A stretch of 64,000 nt of DNA, from positions 8,879-72,878 of the forward strand of contig JAAUZW010000033.1 of assembly GCA_014804385.1 (NCBI GenBank), written 5' to 3'. This document shows positions 1 to 64,000 of this stretch, in pieces. Under the pieces are notes generated by a model, which was not told where the DNA came from, did no database searches, and worked only from the letters and a program-made list of their open reading frames with translations. Position 1 is the stretch's first letter. Every line of letters starts with the position of its first letter. This DNA is from Lachnospiraceae bacterium. GTDB taxonomy: Bacteria; Bacillota; Clostridia; Lachnospirales; Lachnospiraceae. The translations under genes and the position numbers were made by a program.

Positions 1-382
1 CATACTGCAATGCCGTATTACCGCCGTTAAGCACCGCCACAAAATCAGCGCCTTTGCGCCCTCTGGCCGTGGCGCCCCAGTAGCTGTACTGTGTAGTAGC
101 GCCCTTCACATGCTCGACCTTTTCTTTAACCAGCGCAAAATCTTCTTCCGTAAATTTCACATCGTTTCCTTCCACATCGCTGTTGGTGTAAATAGCGATC
201 AGTCCACCGCCCATATTTTCCAACTCATCATTGACAGAGCCGCGCACCCCGTTACCGATGGAGATAATCATAATAACTGAGGAAATACCGATGATGATGC
301 CCAGCATGGTGAGAACGGAACGTCCCTTGTTGCTCTTGATGTTCATTACGGCGATTTTTATGTATTCCCATATCTGTCCCAT
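1..382 (-). CDS. ABC transporter permease, MacB/FtsX family (N-terminal part only; gene runs off window start)
   Basis: Reverse translation from the ATG at 382-380 gives MGQIWEYIKIAVMNIKSNKGRSVLTMLGIIIGISSVIMIISIGNGVRGSVNDELENMGGG..., a typical MacB N-terminal TM helix plus the start of the periplasmic domain. A GAGGT RBS lies just upstream. It sits directly downstream of the adaptor and ATPase genes. The ORF track misses it because the window truncates it. Confidence 0.75.
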   Translation of the reverse strand, partial: MGQIWEYIKIAVMNIKSNKGRSVLTMLGIIIGISSVIMIISIGNGVRGSVNDELENMGGGLIAIYTNSDVEGNDVKFTEEDFALVKEKVEHVKGATTQYSYWGATARGRKGADFVAVLNGGNTALQY

Positions 383-436
383 AGCTACCTCTATTCTACG
401 ATTTAGTCATACAGAGAATGCCTGTATTTTGGCATT

Positions 437-2047
437 CTATTCCATCAGCATCACCGTTACCGCTGTGCCCTCTTCAAATTCCATGCCGTTCGCCATAATG
501 ACATTATCGCCCTCTGAGAGTCCCTCCTTAACCTCACTGACGCTGTCGGAGGAAATGCCCACGGTGATGCGTCTCTTCTCCACTACACCGTTTTTCTCCA
601 CAAACACGAAATCGCCTTCCCTGTCGCTGTTGATGACTTCAAGCGGAACAGTGACCACGCCCTCAACCTTTGCCATATGGACATAGACCCTTGCTTCCAC
701 GCCCAAAAAGATAGCTTCATCCGGATTATCGATATTGACATCCACACCCACTACCATCGCGCCGCTGTTATTCTGGGTAGCCATACCGTCGATCTTGCTC
801 ACCGTGCCCTCGTAGGTCTTTCCCGCAATGTCAATATCCGCCTTCTGTCCCACAGCGATCTTTTCCAGATCGTACTTGGAAACACTTAACCTCACATATA
901 CCTTTTCCGTACTCTCTATCGTCACCAGCTTTCCATTCTCCACAGGCGGCTGACCCGCCACGGCCTCCATCTCCGTGACCACCCCTGCAAAATCGGCTTT
1001 CAGGCCATTCTCCACTTCAGCAATGGCGTCCAGGCTCTCCTGATTGGTCAGCTTCTCGAGAGCGGTATCCGCCTCCAGTTTTGCCTTGCCGCCCTCATCA
1101 AGCACTCCTGACTCGGAAGTCGCCTTCTGGGACTTCATCTCGGAACGGTACTCCTTGTAGGAAGCAATCAACTCCTCCACTTCCTTTGCCTGCTGCTGAA
1201 GCTCTCTGATTTCCTTATTATACTGTACCTCATATCCGTTATATTGCGTTTGAATCTGCAGGTTCAAAAGAATGTCCCTGTCGTTTGCCAGCTTGATCTC
1301 CGCATTATCGCGCATCTCCCTTATCTCTTCATCGCTTAAATGATTCAATTCTCCTTTTGCGTCCTTCTCCAGTATGTCCGCCAGAGCCTCTTCATCCTGG
1401 GCAATGATCTGCTGCCACTCCATAACAGAAACATTCAGGTTTGTGCCATTGTAAGACCACCCCGCCGTTTTCTCCTCAATCTTTTTGTTAATCTCCTTCA
1501 ACAGATTCTCATTGTCCTCAATCTGCTGATCCAGCACAGGCAGATTACGGTTTGCCTCGGACAGATCGGCTACATATTCATTATTCTTATGTACGGAGCT
1601 CTCATAACCACCCTCGTTGGAAGCCATCTTATACTCCGCCTCCTGCTTCTTCTCAGACAGGGCTTTTTCGTCAAAGGTAAGGATCACATCCCCTTTTTTC
1701 ACCGTATCGCCGACACTCACCTTCACCTCGCCCACCTCTACGGCCACTGGCGAAAAGTACGTCCTCGTCTCATCACTTTTCACCGTGCCGCCGGTGCTTA
1801 AAATCTGTTCCACCTCCCCTACCGTGGCGGCCACTGCAGTTACCATCGGAGCCGCATTTTTAGCCACAAGAGAATTTCTCACAAAAAAGGCGACAACCAG
1901 AACTGCCAGCACACCGGCAATGACGCGGCGGCGTACTTTCTTCTTCTTTTCCTTATCCCAGGGTTTTTTCTCTTTTTTCGTCTCAGGCATCATCTCCGTG
2001 ATATCCGTGTTTTCTGCCTTATTCTTCGCTTTCCCAAACATTTTCAT
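437..2047 (-). CDS. HlyD-family efflux adaptor (membrane fusion protein)
   Basis: 536 aa with an N-terminal K-rich tail and one TM (VIAGVLAVLVVAFFV), a long coiled-coil middle and barrel-type termini. It lies between the ABC ATPase and the MacB permease. Confidence 0.8.
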   Translation of the reverse strand: MKMFGKAKNKAENTDITEMMPETKKEKKPWDKEKKKKVRRRVIAGVLAVLVVAFFVRNSLVAKNAAPMVTAVAATVGEVEQILSTGGTVKSDETRTYFSPVAVEVGEVKVSVGDTVKKGDVILTFDEKALSEKKQEAEYKMASNEGGYESSVHKNNEYVADLSEANRNLPVLDQQIEDNENLLKEINKKIEEKTAGWSYNGTNLNVSVMEWQQIIAQDEEALADILEKDAKGELNHLSDEEIREMRDNAEIKLANDRDILLNLQIQTQYNGYEVQYNKEIRELQQQAKEVEELIASYKEYRSEMKSQKATSESGVLDEGGKAKLEADTALEKLTNQESLDAIAEVENGLKADFAGVVTEMEAVAGQPPVENGKLVTIESTEKVYVRLSVSKYDLEKIAVGQKADIDIAGKTYEGTVSKIDGMATQNNSGAMVVGVDVNIDNPDEAIFLGVEARVYVHMAKVEGVVTVPLEVINSDREGDFVFVEKNGVVEKRRITVGISSDSVSEVKEGLSEGDNVIMANGMEFEEGTAVTVMLME

Positions 2048-2720
2048 AATCCTCCTCTATTTTTCCGTCCATAATTTTGATCACCCGCTTCGCTCTTGCC
2101 GCAATCTCATTGTCATGGGTGATCAGGATCACCGTCCTGCCCTCCTCGTGGAGTCCCCGCAGAATATCCATGATCTCTCTGGTAGAATTAGAATCCAGAT
2201 TACCCGTGGGCTCGTCTGCCAGAATGATGGGCGGCGCCTGGGCAATGGCTCTGGCGATGGCTACTCTCTGCTGCTGTCCGCCGGACATCTCTGACGGCTT
2301 ATGGGTCTTACGCTGGGCAAGCCCCACCTTGTCCAGGGCTTTCTCCGAAAGCTCCAGGCGTTCCTTCTTGCCTACGCCTCGATAGATCAGGGGCAGCTCC
2401 ACATTTTCCACTGCTGTCAGGCTTGGGATCAGGTTAAAACCCTGAAAGATAAAGCCGATCTCCCGATTGCGGATATCCGACAACTCATCATCCGTCATAC
2501 TGCCCACATCGTGTCCGTGCAGGAAATAACTCCCGCTGGTGGGGACATCCAGACAGCCGAGCATATTCATCAGAGTAGATTTCCCGGAACCGGAATGCCC
2601 GATGATAGCCACAAACTCTCCCTCACCAATGGTCAGACTCACATGATCCAGCGCCTTCACCTCGTTTTCTCCGGGATTGTATATCTTGCAGATATCCCGG
2701 ATTTCCACCAATGCTTCCAT
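2019..2720 (-). CDS. ABC transporter ATP-binding protein (MacB/LolD-like)
   Basis: Walker A GHSGSGKST, signature LSGGQQQRVAIARA and Walker B ILADEPTGNLD. I prefer the ATG at 2720 (MEALVEIRDI...), preceded by GGAGAGGAAAG, over the TTG at 2750 used by the ORF track. Confidence 0.9.
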   Translation of the reverse strand: MEALVEIRDICKIYNPGENEVKALDHVSLTIGEGEFVAIIGHSGSGKSTLMNMLGCLDVPTSGSYFLHGHDVGSMTDDELSDIRNREIGFIFQGFNLIPSLTAVENVELPLIYRGVGKKERLELSEKALDKVGLAQRKTHKPSEMSGGQQQRVAIARAIAQAPPIILADEPTGNLDSNSTREIMDILRGLHEEGRTVILITHDNEIAARAKRVIKIMDGKIEEDYENVWESEE

Positions 2721-3068
2721 AGATAATTCTTTCCTCTCCCTTTCTGTCAATTTATCAAATTTATGTATTGTCCTTTTCCTCTGTAAATCTATAACGAAAC
2801 AGGCCAGGATTTGTCTTCACCTGTTTTCACTTCTCCCATAATATCGCCCCTTTCTTAAAAGAAACGCAGGAAAATCTTAAGGCAATCTTAAATCGCATTC
2901 TCCTTCGAGGTTTTACGTTGTGGCACTTCGATTGTACCATCGAAATATTACAGGAAGCTTACAGAAAGCTTACAATTTCGTTATATTACGCCAACAGTAT
3001 ATACTGTTTATATATCATTATATACAGTATGCTTTGTTTGTCAATCCAATTTTTCTATTATCTTAATA

Positions 3069-3247
3069 CGCATAAGCAGACTCGAGATACTTCGCATCTC
3101 GAGTTCGCGTTGTGGTCTCCGTTCCACTCCGGTCCGCGCAAAGCAGACGTCCCCTGGACGTCTTGCGCCGTAAGATAACGCCAGAGTCATTCCTGCATGC
3201 AAGCATGCGTCCTGCCTCTGTCATTATCTTACTCTGCTTATGCGCGC
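3069..3247. repeat. Miniature inverted-repeat element, copy 1 (TIR GCATAAGCAGA..; internal long hairpins)
   Basis: The left end CGCATAAGCAGACTC (3069-3083) and right end ACTCTGCTTATGCGCGC (3231-3247) are inverted repeats. The interior hairpin at 3171-3231 has an apical palindrome GCATGCAAGCATGC (3195-3208). The same ends and core recur at 10947-11053. Confidence 0.6.
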
Positions 3248-3283
3248 AAAAAAATACTACTTTCACGCGGGAAAGTAGTATTT
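3246..3283 (-). terminator. Rho-independent terminator after the RibU-like gene
   Basis: On the minus strand: AATACTACTTTC-CCGCGT-GAAAGTAGTATT followed by TTTTTTTG. Confidence 0.65.
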
Positions 3284-3311
3284 TCGTGGTTTTATTCTAT
3301 TTTGCCTTCTG

Positions 3312-4094
3312 TCAGGCGTTGCCTGAGCCCGATATCTCGCCGGCATTTCGTCTCTCCATGACAGGATTCGCATTTTTCAAAATCGGGCTCAATGGCTTGT
3401 AAATAAGCATCGTCACCCCGGAAGCCGCCACACCCTTGATGATGTTCATCGGCGCTACGGCGAATACCACAAAGGAAGTCACGTTGTGGATATTACCGTT
3501 GATCTGGGCCCCCGCCGCAATAATAGCATCCATCGGCATGCCAAACAGCTTCGAGAATGCAGGCAGCAGATAGACACCGTTAAAGGCTGTACCAAACACC
3601 GTCATGATAAGGGTTCCCGCCACACATGCCATGATCGCCCGCTTCTTTGTCTTTTTGAACAGATAGAGAATGGACGCAGGAAGGAGCAGACTGCACCCGA
3701 TCACAAAATTCGCAAGATCGCCGACGAAGGCAGTGCTGGTTCCCTTGATCACCAGTTTGAGCAGTATCTTACAAAATTCGATCATCACGCCCGCCACAGG
3801 ACCGAAAGCGAATGCCCCAACCAGAGCCGGTATCTCGGAGAAATCCAACTGATAAAAGCCCGGCGCCAAAAACGGAACCGGGAAATCCAGCATATGCAGG
3901 ATCACCGCCAACGCCGAAAAAAGACCGATCATCGTGATCTTTCTGGTGCTTAATATCCGTTCTGTCACGCCGTTTTTCTTCTGTACCGTCTTCTCCACCC
4001 CGTAGGCGATCAGAAACAGCGCCGCCGCCACACCGACGCATACCAGCACAAAGATCACATTGTCCACAACACTCTGCAATAAACCGTTACCCAT
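3312..4094 (-). CDS. ribU: Riboflavin transporter, ECF S-component-like membrane protein (RibU/YpaA-like)
   Basis: 260-aa polytopic membrane protein with an S-component-like core (MIGLFSALAVILHMLDFPVPF...). It lies directly behind an FMN riboswitch with a terminator. It is longer than a typical RibU, so substrate and family are context-based. Confidence 0.65.
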   Translation of the reverse strand: MGNGLLQSVVDNVIFVLVCVGVAAALFLIAYGVEKTVQKKNGVTERILSTRKITMIGLFSALAVILHMLDFPVPFLAPGFYQLDFSEIPALVGAFAFGPVAGVMIEFCKILLKLVIKGTSTAFVGDLANFVIGCSLLLPASILYLFKKTKKRAIMACVAGTLIMTVFGTAFNGVYLLPAFSKLFGMPMDAIIAAGAQINGNIHNVTSFVVFAVAPMNIIKGVAASGVTMLIYKPLSPILKNANPVMERRNAGEISGSGNA

Positions 4095-4130
4095 TTTCTT
4101 TTTCCTCCTTTTTCATACAGGGGAAAGTTC

Positions 4131-4150
4131 TTCTGACTCTGCTTAAACGC
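4131..4150. repeat. Solitary terminal repeat of the same element family
   Basis: TTCTGACTCTGCTTAAACGC shares TTCTGACTCTGCTTA with the right end of copy 2 (11031-11045). No partner end is nearby. Confidence 0.35.
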
Positions 4151-4183
4151 AAAGAAAACCCCGAAACTCTCGTTCCGGGGTTA
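4148..4183 (-). terminator. Riboswitch expression-platform terminator
   Basis: On the minus strand: AACCCCGGAACGAGAGTTTCGGGGTT followed by TTCTTTGCGTTT. It sits between the FMN aptamer and the RBS AAAGGAGGAAAAAG. Confidence 0.7.
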
Positions 4184-4261
4184 CTTTTCACAAAGCAGCT
4201 ACCTCACTGCATCAGCAGTACAGGCTCTTGTCCGATAAACATGACAGTCTTGTCACTTTAT

Positions 4262-4405
4262 CTTTCTTCTCTCATCCAGACTATACTGTCGGTTTTGGAA
4301 TTTCACCAAATCAGCCGCCTGTATCAGCGTGGGTAAACGCTTCCACAGAAACGGGTCGCGGACTATACCGCCGGTAGGGAATTTCACCCTGCCCCGAAGA
4401 ACTTT
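4262..4405 (-). promoter_or_regulatory. FMN riboswitch (RFN element)
   Basis: The minus strand reads TTCTTCGGGGCAGGGTGAAATTCCCTACCGGCGGTATAGTCCGCGACC...GATTTGGTGAAATTCCAAAACCGACAGTATAGTCTGGATGAGAGAAGAA. This matches the conserved RFN core blocks and the P1 closing helix. Confidence 0.9.
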
Positions 4406-4428
4406 TCTCATATCAAATTATCAAAGCC

Positions 4429-4457
4429 ATCTTACTACGGTCTCACCGAAATGTCAA
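4429..4457 (-). promoter_or_regulatory. Putative sigma-70 promoter for the riboswitch-ribU unit
   Basis: On the minus strand: TTGACA (4457-4452), a 17-nt spacer, then TAAGAT (4434-4429), about 25 nt upstream of the aptamer. Confidence 0.5.
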
Positions 4458-4484
4458 CCGATCCGGCTGAATTATTCTGCGATA

Positions 4485-5480
4485 TCACATCTCGCTGCAC
4501 TTGTCAATATGGTGACAAGCGGAAAAATGTCCTTTTTCTACCTCTTTCCATGCAGGAGTTTCCGCCGCACAGCGCTCATCCGCATAAGGACAGCGGGTTC
4601 GGAAGGCACATCCGGAGGGCGGATTTAAGGGACTTGGCACATCTTTCTCCGGCACGATACGCTTACTTTCTCTGGCCTGCCGGGGATCCGCGATGGGGAT
4701 TGCAGAGATCAGGCTCTTCGTGTAAGGATGCAGGGGACGTTTCACCAGCTCGTAGCTGTCCGTCAGTTCCACCATTCTCCCCAGATACATCACGCCGATG
4801 CGATTGGAGATGTGTTTTACCGCCGACAGGTCGTGAGCAATGAACAGGTAAGTCAGTCCCATCTGCTCCTGCAGATCCTCAAACATATTGATCACCTGTG
4901 CCTGGATCGACACATCCAGCGCCGAGATCGGCTCGTCACAAACGATAAATTCCGGGTGCACCGCCAAGGCTCTGGCGATACCCACACGCTGTCTCTGTCC
5001 GCCGGACAATTCGTGGGGATAACGGTTTGCATGCTCGGAATTTAAGCCCACCCGCTCCAGCATCTGTATGATCTGGTCGCAGCGATCCCGTTTACTATCC
5101 GACAGCTTATGCACGTCGATAGCCTCACCAATGATATCCTCCACTGTCATACGGGGGTCAAGACTTGCATAAGGATCCTGAAATACAATCTGCATTCGTT
5201 TTCTGTAGGGACGCATATCTGCAAACTGCTTATTCTCCACATCAAAGATCACATCCCCGTCAAAGGTAAATCTACCGCCTGTAGGCTCATACAATCGCAG
5301 CATGGCACGTCCCGTGGTGGTCTTGCCACAGCCTGACTCTCCCACCAGACCGAACGTCTCTCCCTTCTCTATATAGAAAGAAACATCATCCACTGCCCGG
5401 ATATATTTTTTATTTTTTCCCAAACCTCCCGCCGGGAAGTACTGGCGCAGATGCTCTACTTCAATCAAATGCTCGCTCAT
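4485..5480 (-). CDS. oppF: Oligopeptide/dipeptide ABC transporter ATP-binding protein (OppF/DppF-like)
   Basis: Walker [10 protein letters not shown], signature [14 protein letters not shown], Walker [11 protein letters not shown] and the C-terminal Cys/His-rich Opp-type extension ([15 protein letters not shown]...ACHH). Confidence 0.85.
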
Positions 5481-6474
5481 GAGGCACCTTTTTCTCCATC
5501 TCTTCCTTCTGGTTCAGCCAGCACTGTGTGTAATGCTCCCGCTCAAAGGTAGTCACCGGCGGCATTTCCCTCAAACAGATCTGCATAGCTGCATTGCAGC
5601 GGGGTGCAAAGGGACAGCCCGCAGGTGGATTCAGGAGTTCCATCGGTGTTCCCTCTATGGGAATCAGACGCTCATGCTCCTTGGCATCCAATCGAGGAAT
5701 CGAACGGAGCAATCCCTTCGTATACTGGTGCTTCGGACGGTAAAAAATGTCGTCCGTCGTGCCGTACTCCACGATTCTGCCCGCATACATAACTGCAATA
5801 TGCTCGCACATGCTTGCCACCACACCCAGGTCATGGGTAATCATGATGATAGCCATACCCAGCTTATCCTTGAGTTCCATCATCAGCTCCAGAATCTGTG
5901 CCTGAATGGTCACGTCAAGACCCGTGGTAGGCTCGTCTGCAATCAGAAGCTTGGGCTCGCAGGCAAGAGCGATAGCAATCATCACACGCTGGCGCATACC
6001 TCCCGAAAGCTCATGAGGATACTGCTTCAAACGCCGCTCCGGCTCATTGATGCCCACCAATTCTAAAAGCTCCCTGGCACGTTCTTTGGCCGCCTGCTTC
6101 GTCTTATCCGTATGCAGTCTGATCACCTCGGTGATCTGAGCACCGATGGTATAGACCGGATTTAGGCCGGTCATGGGATCCTGAAAGATAATGGATATCT
6201 CATTGCCGCGGATCTGCCGCAGCTCCTTCTCCGCCATATTCTCGACCTGATGTCCGTTAAAGTTAAGCTGTCCGCCGATCAGTTTGCCCGGACGGGCCGT
6301 CAGCCCCATCAGACTATAAGCCATGACGGATTTGCCGGAGCCGCTCTCCCCCACGATCCCGAGGACTTCGCCCTCCTTCAGGTGGATTGACACATCGTTC
6401 AGCGCTTTGACCTCCCCTGCGGGAGTAAAAAAAGAAAGCTTTTCATTTTTGATATCTACAAGATATTCTGCCAT
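5461..6474 (-). CDS. oppD: Oligopeptide/dipeptide ABC transporter ATP-binding protein (OppD/DppD-like)
   Basis: Walker [10 protein letters not shown], signature [14 protein letters not shown], Walker [11 protein letters not shown] and the Opp-type C-terminal domain ([15 protein letters not shown]). Confidence 0.85.
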
Positions 6475-6484
6475 CTCTCCATCT

Positions 6485-8848
6485 TTACTTCAATTTCATA
6501 GTGAGACCAATTCTTTTTTTCGCCACATCCACGGTGAGCACCTGCACATCCACCACATCGCCCACGCTGACCGCCTCCAGAGGATGCTTGATATAGCGGT
6601 CCGTGATCTGGGAGATGTGAACCAGGCCGTCCTGATGCACGCCGATATCCACGAACACACCGAAGTCGATCACGTTTCTGACTGTTCCTTTCAGAATCAT
6701 ACCCGGCTTTAAGTCCTTCATATCCAGTACGTCGCTTCGAAGGATCGGCGCCGGCATATCATCTCTGGGATCTCTGGCCGGTTTTTCCAGCTCCGACAGG
6801 ATATCCATCAAGGTGATTTCCCCGATGCCCAGCTCCTCAGCCAGCTTCTTCTTATCCTTCACCTTCTTCGCCAGATTGCTGACAGCAGTTTTGCCTTCAT
6901 TTCCGCTCTGAGAAGATGTGACATCCGTGTCATTTATGTTTGTGTTTCCGCCCAGATTGTCCATACCGCCCATGGCCGCCGCCAGCGCCTTACCCATAGC
7001 GGTGTCTGTGTTGCGGATCACGATCTTTTTCTGGCGTGGTTTCTTCTCCTTCGCCGGAGCTGCCTTCTGTTTCTGCGCCGCCGACTTCTTCTGGGCCTCC
7101 TTCACATCCTCCATGGTCAGGTTCAGCTTCTCCATAAGGTGCTTTGCCGCCTCGTAGGATTCCGGATGTACGCTGGTGGCATCCAGCGGATTATCCCCAT
7201 CCGCAATACGCAGGAAACCTGCGCACTGTTCGAACGCCTTTGGTCCCAGCTTGGCCACCTTCAAAAGCTGCTGCCGGTTGCGGAAGCGCCCGTTCGTCTC
7301 CCGATATTCCACGATATTGCGGGCGATCACCTTGGTCACGCCGGAGACATATTCCAAGAGGGATGCGGAAGCCGTATTCAGATCCACTCCCACCCGGTTC
7401 ACACTGTCCTCCACCACACCGCCAAGCGCCTCGCTCAGCTTCTTCTGATCCATGTCATGCTGGTACTGTCCCACGCCGATGGACTTGGGATCGATCTTCA
7501 CAAGCTCCGCCAGCGGATCCTGCAGTCTTCTGGCGATGGATGCCGCGCTTCTTTGCCCCACATCAAAATTCGGGAATTCCTCCGTGGCCAGCTTACTTGC
7601 CGAGTAGACGGAAGCCCCCGCCTCGTTGACGATCACATACTGCACCGGCACGTCCAGCTCTTTGATCAGCTCCACGATCACCTGCTCGGACTCCCGGGAA
7701 GCCGTACCGTTTCCCACGGAGATCAGAGAAACATTGTATTTTTTGATCAGCTTTTTCAGCTCCGCTTTAGACTGCTCTACCTTATTCTGGGGCGCCGTGG
7801 GATAGATCACCTTCGTATCCAGGACCTTTCCCGTCTCGTCCACCACCGCCAGCTTACAGCCTGTGCGGAAAGCCGGATCCCAGCCAAGCACCACCCTGCC
7901 GCGGATGGGCGGCTGTAAGAGAAGCTGCTCCAGATTTTTACCAAATACGGAGATTGCGCCATCCTCCGCCTTTTCGGTGAGATCGTTTCGGATCTCCCGC
8001 TCGATGGCCGGGGCGATCAATCTGTCATAGCTGTCAGCAATCACTTCCTCCAAAATCGGAGATGTGACAGAGTTGTCATTTATAATCGTCTTTGTCCGAA
8101 GGAACTGTAAGACGCGCTCTGTGGGTGCCTCCACCTTCACAGTCAGGAACTTTTCTTTTTCTCCACGGTTGATGGCAAGCACCCGATGCCCTGCCACCTT
8201 GCCGAGGGGCTCCTCGTACTGATAGTACATCTCATAAACGCTCTCGGCCTTCTCATCTTTGGCGGCGCTTACCAGTTTCCCCTCTTTCATCGTGATATCC
8301 CGAATATAGATACGGTAATCCGCCTCGTCGGAGATTCTCTCCGCAATGATATCCTTCGCTCCCTGCACCGCTTCCTCCGCCGTCTTGACCGCCTTGGCAG
8401 AATCCTCATCCTCGTGGATATACTTTTCCGCCTCCGTCTCGATGGGCTCTGTAGTCTCCTGGGCCAGAATGAACTCTGCCAGAGGCTCCAATCCCTTCTC
8501 CTTCGCCACACTGGCGCGGGTCTTACGTTTCGGCCGGTAAGGCCTGTAGAGATCCTCCACCACCACCATGGTCTGGGCTTCCTCGATCCGGGCGCGCAGC
8601 TCGTCGGTAAGCTTGCCCTGCTCCTCTATACTGCTTAAGACCTGTTCTTTCTTCTCCTCCAGATTACGCAGATAAGTAAGGCGTTCATGGAGATCGCGCA
8701 GCACCTCATCGTTCAAAGACCCGGTTGCCTCCTTACGGTAACGGGCGATAAAGGGAATCGTATTGCCCTCATCGATCAGGGATACTGCCGCCTCCACCTG
8801 CCATTTTTCTACTTTCAGTTCCTCTTTTAATTTTAAAATGATATCCAT
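6485..8848 (-). CDS. tex: Tex-like transcription accessory protein (YqgF/HhH/S1 domains)
   Basis: 787 aa. The N-terminus reads VAAVSLIDEGNTIPFIARYRKEATG, followed by a YqgF-like core and HhH region. The C-terminal S1 domain reads GMILKGTVRNVIDFGVFVDIG...GDVVDVQVLTVD. Confidence 0.9.
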   Translation of the reverse strand: MDIILKLKEELKVEKWQVEAAVSLIDEGNTIPFIARYRKEATGSLNDEVLRDLHERLTYLRNLEEKKEQVLSSIEEQGKLTDELRARIEEAQTMVVVEDLYRPYRPKRKTRASVAKEKGLEPLAEFILAQETTEPIETEAEKYIHEDEDSAKAVKTAEEAVQGAKDIIAERISDEADYRIYIRDITMKEGKLVSAAKDEKAESVYEMYYQYEEPLGKVAGHRVLAINRGEKEKFLTVKVEAPTERVLQFLRTKTIINDNSVTSPILEEVIADSYDRLIAPAIEREIRNDLTEKAEDGAISVFGKNLEQLLLQPPIRGRVVLGWDPAFRTGCKLAVVDETGKVLDTKVIYPTAPQNKVEQSKAELKKLIKKYNVSLISVGNGTASRESEQVIVELIKELDVPVQYVIVNEAGASVYSASKLATEEFPNFDVGQRSAASIARRLQDPLAELVKIDPKSIGVGQYQHDMDQKKLSEALGGVVEDSVNRVGVDLNTASASLLEYVSGVTKVIARNIVEYRETNGRFRNRQQLLKVAKLGPKAFEQCAGFLRIADGDNPLDATSVHPESYEAAKHLMEKLNLTMEDVKEAQKKSAAQKQKAAPAKEKKPRQKKIVIRNTDTAMGKALAAAMGGMDNLGGNTNINDTDVTSSQSGNEGKTAVSNLAKKVKDKKKLAEELGIGEITLMDILSELEKPARDPRDDMPAPILRSDVLDMKDLKPGMILKGTVRNVIDFGVFVDIGVHQDGLVHISQITDRYIKHPLEAVSVGDVVDVQVLTVDVAKKRIGLTMKLK

Positions 8849-9081
8849 GGTTCTGTTTTTACTCCACTTCGTCTTTATTCTTCAATGTGTGAAAATTTTA
8901 TGTGCCCCGAGGCACTAACATTTTTATTATACTGGTTTTTCTCAAACTTCGCCACAGGAAATGCTCAGATTTAGAAAGAAAAATGTTTCCTCGCGCTTGC
9001 AGACTATGGTTTTTTTTGAAAAAATATGCTACACTATCAATATCTATATATTCATATGATATAAGAAATGAGGCAGGTACT

Positions 9082-9534
9082 ATGGACTATCAACCGCAAA
9101 ACCCGCAAGGCGGCCCGAACGGCTATCCGCCTTATCCGCCCTATGGTGCACCCCTGCAGCCGTACCTCGGGAAGCCCAAGGGCGACAGCATGGCAACCGC
9201 ATCCATGATCCTTGGCATCATCACACTGGCAAGTATGTTGATCCTTCAGATTTCTATCCCCTTTGTACTGGGCGGCACAGGCATTATTCTGGCCATCCTG
9301 TCAAGAGGCAGTGCGAAGCGTCTGGCGGGCAAAGCAAAAGCCGGCCTGATCTGTTGTATCGTGGGTCTGTCACTGGATATCGTGTTGTGCGTATCTGCGG
9401 TCTGTCTTGTATTTGCCCTTCCTCACCTCTCACCGGAATTGAAGGAAGAGGTGAATAAAGCCTGTGAAGAGCAGTACGGCGTCTCCTACGATGAGATGAT
9501 GGAAGAATTTTATGAAATGTTTGACATGGAATGA
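9082..9534 (+). CDS. Small membrane protein with Pro/Tyr-rich N-terminus (DUF4190-like)
   Basis: The ATG at 9082 follows GAGGCAGG. The sequence is MDYQPQNPQGGPNGYPPYPPYG, then two TM helices. The upstream part of track ORF 8902.. lacks support. Confidence 0.6.
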   Translation: MDYQPQNPQGGPNGYPPYPPYGAPLQPYLGKPKGDSMATASMILGIITLASMLILQISIPFVLGGTGIILAILSRGSAKRLAGKAKAGLICCIVGLSLDIVLCVSAVCLVFALPHLSPELKEEVNKACEEQYGVSYDEMMEEFYEMFDME

Positions 9535-9583
9535 TATAGCATAGATATCAAATCAAGAGAAAAGAGAAAGGCAAGGTGATCTT

Positions 9584-10180
9584 ATGATGATTTCTCCTAT
9601 TATGGGAACCTCATATTACAATCCTTATACAGTTTACCCCGGATCCTCCGCATCCGCATCCGCTTTTGCTGACCGCGAACAGACCCAGGCTGCCGGCGAA
9701 ACAGAGACTGCCGCACAGGGTATGCCCGGCACTTCCGGTGAAACAGAAGGATCACGAGCCGTTGTTATCAAAAATCCCGGCGAATCCACCGAGAAACAGG
9801 CGGGCAGGAAGTCTTCTCCCGCAGAGTGTGAGACCTGTAAGAACCGTAAATATCAGGACGGCTCCGACGAGGGTGACGTGTCCTTCAAGGCTGCGGCCCA
9901 TATCGATCCGAAGTCTGCAGCGGCTCGTGTCAGAAGCCACGAGCAGGAGCATGTGAACAATGCTTACCAGAAGGCGGCCGAAAAAAACGGCAAAGTCGTA
10001 TCCTGCAATGTGTCTATCCACACCGCGATCTGTCCGGAGTGCGGGCGCACCTATGTTTCGGGCGGCACCACTGCCACACAGATCAAGTATTTTAACGAAG
10101 ACAATCCTTATCAGAAGGAATTGAAGGCTTCTGACGCCGTCAATAAATACCGGGGCATGAACTATGATGAAGCAGTTTAA
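9584..10180 (+). CDS. Hypothetical protein, SprA-related-like (HExxH plus Cys pairs)
   Basis: Motifs CETCKNRKYQDGSDEGDVSFK, HEQEH and CPECGRTYVSGGTT. The family assignment is from memory of SprA-related proteins and is not verified. Confidence 0.45.
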   Translation: MMISPIMGTSYYNPYTVYPGSSASASAFADREQTQAAGETETAAQGMPGTSGETEGSRAVVIKNPGESTEKQAGRKSSPAECETCKNRKYQDGSDEGDVSFKAAAHIDPKSAAARVRSHEQEHVNNAYQKAAEKNGKVVSCNVSIHTAICPECGRTYVSGGTTATQIKYFNEDNPYQKELKASDAVNKYRGMNYDEAV

Positions 10181-10952
10181 GTCCTCCGCAGAATTGAAGG
10201 CCTCCGCCAGAGAACATCTGCTCGGCCACTACGGTACAGCAATCGGAGCCTATGTGATCCTTGCCCTCCTGCTTGGCACAGTATCGATGGCAGTGACCCT
10301 TCTTGTGGATCTTCAGACTGTGATCGGCACAGTGATCTACTATGCTATCATGTTTTTAGTATCTGTCCTGGCGGGTCTGTTCACCTCAGGCTCCTGCTAT
10401 CTCTATTTAAAGATCATCTGCGGACGACCGGTCAGCGTGGGAGACATGTTCTACGGCTTCCAGCTCTGTCCCGATAAGGCCATCGTGATTCAGGCATGGA
10501 TCTCGCTCATCACTTATCTGGCCAATCTGCCGCAGATCATCCTGAATTACAAGATTAACGTGTATACCGTCAGCTATCAGAATGACTTGCTTTTTTCTCC
10601 CGTGGCGCCTCCTCAGATCCAAATGGACAAAATACTGGATCTCATGCTGCCTTACTCCCTCTCCCTGATCTTGTCAGGAGTGGTTTCAGTCATGCTGGCA
10701 CTCTTCTATGCGCAGGCTTTTTATCTGCTCCATGACTTTCCGCAGTACACGGCAAAGGAGCTGTTAAAAAAGAGCCGTCGGCTCATGGTACACCACAAGG
10801 GCAGGCTCTTTTATCTCTATGTGAGTTTTATTCCGCTCATGCTTTTGGGATTTCTCTCCTTCGGACTTGCACTGTTATGGGTACTTCCCTACATGGCTGC
10901 CACGCAGGCTGCATTCTTTCTGGATCTGATCCAAAATAATACTGAAGCATAA
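10164..10952 (+). CDS. DUF975-family integral membrane protein
   Basis: 262 aa and polytopic. The N-terminus FKSSAELKASAREHLLGHYGTAIGAYV is typical of DUF975. It overlaps the preceding gene by 17 nt. Confidence 0.65.
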   Translation: MMKQFKSSAELKASAREHLLGHYGTAIGAYVILALLLGTVSMAVTLLVDLQTVIGTVIYYAIMFLVSVLAGLFTSGSCYLYLKIICGRPVSVGDMFYGFQLCPDKAIVIQAWISLITYLANLPQIILNYKINVYTVSYQNDLLFSPVAPPQIQMDKILDLMLPYSLSLILSGVVSVMLALFYAQAFYLLHDFPQYTAKELLKKSRRLMVHHKGRLFYLYVSFIPLMLLGFLSFGLALLWVLPYMAATQAAFFLDLIQNNTEA

Positions 10953-11053
10953 GCAGACTCGGTTTGCTGTTGCTCGTCATAAGAATGACAGTGTATCCAT
11001 CCATGCAAGCATGATGTTTACACTGTCATTTTTCTGACTCTGCTTATGCGCGC
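10947..11053. repeat. Miniature inverted-repeat element, copy 2 (also a bidirectional terminator hairpin)
   Basis: GCATAAGCAGACTC (10947-10960) pairs with GACTCTGCTTATGCGCGC (11036-11053). The inner 12-bp stem is AATGACAGTGTA/TACACTGTCATT, with apical CATGCAAGCATG (11002-11013) and a T-run on both strands. Confidence 0.65.
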
Positions 11054-12136
11054 ACATTGATCCACTTCAGATACGCATTGATAAAGGGATCGATCGCGCC
11101 GTCCATCACCGCATCCACATTGCCGGACTCCTCATTTGTCCGATGGTCCTTCACCATTGTATAGGGCTGCATGACATAAGAACGGATCTGATTGCCCCAG
11201 CCGATCTCCTTCACGTCACCGCGGATGTCCGACAGCTTCTCCGCATTCTCCTCCTGCTTCAGCATATAGAGCTTCGCCTTCAGCATCTGCATCGCTTTAT
11301 CCTTATTCTGGAACTGGCTGCGCTCATTCTGGCAGGTCACCACGATTCCCGTGGGGAAATGGGTGATACGGATAGCCGAGGAGGTCTTATTGATATGCTG
11401 TCCGCCCGCACCGCTGCTTCGGTAGGTGTCTATCCGGATATCCTCGTCCCGGACTTCCACATCCACATCTTCCTCAATATCCGGCATCACATCCAGAGAC
11501 ACAAAAGAAGTCTGCCGCTTGCCCTGTGCGTTGAAAGGAGAAATCCGCACCAGCCGGTGCACTCCCTTCTCCGATTTCAGATAGCCGTAGGCATTCTCCC
11601 CATTGATCTGGAAGGTCACGGACTTAATTCCTGCCTCGTCACCGTCCAGATAGTCGATCACCTCCAGGGAAAAGCCCTTGCGCTCCGCCCATCTGGTGTA
11701 CATGCGGTAGAGCATACTGCACCAGTCGCAGCTCTCCGTGCCGCCTGCGCCCGCATTTAATTTTAAGATTGCATTGTTTCTGTCATACTCCCCGGAAAGA
11801 AGGGTACTGATCCTAATGTTCTCAAAGGTCTCCTTAAAGGAAGTCAGCTCCTCCTCGATATCCGGAATGATCGCAGGATCGTTATCCTCGTAGCCCAGCT
11901 CGATCAGGGTGAGGATATCCTCATACTGGCCGGAGAGCCCGTCCATCGTCTCCACGATATCCTTAAGGCCCTTCGCCTCGCGCATCTTTTGATTGGATTT
12001 CTCGGGGTCATCCCAGAAATCCGGAGCCTGCATTTCCATGTCAAGCTCTTCGATCCGCTTCACTTTATCTGCTAAGTTAAAGTGAATCCCTCACTTCCGC
12101 CAGGGGGCTTTCGTATGCCAAAAGCTCCGATTTCAT
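11044..12136 (-). CDS. prfB: Peptide chain release factor 2, expressed via programmed +1 frameshift
   Basis: Frame 0 runs from the ATG at 12136: MKSELLAYESPLAEVRDSL-stop. The +1 frame continues NLADKVKRIEELDMEMQAPDFWDD... through the SPF and GGQ (SGAGGQHINK) motifs to 11044. Confidence 0.9.
12076..12082 (-). other. RF2 +1 frameshift site CTT TAA C
   Basis: The minus strand reads GTG AGG GAT TCA CTT TAA C. A slippery CUU-U is followed by an in-frame stop, with an SD-like GAGGGA upstream. Confidence 0.85.
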
Positions 12137-12344
12137 ATTATCTAACTCTACCACCTAACGTCACCTTCTTTCCTAATACCTTTTGTATACATCTCCACGG
12201 TTATCAATATCAATCACAAAAACAATCAACCTTTTTTGCTTTCTTTTTGATGATTCTTTCTTTATTGCTCATATTGCAACCGCCTTTCTAATTCGTCTGA
12301 TACATATAATATACTCCAGACAGGAAAATATTGCACCGTTTTCC

Positions 12345-14909
12345 CTATTTTCTCCCGCAGCACTGCTTATACTTCTTGCCGCTCCCGCAAGGGCAGGGAT
12401 CGTTGGGATATACCTTCGCCTCCACACGCTTTTTAGGGCCTTTCTGGATGGTGTCATCCTTGTTGGTGCCGGTCACCTTGGCGACCTGCTCTCTCTCCAC
12501 CTTCTGCTCAATACGCACACGGAAGAGAAGACGCACAGTCTCTTCCTTAATGTTCTGTGTCATCTCATCGAACATATCGTAACCGTTCAGCTTGTATTCC
12601 ACCAACGGATCCTTTTGACCGTAAGCCTGCAGGCCCGCTCCCTGGCGAAGCTGATCCATATCGTCGATATGATCCATCCATTTTCTGTCTATCACCTTAA
12701 GAAGAATCACACGCTCAATCTCGCGAATCGCCTCAGGCTCCGGAAACTCTGCTTCCTTGCTCTCATAAAGCTTGACAGCCTCCTCTTTCAACTGCTGCTT
12801 TAAGCTGTTTTTCTTAGGTTTTAAGACTCTGGAAGCATCCAAAGGTCTCAAAGGGATCGTAGGAAGCAGCAACGTATTCAGTTCATTGTAATCCCACTCC
12901 TCGAAATCAGTGTCATCTCCGATGCAGATATCCACACAATTCTCCGTGATATCCGTGATCATCTTATAGATCGCATCCCGCATGCTCTCACCGTCCAGAA
13001 CACGGCGTCTCTCCTCGTAGATGATCTCTCTCTGCTCGTTCATGACCTGATCGTATTCTAACAGGCTCTTTCTGATACCGAAGTTATTATTCTCGATCTT
13101 CTTCTGTGCTGTTTCAATGGCTTTCGTCAACGCACTATGCTCGATCTCCTGTCCCTCCGGGATACCCAGCGCATTAAACATGGTGATCATACGGTCTGAG
13201 CCGAACAATCTCATCAGATCGTCCTCCAGAGAGATAAAGAACTTGGATTCACCGGGATCCCCTTGACGACCGCTTCGACCACGCAGCTGGTTATCGATAC
13301 GTCTGGACTCATGGCGCTCCGTGCCGATGATCATAAGACCGCCTGCCGCTCTCGCCTCCTCATCCAGTTTGATATCTGTACCACGGCCCGCCATATTGGT
13401 GGCAATGGTCACCGCCCCGTGGATACCGGCGTCTGCTACGATCTCCGCCTCCAGCTCATGGAATTTGGCGTTCAACACCTTATGCTCCAGACCATTTCTC
13501 TTAAAGATGGCACTGAGTTCCTCCGAGGCGTCGATATTGATCGTACCCACCAGCACAGGTTGTCCCTTGGCGTGAGCCTCCTGCACAGCATGGAGAATCG
13601 CGGTCAATTTTTCCTTTCGGGTCTTGTACACAGCGTCCTGATGGTCTACGCGGGCAATAGGCTTGTTGGTAGGAATGGACACCACGTCCATGCCGTAGAT
13701 CTCCCGGAACTCCTTCTCCTCCGTGAGCGCCGTACCTGTCATACCCGCCTTTTTCTCAAATTTATTAAAAAAGTTCTGGAAAGTGATGGTGGCAAGGGTC
13801 TTACTCTCCCGCTTTACCTTCACATGCTCCTTTGCCTCGATCGCCTGATGCAGACCGTCGGAATAGCGGCGTCCCGGCATGATACGACCGGTAAACTCGT
13901 CCACGATCAGAACCTGATCGTCGTTTACCACATAATCCTGATCCCGGAACATCAGATTGTGTGCGCGGAGCGCCAGAATGATATTGTGCTGGATCTCAAT
14001 ATTCTCCGGATCCGCCAGATTCTCGATCTGAAAGAAACGTTCCACCTTGGAGACACCTTGCGCTGTCAGGTTTACCACCTTGTCCTTCTCATTTACAATG
14101 AAGTCTCCGGTTTCTTCCCGTTCTATACCCATGATAGCGTCCATCTTGGACAACTCCTCCATGTCTTCACCACGGGTAAGCTGTTTCGCCAGAATATCGC
14201 AGGCTTCATAGAGTTTCGTGGACTTGCCGCTCTGACCGGATATGATCAGAGGCGTTCTGGCCTCATCGATCAACACTGAGTCCACCTCATCGATGATCGC
14301 GTAGTGCAGACTCCGAAGCACAAGCTGCTCTTTGTAAATAACCATATTGTCACGCAGATAATCAAACCCCAGCTCGTTGTTCGTCACATAGGTGATATCG
14401 CAGTTATAGGCCTCCCGGCGCTCCTCAGGCTTCATATCGTTTAAGACACAGCCCACCTTCAGCCCCAGGAACTCATGTACCTGTCCCATCCACTCCGCGT
14501 CACGCTTCGCCAGATAGTCATTGACCGTGACCACATGCACGCCCTTACCCTCCAGCGCATTCAAATAAGCAGGCAGAAGACAGGTCTGGGTCTTACCTTC
14601 ACCGGTTCTCATCTCTGCAATCCGTCCCTGATGCAGAACAATGCCGCCGATCAGCTGCACCCTGTAATGCTCCGTATTCAGGATCCTCCTGGCCGCCTCC
14701 CTGACAAGGGCATAGGCCTCCGGCAGAATGTCATCCAGTGTTTCTCCCTCAGCGAGCCTTTTCTTAAACTCCTTCGTCTTATCGCGCATCTGCTCGTCCG
14801 TCATCTCCATCATCTGGGGCCGCATGCCCTCGATCCGATCCACCAGACCGTTTATGCGCTTGATCTCCCGCTCACTGTGGGTTCCAAATATTTTTTGTAC
14901 TACACTCAT
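12345..14909 (-). CDS. secA: Preprotein translocase ATPase SecA
   Basis: 854 aa. It has MRTGEGKT (Walker A), [19 protein letters not shown] and a C-terminal zinc-binding tail [14 protein letters not shown]. Confidence 0.95.
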
Positions 14910-15021
14910 ATTTTCCTCGTTCCCATACGCCCGTTCTAAAGGCGCACACCTTTCCTTCCATAAATCCCCATCATATCAAAACACTAAACTATATTCTAGC
15001 AGATACAGTGGGTAAATTCAA

Positions 15022-15062
15022 CCCAAAACCGAGTGCACGGGCACGTGGCCCGCACACTCGGT
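15022..15062 (-). terminator. Terminator hairpin after the alpha-galactosidase gene
   Basis: ACCGAGTGCACGGGC...GCCCGCACACTCGGT is a GC-rich stem with T-runs on both strands. Confidence 0.6.
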
Positions 15063-15069
15063 CTTTTAT

Positions 15070-17184
15070 CTATTTCTCAGTTATTTCAAAAATTCTGGCG
15101 CTGACTTTATCAGATAATTCCACCGTAAGCTCACCTACCGTCCGATTCCAGGAATATCGGCATCCGCGTCCATCCTTCGGATAGGCGCACACTGTCTCCG
15201 CATCCTTCTCCTGCAGGTGTCCAAGCGGTAGTACGACCATGCTCTCCTGACTGCCTCTGCGCCAAACCGCCAGATAGGTCTTCGGGTCGCTTACGATGGC
15301 CAAAGCCGCCCAGCCGTCTTGATAGGCGGCAAGGCCAATGGGCCACATAGGCAGCCCTGTCCGAAGCCTCTCCCTGATCTCCTTATAGTAGGCGATTCCC
15401 TCCTTCACCAGGACAAACCGCCCCTCATCCAGCTCTGCCAAATGACCGCTCTGGTGAATGCGCAGGAGCATGGCGTTCACCATATTGAAGATGACCTCCT
15501 CGTCATCCCCCTGTCTGAGCGGATAGCTCCAGATGGCCGCCTGTTCAGGCGTCAGCGCCGCCGGCGCGTTGGCCGCAATGGTGGAGTACGTGACATAATC
15601 TTCTGTGTCCGAAGTGGACTGGATGCTGTAGCGTGAGAGCATGGCATAATCCATCCGCAGACCTCCGGAAGAGCAGTTTTCGATGACCAGATCGGGGTAT
15701 TTTTCAAAAATGCCGTCCAGCCAGTGCAGATATGCTCTCTCATGGCCAAGCAGTCCCTCGCCAAAGCTGTCCGCATCGATTTCCGTGCCCACGCCCGGCT
15801 CGATGTTGTAATCCATCTTGATATATCCCACATGATACTCTCTAACCAGCCGGTCTATCACCCCCGTGGCATACTCTCTCACAGCGGGATTTCTGAAATC
15901 CAGCTGATAACGGCTTCGGTCGGACACCTTCTTCCCATGCCGGATAAAATACCAGTCATCGGGCACCCGGTCCGCTTTGGGACACTTGATTCCCATGACT
16001 TCAATCTCCAGCCAGACGCCGGGGATCATCCCCTTCGCTCGGATATAATCCATGACCTCCTCCAGGCCGTTCGGAAAACGCTCTTTGGACGGGAGCCACT
16101 CTCCCACATAATCCCACCAGGGCCCATCGGCATACCAGCCGCAATCCACACAGTAATACTCGCAGCCCGCCTCCGCAGCCTTGTCTATTAAAGGTATCTC
16201 CTTCTCTGTAGTAGGATCTCCGAAAAGACAATTCATATAATCGTTAAAAATAACGGCAAGCTTTTCATTGTCCGCATTAGGTCTGCGGATGACACGGCGA
16301 TACCGGGTCAGTTCTCCCATCGCCTCATCGAAGCCTCCCAGCAGGGAACCCACCGCCACAGGAACACTCTCAAAACTCTCCCCCGGCAGGAGGTTTTTCC
16401 ACCAGTGAGACTGATGCTCCGTGGGGCCGCTCAGTTTCAGATAAAGATGACCGTCCTGATCTGCGATCTCCCAATACCAGGAACCGTTGTGCTCAATCTG
16501 CCAGTACAGAGAGCTTCCCACCTCTGCATTGTAAAGATAGCCCATGGGAATATACTCTTTGGTGGACCAGTTGCCCGCATTGTTTACACCGATGGTCTTA
16601 GAAGTTCTGCGAATCTCCTCCGGCTGCGTGGTGCTCATTCCCAAATCGTCCAGACGGTATTTATTCCAGTGCAGCTCCTTCTGCCAGCCGTTGTGGGGGA
16701 TCCAAAGCTCCAGCTTCTCCTCCGGAAGCCTGATTCCTTCCTTCTCAATGCCCGTAATGGCAAAGGAAGAGACATACTCGATTCCCAGCGCTTCCCCGCC
16801 GCCGTTGTAGAGGGTTGTCCAAGCGCGCACCATCGCTATGCCATCGTAAAACTGATAATGGCTGGTTACCTCAAGGCCGGTCTCCGGATCCTCCATGACC
16901 ACTTCCAGCTTTCTGCCAAGCACATTCCTGTTATCTCGGAAATCCTTAAGCTTCAGCCGGTGTCCCGGCGCCGTGCGCACATATTTGGTGCCATGCCGCT
17001 CTCCCGGTCTGTCTATGCCGGAGACCTGCACCTCCGCCACAGTAAAGGGGACTATCCCGCCCCATTCAGAAACATCCGCCTCACAAAAAGGTGCGGCAGA
17101 AAAATGGAGGAGCTTGATTTCCTGCTCCTCCGTCACCTCAAATAACATGAGGATACCATTTTCCTTAATCTCAATTCTTTTCAT
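15070..17184 (-). CDS. Alpha-galactosidase, GH36 family
   Basis: About 704 aa with GH36-type motifs (GYIKMDYN, ENCSSGGLRMD). The ATG at 17184-17182 overlaps the buk stop within TGATG. The track start at 17187 is a TTG. Confidence 0.8.
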   Translation of the reverse strand: MKRIEIKENGILMLFEVTEEQEIKLLHFSAAPFCEADVSEWGGIVPFTVAEVQVSGIDRPGERHGTKYVRTAPGHRLKLKDFRDNRNVLGRKLEVVMEDPETGLEVTSHYQFYDGIAMVRAWTTLYNGGGEALGIEYVSSFAITGIEKEGIRLPEEKLELWIPHNGWQKELHWNKYRLDDLGMSTTQPEEIRRTSKTIGVNNAGNWSTKEYIPMGYLYNAEVGSSLYWQIEHNGSWYWEIADQDGHLYLKLSGPTEHQSHWWKNLLPGESFESVPVAVGSLLGGFDEAMGELTRYRRVIRRPNADNEKLAVIFNDYMNCLFGDPTTEKEIPLIDKAAEAGCEYYCVDCGWYADGPWWDYVGEWLPSKERFPNGLEEVMDYIRAKGMIPGVWLEIEVMGIKCPKADRVPDDWYFIRHGKKVSDRSRYQLDFRNPAVREYATGVIDRLVREYHVGYIKMDYNIEPGVGTEIDADSFGEGLLGHERAYLHWLDGIFEKYPDLVIENCSSGGLRMDYAMLSRYSIQSTSDTEDYVTYSTIAANAPAALTPEQAAIWSYPLRQGDDEEVIFNMVNAMLLRIHQSGHLAELDEGRFVLVKEGIAYYKEIRERLRTGLPMWPIGLAAYQDGWAALAIVSDPKTYLAVWRRGSQESMVVLPLGHLQEKDAETVCAYPKDGRGCRYSWNRTVGELTVELSDKVSARIFEITEK

Positions 17185-18251
17185 CAATATACCTTCAGTT
17201 CTTCTTCGCCGTTCAGGACACGCAGTCCGCCCTGTACCAGCGCCATCAACTCGTCCTCACCGGGATAAATGGTCATAGGTGCGATCCACCCTGCTCTCTC
17301 CTTTAAGCCTGCGACTACCACCTTATCATAAGCGATACCGCCGGTCACCAGGATCTGATCCACCTTGCCCTGCAGAACACAGGCCATGGAACCGATATCC
17401 TTCGCCACCTGGGTGATGAACGCCTCTCTGATCTCCTCGGCTTTCTTGTCGCCTCCCTGTACCATCTTTTCTACGTCACGCATATCGTTGGTATTACAGT
17501 AGGCATTGAAACCGCCGCCGCCCACAAACTTCTTATAAACCTCTTTCTCCGTATATTTCCCGGAAAAGCACATTTTTATAAGCGCACCGCTGGGTACTGC
17601 CCCCGCTCTCTCGGGCGAGAAAGCACCGTCGCCGTCCAGCGCGTTAAACACATCCACCACGCGGCCCTGCTTATGCGCACCCACAGACACGCCGCCGCCC
17701 ATATGCACCACGATCAGATTCATGGAATCGTAAGCCTTCCCCGTCTCTTTCGCATAGCGTTTCGCCACCGCCTTCTGATTCAGCGCATGGAATACGCTGG
17801 TTCTGGGAAGCTCCGGCACACCGGAGTATCTGGATACAGGCTCCAGCTCATCTACCACCACAGGATCTACAATGTAAGAGGGAACCCCAATGGAATCGCC
17901 AATCTCCCTTGCCAGAATACCGCCCAAGTTAGAAGCATGAGGTCCCTGCACACCGATCTTTAAATCCTCTAAAAGATCGTCCGTCACCGCATAGGTACCG
18001 CCGGGAATGGGTTTTAACATACCGCCGCGGCCCACTACCATGTTTAAAGACTTCATGTCAAAATTCTTCTCTTTCAACAGATCCTCAATGATCTTTCTGC
18101 GAAAATCCTTCTGATCCACGATCTTCTCAAACTGTGCGATCTCTTCTGTGGAGTGCCGTAAAGTCTCCTCAAATAGGAGAGTTTCATCCTCAAACACACC
18201 GATTTTTGTGGATGTAGAACCCGGATTAATGATCAAACTTTTTACTGCCAT
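17184..18251 (-). CDS. buk: Butyrate kinase
   Basis: 355 aa. [15 protein letters not shown] is an acetate/butyrate kinase N-terminus. It is paired with ptb upstream. Confidence 0.9.
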
Positions 18252-18283
18252 GCTTATTTACCCCCTAATTTCATTTATTTCAT

Positions 18284-18452
18284 AACAGTTCAGCCCCTCT
18301 GCATTCATAAAAGCGTCTGCTTCGCATCCGTCGCTGCCTGCGCAGCTCACCTTTTATTTCATTAGAGGGCGCTCCGCTCATGATATAACGTCAAAGCCGC
18401 TCTGTATGCAAGCATACCCGCGTCTATGACGTCATATCATGGCCGAACTGTT
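18284..18452. repeat. Nested long-hairpin element filling the ptb-buk spacer (related core to the MITE-like family)
   Basis: The outer stem is AACAGTTCAGCC (18284-18295) with GGCCGAACTGTT (18441-18452). The inner hairpin spans 18379-18441 (CATGATATAACGTCA / TGACGTCATATCATG) with apical GTATGCAAGCATAC (18404-18417). Confidence 0.45.
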
Positions 18453-18455
18453 ACA

Positions 18456-19376
18456 TCAGTTCATCTTTGCCATAGCGCCAGCCATAACCGCGCCGAGCGC
18501 CAGAGAATTTACCTTTGTTTCAAAATCATCGGAACGGGAGGTCAGGATAACAGGCGCCTTTGTGCCGGTCAGGATATTGCCGTTCTTTACCTTTGCCGTA
18601 TGTACCAGACATTTGTAAACCAGATTACCCGCATGGATATCCGGGAAGAGCAGTACGTCGGCGTCGCCCACGATCTTTCTGCCTTCCGCGCCTTTGTGCT
18701 TCGCCGCTTCCGGATCGATGGCAAGGTCTAAGGAGAGCGGTCCGTCTACCACACAGCCCGTAATCTTGCCTTCCTCACACATCTTCGTCAGCTCTTCCGC
18801 TTCCACCGTCACCGGCATCTTCGGATTCACCACCTCTACCGCCGCAAGAGGCGCTACCTTGGGATTCGGAATCCCGCAGGCATGGCAGACATCCACCGTA
18901 TTCTCAATAATATGTACCTTATCTTCCAGTGTCGGATAAGTCATGAACGCAACGTCCGTTAAGAACAGAAGATGATCGATACCTTCCACTTCAAACACAC
19001 ATACATGGGACAATGCCTTGCCTGTTCTCAAGCCCACTTCCTTATCCAGCACACTCTTTAAGAAGGATTTCGTGTCGATCAACCCTTTCATATACATATC
19101 CGCCTTCCCCTGATGCACCAGTTCTACCGCCTTCAGGGCCGCCGTGTAGTTATCCTTCTCGTCAATGATCTCAAAGCCGCTGATGTCCACGTTATCCGCT
19201 GCAGCTACCTCCTTGATCTTATCCGCATCACCAACCAGGATCGCCTCTGCAATATTGCGCTCCTTCGCCGCAACTACTGCTTCCAGCACGGCGCTGTCCT
19301 GCGCAACCGCAACAGCAACCTTCTTAAGATCACACTCTGATACCTTTGATAACAGATCGTCAAAACTCTTGCTCAT
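18456..19376 (-). CDS. ptb: Phosphate butyryltransferase
   Basis: 306 aa in the phosphate acetyl/butyryltransferase family (AVAVAQDSAVLEAV...). It lies immediately upstream of buk. Confidence 0.9.
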   Translation of the reverse strand: MSKSFDDLLSKVSECDLKKVAVAVAQDSAVLEAVVAAKERNIAEAILVGDADKIKEVAAADNVDISGFEIIDEKDNYTAALKAVELVHQGKADMYMKGLIDTKSFLKSVLDKEVGLRTGKALSHVCVFEVEGIDHLLFLTDVAFMTYPTLEDKVHIIENTVDVCHACGIPNPKVAPLAAVEVVNPKMPVTVEAEELTKMCEEGKITGCVVDGPLSLDLAIDPEAAKHKGAEGRKIVGDADVLLFPDIHAGNLVYKCLVHTAKVKNGNILTGTKAPVILTSRSDDFETKVNSLALGAVMAGAMAKMN

Positions 19377-19565
19377 CTTCCCTCTTCCACTCCTTTTATA
19401 TTTTTTATTTCTTCAATTATTGTTCTACTCACAAATCCGTGCTTTCGACTTCTAAATCATATCACTAATACTAGGAAAATGCAATTTTATCCTGTATCAC
19501 ATACACACAACATCGGCACGAACGGAACACGATTTCACAAGGAGCCCCTTGGAAAGCGTCAGTGA

Positions 19566-20747
19566 TTAGTGATGAAACAATCTGATCCCCGTAAAGCACA
19601 TCGTCATACCGTACTTGTCGCAAGTCTCGATCACATTGTCGTCCCGCACGGAGCCTCCCGGCTGCGCCACATATTTCACACCGCTCTTATAGGCGCGCTC
19701 AATATTGTCTCCAAAGGGGAAGAAAGCATCGGAGCCCAGCGCTACATCACTCATCTGATCCAGCCAAGCACGCTTCTCCTCTCTGGTAAACACCGCCGGC
19801 TTTTCCTTGAATATCTTCTGCCATGCGCCTTCCGCCAGAACATCCATGTAATCCTCGCCAATGTACAAGTCGATGGAATTGTCTCTGTCGGCCCGGCCTA
19901 TGCCATCCACAAACTGCAGGCCAAGCACCTGGGGAGACTGGCGAAGGAACCAGTTGTCCGCCTTAGAGCCCGCTAATCTGGTACAATGGATACGGGACTG
20001 CTGCCCCGCACCGATGCCGATAGCCTGTCCGCCCTTCACATAGCACACGGAATTAGACTGGGTGTACTTCAACGTGATCATGGCAATGGCCAGATCGATC
20101 TTCGCCTGTTCAGGCATGTCCTTAGATGCCGTCACGATATTGTCAAAAAAGGCTTCGTCTATCTTTAATTCATTTCTGCCCTGCTCAAAGCTGATCCCAT
20201 AGACCTGCTTCACCTCCACAGGCGCAGGCACATAGCTCTCATCGATCTCGATAACATTATAATTACCCTTTTTCTTTGCTTTCAAAATCTCCAGCGCCTC
20301 CGGCTCATACCCCGGCGCGATCACGCCGTCGGAAACCTCTCTCTTGATGATCTTCGCCGTCGCCACGTCGCAGACATCCGAGAGAGAGATAAAGTCTCCG
20401 AAGGAGCTCATTCTGTCCGCCCCTCTGGCTCTGGCGTAAGCGTTTGCCAAAGGTGTGAATTCCATATCCAGGTCGTCCACCCAGTAAATTTTGCGCTCCA
20501 CCTCCGAAAGCGGCAGCCCCACCGCGGCGCCCGCAGGAGATACATGCTTAAAGGAAGCCGCCGCCGGAATCCCGGCAGCCGTCTTTAATTCCTTCACCAG
20601 CTGCCAGCCGTTAAAGGCGTCCAAAAAATTGATATAGCCCGGCTTGCCGTTTAACACCCGGATGGGAAGCTCGCTTCCATCTGCCATGTAAATGCGGGAA
20701 GGCTTCTGGTTCGGGTTGCAGCCGTATTTCAGTTCCAGTTCATTCAT
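19566..20747 (-). CDS. purH: AICAR formyltransferase (PurH transformylase domain only)
   Basis: 393 aa, LKYGCNPNQKP...SFKHVSPAGAAVG...QPGGSVRDD. The N-terminal MGS-like IMP cyclohydrolase domain of bifunctional PurH is absent. Confidence 0.85.
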   Translation of the reverse strand: MNELELKYGCNPNQKPSRIYMADGSELPIRVLNGKPGYINFLDAFNGWQLVKELKTAAGIPAAASFKHVSPAGAAVGLPLSEVERKIYWVDDLDMEFTPLANAYARARGADRMSSFGDFISLSDVCDVATAKIIKREVSDGVIAPGYEPEALEILKAKKKGNYNVIEIDESYVPAPVEVKQVYGISFEQGRNELKIDEAFFDNIVTASKDMPEQAKIDLAIAMITLKYTQSNSVCYVKGGQAIGIGAGQQSRIHCTRLAGSKADNWFLRQSPQVLGLQFVDGIGRADRDNSIDLYIGEDYMDVLAEGAWQKIFKEKPAVFTREEKRAWLDQMSDVALGSDAFFPFGDNIERAYKSGVKYVAQPGGSVRDDNVIETCDKYGMTMCFTGIRLFHH

Positions 20748-20827
20748 GATTTATTACTCCTCTATATTTGTTTTGTTTAATGCACGCTCATTCGCAAACT
20801 CCGAATAAGGCAGAACTGACCAAAATG

Positions 20828-21541
20828 TCACTGATTCTTATTATAGATCCGTGTCTCGTATTTCCCCGTGGCAATCTCGATGTAACGCACAAACAGAGAC
20901 ACCTTATTTTCCTCATTCAGATTCTCCCAGAGCATCTGTCCGAAGCTGTCGATGTCTCCTTCGATCTCCACTTTTTTCGGTTCTCCCTCAAAGCTGGGCA
21001 GCGGATTCCCATCCCCCATGTAGGTGTGGATAAAATGTCCCTCCCCCGCCTTCGGGTTCTGATAGGCAAAGGTAAACCGATGACAGGAATCCGGATCCCC
21101 ATCCGCCGATTTTAAGATGGACATGGCATAATTGTAACCGCCATTCTCCAGATGCATGATTCCTGAGATGCGGGGCGTATAATTAGGCGCGTCCGGCTCA
21201 AATTCCCTGGTGCGCAGCGCCTGCTCAAAGGTTTGCTGCTTATCCATCAGCTCGTAGATCGTATCCGTCTGATCCCCGTTCGTCACGATCGTCTTATTGC
21301 CCAGCACACGCACCGGCGCATAGATGATCAGGCTGGGATCCTCCAGCTTGGAAGGATCGAATGCCTGTGTCCGAATTCCCTCTCCCTCTTCCACAAACAC
21401 TCTGTTTCTGCTGTTACTGCTGCGGCCCATGATAAAATAGGCTGTTACCGCATATTTCCCGTCAGCCGACTTGCCGATTACGATCCCTCTGCCCGGGTAA
21501 CTGTTTCCCGCAAGTTCCTGTGCTAAATTTCTCTTGTCCAT
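20828..21541 (-). CDS. IMP cyclohydrolase, PurO-like
   Basis: 237 aa with N-terminus NSYPGRGIVIGKSADGKYAVTAYFIMGRSSNSRNRVF, typical of archaeal-type IMP cyclohydrolase homologues. It is adjacent to the AICARFT-only purH. Confidence 0.7.
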   Translation of the reverse strand: MDKRNLAQELAGNSYPGRGIVIGKSADGKYAVTAYFIMGRSSNSRNRVFVEEGEGIRTQAFDPSKLEDPSLIIYAPVRVLGNKTIVTNGDQTDTIYELMDKQQTFEQALRTREFEPDAPNYTPRISGIMHLENGGYNYAMSILKSADGDPDSCHRFTFAYQNPKAGEGHFIHTYMGDGNPLPSFEGEPKKVEIEGDIDSFGQMLWENLNEENKVSLFVRYIEIATGKYETRIYNKNQ

Positions 21542-21612
21542 AGTAATCGTTTCCTCTCCCGCTATTCGTCATAGCTCTTTATTTCATTCCGAATGGTGCA
21601 CGTTGTATGATC

Positions 21613-21696
21613 CATAAGCAGACTCTCAAAATGCGCCGGTACTTAGCGAGGTTTTTTCGAGCTTAGTACCGCTGCGCTTTTTGCGAAGCGAGAGCG
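21613..21696. repeat. Third occurrence of CATAAGCAGACTC with a degenerate partner and internal hairpin
   Basis: CATAAGCAGACTC at 21613-21625 is identical to 3071-3083 and 10948-10960. A degenerate inverted partner GGGTCTGCGTT is near 21686. The internal hairpin is GGTACTTAGCGAGG-TTTTTT-CGAGCTTAGTACC. Confidence 0.4.
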
Positions 21697-21734
21697 GGTC
21701 TGCGTTGGAATCTGCAACGTGTGCCATGATAATA

Positions 21735-23234
<1,500 letters not shown>

Positions 23235-23324
23235 TTAAATATAAATCAATCAGGAAAATTTTTCCTGATTGCCGCGCGGCCCGCGCGCCACTTTAGTGGC
23301 ATATTTCCTCTGCGCGGGTCTGCG

Positions 23325-23362
23325 CATAAAAAGTATCAGCGCAAAAATACTTCTGCGCTGAT
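23325..23362 (-). terminator. Rho-independent terminator
   Basis: On the minus strand: ATCAGCGCA-GAAGTATTTT-TGCGCTGAT followed by ACTTTTTA. Confidence 0.6.
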
Positions 23363-23366
23363 CTTA

Positions 23367-23864
23367 TTAATCACGAAAAACCTTTCTGGGCGCCACATCC
23401 TGAATCGCCCGAAGCATAGTCTCATTAGGCTCCAGGATCACCCGGCAGTCATTCATCACCATCATATATCTTTTTTCCGGCTGCTGTGCCACACCGGAGC
23501 TGTAATCCACCGTCTTCATCTGACGGTTCCGGTAGGAATCCAGTCTGTGGGAACCCAGAGGCGCCATGATCTCCATCTGCTCCAGAGTATAGCTGCCAGC
23601 CTTCTTTCTCTTACTCTTCGCAAGCACCTTGTCCACGCTGATCTCCTTGTCCACATACAGGTACTCATACTCAATGCTCGCATACATATTGGCAAAATAA
23701 GCGCCCACTCCCGCTATCGCCGCCAGAAACAAACCCACTACTCCCGGCAATAGTATAAGAAGCAATACGAATGCCACCGTCAACATGATCAATAACATCT
23801 TCAAAAAACGCATCGCCACTGACGGTTTTCTTGCTACCAATAATTCTACATAGCTTTCGCTCAT
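23367..23864 (-). CDS. Hypothetical membrane protein
   Basis: 165 aa with two adjacent TM helices (LLIMLTVAFVLLLILLPGVVGLFLAAIAGVGAYF) and then a soluble domain. I recognise no catalytic motif. Confidence 0.6.
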   Translation of the reverse strand: MSESYVELLVARKPSVAMRFLKMLLIMLTVAFVLLLILLPGVVGLFLAAIAGVGAYFANMYASIEYEYLYVDKEISVDKVLAKSKRKKAGSYTLEQMEIMAPLGSHRLDSYRNRQMKTVDYSSGVAQQPEKRYMMVMNDCRVILEPNETMLRAIQDVAPRKVFRD

Positions 23865-23951
23865 CTATATCTTCCTCCGTACTCTATCTATGATCACCGT
23901 GAAATATATCGTTATCTGATATCATATAACAAAACGGGGAAAGTTTCAAGA

Positions 23952-25205
23952 TTAAACATACCATATGGGAATCTGTAGTATATTCTCCCGGAGCATCCCC
24001 GGCTGTGGGCAGGTACACAGGACCGCACCCATTCCCCGCTTTTTCTCCGGAATTTTATCCAAGACCTGAAAGGCTGCTGTCATATCCGCTGTTACTTTGC
24101 TGTTCATCTTAATCTCTACAGGATACAATGTTCCGTTTTCCTCTATAATAAGATCAATTTCCGCCTCCCTTTCGGTTTTGCCCCGATCCTTCCCTCTATA
24201 GTAAGAGACCATATATCGGTAATCCAGCCCTTCATTGGAATAAGATTTCAAGATTTCAGATATGACAAATGTTTCAAAAATCGAGCCGTTCATGGCGCCA
24301 TATGCCAACGCCTCAGGGGTCAGCCACCGCGTCAGATAACATACCAGTCCCGTATCTCTAAAATAGAATTTCGGACTTTTGATTGCCCTTTTCAAGGCAC
24401 TTGACGCATACGGCTCCAATAAATAGATCACTCCCGATGCTTCTAATATAGAAATCCATCGCTTGACAGTATCCGCGTCTTTACCGATCTCCGATGCAAT
24501 ATTGCTGTAATTCAAAATTTGTCCTGTCCGCGCCGCAGCAGCGATCATAAATCTTCTGAATATATTCAGATCCCGCACCGCTGCCAGTTCCCGCACATCA
24601 CGCTCCAGATAAGTTTTGACATAATCCGCATAAAATGCTCCCCATTCTTTCTCTGAAGCCGTCATTTCGGGATAACTTCCCTTGTGTATGATCTCCCACA
24701 GATTCGCCGGCTGCTGTACCGTTTCCCGCCTGTCTGTCACATATTCCATGGTCGGCAAAAAATGCCTGTCAAAAGGATCTGCTGTCAATTCTCTCATGGA
24801 CAGCCCTGACAGTTCTATAATGCCAATCCGTCCGGACAGTGATTCTGCTACTCCCTCCATCAAATGAAACGGTTGTGATCCCGACAGGCAAAACAAACCT
24901 TTTGCTTCTGTTTCATCGCATTTTATCTTAATATATCTGAATAATTCTTTCGCCCGCTGTACCTCATCAATCGTAAGCGGCGTAGGATTCAGAGACAAAA
25001 ACATATCCCCGTTCAATTTCGCCTGTTCTTCCAGAAACGGATCATCCAAAGACACATATCTGCGCTCCGGAAAAACCTTCTTTAACAGAGTCGATTTTCC
25101 AACCTGTCTTGCTCCCGTTACCAAAACAGCCTTGTAAGTGCCGCAATACTTTTCAAGTCTGCTTTCCATTGCCCTTTTTATATAATCCACGCGCGCCTCC
25201 GACAA
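23952..25205 (-). CDS. AAA-family ATPase with DUF4143-type C-terminal domain
   Basis: 417 aa. It has Walker A VTGARQVGKST and Walker B LTIDEVQ. The overall layout matches AAA_14/DUF4143 proteins. Confidence 0.75.
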   Translation of the reverse strand: MSEARVDYIKRAMESRLEKYCGTYKAVLVTGARQVGKSTLLKKVFPERRYVSLDDPFLEEQAKLNGDMFLSLNPTPLTIDEVQRAKELFRYIKIKCDETEAKGLFCLSGSQPFHLMEGVAESLSGRIGIIELSGLSMRELTADPFDRHFLPTMEYVTDRRETVQQPANLWEIIHKGSYPEMTASEKEWGAFYADYVKTYLERDVRELAAVRDLNIFRRFMIAAAARTGQILNYSNIASEIGKDADTVKRWISILEASGVIYLLEPYASSALKRAIKSPKFYFRDTGLVCYLTRWLTPEALAYGAMNGSIFETFVISEILKSYSNEGLDYRYMVSYYRGKDRGKTEREAEIDLIIEENGTLYPVEIKMNSKVTADMTAAFQVLDKIPEKKRGMGAVLCTCPQPGMLRENILQIPIWYV

Positions 25206-25281
25206 ATTCCGAATCTATTCCCGAATTTGTCACCATTATAACATTTCTCCTAAAAAAAGCAAGTTTTTAAATATTTTACAA

Positions 25282-25316
25282 CTTTAAATGGCCGAAATTT
25301 TAACTTTCGGCCATCA
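25282..25316 (-). terminator. Terminator hairpin overlapping the stop codon of the dehydrogenase gene
   Basis: On the minus strand: ATGGCCGAAA-GTTAAAA-TTTCGGCCAT. The TAA stop lies in the loop, followed by an A/T-rich tail. Confidence 0.55.
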
Positions 25317-26358
25317 CCTTTCCATATTCTTCCCGCTTATCTCTCATAATCGCAAGCCCCTGATCCAACTCCTCTAACGGCAGTCTGTGCGTGATCATTT
25401 CCGCGGGCGCAATACGCCTGCCCTGCAGTCTCTCCAGCACATAATGCCAGTCATCATCCTCCGCATGCGTAAAAGAAGAATTCCATGTCCCCAGCACAGT
25501 CAGCTGGTTGCGCAGGATCTTCCAGTAAACCGGTTTCGCGATCGTCATATCCGAAGCAGGATTACCCACCAACATGATCCGCCCGCCCGGACCTGTCAGC
25601 CCGACCGCCTGCATCACTGTCTCGTTTCTTCCGACGCACTCAAAGAACACATCCGCGCCTTTGCCGTCTGTCCGCTCAAGCAGCCACCTTTCCACATCCT
25701 GCGTCCTGCTGTCACAGTAGTTGTCCTCCGAAAGCCCCAGCTTCACCGCCATGCGTTTCTGAAAGTCCTTGTTGCCGATCACAAGCAGATTCTTCCTCCC
25801 TGATTCCAGTAAAAACATGAGCAGGAAAAGTCCGATTGTTCCCAGACCACAGATCACAATGCGCTCCTCCTGCTGCGGTGCCACCTTTCTCATGGCGTGA
25901 ACCGCCACCGACATAGGCTCCAGCATCGCCGCCTCCTCGTAGCTCACCCCGTCCGGCAGAGCGATCAGATTCTTCTCCGGAACTGCCACGTATTCCGCAA
26001 ATCCCCCATCCCTGCGGGATCCCAGATAGCTGTAGTGTCTGCACATCTCATACTTTCCACGACTGCAGGGCAGACACTCTCCGCAGGGAATCAGCGGAAA
26101 TACACCCACACGCTGTCCCTGCCATTTCGGATCCACATTCGCTCCCACTGCCGCCACCTTCCCTGCAAACTCATGCCCCGGTATGAGCGGATAGGAGTAG
26201 GTTCCCGTATAAAACACACGGGGAATATCAGAGCCACAGATTCCTGCCGCTTTCACAGAAAGCAAGATTTCATTCTCTCCTACAGTAGGAGAGTTTGTCT
26301 CCTCTAATCTCAAATCGTTAACACCATGCAGCACCCATGCCTTCATATTTACAGCCAT
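25300..26358 (-). CDS. Zn-dependent MDR dehydrogenase, putative pentulose-5-phosphate reductase (TarJ-analogous role)
   Basis: It carries GICGSDIP, GHEFAG and CGECLPCSRGKYEMC Zn motifs. I prefer the start MAVNMKAWVLHG at 26358 after AGGAAAGG. The track's 398-aa form would overlap the upstream gene. The function is inferred from neighbours (IspD/TarI-like, epimerase). Confidence 0.6.
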   Translation of the reverse strand: MAVNMKAWVLHGVNDLRLEETNSPTVGENEILLSVKAAGICGSDIPRVFYTGTYSYPLIPGHEFAGKVAAVGANVDPKWQGQRVGVFPLIPCGECLPCSRGKYEMCRHYSYLGSRRDGGFAEYVAVPEKNLIALPDGVSYEEAAMLEPMSVAVHAMRKVAPQQEERIVICGLGTIGLFLLMFLLESGRKNLLVIGNKDFQKRMAVKLGLSEDNYCDSRTQDVERWLLERTDGKGADVFFECVGRNETVMQAVGLTGPGGRIMLVGNPASDMTIAKPVYWKILRNQLTVLGTWNSSFTHAEDDDWHYVLERLQGRRIAPAEMITHRLPLEELDQGLAIMRDKREEYGKVMAES

Positions 26359-26419
26359 ACCTTTCCTGTGTTCGCTGATTCCATGTTTGAGCGTATTCAT
26401 CCAAAATTGACCTCTCTTC

Positions 26420-27157
26420 TCACTCCGGCCTATCCTCAATCTTCTCCCGAAACCGCTCCAGATCCGCTTTCGTGGTGATTTTAAAATTCCCCTCATCTCC
26501 GGGAATCATAGCGATATCCAGCCCCGCCAGGATTGCAGGCTCCGTAGAACCGTTGATCTGTAATATTCGATCCGGCAAAAGCGCTCTGTTCGCCTTATAA
26601 TATTTCCCCAGCACAAAGGCTTCCGGCGCCTGTCCCGCAAAAATTCGAGCGCGTTCTAATAGCGACGATACACTTATGCCGTCTTCGCTGTAATACACCG
26701 TATCCTTCATAGACAGAACGGGAAGCGCCCCGTCATGCCCCGCCAGCGCTTCCAGACACGCAGTAATCATATCCGCCGACAGCAATGGCCTGGCCGCATC
26801 ATGAATCAGAACAATGTCCGACTCCTCCGCATATTTTCGAATATCCTCCAGCCCATTAAAGATGGAGAGCTGCCTGTTTTCGCCCGGCTCAGAAAAGCCT
26901 CTGAACTTTTTCGGCACAGTCCCGTCATTCTCATTCCCCTCCAGATAACCCATATAGTCCAGAATCGTCTTGCGCCACATTCCATCCGCCACAATCTGCA
27001 CCGCATCAATCTTTTCATGCGAAAAGAGCGTCTGCAGGCAGTAGTAAATAATCGGCCAGCCTTTCACCTCTATGTACTGCTTGGGCGTATTGATACCCAT
27101 TCTTGTCCCGGTTCCCCCGGATAAAACCAACGCTGTCACCATATCTGTATCCCCCAT
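26420..27157 (-). CDS. IspD/TarI-family cytidylyltransferase (putative pentitol-5-phosphate cytidylyltransferase)
   Basis: 245 aa. ALVLSGGTGTRMGINTPKQYIEV is the IspD/TarI N-terminal signature. Confidence 0.75.
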   Translation of the reverse strand: MGDTDMVTALVLSGGTGTRMGINTPKQYIEVKGWPIIYYCLQTLFSHEKIDAVQIVADGMWRKTILDYMGYLEGNENDGTVPKKFRGFSEPGENRQLSIFNGLEDIRKYAEESDIVLIHDAARPLLSADMITACLEALAGHDGALPVLSMKDTVYYSEDGISVSSLLERARIFAGQAPEAFVLGKYYKANRALLPDRILQINGSTEPAILAGLDIAMIPGDEGNFKITTKADLERFREKIEDRPE

Positions 27158-27260
27158 AGCAGTCTATGTCTTGTCCTGTACGGCTATGACAACAGCCGCG
27201 GTATACACTGTAATTTTTTCTTCACCCGGGATATCACCGAAACACTCCCTTTTTCTGAAA

Positions 27261-27923
27261 TCAGAAATGAAGCTCCCTGATATTTTTCAGCGTCTCCCCG
27301 TAAGGCGCTTCCTTCCCGAAAAGAAGCGTAGTCCCCAGCACAAAGCCCTTCACGCCTCTGGGCGCATACTGCATGATCTTGTCCGCCCCGCAGGCGCCGT
27401 CCCAATAGATCTCAAATCCCATCTCATCCTTCAACGCCAGCAGCTTCGTGATCTTCTTGCCCACATAGGGCAGATACATCTGCCCCGCATTGCCCGGATT
27501 CACCGACATTACCAGCACCTTCTTCACAATCACTAGCATCTCCATCACCGTCTCAATACTGGTTCCCGGATTGATGGCGATCCCCGGTGTCATGCCCGCA
27601 TTGATGATCTTCTGAAGTGTAGTAGAAGGATGATACTCCGCCTCGGGATGAATATAGACCGTATCGCACTTGCGCAGCTTATCCAAAAAAATATGAATGT
27701 TATTGTTGGGATGTTCAATCATCAAATGAACATCCAAAGGTTTCTCTGTGGCCGACGCAATATAAGCCATGTCATTCAATGACATGGCAAAGTTCGGCAC
27801 ATAACGTCCATCCATAATATCAATATGAAAAGAATCGATGCCGCCAGCTTCTAAATCCCGCACTTCCTTTTCCAGATACCCGTAGTTGGCGCACATCATA
27901 GATGCTGTTAATTCAAAGTCCAT
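27261..27923 (-). CDS. Ribulose-phosphate 3-epimerase family protein
   Basis: SMMCANYGYLEKEVRDLEAGGIDSFHIDIMDGRYVPNF is an RPE signature. The ATG at 27923 follows GAAAGGTGG. The track start at 27947 is a TTG. Confidence 0.8.
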   Translation of the reverse strand: MDFELTASMMCANYGYLEKEVRDLEAGGIDSFHIDIMDGRYVPNFAMSLNDMAYIASATEKPLDVHLMIEHPNNNIHIFLDKLRKCDTVYIHPEAEYHPSTTLQKIINAGMTPGIAINPGTSIETVMEMLVIVKKVLVMSVNPGNAGQMYLPYVGKKITKLLALKDEMGFEIYWDGACGADKIMQYAPRGVKGFVLGTTLLFGKEAPYGETLKNIRELHF

Positions 27924-28026
27924 GAGGCTTTTCCACCTTTCGATCAAGAATATAAGTATAAGCTTATATTAACATTGTATACAAAAGATGTAAATAAAAA
28001 CAGCATGTACCTGTAATAATCCGGTC

Positions 28027-30081
28027 TTATAACATATCCGTCATATCTGACATCCGATTAAAGAAAGGATCTTCCACCTTTAGATTTAAGAAATCCTGAT
28101 CTGTAATCTCCACCCTATGAATCATGGATAAAAAGACCTCATCCAGCTTTTTATCTATCTTTCTGGCAGATATGGGGCACAATTTCAGATATTCCCTGAA
28201 ATACTCGCGAATCCCTTCCTGTGCCTCCTGAAAACATCTGATGTCGCCCTCTCTTCTTGTTTCTTCGTCGTATATCGGATTTCCATTTTCATCAAACTCT
28301 CTGACCGAAGGCATCGGCGCTGTCAGCATTGTCTCAAGAATATAGTAATCCTGAAAAATGGCACTGGTATTCCTCTCTAAAGCATTGTAAAAGGAAATGA
28401 TATCCAAATTTTTCCCCTGCATCTGCTCCTCATCTAATCGAAGGAAATAAATCCCTTTTAAATGATTCGTCATTAACCTGCCCATATACATCTGCGTCGT
28501 TCCCTTTGCAACAAAATCAAAGAAAGCGGTGTCTCCCTCATTTAACTCTTGTCTGTCAATATATATTCGATAATTTTTCCTGCTTTGTTCACTACGGTTC
28601 AGAATTTCCTCTTTATAGTCCAATAATTCCGCCCGTTCATCCGTTTCATCCACGTAAATGCCAAACCGCTTTTCAAGTTGTCCGGACAGGCTACCGCTGA
28701 ATTTCATCTCTCCTACATACTCAATATCCTCTTCGTTTTCCATACCAGCCCGTATTGCCGCCGTTCTGGATGTCAGAAAATAAACAGAAGAATTGCTATT
28801 GCAAAGCTCATCATACAGTTGTTTGATCAGGTATCCGTCCCGGGCACAGAAAAGTATGTTCTTCAGTTGAAATTCTCTTACCCTCTCCCGAAACCACAAT
28901 ACAAAATCACATATCATCGGTGCAAAAAAGACATAACCAATCTCATGGGCCGTGCCAACGCCAATCCGCCGTGCTTCTGTCTCAAACTGAAAAGGACTGT
29001 TAAAAACACGGGACACAAACATGCCGATCCTGATTCTGTCCGACAGGGAATCTGTATAATCCCACAATCCCATATATCCTGCCAGTTCCAGCAGATCCAT
29101 TCCGCTGTATAAACGGCAAGCAGCGATTTCGTTTTTTTCGGCATGCTCTATATCCGCAGTTACATCATCCCCGATGTGAAGATACCTCTTCGCTTTCGTC
29201 TCCTGCCGGTATTTCTGAAAAAGCATCTGCGTCTTTCCCGTCTCATATTCGCAGGACACAAACAAACCTGTATACCCTGTAATACCGCATTTCTTCAAAA
29301 TACCCGTAATCTGTTTCTCATTGTAATAAGAATCGGACACCACAAAGACCTGTTTCCCCCGTGCCACTAACGTTGCAAAGATCTCACAGACATCTCTGCG
29401 GGGAACAACAAGGCCACGGTCAATCTCCCACTCTAACATCGCCATCTGCTCCGGCACAATTTCCGCTATATGATAGGTTTTTTTCATATGCGAATAAATT
29501 TCTATCAGTCTTGGCGCCCGCTCCTTGGACAATTCCTTTTCACTTGCCATTCGTCTGACCGAAAAATCTTCTATCATAATACCGTGCTGCCGCAGCCTGT
29601 CATCCATAAGTTCAAACACATCCGTAGGAAATAACGCCTGACGCATGATCAACGTGTCAAACAAATCAAAACTGACAGCATCATACTCTTCTATCTGCCG
29701 CAGCAATTCCTCTCTGGTGATCCCGGACACCTCTCGAAAATCATAAACGGCACGCTGTACGTCACAGAGATCATTTCCTCTTACATCAAACAGGGCGATC
29801 TGCTGCTCTCTGCATACCCCGCCGATCCTCTTGGCAATGGCGCGGCAGGAACCCGGACGCGCCGCAACCACTATCAGCTTGACTTGGCTCGTAAACGCTT
29901 CCTGCAGGGAGATGATCGGCATCCCGTAGAGCATGCCTTCCTCTCTATAGCCATCTAAGAGCCCAATGATCTGAAATGATTGCCGGATCTCATTCAGCAG
30001 ACGTTCCGTCTCTGTTGCCAGTCCATAGATCGCTATCTTCTCTTTTTTATATTGTTCTAATATTTTTAATAAATCTGACAC
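28027..30081 (-). CDS. Three-part protein: N-terminal Rossmann-like module, HAD-superfamily hydrolase domain, uncharacterised C-terminal half
   Basis: 684 aa. The module-like N-terminus is KIAIYGLATETERLL...IIGLLDGY...KLIVVAA. The HAD motif I-like SFDLFDTLIMR and later HIGDD follow. The C-terminal region of about 330 aa has no motif I recognise. Confidence 0.6.
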   Translation of the reverse strand: MSDLLKILEQYKKEKIAIYGLATETERLLNEIRQSFQIIGLLDGYREEGMLYGMPIISLQEAFTSQVKLIVVAARPGSCRAIAKRIGGVCREQQIALFDVRGNDLCDVQRAVYDFREVSGITREELLRQIEEYDAVSFDLFDTLIMRQALFPTDVFELMDDRLRQHGIMIEDFSVRRMASEKELSKERAPRLIEIYSHMKKTYHIAEIVPEQMAMLEWEIDRGLVVPRRDVCEIFATLVARGKQVFVVSDSYYNEKQITGILKKCGITGYTGLFVSCEYETGKTQMLFQKYRQETKAKRYLHIGDDVTADIEHAEKNEIAACRLYSGMDLLELAGYMGLWDYTDSLSDRIRIGMFVSRVFNSPFQFETEARRIGVGTAHEIGYVFFAPMICDFVLWFRERVREFQLKNILFCARDGYLIKQLYDELCNSNSSVYFLTSRTAAIRAGMENEEDIEYVGEMKFSGSLSGQLEKRFGIYVDETDERAELLDYKEEILNRSEQSRKNYRIYIDRQELNEGDTAFFDFVAKGTTQMYMGRLMTNHLKGIYFLRLDEEQMQGKNLDIISFYNALERNTSAIFQDYYILETMLTAPMPSVREFDENGNPIYDEETRREGDIRCFQEAQEGIREYFREYLKLCPISARKIDKKLDEVFLSMIHRVEITDQDFLNLKVEDPFFNRMSDMTDML

Positions 30082-30118
30082 GTTGCTCCTTCTCTACTAC
30101 ATTATTTTATATTTTCAT

Positions 30119-32527
30119 TCATACCAGTCCAAAAGCCATCATCGTCTGCCTATCTTTGATCAGCATCTCATCCGGCAGGTGAATCTTCTCCTTCGGACAA
30201 ATGCGCACTAAGTCGTCATAAATCAATCTCGTCACCTTTGCAAAAGAACTCGCCACCACCACTGCATCGTGCTCATATTCCGGAATTTCTGACGGGGCAA
30301 TCGCCGGAAATCCCAGCTTCCTGACCTCTTCCCAATTTCTGTCAGACACGGCTACGACCTGGCAATATCCTGTTCTCTCCAGATATCGATACAGATGCTG
30401 CCCATATGTACCCATCGCATACACGATTACGCGTCCCCCCCTTTTTACTCCCGGGAAGGGGAAAAGATGATCCAATCCATCTATACCTTCATATAACGTT
30501 CCCGCCCGCGGTGTCATCAGGAAAAGAATAAACGCTCTCCACTGTTCCCGCAGATCATAAATGGCTGCTTTCTCCTCAAACACCCTGTTACCACTCTCAT
30601 ACAATAAACGAAAGCGTCTTCTTTCTGCTTCAGGCTCTCCCTCGCTTTTGATCAGGGAAGAGCCGGTCTGTCTGTAATGATACAGGCATCTATGTATGAC
30701 ATAAATACTGTCCGCCGCGAGCAGACATGGATACACACAAACAGCATCCTCGCCCATCACAATGCGTTCATCGGTTCCCATTAAAAACGGTTCTATACAT
30801 TCCCGTCGAAATAATTTATCCCACAGAACAGGAAAAATACCCCATTCAAAAAAGCTTCTATTTACGATCATACGAGGATATACCTGCTCCAGTAACGACT
30901 CCTTGTCATAATACCCTTCTTCGATGCCATGGAACACTTCTTTATGACTCTCTCCAATGTCTTCAAATCGGCCACACATGACCACATCCGCATCATTTTT
31001 TACCATCTCACGATACAGACATTCCACCATATCCGGTTCCATCCAGTCATCCGCATCCGCAAAGCCAATATACTGTCCCGCCGCCATCTGCAGTCCCGCT
31101 TTGCGGGCGCTGGTATGGCCCCCGTTCTCCTTACTGACAACTCTGATTCGTGAATCACGGCTCTGATACTGGCGGCAAATCTCCAGAGAACGATCCGTGG
31201 ATCCGTCATCCACCAGAATAATATCCAGATTTTGATAAGTCTGTGCACAAATGCTTCCGATACACTCTGCCAAATACGTCTCCGCATTATACACAGGTAC
31301 AATGATGCTTACAAGGGGTTCTCCCGTCCAATAAGCTGTGAAATTATGATGTGTCTTACGTTTGCTTTCCTCCGGCAGTTCCATCCAGTCATTGCCATAC
31401 AAATTTTCCAAATAATCACGGTATCCGCCGGGCACATTTACTGTCAAATCTTCAAACGGCATACGGAGTGTTTTGTCATACACTGCTCTCGGGGCACAAT
31501 CCCGATCTTCATAGATCGTTCCCAAAACACCCACGCAGGACGCCTGATCGAAATCATATTTCGACATATAAGCCTTTTGTCTCTCAAACCAGTCGTCAAA
31601 AACGCTAAGGTCTCCATTTCCCGCGTAAAACGCCTGCCAAATCTGTCTGTTCAGCTCCTTATATTCCGCGTAAAATAATGCTCTCTCCTGCGAGTTATCA
31701 GGCAGACCAATCAGCGGAAACAGGTCGATCCACATAGGATTTGTCTTCTGCACGGTACCGATATTCTCTAAAACAATGGTTCTTTTATCCACCACTTTAG
31801 CGAGCGGATCCGGATAATCATTGTGTCTCTCTGTACCAAAACCCACTAACCCCAGTTCTTCTGTTTCCTCAAACAGCTCCATAAATCTCTGATAATCTTC
31901 CCACGGAAGGAAAATATCAACATCGTCATCCCACGGAATATATCCTTTATGGCGAATCGTTCCCAGCAGGGTGCCGCTGCACACCCAGTAACGCAGCCCG
32001 TGTTTCCTACAAAAATCATCCACATAAGCCAGAATCCGCTTTGCTGTCAGTTTGATCTCCGGAAGAGACATCGGCACCTTGTCCCGTAAATAAGCCTCTT
32101 CTTCCGGATCGGCAAAATCAGTGACCACATAGAAATGCTCTCTCTCCCGATAGCCCATCTGCTCTAAAACAGCACATACCGCAGCCGCCTGACGGGATGC
32201 AATCAATATCAGTACGGAATCATCAAAGGGCTGCAGCCGCTCCTGCACCGTCCAGCTTTGAATCACATCATCGCGTCCGTTTAGGAAACGACAGGCAAAG
32301 TTTTCCGTATCTCTTCTGTACTGTATGACCGCCGCCCTGTCGTCAGATATATACCCTTCTATCCGCTGATAACCCAGATTAGAAAGGATCGTACGCATCG
32401 CAAATCCATACCTCTCCAGTCCGTACAGCAGCACTTTCCTGCCCTGATCCATCACACCCTTTGCGATCAGATCTTCTATCCCATCGGCAATCTGACCGAT
32501 AAAACTTTTCATTTTGTATGATCCCAT
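30119..32527 (-). CDS. Four-part protein: module, LicD-family phosphotransferase, GT2 glycosyltransferase, module
   Basis: 802 aa. The N-terminal module is RKVLLYGLERYGFAMRTIL...GYISDD. The LicD core is CSGTLLGTIRHKGYIPWDDDVDIFLPWEDY. The GT2 domain is VSIIVPVYNAETYL...ILVDDGSTDRS...ADADDW. The C-terminal module is GRVIVYAMGTYGQHLYRYL...VAVSDRN...HDAVVVAS. Confidence 0.8.
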   Translation of the reverse strand: MGSYKMKSFIGQIADGIEDLIAKGVMDQGRKVLLYGLERYGFAMRTILSNLGYQRIEGYISDDRAAVIQYRRDTENFACRFLNGRDDVIQSWTVQERLQPFDDSVLILIASRQAAAVCAVLEQMGYREREHFYVVTDFADPEEEAYLRDKVPMSLPEIKLTAKRILAYVDDFCRKHGLRYWVCSGTLLGTIRHKGYIPWDDDVDIFLPWEDYQRFMELFEETEELGLVGFGTERHNDYPDPLAKVVDKRTIVLENIGTVQKTNPMWIDLFPLIGLPDNSQERALFYAEYKELNRQIWQAFYAGNGDLSVFDDWFERQKAYMSKYDFDQASCVGVLGTIYEDRDCAPRAVYDKTLRMPFEDLTVNVPGGYRDYLENLYGNDWMELPEESKRKTHHNFTAYWTGEPLVSIIVPVYNAETYLAECIGSICAQTYQNLDIILVDDGSTDRSLEICRQYQSRDSRIRVVSKENGGHTSARKAGLQMAAGQYIGFADADDWMEPDMVECLYREMVKNDADVVMCGRFEDIGESHKEVFHGIEEGYYDKESLLEQVYPRMIVNRSFFEWGIFPVLWDKLFRRECIEPFLMGTDERIVMGEDAVCVYPCLLAADSIYVIHRCLYHYRQTGSSLIKSEGEPEAERRRFRLLYESGNRVFEEKAAIYDLREQWRAFILFLMTPRAGTLYEGIDGLDHLFPFPGVKRGGRVIVYAMGTYGQHLYRYLERTGYCQVVAVSDRNWEEVRKLGFPAIAPSEIPEYEHDAVVVASSFAKVTRLIYDDLVRICPKEKIHLPDEMLIKDRQTMMAFGLV

Positions 32528-32561
32528 ACGAATTCTCCATTTTCAGCCGCATGCGGCTCTC

Positions 32562-33680
32562 TTAAGACATCAGAAACCGCATATAATTCTCTTTATTTTC
32601 CTTTGCGGTGGTGGTGGGTCTGCCCAGATCCTCTCTGGAACCAATGGCACACTTTACCTCGATCAGCGATAAATCCCGCCTTTCTTTGGCGTTTGTCAGT
32701 TCTGTTTTTAGTGCCTCAAGGCTGGCTACCGTCACCGCATTCGGATAACCGCATACTCTCGCGATCTCCGAAAAATTCAGATTACCCATCACCGTCGGCT
32801 GACCGCCCACAGTCTCATGCGCACCGTTGTTGATGATAATATGGATCAGATTCCGTGGACGGTGATTCGCGATTACCGGCATCGCCCCCATATGCATCAA
32901 CGCTGCGCCATCCCCATCAATACACCAGATCGTCTTATCCTGTCGCTGCAACGCCACACCCAGAGCAATGGAGCTGCAATGTCCCATGGATCCTACCGTT
33001 AAAAAGTCCCTCTCATGAGACTGTCCCAACCCTGTCCTGATCTCGAACAGCTCTCTGGACGCCTTACCTGTGGTGCTGACGATCGGGTCATCACCGCTTT
33101 GCTCCACAATACACTTGATGATCTCTTCCCTGCACAGGGTATTGCCATTTTGATAAACCACCTTGCCGTCATATTGCAGGGCGCCTTTACGGACAACGAA
33201 CGCCACGTCCTTCCCCTGCTTAAGCTCTTTTTGGAAATTGTCCATGCACTGCCGCACTTCCTCATCTGAGGTCTCTTCACCAATTACATAATAGGAAATG
33301 CCCATATCTTCCAAAAGCCGACAAGTTATCTCTCCCTGATAAATGTGCTGTGGTTCGTCATGCACACCCGGCTCGCCACGCCACCCGACGACAAAAATCA
33401 TGGGAATCCCATAGACCTTATCATGCAGAAGACTCGCTACCGGATTGACAATATTACCCTCACCGCTATTTTGCATATACACCACAGGAACCTTGCCTGT
33501 CGCCAAATGATATCCGGCCGCCAACGCCACGCAATTCCCCTCGTTTGCCGCAATGATATGATGGCTGGAATCAATGCCGTAAGTATTCATGAGATAATTA
33601 CACAGCGCTTTGAGTTGACTGTCCGGCACTCCCGTGTAAAAATCCGCCCCCAAAACACTCACAAATTCTTCAACTTTCAA
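32562..33680 (-). CDS. Phosphonopyruvate decarboxylase (ThDP-dependent)
   Basis: 372 aa. The N-terminus FYTGVPDSQLKALCNYL and the ThDP motif IDGDGAALMHMGAM...NNGAHETVGGQ are typical of Ppd/AepY. It is clustered with PEP mutase. Confidence 0.8.
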   Translation of the reverse strand: MKVEEFVSVLGADFYTGVPDSQLKALCNYLMNTYGIDSSHHIIAANEGNCVALAAGYHLATGKVPVVYMQNSGEGNIVNPVASLLHDKVYGIPMIFVVGWRGEPGVHDEPQHIYQGEITCRLLEDMGISYYVIGEETSDEEVRQCMDNFQKELKQGKDVAFVVRKGALQYDGKVVYQNGNTLCREEIIKCIVEQSGDDPIVSTTGKASRELFEIRTGLGQSHERDFLTVGSMGHCSSIALGVALQRQDKTIWCIDGDGAALMHMGAMPVIANHRPRNLIHIIINNGAHETVGGQPTVMGNLNFSEIARVCGYPNAVTVASLEALKTELTNAKERRDLSLIEVKCAIGSREDLGRPTTTAKENKENYMRFLMS

Positions 33681-34824
33681 TGTCGCTCCTCCCTATCTTT
33701 CGGTATATCTGTTCCAAGGTTTCCTTATCTAACGCAACCGGATGGTTTTGCAGTCTCGTCAGATTAACCGATTTAGTCAATATCATATAATCCTCTTCTC
33801 TTATTACCGGCGCCTGCAGTTCCAGCCTCTCCACCAAGGTAAAAAATGACCTCGCAGCCGCCTGCGGCCCGTCGCATCCCATAGCGTTTGCCAGCCCGTC
33901 AAAAACCTGCGCCAGATGCTCTCGTCCTCTCGCATCAATACATTGATCACCGTGTGAAAGCATCCATGACCAGAGTTCTCTCACGCACAGCGCCGCCGCA
34001 TGTCCATGCGCGATACCGTATAAGCTGGTCAGTTTATAGCACATTGCATGTCCTGCGGTCGTCTGCGTTATATTGATGGCTCTGCCCGCCATATTCGCGG
34101 CTTTTAGCATGCCGACATTGCCCTCCTGCTCATTGCCGAGATAGCTGTCCAGATAATGCAGGATCATGCGGATTACTTCCACGGACAACCTCCTGCTCTC
34201 CTCCGTACTTTTGATTGACCAGTAGGATTCCACAGCATGACAAAACGCATCCAGCATCGCCGCTTTCCGATGATAAGGCGGTAATGTTCTTAATGCCTCC
34301 GGATCCACCAAAACCGCATCCGGTATGCAGCTCTCATGCGCTACGGACTGCTTTTCTCCCTCATAATAGATCACCGCAAACCTGGTAGCCTCCGATCCTG
34401 TCCCTGCTGTGGTCGGTACTGCCAGAAACGGAATATCATTCGAAATGATCTCCTGCTCTAAATAGCATACATTGTGATCCATTCCGCTGTAGAGTTTGAT
34501 ACATTTTGCAACATCCATAGCGCTGCCGCCACCCACCGCAGCAATCGCGTCCGCATCGGATTCCAGGAAAGCATTTACACCGGCCACGACGGATTCATAA
34601 GTCGGATTCGGCTGAAAAGCACTGAAACGCACCACCTGAATCCCCAGCCGTTTCTCCAGCGTCTCAAAATACCGGTCGATCCTCATCTTCCTGATTGAAG
34701 CGCCGCATACCAGAAACAGGCATTTGTGCACAGATGCCTTCATCCATTCGTCCAGATAGGCATAATCATCTGCCGCATCCAGCACCACTTGATTTGAATT
34801 CTGCCGCATACTATCTTCCCGCAT
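33670..34824 (-). CDS. Iron-containing (group III) alcohol dehydrogenase, putative phosphonoacetaldehyde reductase
   Basis: 384 aa with the Fe-ADH fold (AVGGGSAMDVAK, metal-binding His region HAVESYW...HGHAAAL). It sits between PEP mutase and Ppd where AEP clusters carry a transaminase. The substrate is inferred from context. Confidence 0.6.
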   Translation of the reverse strand: MREDSMRQNSNQVVLDAADDYAYLDEWMKASVHKCLFLVCGASIRKMRIDRYFETLEKRLGIQVVRFSAFQPNPTYESVVAGVNAFLESDADAIAAVGGGSAMDVAKCIKLYSGMDHNVCYLEQEIISNDIPFLAVPTTAGTGSEATRFAVIYYEGEKQSVAHESCIPDAVLVDPEALRTLPPYHRKAAMLDAFCHAVESYWSIKSTEESRRLSVEVIRMILHYLDSYLGNEQEGNVGMLKAANMAGRAINITQTTAGHAMCYKLTSLYGIAHGHAAALCVRELWSWMLSHGDQCIDARGREHLAQVFDGLANAMGCDGPQAAARSFFTLVERLELQAPVIREEDYMILTKSVNLTRLQNHPVALDKETLEQIYRKIGRSDIES

Positions 34825-36842
34825 TAATCTTCCTCCGGTATCAGACGGATAATCTCCTTAAACGGCATCAGCATCTTATCGCATTCCTGCGCTCTGTGAT
34901 TTTCCAGAATCATAGTCGCCGCCTGCTGAATGGCAGGAACCGTCGCTCTGAGTAACTGATTGGCATAAATCACAACGTTAACGCCCCGTTTTTTGAATTC
35001 TTCCTCCGTGACAGAATTAAAGCTAGTCGGCACCACCACCAGATAAGCATATTTCTCTCTGGCGCGGAATTTCTCCACAAACTCAAATATCTCATCAGGA
35101 TCCTTTTTCCTGCTGTGGATCATGATCGCGTCAGCGCCCGCTTCACAGAACGCAAACGCCCTATCCAAAGCATCCTGCATCCCCTGCTCTAAGATCAAGC
35201 TCTCTATTCTGGCACAGATCATAAACTCCTGGGTCTTCTGCGCCTTCTTCCCGGCACGAATCTTTTCGCAGAAATGTTCTATATCATCCTGCTGCTGTGA
35301 CACTTCCGTGCCAAACAGACTATTGCGCTTTAACCCAATCTTATCCTCAATAATGATCATCGACACGCCGAGACGTTCCAGTGTCCTGACTGTATACACA
35401 AAATGTTCCGTCTTACCGCCGGTGTCCCCGTCAAAGATGATGGGTTTCGTAGTCACCTCCATCAGATCCTCTATCGTGCGGAAGCGGCTGGTCATATCCA
35501 CCAGTTCAATATCCGGTTTCCCCTTGACCGTGGAATCACAAAGACTCGACAGCCACATGGCGTCAAACTGACGGGCGCAGCCATCCTGCCAGACTACCGT
35601 GTTTTCCACCACCAATCCCGTCAGCCCATCGTGAGCCTCCATGACCGTCACGAGCCCCTTCATTTTCAGTTCTTTTCTCAGCCGTCCTCTGCGGATATCG
35701 GGCATAGCCACAGCTGCCCTTGTCCTCGCATCCAGCTCTTTATATTTTTCATCCTCCGCATAGGGAAATTCCACCAATTTCCCGCCATAGGAAGCCAAAA
35801 CAGAGGCCGCCTCATCCCGGATCGGTTTCTGAAAACCTTTCCGCCAGTCGTCCCCGTGTACCACATAAGCGGGCTTATATTTCTCCAGATTTTCACGATA
35901 CGATAGTGTCTCCTGTTTCACAACACGGTAAACGTTTGCGATATTCTCAAACAGCGCTTTCCGCTCTGAAAAAGGTACAAGCGGGAACCGTTTGAAAGAG
36001 GCAACCGCCTCATCCGAGAGAACACCTACGATCACTTTCCCCATTCTCCCGGCCCGGCGGATCAATTCTATATGACCCGAGTGTAAGATATCCGTGCTAA
36101 AGCACATATAAACCGTCCTGCGCTCCACTTCCTCCAGTCTGTTGCTCACGATCGCAAGATCCTGCGCATCATCGATCTCCGCGCACAGCATATCTTCCAC
36201 ATCCATCGGCACAATGTTGCATTTGCTCGTTACAAGGTTAAGCGCATTCTCCGCGTAGCATTTTCTTTTCTGCTCATCACCGCTCTCACAGAATTCCACT
36301 ATCTTTTCCAGCCAGATCTTCCAATCCTGCCGGTTTAACTTATAAAGTGGCTGTGCCGCCATGGCATTCTGGAACAGATCGACCCCCACCCCAGTAATAT
36401 GTCCACCCTGCACCACCGCCTTAAAATCCTTTGCCGGAAGCGGCAGGGTACTGCTGACTGTCATGCAGCTTAACTCACACGCCATCACCCTGTCAAGCAC
36501 CTGATTTTCAAACACAAGGTCACCGTGCATCAATATCAGGTCGTCATCCAGAAACTCACGGGCCAGATAAATACTGTAAATATAATTGGTCTCCCGGTAG
36601 ACCGGATTCTTCACATACGTGATGGAAAGCGGCATCTGCAGACTCTGACAATACTTCACGAGAGTATCATCAAACAATCCCGTTGTGATCACCACTTCCT
36701 CTATGCCGGCCTCCATGACCATCCTCAGCTGTCTGGACAGAATGGTCTCCCTGGAACTGATCTCCGTCATACATTTGGGCTGCTCTGCCGTCAATACCCC
36801 CATGCGGCTGCCTAATCCTGAATTTAAAATCAACGCTTTCAT
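34824..36842 (-). CDS. Triple fusion: LicC/PntC-like nucleotidyltransferase, HxGH cytidylyltransferase, phosphoenolpyruvate mutase
   Basis: 672 aa. Residues 1 to about 235 read MKALILNSGLGSRMG...KCM...NPVYRETNYIYS. Residues about 240-370 read VYMCFSTDILHSGHIELIRRAGRMG (HxGH). Residues about 385-672 read VMEAHDGLTGLV...IIEDKIGLKRNSLFG (PepM/isocitrate-lyase superfamily signature). Confidence 0.85.
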   Translation of the reverse strand: MKALILNSGLGSRMGVLTAEQPKCMTEISSRETILSRQLRMVMEAGIEEVVITTGLFDDTLVKYCQSLQMPLSITYVKNPVYRETNYIYSIYLAREFLDDDLILMHGDLVFENQVLDRVMACELSCMTVSSTLPLPAKDFKAVVQGGHITGVGVDLFQNAMAAQPLYKLNRQDWKIWLEKIVEFCESGDEQKRKCYAENALNLVTSKCNIVPMDVEDMLCAEIDDAQDLAIVSNRLEEVERRTVYMCFSTDILHSGHIELIRRAGRMGKVIVGVLSDEAVASFKRFPLVPFSERKALFENIANVYRVVKQETLSYRENLEKYKPAYVVHGDDWRKGFQKPIRDEAASVLASYGGKLVEFPYAEDEKYKELDARTRAAVAMPDIRRGRLRKELKMKGLVTVMEAHDGLTGLVVENTVVWQDGCARQFDAMWLSSLCDSTVKGKPDIELVDMTSRFRTIEDLMEVTTKPIIFDGDTGGKTEHFVYTVRTLERLGVSMIIIEDKIGLKRNSLFGTEVSQQQDDIEHFCEKIRAGKKAQKTQEFMICARIESLILEQGMQDALDRAFAFCEAGADAIMIHSRKKDPDEIFEFVEKFRAREKYAYLVVVPTSFNSVTEEEFKKRGVNVVIYANQLLRATVPAIQQAATMILENHRAQECDKMLMPFKEIIRLIPEED

Positions 36843-37735
36843 TTTTCATCCTGCCTTTCGCCGTTTTCCGCCCGGTCCAGCCTTGTCAAATACTCCTTAT
36901 AGGAGATTTCCGTATCAAATATGAGCCCGGTATGTATTGCTGTCCCGATCTCATATCTTTTCCAGGCACCGTAAGTGCTTCTCAGAATGTTGCGGTACCC
37001 CTTGGGCACACGAATCTGCAGATTCTCATACGGCATCCATTCCGTTTCTTCGTAATCACTGACATTCCTGATTCCATAGCTGCTGCCCCTGTAGAAAGAG
37101 AGCATGGCGATCTTCTTACTGCCCGATCCGTTATATCGGCAAATGTGCTCCTCGAATTCCTGAAAGTACGGGTTGACGCTCTTCGGATCCGTTTTGAGCA
37201 CCTGGTCTGCATATTTTAAACTCTTCTTCCACAGATCCCGCAGTCTGCTGACAAATTCCAACCCTTCTGCCGCCGGCGGCAATTCATCCAACGGAAAAAT
37301 ATCGATAAAGATCCCTTGATTGACCGGCAGCCTTAAATCCAGTTCATCTTCCATTATGGCAGTGGTCTCACTGTTGCGCAGCTTGGCCGACCCCCTCCTC
37401 ATACCCGCATCCGAATGCTCCGTCTGCCAGAAATAGGGGTACTTAAACTCTTCCGGCGCTATCTCGCACAGAATCCGGTAATCCTCCCGCGGCATCGTCA
37501 GATCCACGTCATCGTCCCAGGGAATGTAGCCCCCGTGCCGAACCGCCCCCAGCAAGGTCCCGCCCTCGGCATAATAGCGCAGATGATGCTTTTCACACAC
37601 ATTCATAAACAGCTGCAGCAGATCCATCTGCACTGCCCATATTTTTTTCATGTCCGCGGACACGACATAACCGCCATCCCGCGTCTCTTCCTCATAAAAA
37701 GTCTCCGGCAGACTGATATGTTGTAAATTCAGCAT
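36839..37735 (-). CDS. LicD-family phosphotransferase
   Basis: 298 aa. GGTLLGAVRHGGYIPWDDDVDLTMPREDY is the LicD signature. Its stop overlaps the next gene's start by 4 nt. Confidence 0.8.
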   Translation of the reverse strand: MLNLQHISLPETFYEEETRDGGYVVSADMKKIWAVQMDLLQLFMNVCEKHHLRYYAEGGTLLGAVRHGGYIPWDDDVDLTMPREDYRILCEIAPEEFKYPYFWQTEHSDAGMRRGSAKLRNSETTAIMEDELDLRLPVNQGIFIDIFPLDELPPAAEGLEFVSRLRDLWKKSLKYADQVLKTDPKSVNPYFQEFEEHICRYNGSGSKKIAMLSFYRGSSYGIRNVSDYEETEWMPYENLQIRVPKGYRNILRSTYGAWKRYEIGTAIHTGLIFDTEISYKEYLTRLDRAENGERQDEK

Positions 37736-37739
37736 GTTC

Positions 37740-38426
37740 TCACCTCACCACACTCCAAACATCTATAATCGGACAGTCTACGATGTCCATCAGCTCCTCC
37801 TCCAGATAGATGTAACGCGCCTGATCCGCCACCACGATAGCATCTGCGGCCCCGGACACTTCCTGCAGATTCCCCGCTCTCATTTCCATGACAATACTGG
37901 AACCGTCGATCTCCTGCTCCAGCCAGTCCGCCAGCACGCCCTCTCCATAAAACTGAATCCGCCTTAGGTCATTGCTGAGAAAATATTCCGCAAACTGTCT
38001 GCCCTGTTTCTTCCTGCGCTTCCCCCGTTCCAGAACGACAGCCTCCGCCCAGCCCGGTACCATCAGGATTCTCTCGTCAAACAGCAGCCGCGGTCCGTAA
38101 AACAACGGCATGACAATATCTTTTAGAGCTACGCCATCCCCCAGTAACTGTGTCAAAACAGCTTCCTGAATCGGCCAATCCGCCACTCCCAGCACAAAAA
38201 GATAATTCTTTTTCGGAAGCTCCCTATAAGGAATAACCGGAAACCCATGATACTCTGTTCCTTTCAATGCCTGGTTATTGTCGCAGATACACGTCGGCAC
38301 AATATGCCTTTGCAGCAGTTCATTCACTATATGTTTACCAAACATCCCTGCCCCAAATACAATTGCCTCCCTACCGTCTGTATGCACTTCATCCAAATCA
38401 AACGTTAATCCTGTCTCTATGCCCAT
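37740..38426 (-). CDS. Protein made of two tandem Rossmann-like modules, no catalytic domain recognised
   Basis: 228 aa. The first module is EAIVFGAGMFGKHIVNELL...CICDNN...YLFVLGV. The second, more degenerate module is IQFYGEGVLADWLEQEI...ADAIVVAD...CPIIDVWSV. Confidence 0.65.
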   Translation of the reverse strand: MGIETGLTFDLDEVHTDGREAIVFGAGMFGKHIVNELLQRHIVPTCICDNNQALKGTEYHGFPVIPYRELPKKNYLFVLGVADWPIQEAVLTQLLGDGVALKDIVMPLFYGPRLLFDERILMVPGWAEAVVLERGKRRKKQGRQFAEYFLSNDLRRIQFYGEGVLADWLEQEIDGSSIVMEMRAGNLQEVSGAADAIVVADQARYIYLEEELMDIVDCPIIDVWSVVR

Positions 38427-38429
38427 ACA

Positions 38430-39650
38430 TTACCTTTCCCATGCCTTGATACAGGCATTTTTTATTGATTCCACATCATCCGGAAAGCCGTCTGACAGTC
38501 GCAAAATCTTATCATCAGGAATCCCTTGCTCTTTTATCCATGAAGCAATCTGTTTTGATACCCGCTCATCTAACACAGCCACAACCACCTTGTCAAACTC
38601 CTTTGTGAGAAAACTGTCTATGGCATCCACCAGCACCCCCTGCGCTCTCCGATTTTGCCAATCCGCATCCACCCACGCCACGATCTCCACTTGCTGCTGC
38701 TCTAAATACTCTCTGAGCTTTTTGCCGCAATCTCCTGCCCCATAGAGAACGATCCGGTCCGAACGCTTTGCCCCACCGCTAAACGGCGCTAAAACACCTC
38801 CATTAGTGAATATGTCATCAAAAAAAGTCATATCCTTATTCCAATAATACCTTTTTACATCCAACCAGAACAGTGTTTCATAGACGTCCCAACTCTCCGT
38901 ATCCATGATCCGCTGACAGCTTTCCATCCTAAGACGTATGTCCAAGAGTTTTTCCAATATTTCCCGCTTTCTGTGTGTCACAGAAGCATCCCACTGCCTG
39001 TAGTGGTAACCGCCCCGTTCTAAAAGCACCACCTTGTCCGCCCGGCTCACGGCGCCAAACACAGCCACAGAATCTTCGCTCACCAGAATCCTGTCATCTA
39101 CCAGTGGCATAATTTCTGCCAGCAATTCTTTCTTAAACAGCTTTGACCACAGGCTTCTGGACAGCTCTTTCGGCGCAAACAGCCGTTCCTTTGCTACGCA
39201 GCGAAGTAGAGCTTTTCCTGTATACACTCCGACCGGACACCCGTATTTCATCTGTCTGGTTATTTCAAGGTGCTCTAAAAAAGTAGACTGCACACAGACC
39301 ATATCGATACTTTCATCCGTCACTGCCTCTGCGAACTTTTCATAATAATCCGCATCTATCCAGTCATCCGCATCTATAAACCCCACATACTCACCCGATG
39401 CCATACGCAGCCCTGCTTTGCGTGCGCTGGTGTGCCCGCCGTTATCCTGATGAAGCAGTTTGATGCGTGAATCCTGTTCTTTGTACCGGCTGCAGATTTC
39501 AAAAGAGCGGTCTGTCGAGCCGTCATCCACCAGAATGATCTCCAATTTTTGGTATGTCTGCTTACAGATACTCTCTATACATTCCGGCAGATATGGCTCT
39601 GCATTATAAATTGGCACGATAATACTGATCAAAGGATTTAAGCTCTCCAT
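38430..39650 (-). CDS. GT2 glycosyltransferase with C-terminal Rossmann-like module
   Basis: 406 aa. ISIIVPIYNAEPYL...ILVDDGSTDRS...IDADDW closely parallels the GT2 part of the 802-aa protein. The C-terminus is DRIVLYGAGDCGKKLREYL...VAWVDAD...FDKVVVAV. Confidence 0.8.
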   Translation of the reverse strand: MESLNPLISIIVPIYNAEPYLPECIESICKQTYQKLEIILVDDGSTDRSFEICSRYKEQDSRIKLLHQDNGGHTSARKAGLRMASGEYVGFIDADDWIDADYYEKFAEAVTDESIDMVCVQSTFLEHLEITRQMKYGCPVGVYTGKALLRCVAKERLFAPKELSRSLWSKLFKKELLAEIMPLVDDRILVSEDSVAVFGAVSRADKVVLLERGGYHYRQWDASVTHRKREILEKLLDIRLRMESCQRIMDTESWDVYETLFWLDVKRYYWNKDMTFFDDIFTNGGVLAPFSGGAKRSDRIVLYGAGDCGKKLREYLEQQQVEIVAWVDADWQNRRAQGVLVDAIDSFLTKEFDKVVVAVLDERVSKQIASWIKEQGIPDDKILRLSDGFPDDVESIKNACIKAWER

Positions 39651-39689
39651 GACAAATCCTTTCCTTCCCTAATAACGCCTGGTTTCTCA

Positions 39690-40166
39690 CTATACTTCGT
39701 ACAGAATATCCTCCAGCGAGATAACCGGGCAGTCTACCTTTTCAGACATCATTTCCTCGATCTCATCAAAGAACGTGATCGCCGTCACCACAATCACATC
39801 CACCGGCGCAAGCTCATCATCCGGCGTGACGATGTCCACATCCGCATAAAGCTGATCTGCATTCTTGTCAATGGCATAACTTACCGTAATATCTGTACCT
39901 TTCAGTTCATCGCACAAGCGCTCTCCCAGTTCTTTCATACCATAGACTGCCACCGTCTTATATCCATTCTTCTGAAAATACTCCGCTAATGTCTTCCCCT
40001 CCTGACGGATCCGGAGCCACTGATCAAAAGCCGTGTAAAGCGCATAGAGTTTCTTCCCATTTGCCTGCGTCTTTTGCAGTTTCTCCGATGATTTCGTTCC
40101 CACAGCGATTCCTCCTGCCGCTGCGCCTGCCGCCATACCTAATAATGCTGAAATTCCTTTGTTCAT
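39690..40166 (-). CDS. Small protein: Gly/Ala-rich hydrophobic N-terminus, helical linker, single Rossmann-like module
   Basis: I prefer the ATG at 40166 after AAAGGAGAG (MNKGISALLGMAAGAAAGGIAVG...). The linker is YTAFDQWLRIRQEGKTLAEYFQKNGY and the module is KTVAVYGMKELGERLCDEL...YAIDKN...VDVIVVTA...CPVISLEDILYE. Confidence 0.65.
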   Translation of the reverse strand: MNKGISALLGMAAGAAAGGIAVGTKSSEKLQKTQANGKKLYALYTAFDQWLRIRQEGKTLAEYFQKNGYKTVAVYGMKELGERLCDELKGTDITVSYAIDKNADQLYADVDIVTPDDELAPVDVIVVTAITFFDEIEEMMSEKVDCPVISLEDILYEV

Positions 40167-40258
40167 GTTTTTCTCTCCTTTTCTCTTTTCTATATATTCG
40201 TTGACCGTTTGATCTAATTTCACATATTGATTGATATCCTTCTCTGAATCTACCGCAA

Positions 40259-41803
40259 TTATCGCTGTTCTAACGCAAGCTCCTGCATGATCTCCTCTAT
40301 TGTGATCTTCGGGCATTTCATTGTTTTGCTAAGCATGCTGCTGACCTCTGCATATTGATCTGTAACAGTCATAACAACAGCATCTACTTCCGGCATTTCC
40401 TGTTCTGGAGCGTATATCTCCAGCCCTTGAATTTTCTTGCACGCCCTGTTATTTTTATCAATACCATACACTACCCGGATATCGCTCCGCTCCAATTCAT
40501 GCAACAGATGCCTCCCCAATTTTCCCATTCCATAAATTGCAATATGCTGATATCCGTATCTGTTAAAATATTGAGAGACATTAACCTCATGCTCCTTCAA
40601 ATACAACCAGTCATCCAGCAGTTGATCGTGCCTTCGTAGAATCTGAAAAGCTGTTTCCTTCTCCCTCAAAATCCTTTCCACTTCTGTCTCAAAAAACGCT
40701 TCCGCGTCCTTCTTTTCTTCCAGTAAAACTCCACTGCGCTCCTCGACAACCCTTTTTACCGCTTCCAGATAGCCGTACCCATAAGTCTCATCCGGTTCCA
40801 GATACATGCCCTCTCCCCACTCATTCCATGCATTCAGAAACACAAATTCATGATCAAGAAGCATACTTTTTCGATATAACTTTTTTAAATACTCATAAAA
40901 TTTTTCCGGACAGGCCCCTTCCATGATACTTCCCTTTTTTCCCCGCCTCGGCGTATCATCATAATCAACCAGTCCACACAGATAGGTCGTTTTACTTTGT
41001 AATCTTTTCTCCAAGATTGCTTCCCAAATTCTATCATAAGACCATCTGAGCGGTTGTTGCGTCATCCGATACTTTGTCATCACGTCTCTTTTGCTCTGCT
41101 GGGGCTGCTTTATGAAAGCCGCATCCGTCCCCGGCAGTTGTTCCTCTTCCATTCCAATCACATAAATACCGGGCAAGCCATTCTCTTTCGCTCTTGTCTG
41201 AAAATACTGCATCATATCCCACAGGGAAGAAATAAACAACGGCTTATAAATAAGAAAAACCGGTTTATCACTTATTTTGATATATCTGTCATCCCTAAAA
41301 AAAGGCAATAAGTATTGAAAATGCTCCTCCCAATCCTTTTCTCGCCCATAGCATTGCCCCAGCAGCACTCCCTTTTCTTCCGGATTGCTCTGATTTTCTT
41401 CGCCCTTCAGCCAACTATCAGAATTTCCTATGTTCGCCCATGTTCTGACCCATGTCATATTAGCCCAACAGAAACAAAACGGCATAGAAATATCTTTCCA
41501 CCGCAACAGGTTCTCTGCGGGTTTTTCCAATACCTTTCGCCCCTTCGCAAACCAGTAGTGGTACATACACATCCCATCAATATGGTATTTATGCATGAGT
41601 TCCGCCTGCCATGCCATTGTATCATATTCAAGCAGATTATAATAATTATGATCAAGCGGTACTCTAGGCTGATTATGCTCCTCGTACAGCTTATCCGCCG
41701 CCTTTACGGCAGTCCACTCCGTATATCCCTCTCCCCACCACTGATCGTTTTCAGGAATCCTGTGAAATTGAGGAAGATACATGGCAATTGTTTTTGGTCT
41801 CAT
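40259..41803 (-). CDS. WbsX / GH99-like domain protein with C-terminal Rossmann-like module
   Basis: 514 aa. IAMYLPQFHRIPENDQWWGEGYTEWTAV is the WbsX-type N-terminus. The C-terminus is DDWLYLKEHEVNVSQYFNRYGYQHIAIYGMGKLGRHLLHEL...YGIDKN...VDAVVMTV...CPKITIEEIMQE. Confidence 0.7.
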   Translation of the reverse strand: MRPKTIAMYLPQFHRIPENDQWWGEGYTEWTAVKAADKLYEEHNQPRVPLDHNYYNLLEYDTMAWQAELMHKYHIDGMCMYHYWFAKGRKVLEKPAENLLRWKDISMPFCFCWANMTWVRTWANIGNSDSWLKGEENQSNPEEKGVLLGQCYGREKDWEEHFQYLLPFFRDDRYIKISDKPVFLIYKPLFISSLWDMMQYFQTRAKENGLPGIYVIGMEEEQLPGTDAAFIKQPQQSKRDVMTKYRMTQQPLRWSYDRIWEAILEKRLQSKTTYLCGLVDYDDTPRRGKKGSIMEGACPEKFYEYLKKLYRKSMLLDHEFVFLNAWNEWGEGMYLEPDETYGYGYLEAVKRVVEERSGVLLEEKKDAEAFFETEVERILREKETAFQILRRHDQLLDDWLYLKEHEVNVSQYFNRYGYQHIAIYGMGKLGRHLLHELERSDIRVVYGIDKNNRACKKIQGLEIYAPEQEMPEVDAVVMTVTDQYAEVSSMLSKTMKCPKITIEEIMQELALEQR

Positions 41804-41818
41804 ATGTATTTCTCCTAA

Positions 41819-43414
41819 CTAATAAATTTTTTCCCTGGCTACTCCCATCTGCACACACATATCCGTTACTTCTCTCTTTATTCTGCCATTCCTTATCGCA
41901 ACAAACAGAACGTCAAAATCAAGACTCTCTATGCACGCAGGCGCCTCTATTTCTCTTCCAAAAATGCGCGGAAACTGCTTATAATTTTGATCTGTCCACG
42001 CCACAATGTCCACCTGTGAGGCAAGGTTTTCATAAAAATATTTTCCATAGTTCCCGGCTCCATACAACAGAACCCGCTTTCCTTTCAAATATCTGCCATA
42101 AATATCAAACTCTTCATAAATGCCAGTCTCTGCGGCATAAAGCGACGTTTTTGCCCGCTCCCGCACATCACGCTCCGCCCATCCGTAATGAATATTCTGA
42201 AAATCTATCTCCCAGAGAAAATCCTCACATTCGGCAGATTGATACAGGCTTTCCACTTCTTTCATCAAACGTTCTCTGAATTCATAAAAAATATATACTG
42301 TCTGCGCTAATGCACTTTCATCCATCAAATAAGTAAAATGATATTTCATCCTCTGACGAGCTGCCTGATTCAACGTCAACTCTTTTCCATCAAAATCAAA
42401 ATAATCTAACAGATTATGCTGACAGCCGCTGTCCATGCCGATATGATACAGTTCCATTCCCTGATCGCCGGTCAAAAACAAAAAGCTTCCGTCCGTCAGG
42501 CTGTATGCCTTATGAAAACTATTTTCCCTAATCTTCTGAGCCGCATACGCATTTCTCGCAAATGCGTATTTTCTTTGGGGCAACAGCAAATCCTTTCGTT
42601 CCAGTTTATGCTCCGGCAAACCGAGCATCTGCATGACCAGATCCTTTATGTCTGTTGTGGAGACCAGAGCATCTATCTCTTCCGCATCAAAACGACTGTC
42701 GTAGATGAAAAGCGGCGTATGTATCAACGATTCATAGGGTTCAATCGCATGCGTCAGACCATTATGCTTTCCATGCGCAAAAACCTCATCCCCATGATCC
42801 CCATAAAAAACGACCGTCGTGGATTCCAGCAGTTGCTTTTGCTCCAAAAGATCCATGATATCCCCGGCCGCAGAATCCATACCCCGATATCCGCTTTCCC
42901 ATCGCTCTAACCCTGTCTGTCCTTCCACATTTTCCATAAAACGGTTAAAGCTTACATTACTGATATAGTTACAAGTCCATATCGCAAAAGGACTTTCTTT
43001 TGTCATCGCTTTTTCTATTGTCTGCAGATATTGCTCATAAGATGCTACTACATCCATTTCCGTCTCATATCCGATAAAATAGTTTTCATTTCCTCCAACA
43101 AAACTCCCCGAGTCATCCTGCGGATACCCCAGCGCCCATACTTGGTATCCTTTCTTTTTTAATTCATCCAGAAACGACTCCGAACCGCAGTGCTTCTTTA
43201 GTTTCTCATTCAGGTAGCTACATGATTCGTACTGCAACACACTCCCATATGCCAAATCAGAACATATCATTATAGTTGAGGTTGCAGTTGCAAAATATTT
43301 TGTAAAAAAAAGAGAATTATGTTCCCACTGGCGCAATGTCGGCCATAGCTGTGCATTTATTTTATAATTTGTGTAGTTAAGGCTCTCCAAATGAATCAAT
43401 ACCAAATTTCTCAT
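41819..43414 (-). CDS. Sulfatase-fold (LtaS/phosphotransferase-like) domain without TM anchor, plus C-terminal Rossmann-like module
   Basis: 531 aa. It has LVLIHLESLN, ATATSTIM (candidate nucleophile Thr/Ser region) and VVFYGDHGDE. The C-terminus is KRVLLYGAGNYGKYFYENL...VAWTDQN...FDVLFVAI. I see no hydrophobic helix. Confidence 0.6.
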   Translation of the reverse strand: MRNLVLIHLESLNYTNYKINAQLWPTLRQWEHNSLFFTKYFATATSTIMICSDLAYGSVLQYESCSYLNEKLKKHCGSESFLDELKKKGYQVWALGYPQDDSGSFVGGNENYFIGYETEMDVVASYEQYLQTIEKAMTKESPFAIWTCNYISNVSFNRFMENVEGQTGLERWESGYRGMDSAAGDIMDLLEQKQLLESTTVVFYGDHGDEVFAHGKHNGLTHAIEPYESLIHTPLFIYDSRFDAEEIDALVSTTDIKDLVMQMLGLPEHKLERKDLLLPQRKYAFARNAYAAQKIRENSFHKAYSLTDGSFLFLTGDQGMELYHIGMDSGCQHNLLDYFDFDGKELTLNQAARQRMKYHFTYLMDESALAQTVYIFYEFRERLMKEVESLYQSAECEDFLWEIDFQNIHYGWAERDVRERAKTSLYAAETGIYEEFDIYGRYLKGKRVLLYGAGNYGKYFYENLASQVDIVAWTDQNYKQFPRIFGREIEAPACIESLDFDVLFVAIRNGRIKREVTDMCVQMGVAREKIY

Positions 43415-43432
43415 TTTTGCATCCTTTTTCCA

Positions 43433-44389
43433 TTAAATCCAAAATTTTTCCTCTGGTTCCTTCAAGTCAATATCTGTTAAATCCGTTCTATTCTTTAACA
43501 TCTGATATATATATGCCGCATAATTAATATCATGAATGGACAGGCCTATATTGTACACCAGTATCCTCTCACGGTCATTTTCTCTCCCAGCTGTCCTGCC
43601 GTTTATTGCGTCGCTCACTTCCGCAAAGCTTTTGAATTTTTCAAAATTTTTAAAATGATGTACATGAGCATAATCGTCTGCATACACTTTGTCAAAAAAC
43701 AGATCACAGTTTGAAAATCCCCTCGTATGAATCGGAACCACCAGAACTCCCTCATCAAGGCACGCATCGTCACAAATATCCTGTTCCAGATATGTGGCTG
43801 CCGAAATAACCACATCCGCCCCCTTCACCAACGTTCTGCTGTCATCGACGTACTCAAAATCAAGATTCACATATCCGGAAAACCTCTGGACAAATAATTG
43901 CTCCTGTCCCTTATATTTCAACAGCTTAACTTTGATCTCTCTCTTCGGGAATATTCCTGCCAACGCTAATAAAGTCGCTCTGGCTGTATTTCCAAGCCCC
44001 ATCATCCCGATTACCGAAAAGTCTTTCTTTGCAAACGTCATCACAGAATGAGCTGCAACAGCCCCCGTACGCATTGCCGTGATCCAGTCGGCATCCATCA
44101 ATGCCAAAAAATCGCCAGAATCCGCGTCAAACAATAACAGCCTGCTGTCCAAACTTGGGGTCCGTCCCGGATACCGGGTAACAATTTTTACGCCCCCTAC
44201 CCTCCCCATCTCAGAATGTGAAATAATACACGGCATTACATTGCAGAAAGCGCCTTCAAAGGGCTTCATGCTAATTTTAGCCGGTAATAGTGCCTCCTTT
44301 TTCCTGACTATCATCTCCTCCACCCACTGATAACAAATTTCCGGTGTGAGACCCAATTCCTGTATATTGTCAAATGTGATCAGCTTCAT
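43433..44389 (-). CDS. Ornithine cyclodeaminase / mu-crystallin family NAD(P) enzyme
   Basis: 318 aa. DADWITAMRTGAVAAHSVMTFA...IGMMGLGNTARA is the family's substrate loop plus Rossmann region. Confidence 0.7.
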   Translation of the reverse strand: MKLITFDNIQELGLTPEICYQWVEEMIVRKKEALLPAKISMKPFEGAFCNVMPCIISHSEMGRVGGVKIVTRYPGRTPSLDSRLLLFDADSGDFLALMDADWITAMRTGAVAAHSVMTFAKKDFSVIGMMGLGNTARATLLALAGIFPKREIKVKLLKYKGQEQLFVQRFSGYVNLDFEYVDDSRTLVKGADVVISAATYLEQDICDDACLDEGVLVVPIHTRGFSNCDLFFDKVYADDYAHVHHFKNFEKFKSFAEVSDAINGRTAGRENDRERILVYNIGLSIHDINYAAYIYQMLKNRTDLTDIDLKEPEEKFWI

Positions 44390-44395
44390 AAATGA

Positions 44396-46216
44396 TTACC
44401 CCGCCTTCTTGCTAAGCTCCTTTTTCAATGCTTGAATCAGCCTGTCATTATCTTGTTCATTTCTTATCGCCAGTCTCAAATACTTTCCTCCTGGTATCTT
44501 CTCCGATAAATCCTTCACAAACAAATTATACTTTATAAGCATTGTTCTGGCTATCTCACCCGCCATAACGTCTCCCGTCAGTTCGATCATGACATAATTG
44601 GCTTGTGACGGAATAACACGAATTCCATCTATCCCATCCAGTTGTTTCTGAAACCTAGTACGTTCCGCCCGAAGTAGCTTTAGGGCTTCCTCATAGTCTC
44701 GCCTGTATTTTTCCTCTATCTGCATATAAAATTCTGCAAAAGAATTGATATTCCAGATAGCCACATCCTTTTTCAATCGCTCAATCCTGACGGTATCTCC
44801 AGAGGCCAGAATGCCGAGCCGCAACCCCGGTACTCCATATGATTTGGAGATACTTTTTATCACATACAAATGCTTATTCGCATCCAGAATGTCTTGACTA
44901 ATCAAAGAACTATCCAACTCATCCGAAAAATCCAGAAAGGACTCATCTACCACAAGAGAGATCCCTTTCCGTCCCGTCCACTCAATCAATTTCCGTATAC
45001 CGTCTACAGGAATGTAGCTGCCGGACGGATTGTCCGGATTAACAATGATCAAATTTTGAATATTCTTGTCCTAAAAAAAATCTATCAATTCCTCAGCGGT
45101 GTATTTATAATCAGAATTATCAGGTACAAATGCAATGGAATCTTCCTTTCTGTAACGGTTCGGATATTCTTCGAAAGTCGGCCTCGTAAATCCCGTTTCC
45201 CCACTCAATTCTTCCATAAGAGCTTTGATCAGTTCAGCCGCCCCGTTACCCACTACAATATTTTCTTGAAAAACTCCAAAATTCTTAGCCGCAAGCAGTG
45301 AATTTACCCTCATACCGGACGGGTACTGAGTCAACAATTTCTCAAAACTTGCCTTTATCTCATCCATTAATTTCTGAGGTGGAAAATACGGATTTACGAG
45401 ATAGCAAAAATCAACCAATTTAGGATATCGCCAATATCCTCCATAGCGGGCTTTTATTAACGATACTTTCTCCTCTTCATCCGGCGAAAACATGGAAGAA
45501 GCAATATCCAGATCCTGTATATCGTCAATCTCATACCACAGCTGTCCATCCAGCCTCTTCGCTTTAATTTCCGGGTCATCCAGCATGGTTATAACCCGCA
45601 AAACCTGTTCGTAATACTCGTTATTACCCAGCGCTACGGAATATGCTTCTAAAAAAGGAACATAGTGTGTCTTCGAAAAATGCTGGCTGAACTTATAGAT
45701 ATTAACCGTTTTATAATAGTCATGAATATCTTCAAAAACGAATTTTTTCCCCGGAACGAACGCCTCTATCGTATCATCCTCACTTATTTTTATGCATGTA
45801 CCGTCCATCCAGCTCTCGTATTTGTCAACTAATGCCAGTGTCTCGCGGGGGTCTTCCACTAATACATCGAGAACACTATCCTCAAAAATAAGATCCGACT
45901 CCAGTAATATCGTATCTTCCTTGAGTAAATACTCTTTTGCAAGCATCAGAGAATAGATATTATTCGTCTTATCATAGACCGGGTTATTAACAAAGGAAAT
46001 CGGCGTAGAGATATTCAATGTCTGTATGTAATCAATCAGTTTCTGTCCCTGATATCCGACTACAATTACGATCCGGGATAAATGAAGCTTCTCCAATTGA
46101 TGGAGCATTCTGTCAATCAGCGTTACATTGTTTACCTTCACCATACACTTCGTATTATCACGGGTCAGATCTTTTAATCGTTTTCCCATCCCTGCTGCCA
46201 AAATAATCGCCTGCAT
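44396..46216 (-). pseudogene. LicC-like nucleotidyltransferase fused to a class I/II PLP aminotransferase/decarboxylase fold, interrupted by one in-frame TAG (45073-45071)
   Basis: The upstream ORF (45071..46216) is MQAIILAAGMGKRL...NPVYDKTNNIYS, then the start of an aminotransferase fold, ending ...EELIDFF-TAG. The same frame continues DKNIQN(L)IIVNPDNPSG...SISKSYGVPGLRLG (PLP lysine region) to 44396. Confidence 0.7.
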
Positions 46217-46256
46217 ACAAAACCCACCTCTCTACCGAAAAATACGTTTTCCCACA

Positions 46257-47132
46257 TCATCCCAGCTTTCCTTCCATCAATGCCTGATAAAAACTGTCAA
46301 TATCTCCCCTCAAAAATCTCTTCTTATAGGACAGCTTGTGTACCGGCGTATTGCCTCTCAAGATCTCCCAATCCCGCTCTTTAAATTCCCGCCCTAGTCG
46401 TCTCCAAAGAATATGCGGTGTGCTGTTATTGAAATAGGGAATTTCATTAAAAATCCTTTTACATTCCGCATCCGCGTCTATCAGTCGGGATATCATGATA
46501 TGCAAAACAAAATAATTATGAATATCTGTCTCCTGTTCCCAGAAGTCATACAGCATATTACGCACGGCATGCATCAAGCGATTTGTTTTTTCAGCACACA
46601 ACCACCAGCTCGACATTTTGATCACCAGTTTTTCCGTGATCGAATCCTGAAACAGAAACATCTCGCCGCTTACCATATATTCCGGAACAGGTCCGCTGCA
46701 GAAAACAGTTGCATCCACCCAGCAACCGCCATATGTGCAAAGCAATTCGACACGAATAATATCCGACAAATGTGTTGTTGTTATGTAGCCCTGCTCATAT
46801 TTGTCCCAAATAAACCTCGGTAAACTCACATATTCTCTCAAATTTTTATCTGTCAATAAAATAATATCATATCCCTGCGGCACATTTTTGCAAACAGATT
46901 CGTAACATTTTCGTACCAATGCAGGCGCATTCTCCATTCCCTGCATCCAGAATATCCAAATTGTCTTGTTTTGCTTTACCGAATTTACATTCTGTATATC
47001 TGCTATCGCAAATGTCTTCTCATTGATATATTTGTCCAGATATCGATAAACTTTACTGAATTCCAATTCCTTTTCAATCTGATCTTTATATAAAAACTGT
47101 TCTAAATCCATTTGCAGCTCCTTGCAGGTCAT
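46257..47132 (-). CDS. Capsular-polysaccharide-synthesis family protein (Caps_synth/GT32-like)
   Basis: 291 aa. It has TIWIFWMQGMENAPALVRKC and a later DIIRVELL...GGCWVDATV pattern typical of this family (from memory). Confidence 0.55.
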   Translation of the reverse strand: MTCKELQMDLEQFLYKDQIEKELEFSKVYRYLDKYINEKTFAIADIQNVNSVKQNKTIWIFWMQGMENAPALVRKCYESVCKNVPQGYDIILLTDKNLREYVSLPRFIWDKYEQGYITTTHLSDIIRVELLCTYGGCWVDATVFCSGPVPEYMVSGEMFLFQDSITEKLVIKMSSWWLCAEKTNRLMHAVRNMLYDFWEQETDIHNYFVLHIMISRLIDADAECKRIFNEIPYFNNSTPHILWRRLGREFKERDWEILRGNTPVHKLSYKKRFLRGDIDSFYQALMEGKLG

Positions 47133-48658
47133 ATGCTATAACTTTCAAATATAACATCCTCTAAACTCACAACCGGTATTTCCGTTAACTTCGCCAGCAT
47201 CTTTTGAATATTTGCGTGATCAAAAATAGCTGTGTTCACAATCGCATCTACACACGGTAATTCTCCGACAGGCTGTCGCACCTCAATCCCCATATAGGGA
47301 TTTATCTTGTTTCTGTCAATTCCATATACAATAGTAATATCGGTTGCCTGTAATTCTCTTATAACATGCCTGCCACATATAGCCATCCCATATATTGCAA
47401 TAGAGCGATACCCTTTCGCTGCCAGATAATCGGCAATGCTCTTTCTTTCCTGCTTCAGTATCAGCCACTGATCCATCATGTCGCGATATCGTTTATCACG
47501 GTTTCCCGCTTTCTGCGGTTCTGTCATCTGCTGATGCTCATATTCGTAGAACAAAACTTCTTCTATGGAAAACATGGGACAGGATAATGTGACAGAAAGG
47601 CTGTCCCTGATTTCCAGAAAATCAAAAATCGGCGTAATCACAACTGCATCCACCATTTCCAATGCTTCATCCGGATGTAAAACCGGTACTCCCCATTTTG
47701 CTTTTTGGGGACTTCTGTCAATACCATATTTAACCGTTATCCCACTGTTCTGCAGCTCGTCATAAAGCCGCTGCCCCATATTATGAACGCCGTATATTGC
47801 AATGGTCTTTATCTTCTTATGAGCAAAGAACAAACTCAAGCTGATACCCTGTTGTTTCAACATCAGCCATCGATTCATAAATTCATACATAAAATGCTCT
47901 TTCTTCTTCTGTACAAAGAGCTGCTTAACTTCTCTGCCATAGGGAAATCCGGTGCGGGGAAAATGTTTCCCGATCACTTCAAAGTACTCTTTCCAATGTA
48001 TCTTCTGATATTTAGTCTGAAAAGTAATTCCGCTGATATCGTAATCTACCACAACAGCATTCAATTTTATTATTTTTCTACCTGCATTTACCTGACGGCA
48101 TATCCAGTCATAGTCCGCGCAGGTCGTATATCGTTCATCAAACCCCTCTGTCAAGGTATCTTTTGCCGCAAAAATCACCTGATGGCAAACACTTTCTCCT
48201 TTTTTCAAATTGTTCAGCAGATCCTCTCCAACCGGATATATATGTCTGGACAGTCCGTTTTCCCTTTTGAACGCTACATCACCGATTATGACATCTGTCC
48301 CATCCGCTATTTCTGCTGCTCTTTGGAGTATATCCGCACTGTGAAACTCGTCCCCCGCATTCAAAAACAGGAGAAAATCACCTTGCGCACGCTGAACTCC
48401 TTTATTCATGGCATTAAAGACACCGTCATCCGGCTCAGAGCGCCACTGTACTCTTGCATCTATCCCGGCATATTCCTGTATGACAGCCACCGTTCCATCC
48501 GTAGACGCGCCATCCACAATAATATATTCAAAATTTTCATAATCCTGCCTTAGCACAGATTCCATCGTCGGACGGATTACCTTTTCCGCATTAAAGCAAA
48601 CCGTAATAATGCTGAATTTAACACTTTTCCCCAATTTCACTGCTTCAGTATCCCCCAT
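47129..48658 (-). CDS. GT2 glycosyltransferase with two tandem C-terminal Rossmann-like modules
   Basis: 509 aa. The GT2 domain is FSIITVCFNAEKVI...IIVDGASTDGT...LNAGDEF. Module 1 is NRWLMLKQQGISLSLFFAHKKIKTIAIYGVHNMGQRLYDEL...YGIDRS...VDAVVITP...CPMFSIEEVLF. Module 2 is DQWLILKQERKSIADYLAAKGYRSIAIYGMAICGRHVIREL...YGIDRN...VDAIVNTA...IPVVSLEDVIFE. Confidence 0.8.
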   Translation of the reverse strand: MGDTEAVKLGKSVKFSIITVCFNAEKVIRPTMESVLRQDYENFEYIIVDGASTDGTVAVIQEYAGIDARVQWRSEPDDGVFNAMNKGVQRAQGDFLLFLNAGDEFHSADILQRAAEIADGTDVIIGDVAFKRENGLSRHIYPVGEDLLNNLKKGESVCHQVIFAAKDTLTEGFDERYTTCADYDWICRQVNAGRKIIKLNAVVVDYDISGITFQTKYQKIHWKEYFEVIGKHFPRTGFPYGREVKQLFVQKKKEHFMYEFMNRWLMLKQQGISLSLFFAHKKIKTIAIYGVHNMGQRLYDELQNSGITVKYGIDRSPQKAKWGVPVLHPDEALEMVDAVVITPIFDFLEIRDSLSVTLSCPMFSIEEVLFYEYEHQQMTEPQKAGNRDKRYRDMMDQWLILKQERKSIADYLAAKGYRSIAIYGMAICGRHVIRELQATDITIVYGIDRNKINPYMGIEVRQPVGELPCVDAIVNTAIFDHANIQKMLAKLTEIPVVSLEDVIFESYSI

Positions 48659-48820
48659 ATAATGAAATGATCAAATATCACGGTCTAACAAATGAAAACA
48701 CATCACACCTGTACTCACTATTATGTGTAACCTCATCATAATTTGTAGGTATCCATATCATATTCGACTTTTCCTTTGGAAATACACGAAAATTCCTGCT
48801 TTTTCGTTTTTTATTTTTAA

Positions 48821-49579
48821 TTAAATGGCTTTTGCCACAAAATAACTTGTCCAAGAAGCATACCCTGTCGCTCCAAGTGTGGCACAGTCCAGATTATCAA
48901 TCAGCTCAAATCCCGATTCCTTTAAATAAAATTCCAATTCCGGTCTAAAAAAATATCTCATATGGTGCGTCTCGTTGATCGTTTTTGTACAGCCCGTTTC
49001 TTTCTCTATCACCAAAACCTCGTAACATACATCAACCACATTCGCCTTATCATGCATGACAGGTCTGGCTATCCTTACCAGCTTATATTTATCATCCTGT
49101 ACTTCCTTAACACGGACTACTGGCGGATCGCTCAGCACACCCGGCCCGTACCACAGATCAAAGAGGAAAAGTCTGCCAGCATCCAGCGCCTTTCTTGCGC
49201 TTTGAAATGCACTCAGAATATCATCATTACTGTTCTGGTAACTCATCACATGAAAAAGAGAGATCACCGCATCATACTTCCCTCTGGGTTCATAAGTACG
49301 AATATCTGCCACCGAAAAATCAATATCCACCTTCATGTCCCTGCTGTTTTCCCTTGCAATGTCGATCATAAGCGGACTCATATCTATCCCGGTACAGTCA
49401 TATCCAAGTTTCGACAATTCTATATCATGCCGGCCTGTTCCACATCCGTAATTGATTACTTTCCCGATGTTACTTCCGTACCGCCTCAGCAGTGTGTCCA
49501 CCTGTCGGCTCTCCGCCGCATAGTCCTTATCTTGATAAAACGCGTTATAATAATATGCATAATTTTGAAATGCTTCCAT
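48821..49579 (-). CDS. Class I SAM-dependent methyltransferase
   Basis: 252 aa with motif I VINYGCGTGRH and post-I GIDMS. A decayed copy of its 5' half lies at 52290-52685. Confidence 0.8.
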   Translation of the reverse strand: MEAFQNYAYYYNAFYQDKDYAAESRQVDTLLRRYGSNIGKVINYGCGTGRHDIELSKLGYDCTGIDMSPLMIDIARENSRDMKVDIDFSVADIRTYEPRGKYDAVISLFHVMSYQNSNDDILSAFQSARKALDAGRLFLFDLWYGPGVLSDPPVVRVKEVQDDKYKLVRIARPVMHDKANVVDVCYEVLVIEKETGCTKTINETHHMRYFFRPELEFYLKESGFELIDNLDCATLGATGYASWTSYFVAKAI

Positions 49580-49592
49580 TTTAAATTCCTCT

Positions 49593-58914: not shown

Positions 58915-60828
58915 TTACACTTTTAACTTATACGGTGGTATCCTCTCTTCAGAAATAACAGCCTTTTTCTCTAAAATAGATTCACATATGTAATCCCACA
59001 CCTGATTGTTACCCGCTAATAGATCTTCTGGTCCTCTCATTATCATTTTAGCCCCTGCTTCATAAGTAAATTTATAGAAAGGATTTGGAAGCATATATAC
59101 AAAATAATATAACAGAAAAAATTTCTCAGCTTCATTTTTCATCTTTTTCTTTTGTTCGCTATTTAATGTTATTTTCGTCAACATGTTCAGTGTCTCCTTG
59201 TATTCTTTCACATTAGACACATCGTATGAAAACCCTTTTCCTCTATAAGGTGCGTCTGCAACTACAATAGTCGGTATACTGTTGCAACACATCTCCAAAC
59301 CCACCGTACTTGTATAAACAAGTCCCAAATCCGTATTGTCAAATAAATCATATATGCTTAACGGCGCATCCCCATCAATTAATATAATATTGGATGGTAA
59401 CTTATCATTATATTCCCTTAATACTATTGAACATATTCTTTCCCGCGCCTCAGGAAGGTTTTTATTAATCTCTGCCGGATGTGTCCTTATTATCAGTTGC
59501 CACTCACTATTGTTTGCAAACCAATCTATGGTAAACAATACCCAATCAACAATATTATCAAATACAATATCCCTATCCAATGCTGACGCATCCCATGTGA
59601 TGTTTGTTGCCATTAGAGCTGTCTTTTTCTCTTTATCAAATATGCCGTGTATGGAGTCATCACGTATTTGCTTTACAGATTGGAAAGGATCCGCTGTATT
59701 TATTAACATATCCCCCCCCTTTCTTCGATTCGATATATAATCTGCAATAAATTTACTTTCTTCATCATTTAGTTCAAACTTTGAAAATCCCCGCCATGCA
59801 GAACCCAGGTTTTCCATACTAAGGGTCGATGCATTCATTGCATAGGTATAAGTACCTTTTCTAAAACCATATGCATTATAAAACGGGATATCTTCTCTTT
59901 TAGCTATCTCTTCTAAAATAGAATAGGGATAATAAAAACTATCATTCGAATAAATGATATCAGGTTTTATATCCTCCACTACTGCCATAGAGGCAATGCA
60001 CATAATTACTACATTAAATGCCAAGTCCCGTATTTGCTTTTCCTCAACTTGTGTCCAAACAGTTTTATATGAAATCAAGTAATTATTATAATGTGTTCTC
60101 AAACACCATTTCCCTATTGGAAAGCCATTATATGTCCAGTCTTGTATTGAATTAATATCCAGTCCTTTTACAAAGTCTTTTGCAAAATTTCTTTCTTTTA
60201 CAGTAATATAATCATTAGCATATGTAACGGTGTAATTTCCCCAATCTTCCCAAACTCTCTCATCATACGCTCTACACTTTTTACAATTACCTTTATGAAT
60301 GATTTTTTTCTCATCTCTGTCATCGGCATTATTTCCCCACATGCCACCATAAACAGAACATTCTAACTCCTGTGCACCTCCACAAGCCACCGGAACAACC
60401 TCAGCGCCTCGAAGCCTTAACGATTCCGCCAATAAATAGTCATGTAATCTACAATTCTCATATATTAAGAAGCAATAACCAAATAATATTTTAGGTTCTT
60501 TACACTTCTCTAATTTATATCCTCCTATTTCACGCATAAGAATTTCTTTATTTATAGATCTCACATCTCGTATACTTAGTATCTTTTTCTTTGAAATACT
60601 ATATTTCTCCGTTAATTGCGCATACACATCATCATAATACCGAATTGTTGCCACAATAATAAAATCATATTGACAATGATTTAGAATATCCGGATTTTCA
60701 ACTTTAATCCCATCAAATACTTTACCCTGTTTTTGTGGATCTGAATCAACTAGTCTGTAGTCAAATATCTTAAGATGTTTCCGATTCTTTATGTAATCAT
60801 CCCCAGTTCCCCAAACGATCAGATTCAT
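58915..60828 (-). CDS. N-terminal Rossmann-like module fused to a GT-B-like capsule-synthesis domain (KpsC/KpsS-like)
   Basis: I prefer the ATG at 60828 after AGGAGGG. The module is MNLIVWGTGDDYIKNRKHL...RLVDSD...YDFIIVAT...KILSIRDV. The C-terminal part LIIRTHPAE...YTSTVGLEMCCNSIPTIVVADAPYRGKGFSYDV resembles Capsule_synth-type transferases (from memory). Confidence 0.5.
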   Translation of the reverse strand: MNLIVWGTGDDYIKNRKHLKIFDYRLVDSDPQKQGKVFDGIKVENPDILNHCQYDFIIVATIRYYDDVYAQLTEKYSISKKKILSIRDVRSINKEILMREIGGYKLEKCKEPKILFGYCFLIYENCRLHDYLLAESLRLRGAEVVPVACGGAQELECSVYGGMWGNNADDRDEKKIIHKGNCKKCRAYDERVWEDWGNYTVTYANDYITVKERNFAKDFVKGLDINSIQDWTYNGFPIGKWCLRTHYNNYLISYKTVWTQVEEKQIRDLAFNVVIMCIASMAVVEDIKPDIIYSNDSFYYPYSILEEIAKREDIPFYNAYGFRKGTYTYAMNASTLSMENLGSAWRGFSKFELNDEESKFIADYISNRRKGGDMLINTADPFQSVKQIRDDSIHGIFDKEKKTALMATNITWDASALDRDIVFDNIVDWVLFTIDWFANNSEWQLIIRTHPAEINKNLPEARERICSIVLREYNDKLPSNIILIDGDAPLSIYDLFDNTDLGLVYTSTVGLEMCCNSIPTIVVADAPYRGKGFSYDVSNVKEYKETLNMLTKITLNSEQKKKMKNEAEKFFLLYYFVYMLPNPFYKFTYEAGAKMIMRGPEDLLAGNNQVWDYICESILEKKAVISEERIPPYKLKV

Positions 60829-60928
60829 TTCTTCCCTCCTATAATAAACCTTGTAAAATAAAATCACCTTATTTTGTCCATTCAAAGTTTCGCTGTGTTA
60901 CACAGTTATTCTTATTTTTCTTTCCAAA

Positions 60929-62140
60929 TTATAGCATTTCCTTAAAAATTTTTGTTCCAATATCCTCTGCATTGTTATTTTCCCTTTCTACAAGAAAATT
61001 ATCACCCGCGATTCCTAAAGAATTCTTATTATTTCTTCTATGTAAAAACGCATCAGTTCTGTCCTGATATCGCATTGCCTCCATTAATATATTTACATCA
61101 GCAATAGCTTGTTCTGAATAATCTGTTGTGTCCTCAATTGCATCCAGCCATTTTACCGCATCACCTCCAACTATCTTATACAAAATCCGATTACCACGAC
61201 ACAAGAAACAATATCCGTCCTTTTTCTTCTTAATAAAATCAATTGCATGGTATTCATAATTCGTATATCTCTTTTCTAACGCACAATATTGTACTATTTC
61301 AAATTTTTCCTTATAATGACTACAGGCAATTTTCAAAGCTTCGCTAGATTGGCTAAAAAACAACCATAGATACCCATTATCAAAAACACTGTGATAAAAG
61401 CTCCCCTTAACTCCATACACTGCACAAATATCAATCTGATCCACTATTGTTCCATCCAAATTTAATATTATTACTTTTTTCTCCGTAGTACTCCATAGAT
61501 ATTTTCCATCATAACATAACGTATTAATCCTTTCATTAATGCTTAATACTTCCATAAACATATACGTATTTTTACTTAAGCAATACTGAAACCAACCATT
61601 ATATTGTGCGGACGGAATATAAACCATATCATTTATTTGAACCATATCAAAATGAAATAATAAGTTTGATCGCTTCTCCCACCTATTTATAAATTCTCCG
61701 TACCACTCATCATGGACTATTATTTTTTTGTTATTGATATCATATTCAATAATATATGTAGCATAACCGGGGAATGCAAAAATACTGTTATTATACAAGA
61801 CCGAATTCAAAAATTTGCATTCTATACCGCCCTCAGCTTTCGGTACTGGTAATGGTACGGATTCAAATGATTCATTTTCCAAATTAAAAATACCAATGGA
61901 ATAAGCTGATAATGGAACAAATATAAGTTGGTTCTCAAATCTAAAAGCACTCCCATACAGCTGTTTCTCTAAAAAAAATTCATCTTTAAATTCACCCAAA
62001 CGTTGTAATCCATTGCCTTTTAGAGAGTATTTATATAAACCGTTAAAATTGCCGGCCGAAAAAAATATACTGTCCCCATCATTATAAAAATCATTAAACC
62101 AAAGCATTTTCCCATCTGGATAATTTTCGTAAATTTTCAT
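60929..62140 (-). CDS. Hypothetical protein (repetitive beta-strand-rich pattern, possibly propeller-like)
   Basis: 403-aa intact ORF tightly packed in the operon. Aromatic-rich short repeats recur (…IFFSAGNFNGLYKY…, …LIFVPLSAYSIGIF…, …MVYIPSAQYNGWFQY…). I recognise no catalytic motif. Confidence 0.5.
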   Translation of the reverse strand: MKIYENYPDGKMLWFNDFYNDGDSIFFSAGNFNGLYKYSLKGNGLQRLGEFKDEFFLEKQLYGSAFRFENQLIFVPLSAYSIGIFNLENESFESVPLPVPKAEGGIECKFLNSVLYNNSIFAFPGYATYIIEYDINNKKIIVHDEWYGEFINRWEKRSNLLFHFDMVQINDMVYIPSAQYNGWFQYCLSKNTYMFMEVLSINERINTLCYDGKYLWSTTEKKVIILNLDGTIVDQIDICAVYGVKGSFYHSVFDNGYLWLFFSQSSEALKIACSHYKEKFEIVQYCALEKRYTNYEYHAIDFIKKKKDGYCFLCRGNRILYKIVGGDAVKWLDAIEDTTDYSEQAIADVNILMEAMRYQDRTDAFLHRRNNKNSLGIAGDNFLVERENNNAEDIGTKIFKEML

Positions 62141-62203
62141 TTTCGCCTCGCTTATCTTTCCTTATAACGTTCTAGTATATTAATCCCTTACAATATTCAT
62201 ATT

Positions 62204-63238
62204 TTACCTCGGCAAAATATCAGTGGAGTCCTTTTCTGTAATACCTACGCTGCATTTTCCCAATAACTTTTCTAAATCCTTTTGCTCATAGGCACTCATC
62301 TGATTTGTTACTTTATACCCCAGATTTTTTTCTGTCAGGATTTCATTTGGAACAATATCCTTTATTGCCACAACTTTCTTTTCTCTTTTCCGATACTCCG
62401 TCTCCGCTGATGCCAGCTCCCAAACAGAATCATTTCCCTGAATATCCGCCACAGTCTTTAGTGCCCTTTTGATTTCCAATAAATGTCCCGCTTCTTTAGC
62501 GGCCTGATAATCTGTTCTCTCTTTTCCTTCTTCCAAAACAATATGCTTTTCAAAAAAGCGGCTGCCGTTCAGATATGCAAACTGAAACAGCGGGATATCG
62601 TCCTCCTTATAAGAAGTGTGATCCGCGTATCCCACTTCCAGCCCAAAAAGAGCTCTGTACTTTGCTATCCTGCCCAGTTTTGCATTCTCTTTCTTCGTTG
62701 GGAACGACTGAAAACCGTGCATCAATAAAATTCGCTTTTCGGAATACGCACGAGGAAGCTTCTGCAACGCATATTCTATATCTGCAAGCGTCCTTCCTCC
62801 GATTCCCAAAATAATCACCTTATCCAGCTTATCCATCTGTCTAAGCATCATATAGTGATTAAAGTTAATGGAGTGCACTTCTATCATGTCATACAATTCC
62901 TGATGCGTCATACAGAACTCCATGGCGCACATATCCACAGGAAGAAGCACCACATCCAGCTTTTTTTCAAACTTAATATATTTAAGCAGCTTTATCCACT
63001 GCTCCTTTTCAAAATACCAGTTAAAACACTCAGACTGTGCTATAACTTCAGGAACATAAGACTCTTCCGGATTCAGCATAAGCTGGAACTTAATCGCATT
63101 ACTCCCTGCCTTTTTAGCCCGTTCAGCCAACTGATACAAATAGGCAATGTCTCCTTCATGTGAAAAAGCAGTTTCAGCATAAATATATATTTCATCGACA
63201 CACAGTTTTCTAACGCCGTTTGTTTCTTTCACTGTCAT
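62204..63238 (-). CDS. NeuB-family (sialic/ulosonic acid synthase-like) enzyme with C-terminal SAF domain
   Basis: 344 aa. Its layout parallels NeuB/SpsE: YAETAFSHEGD...AGSNAIKFQ, LMHGFQSFP, VGYADHT, FEKHIVL, and a C-terminal antifreeze-like/SAF segment VVAIKDIVPNEILTEKNLGYK. The N-terminal signature diverges from the usual IAEIGxNHNG. Confidence 0.65.
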   Translation of the reverse strand: MTVKETNGVRKLCVDEIYIYAETAFSHEGDIAYLYQLAERAKKAGSNAIKFQLMLNPEESYVPEVIAQSECFNWYFEKEQWIKLLKYIKFEKKLDVVLLPVDMCAMEFCMTHQELYDMIEVHSINFNHYMMLRQMDKLDKVIILGIGGRTLADIEYALQKLPRAYSEKRILLMHGFQSFPTKKENAKLGRIAKYRALFGLEVGYADHTSYKEDDIPLFQFAYLNGSRFFEKHIVLEEGKERTDYQAAKEAGHLLEIKRALKTVADIQGNDSVWELASAETEYRKREKKVVAIKDIVPNEILTEKNLGYKVTNQMSAYEQKDLEKLLGKCSVGITEKDSTDILPR

Positions 63239-64000
63239 AGTAACCTTCTTCCATAGTTAACTGTATAGATTTTTTGATTCGCGACTCATACATTTCCCTG
63301 AATTCACCATAAGTAATACTTTCATCATTAGGAAGTTTAACAAGACCGTCTTTCTCCATATCATAATGGGGAATATCCGTTTTTTCACTTAATGTGACAA
63401 TATCCCCGAAATATATCTTTTTCTCGGAAATATGATCAAAAATAAATTGTGTTCTTTCCCAGTCCTGGGGCGTATCCACGGTCAATGTCTGATATGGAAG
63501 AATAAACTTTTCAGGCGGAAGAACCGTCAAACATTTATAGTCATCCGGATTAAACATATACACTGCAAGATACTCACTCTTATCCGGATCTATCTTGCTA
63601 TAACAATCTTTAACCGCCGAAACTTTCATGACTTCTCCGGTAACACCGATAGGAAGCATTTCAACCCTGGTATAATCTGCGCCCTTTTCCATATGCTCCT
63701 TTAATGCAAAGTCCAACATAATCGAATCCGTAAAAATGTTATCTCCGGTAACCCTGAGAAGATTATCCGCATTTTCCATTTCCGCTACATCTAACATTCT
63801 GTCAATAACGGAATCCCGGCTGCCTGCATATGCTTCAATTCCGTTTTCTCTTGCAATTTCCAAAAGAATTTTATCCTCTTCATCTATTGAAGTGCACAAA
63901 TATACTTTATCTGCATATTTTAATTCCTTCATAGAGTCAATAATATGCTCTATGGTCTTTTTCCCTCCTATATCCAAAACGGTCTTATGGGGAAGTCTTT
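63210..64000 (-). CDS. Cytidylyltransferase-family protein (CMP-sugar synthetase / SpsF-like), 5' end outside window
   Basis: The reading frame is open to the window edge (…RLPHKTVLDIGGKKTIEHIIDS…AYAGSRDSVIDRM…VTGDNIF). The track's start at 63977 is only a TTG inside the frame. It overlaps the NeuB-like gene by 29 nt. Confidence 0.65.
   Translation of the reverse strand, partial: RLPHKTVLDIGGKKTIEHIIDSMKELKYADKVYLCTSIDEEDKILLEIARENGIEAYAGSRDSVIDRMLDVAEMENADNLLRVTGDNIFTDSIMLDFALKEHMEKGADYTRVEMLPIGVTGEVMKVSAVKDCYSKIDPDKSEYLAVYMFNPDDYKCLTVLPPEKFILPYQTLTVDTPQDWERTQFIFDHISEKKIYFGDIVTLSEKTDIPHYDMEKDGLVKLPNDESITYGEFREMYESRIKKSIQLTMEEGYYDSERNKRR

Follow-up and report, generated by a model that had tools for sequence, protein, structure and literature searches.

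The enzyme Fom1 makes CMP-activated 2-hydroxyethylphosphonate (CMP-HEP) (Cho et al. 2017, cited in PMC6697681), and glycans decorated with 2-hydroxyethylphosphonate (HEP) are documented in Stackebrandtia (PMC8942020). The branch that combines PEP mutase (Ppm or PepM), phosphonopyruvate decarboxylase (Ppd) and a PhpC-type alcohol dehydrogenase (ADH) represents 8.5% of ppm neighbourhoods (Li & Horsman 2022, PMC8942020). Fusions of Ppm to nucleotidyltransferases (NT) were counted by Rice et al. 2019 (PMC6697681), whose 42 triple fusions (2.8% of Ppm) were neither studied further nor explained. We analysed a window of 64,000 nucleotides from a Lachnospiraceae bacterium (the whole stretch of DNA considered here) and propose, with a probability of roughly 0.7, that three abutting genes make CMP-activated HEP for the decoration of a surface glycan. 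The first-pass annotation of this DNA had regarded two NT domains on one mutase as unexplained. Both domains are present, but the arrangement is not new, and the cassette, though uncharacterised, is an unexceptional representative of a pathway type already described.

Organisation of the cassette and the proposed pathway

The following genes and domains are considered:

36839..37735, minus strand: LicD-family phosphotransferase, 298 aa (PF04991)
34824-36842, minus strand: fusion of a LicC/PntC-like NT, an HxGH cytidylyltransferase and a PEP mutase, 672 aa (ORF call)
36129..36842, minus strand: LicC/PntC-like NT domain of the fusion (N), 'HGD' subfamily, residues 1-238 (PF12804/PF00483)
35748..36128, minus strand: Fom1-type HxGH cytidylyltransferase domain of the fusion (CT), residues 239-365 (PF01467)
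34824..35681, minus strand: PEP mutase domain of the fusion, residues 388-672 plus stop (TIGR02320)
33670-34824, minus strand: Fe-ADH ORF, 384 aa (PF00465 + PF25137)
32562-33680, minus strand: Ppd ORF, 372 aa (TIGR03297)
30119..32527, minus strand: LicD + GT2 two-domain protein, 802 aa (PF04991 + PF00535)
25300..27947, minus strand: ribulose-phosphate 3-epimerase, IspD/TarI-like cytidylyltransferase and TarJ-like Zn-ADH (PF00834, PF01128, PF08240/PF00107)
26420-27157, minus strand: TarI-like NT
44396..46216, minus strand: LicC/PntC-like NT fused to a Ser/Thr-phosphate decarboxylase-like PLP enzyme (6oux, TIGR01140)

The genes overlap or abut, as had been noted at first pass: the stop of the 298-aa LicD gene overlaps the start of the fusion gene by 4 nt (36839-36842), the fusion and ADH genes share base 34824, and the ADH and Ppd genes overlap by 11 nt. 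The cassette is flanked by the LicD gene on one side and the LicD-GT2 gene on the other, and is embedded in a co-directional run of ~40 kb containing glycosyltransferase, LicD and sugar-nucleotide genes. Pfam gave the domain order N-CT-PepM in the fusion, with matches to NTP_transf_3/NTP_transferase (PF12804/PF00483) at residues 1-122, CTP_transf_like (PF01467) at 251-346 and PEP_mutase at 390-646. Three motifs were read from the sequence: GLGSRMGVLTAEQPK at residues 9-23, with GxGSRx8PK intact, HSGH at 254-257 and EDKIGLKRNS at 499-508. The latter conforms to EDKxxxxxNS, the motif used to tell Ppm from isocitrate-lyase relatives, which is kept in all 64 aligned triple fusions.

The fusion scored 403 bits against the NCBIfam PEP mutase model TIGR02320 (cut-off 319.55) and matched the PDB PEP mutase 1m1b at 5.9e-40, while it remained far under the cut-offs of the methylisocitrate lyase and PnPy hydrolase models in the NCBIfam scan. 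With the motif, these scores place the C-terminal domain with PepM and not with isocitrate or methylisocitrate lyase. Ppd reached 468.7 bits against TIGR03297, an equivalog model with a curated cut-off like TIGR02320 (here 312.5), and Pfam detected both of its ThDP domains (PF02776 and PF02775). Together with the ADH matches given below, Pfam, NCBIfam and the motifs confirm the initial calls for the three fusion domains, the Fe-ADH and the Ppd.

The ADH has the group III fold (PF00465, 6.9e-37; PF25137, 2.8e-22). Its score of 142.3 bits against TIGR03405, the only phosphonate-specific Fe-ADH equivalog model, lies far under the cut-off of 423.7; this was its best NCBIfam model, yet it stood level with those of ErcA and AdhE. 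That the enzyme would by this measure be tied with unrelated Fe-ADH families is a point against the proposed pathway. PhpC-type enzymes are very divergent (PMC13576164). Homologues at 58-70% identity carry the NCBI name 'phosphonoacetaldehyde reductase', and in many other lineages the ADH is fused to an N domain. From these similarities, the protein is predicted to be a group III (Fe/Zn) phosphonoacetaldehyde reductase of the PhpC/FomC type. No class-V aminotransferase adjoins the cassette in the Pfam scan; the ADH occupies the place of the AEP transaminase.

Dozens of Clostridia species from gut and rumen carry the cassette; cultured carriers include Ruminococcus sp. FC2018, Ruminococcaceae bacterium YRB3002 and P7, and Clostridiaceae bacterium Marseille-Q4145. 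Of the 80 GTDB species-genome loci kept, 59 show exactly its gene order, the ADH gene standing between those for the mutase fusion and for Ppd, an arrangement that is therefore not due to chance. In one locus (L023), a class-V aminotransferase accompanies the triple fusion in place of the ADH, and in five loci neither ADH nor Ppd follows the fusion over the sequence available; both observations count against the proposed pathway.

From the domain identities, the conserved motifs and the gene linkage observed, we infer the following reactions, the LicD that takes part and the glycan that accepts the group. The mutase domain would convert PEP into phosphonopyruvate, and Ppd would turn this into phosphonoacetaldehyde, pulling the unfavourable mutase reaction forward. 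The ADH would then produce HEP, which with CTP would give CMP-HEP, an analogue of a CDP-alcohol. Finally, a LicD-family transferase, most likely the 298-aa protein, would transfer the HEP-phosphonyl group to a sugar hydroxyl with release of CMP. Both NT domains would be active, and both would be tied to HEP.

Two nucleotidyltransferase domains on one mutase

Comparison of CT with the CyTase domain of Fom1 (5x3d_A) gave 2.2e-36 and 127.9 bits, with 57 of 124 residues identical (46%), and HxGH is kept in 63 of 64 aligned triple fusions. Judged by this alignment, CT is a close, orthologue-grade relative of the Fom1 domain, to our knowledge the only HEP cytidylyltransferase characterised.

The AF2 model of the N domain (pLDDT 95.3) found its best Foldseek matches in the PDB with PntC 6pd2 (TM 0.82-0.84) and LicC 1jyk (0.83), and residues 9-23 carry the PntC-family motif GxG(T/S)Rx4-8PK. 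The catalytic Arg13 and Lys23 are invariant among 127 diverse family members, and the invariant residues include G9, G11, R13, K23, H106, D108, K138, D139, F140, Y167, Y196, E198, N202, E222, D224 and D228. In the alignment, His106 (kept in 126 of the 127) takes the position of Glu104 of Tde-PntC, so that a His-Gly-Asp triplet stands in the subfamily at the site of the Glu with which PntC binds the amine; this HGD is found in 64/64 aligned triple fusions. The N domain as modelled thus has a PntC/LicC-like fold, yet belongs to a separate subfamily.

A search of 1.84 billion representatives returned only 201 N clusters at E<=1e-30. Among the best 150 of these, 76 are stand-alone proteins with lengths of 200-299 aa, and a further 40 measure 560-659 aa, the six scanned members of the latter group all being N + Fe-ADH fusions; the same 150 also include single cases of N+CT+ADH, N+ADH+LicD and N+ADH+LicD+LicD. 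Metagenome loci with N usually have the order [CT-PepM]-Ppd-[N-ADH](-LicD), and CT was found in 37 of 41 testable ones. Two loci have N as their sole NT: L096, with the gene order B12-radical-SAM, CDP-alcohol phosphatidyltransferase, an ORF without assigned function, PepM, Ppd and N-ADH, and L131, in which PepM, N-ADH and a TagF-like transferase occur. Evidence for HEP is therefore independent for the two domains, coming from the Fom1 match for CT and from the ADH fusion and these two loci for N. Hence N, too, probably activates HEP, and by analogy its subfamily is predicted to serve the HEP branch as PntC-AEPT serves that of AEP.

Two isofunctional NT domains in a single polypeptide are, however, hard to rationalise. 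It is possible, although we hold it to be distinctly less probable than a shared substrate, that the domains differ, one acting on HEP and the other on another intermediate of the pathway (phosphonoacetaldehyde, for instance), some other HEP-nucleotide conjugate or a phospho-alcohol of unrelated origin, with two donors for two LicD domains as the corollary. N and CT indeed co-occur in ~90% of testable loci and in four fusion arrangements, and are under similar purifying selection (mean pairwise identities of 71% and 74% among aligned triple fusions, that is, equally conserved). Moreover, in L079 and L083 N is accompanied by CT in duplicate, the cassette studied here has a LicD domain on either side, and one protein (P0369) carries two LicD domains. 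Against this, the nearest relative of CT is the HEP-specific Fom1 CyTase, and N is fused to an ADH predicted to form HEP and works as the sole NT in the two loci described above. The window encodes separate NTs for ribitol phosphate and for an amino-alcohol phosphate (the TarI-like enzyme at 26420-27157 and the NT-CobD-like protein at 44396-46216), and a kinase acting on any additional phospho-alcohol was not observed. These findings, and the fusion of the N subfamily to Fe-ADH and LicD elsewhere, do not support the earlier suggestion that one NT domain may serve a second phospho-alcohol.

We consider it improbable that one NT domain is a non-catalytic relic or a scaffold, such as an oligomerisation module of the mutase. 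PEP mutase is oligomeric, fused domains at times lose activity, and N alone suffices in some clusters as CT alone does in Fom1; but the catalytic motifs of both domains are essentially invariant, N exists as a free protein, and CT is fused to N-ADH without any mutase in L028, L046, L079 and L083.

LicD candidates and the glycan setting

The two adjacent LicD domains noted at first pass are real: the 298-aa protein (36839-37735) matches PF04991 at 2.3e-39, and the 802-aa protein combines PF04991 at residues 173-378 (2.7e-41) with PF00535 at residues 407-535. The former is the likeliest CMP-HEP:glycan phosphonyl transferase, and the latter could be a second candidate, with CMP-HEP or CDP-ribitol as donor. 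Comparison with the LicD domains of N-ADH fusions did not discriminate between the two proteins, and gave no donor assignment for the 802-aa one. At least three CDP/CMP donors would be open to LicD in the window, which counts against the proposed pathway; CDP-ribitol is predicted to be supplied by the genes at 25300..27947. The NT-PLP gene at 44396..46216 is interrupted by one in-frame TAG; its PLP part matches 6oux (8.3e-52) and TIGR01140 (166 bits), and its NT part keeps the motif 'LLESDLIF'.

Other genomes have the cassette inserted in glycan loci of various kinds. Among neighbours outside the cassette, the family that returns most often is LicD (20/80 loci); TagF-like transferases are found repeatedly as well. 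Since the LicD HMM search found LicD within 10 kb in only 13 of 49 full-length GTDB loci, it is a non-obligate partner. The initial proposal of CMP-HEP with transfer by LicD is supported by the homology of CT to Fom1 and by the names of the ADH homologues, whereas flagellin, put forward as a target, is not supported: the domain scan revealed no flagellin or flagellar gene among the large ORFs of the window.

A diffusible, fosfomycin-like phosphonate as the product, with no glycan decoration, is very improbable. Fom1-type CT-PepM, FomC-type ADH and Fom2-type Ppd do correspond to the early fosfomycin steps (PMC6697681), but the large ORFs of the window include no Fom3 (B12-radical-SAM methyltransferase), Fom4/HppE-type epoxidase or FomD-type hydrolase, and the genes lie inside the co-directional glycan run here and in varied glycan loci elsewhere. 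The sole radical SAM protein of the window (56997-57965) has no B12 domain. A catabolic ADH, converting HEP into phosphonoacetaldehyde like some PhpC homologues, is hardly credible: PhpC-type enzymes can act in both directions and have catabolic homologues (PMC13576164), but the gene overlaps or abuts those of PEP mutase and Ppd, and PhnX, PhnW and PhnY/PhnA were not found in the window.

Comparison with described systems

With the Lic pathway for phosphocholine (LicC/LicD), the cassette shares the NT fold and a LicD acting with a CDP/CMP-activated head group. It differs in that its substrate would be made de novo and contain a C-P bond, and no choline kinase or transporter (LicA/LicB) Pfam family is found in the window's ORFs. 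PntC (Tde1415, PDB 6pd1/6pd2) resembles N in its LicC-like fold and GxGxRx(n)PK motif, and the Pnt pathway likewise leads from a phosphonate through a CMP-phosphonate and LicD-type transfer to a surface glycan (Rice et al. 2019, PMC6697681). PntC-AEPT and N-ADH both join an NT to the enzyme that would make its substrate from phosphonoacetaldehyde. However, identity is only ~20%, N has His106 for the amine-contacting Glu104, and its partner is an ADH predicted to give HEP instead of a transaminase giving AEP. A polysaccharide carrying HEP in ester linkage has been documented, namely the exopolysaccharide of Stackebrandtia nassauensis; such clusters are from Actinobacteria, Campylobacterota or archaea (PMC8942020), whereas the cassette with the triple fusion is from Clostridia and its product is a predicted one.

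Fom1/Fom2/FomC of Streptomyces fosfomycin biosynthesis (PDB 5x3d) has the same HxGH cytidylyltransferase N-terminal to PEP mutase, with Ppd and a group III ADH as partners, and the Fom1 domain that CT resembles yields CMP-HEP. The cassette differs by the extra LicC/PntC-like domain ahead of CT and by the lack of Fom3, Fom4 and FomD in the window. It also lies in a glycan locus with LicD, so that CMP-HEP would serve as a donor and not as a transient intermediate.

A predicted hydroxyethylphosphonate cassette

The phosphonate cassette spans positions 32562-36842 and is formed of three minus-strand ORFs, overlapping or abutting, with a LicD-containing gene on either side:

34824-36842, minus strand, fusion protein, 672 aa (Pfam: NTP_transf_3/NTP_transferase 1-122, CTP_transf_like 251-346, PEP_mutase 390-646)
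33670-34824, minus strand, group III alcohol dehydrogenase, 384 aa (PF00465 and PF25137)
32562-33680, minus strand, phosphonopyruvate decarboxylase (Ppd), 372 aa (TIGR03297, 468.7 bits against a cut-off of 312.5)
36839-37735, LicD gene, overlapping the start codon of the fusion
30119-32527, LicD-GT2 gene, coming after the Ppd gene

The first-pass annotation had described a three-part fusion followed by an iron alcohol dehydrogenase (Fe-ADH) and Ppd; Pfam, NCBIfam and the ORF coordinates confirmed every detail, and the fusion carries the motifs GLGSRMGVLTAEQPK at 9-23, HSGH at 254-257 and EDKIGLKRNS at 499-508, the last two of which that annotation had quoted. The C-terminal domain is a PEP mutase (PepM or Ppm): the PEP mutase equivalog TIGR02320 gave 403 bits against a cut-off of 319.55, whereas the NCBIfam models of phosphonopyruvate hydrolase, methylisocitrate lyase and CPEP mutase stayed far under their own cut-offs. 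The AF2 model of the whole fusion, computed from an alignment of 22 sequences of 69-91% identity, was too poor for inter-domain packing (mean pLDDT 66.7, pTM 0.50).

The ADH is predicted to be a phosphonoacetaldehyde reductase from its strong context and from the name given by NCBI to its homologues at 58-70% identity. Its gene lies between those of the mutase and Ppd in 59 species, and it is joined to the N-terminal domain of the fusion in many more. The best NCBIfam model was the phosphonate-cluster Fe-ADH TIGR03405, with 142 bits for a cut-off of 423.7, a score level with those of the ErcA, AdhE and lactaldehyde reductase models. No closer relative was found in the PDB, and the NCBIfam and PDB searches do not discriminate PhpC, FomC and DhpG; PhpC-type enzymes are very divergent, with a mean identity of 39% (PMC13576164).

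The overall pathway predicted, from PEP to CMP-activated 2-hydroxyethylphosphonate (CMP-HEP) and its transfer onto a glycan, is given a probability of roughly 0.7. The cassette is real, and the pathway logic first proposed for it was largely right. Catabolic and fosfomycin-like readings were both rejected on gene content.

The two nucleotidyltransferase domains

Residues 239-363 of the fusion (the CT domain) matched the cytidylyltransferase domain of Fom1 (5x3d_A) in the PDB sequence search (2.2e-36, 127.9 bits, 57/124 identical), the matches to TagD, ECT and CCT being much weaker. Fom1, the PEP mutase of the fosfomycin pathway, has an N-terminal CyTase domain that forms CMP-HEP from HEP and CTP (PMC6697681, citing Cho et al. 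2017). HxGH, YKRxP, VVHGDDW and GGxLVEFPY are common to the CT domains examined. The RTxGISTT motif of TagD-type enzymes is absent from every one of them; this is not evidence of inactivity, because the Fom1 alignment ends just before that position.

The N-terminal nucleotidyltransferase (NT) domain (N, residues 1-238) is distantly LicC/PntC-like by sequence (1jyk, 4.2e-10; 6pd1, 2.5e-7). Its AlphaFold model, built from 22 family members with a pLDDT of 95.3, has PntC-AEPT 6pd2 (TM 0.82-0.84) and LicC (0.83) as best PDB neighbours. The family is compact: with residues 1-238 as query, HMMER recovered 201 clusters at E<=1e-30 from 1.84 billion representative proteins. All of 127 members compared, which have 36-65% identity, keep the catalytic Arg13 and Lys23; these correspond to Arg15 and Lys25 of Tde-PntC, the alanine mutants of which are inactive (PMC6697681); Asp108, KDFK 138-141, YAE 196-198, Glu222, Asp224 and Asp228 are invariant or nearly so in the same set. 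His106, found in 126 of the 127, aligns with Glu104 of Tde-PntC and defines, within a His-Gly-Asp motif, the HGD subfamily.

In PntC this Glu104 touches the amine of 2-aminoethylphosphonate (AEP), and LicC has Asp there, whereas the HGD domain has His. The other LicC-like NT of the window (45071-46216), fused to a PLP enzyme forming an amino-alcohol phosphate, retains Glu in 'LLESDLIF'. We infer that the residue at position 106 would reflect the head group, His going with a hydroxyl and Glu/Asp with an amine, and the switch may mark HEP-specific versus AEP-specific PntC-like enzymes, as a candidate specificity marker. A counter-example to strict HEP specificity is the locus L023 (9974-13133), where the triple fusion N-CT-PepM is followed by a class-V aminotransferase resembling AEP transaminase (AEPT) in place of the Fe-ADH; no Ppd was found in the 15 kb examined.

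Three metagenome loci, L096, L131 and L098, are exceptions to the usual presence of CT: they have the N domain as the only NT, beside enzymes requiring a CDP/CMP-activated donor. N most probably makes CMP-HEP itself there. L096 encodes a Fom3-like B12-radical-SAM protein, a CDP-alcohol phosphatidyltransferase, an ORF of unknown function (219 aa), a stand-alone PepM, Ppd and an N-ADH fusion; L131 has the order Ppd, PepM, N-ADH, TagF-like transferase. L096:5301-11788 is a different type of HEP cluster, and its content points to a phosphonolipid whose HEP head group may be C-methylated. At L098:7424-10741, a CDP-alcohol phosphatidyltransferase, an unknown 221-aa protein and an MFS transporter accompany a free N-domain homologue; PepM, Ppd and ADH were not found within 10 kb of it, and the locus appears to salvage a phosphonate by import and to activate it.

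Each domain thus has independent evidence for HEP as its predicted substrate: CT because it is homologous to Fom1, and N because it is fused to ADH and LicD and is sufficient in L096 and L131.

Cassette arrangements and the pairing of N with CT

Species-representative genomes yielded at least 576 matched stretches with a gene for an N-domain relative. Among the 80 loci kept from these genomes, the arrangements were as follows:

Arrangements in the 80 loci kept
N-CT-PepM, ADH, Ppd, as in the window: 59
N-CT-ADH, two with a separate CT-PepM: 4
Triple fusion, neither ADH nor Ppd downstream in the stretch compared: 5
Triple fusion and ADH only: 1
Other arrangements: 2
Cut by contig ends: 9

The five loci of the third line are L004 (CP069418.1, Clostridiales bacterium FE2011), L029, L042, L075 and L090. 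L004 has no ADH or Ppd within 10 kb on either side of the triple fusion; a Ppd-like match (44% identity) lies upstream of the fusion in L029. Either the partners are located elsewhere in these genomes, or another reaction pulls the mutase forward. APS-kinase-like and sulfate-adenylyltransferase/PAPS genes were also observed in or beside the HEP cassettes of some genomes (L010:11911-12429 and L006:7227-9967); an adenylylsulfate kinase adjoins ppm-ppd in Campylobacter too (Li & Horsman, PMC8942020).

Among the best 150 representatives of the N-domain family, stand-alone proteins (200-299 aa) account for 76 and proteins of 560-659 aa for 40; all six proteins scanned from the latter group are N+Fe-ADH fusions. 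Rarer architectures are N+CT+ADH (P0245), N+ADH+LicD (P0299) and N+ADH+LicD+LicD (P0369). Among metagenome loci collected with the N-ADH type as seed, the commonest order is [CT-PepM]-Ppd-[N-ADH], sometimes then LicD, and CT was found in 37 of the 41 that were testable.

Over 64 triple fusions the N domains share on average 71% pairwise identity and the CT domains 74%, HGD being retained in all 64 and HxGH in 63. The two domains are equally conserved, and neither looks like a relic. They occur together almost always, in four fusion topologies, which speaks against simple redundancy. They may be kept together to provide two chemically different activated phosphonate donors or to act successively, and the paired LicD/TagF-like transferases would then assemble phosphonate esters in tandem or as polymers, for example sugar-HEP-HEP, HEP-ribitol-phosphate or a poly(HEP) analogue of teichoic acid. 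We consider this unlikely; if true, it would add a new type of cell-wall polymer, made by Clostridia that are abundant in gut and rumen. The earlier proposal that one NT domain serves a second phospho-alcohol is unsupported, because the window has dedicated routes for other activated donors:

25300-27947, minus strand, ribulose-phosphate 3-epimerase (RPE), IspD/TarI-like cytidylyltransferase and TarJ-like Zn-ADH genes, predicted CDP-ribitol supply
44396-46216, minus strand, NT-(Ser/Thr-phosphate decarboxylase-like) gene
62204-63977, NeuB and CMP-sugar synthetase-like gene

Two points are of interest: two HEP-linked NTs are retained, the second almost always alongside the HGD domain, and His/Glu at position 106 is a candidate marker of specificity.

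Glycan setting and relation to known systems

The cassette lies within a co-directional run of about 40 kb containing GT2, GT4, WbsX, Caps_synth, LicD, methyltransferase, DegT, epimerase and NeuB genes, bordered on its low-coordinate side by housekeeping genes (IMPDH, purine genes, SecA, PrfB). The three genes also sit in unrelated glycan loci of other genomes, with LicD (20/80 loci), GT2, epimerases, a Wzx-type flippase, TagF-like transferases and sulfatase/LtaS-like proteins as most recurrent neighbours. From this setting and these neighbours, the product is most likely a wall or capsular glycan bearing HEP in phosphonate-ester linkage. A link to flagellin, suggested at first, was rejected, the window having no flagellin or flagellar gene among its large ORFs. 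Both LicDs of the window are equally distant from the LicD domains fused to N-ADH (25-38% identity), so similarity does not tell their donors apart.

The housekeeping region and the cassette have a G+C of about 0.50, against 0.32-0.44 in the distal glycan locus (40000-64000), a drop consistent with a mosaic, horizontally assembled locus. Immediately upstream of the CDP-ribitol genes are the LicD-GT2 gene and one for a HAD-like protein of 684 aa whose role is unknown (28027-30081). The gene at 44396-46216 comprises ORFs of 381 and 218 aa that share a frame and are set apart by just one in-frame TAG (45071-45073) plus six codons; read as one protein of 606 aa, they encode a LicC/PntC-like NT ('LLESDLIF') in fusion with a PLP enzyme closest to 6oux (threonine-phosphate-decarboxylase-like, 8.3e-52; CobD TIGR01140 166 bits, below cut-off). 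The split recurs in two other assemblies (L001, L002); the gene may be a pseudogene, may be expressed by read-through, or may encode in two pieces an enzyme for a CDP-amino-alcohol. Short ORFs at 51788-52315 duplicate the C-terminal part of the DegT aminotransferase 53872-54993, the ORF 53689-53817 duplicates part of a 149-aa ORF (50708-51157), and the small ORF pair between the repeats (51211-51709) resembles by eye a toxin-antitoxin pair, which suggests a duplication or insertion scar at 50700-53870, inside the glycan locus.

On a wall glycan, a hydroxyethyl group bound through a C-P link would withstand phosphatases, with possible effects on phage adsorption, immune recognition and gut phosphorus cycling. 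We know of no chemical description yet of phosphonate-decorated surfaces in gut or rumen Clostridia.

The fusion architecture is not rare and had been noticed before. Rice et al. (2019, PMC6697681) reported that about 60% of Ppm carry fused NT domains, recorded 42 triple fusions (2.8%) that combine PF12804 and PF01467, and described clusters where a fused NT coexists with a separate one, the function of the double arrangement not being addressed; nor was the role of a second NT beside the HGD domain addressed in the papers found since. Li & Horsman (2022, PMC8942020) assigned 8.5% of ppm neighbourhoods to the PhpC/HEP branch and cited one isolated product, the HEP exopolysaccharide of Stackebrandtia. 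Beyond these two studies, the literature search returned nothing on a characterised dual-NT Ppm fusion, CMP-HEP:LicD transfer or Clostridial phosphonoglycans. The window is a typical member of a widespread, catalogued and biochemically untouched cassette. The N-ADH fusions of its relatives mirror PntC-AEPT Tde1415, in which the NT is likewise joined to the enzyme that converts phosphonoacetaldehyde into the substrate of the NT.
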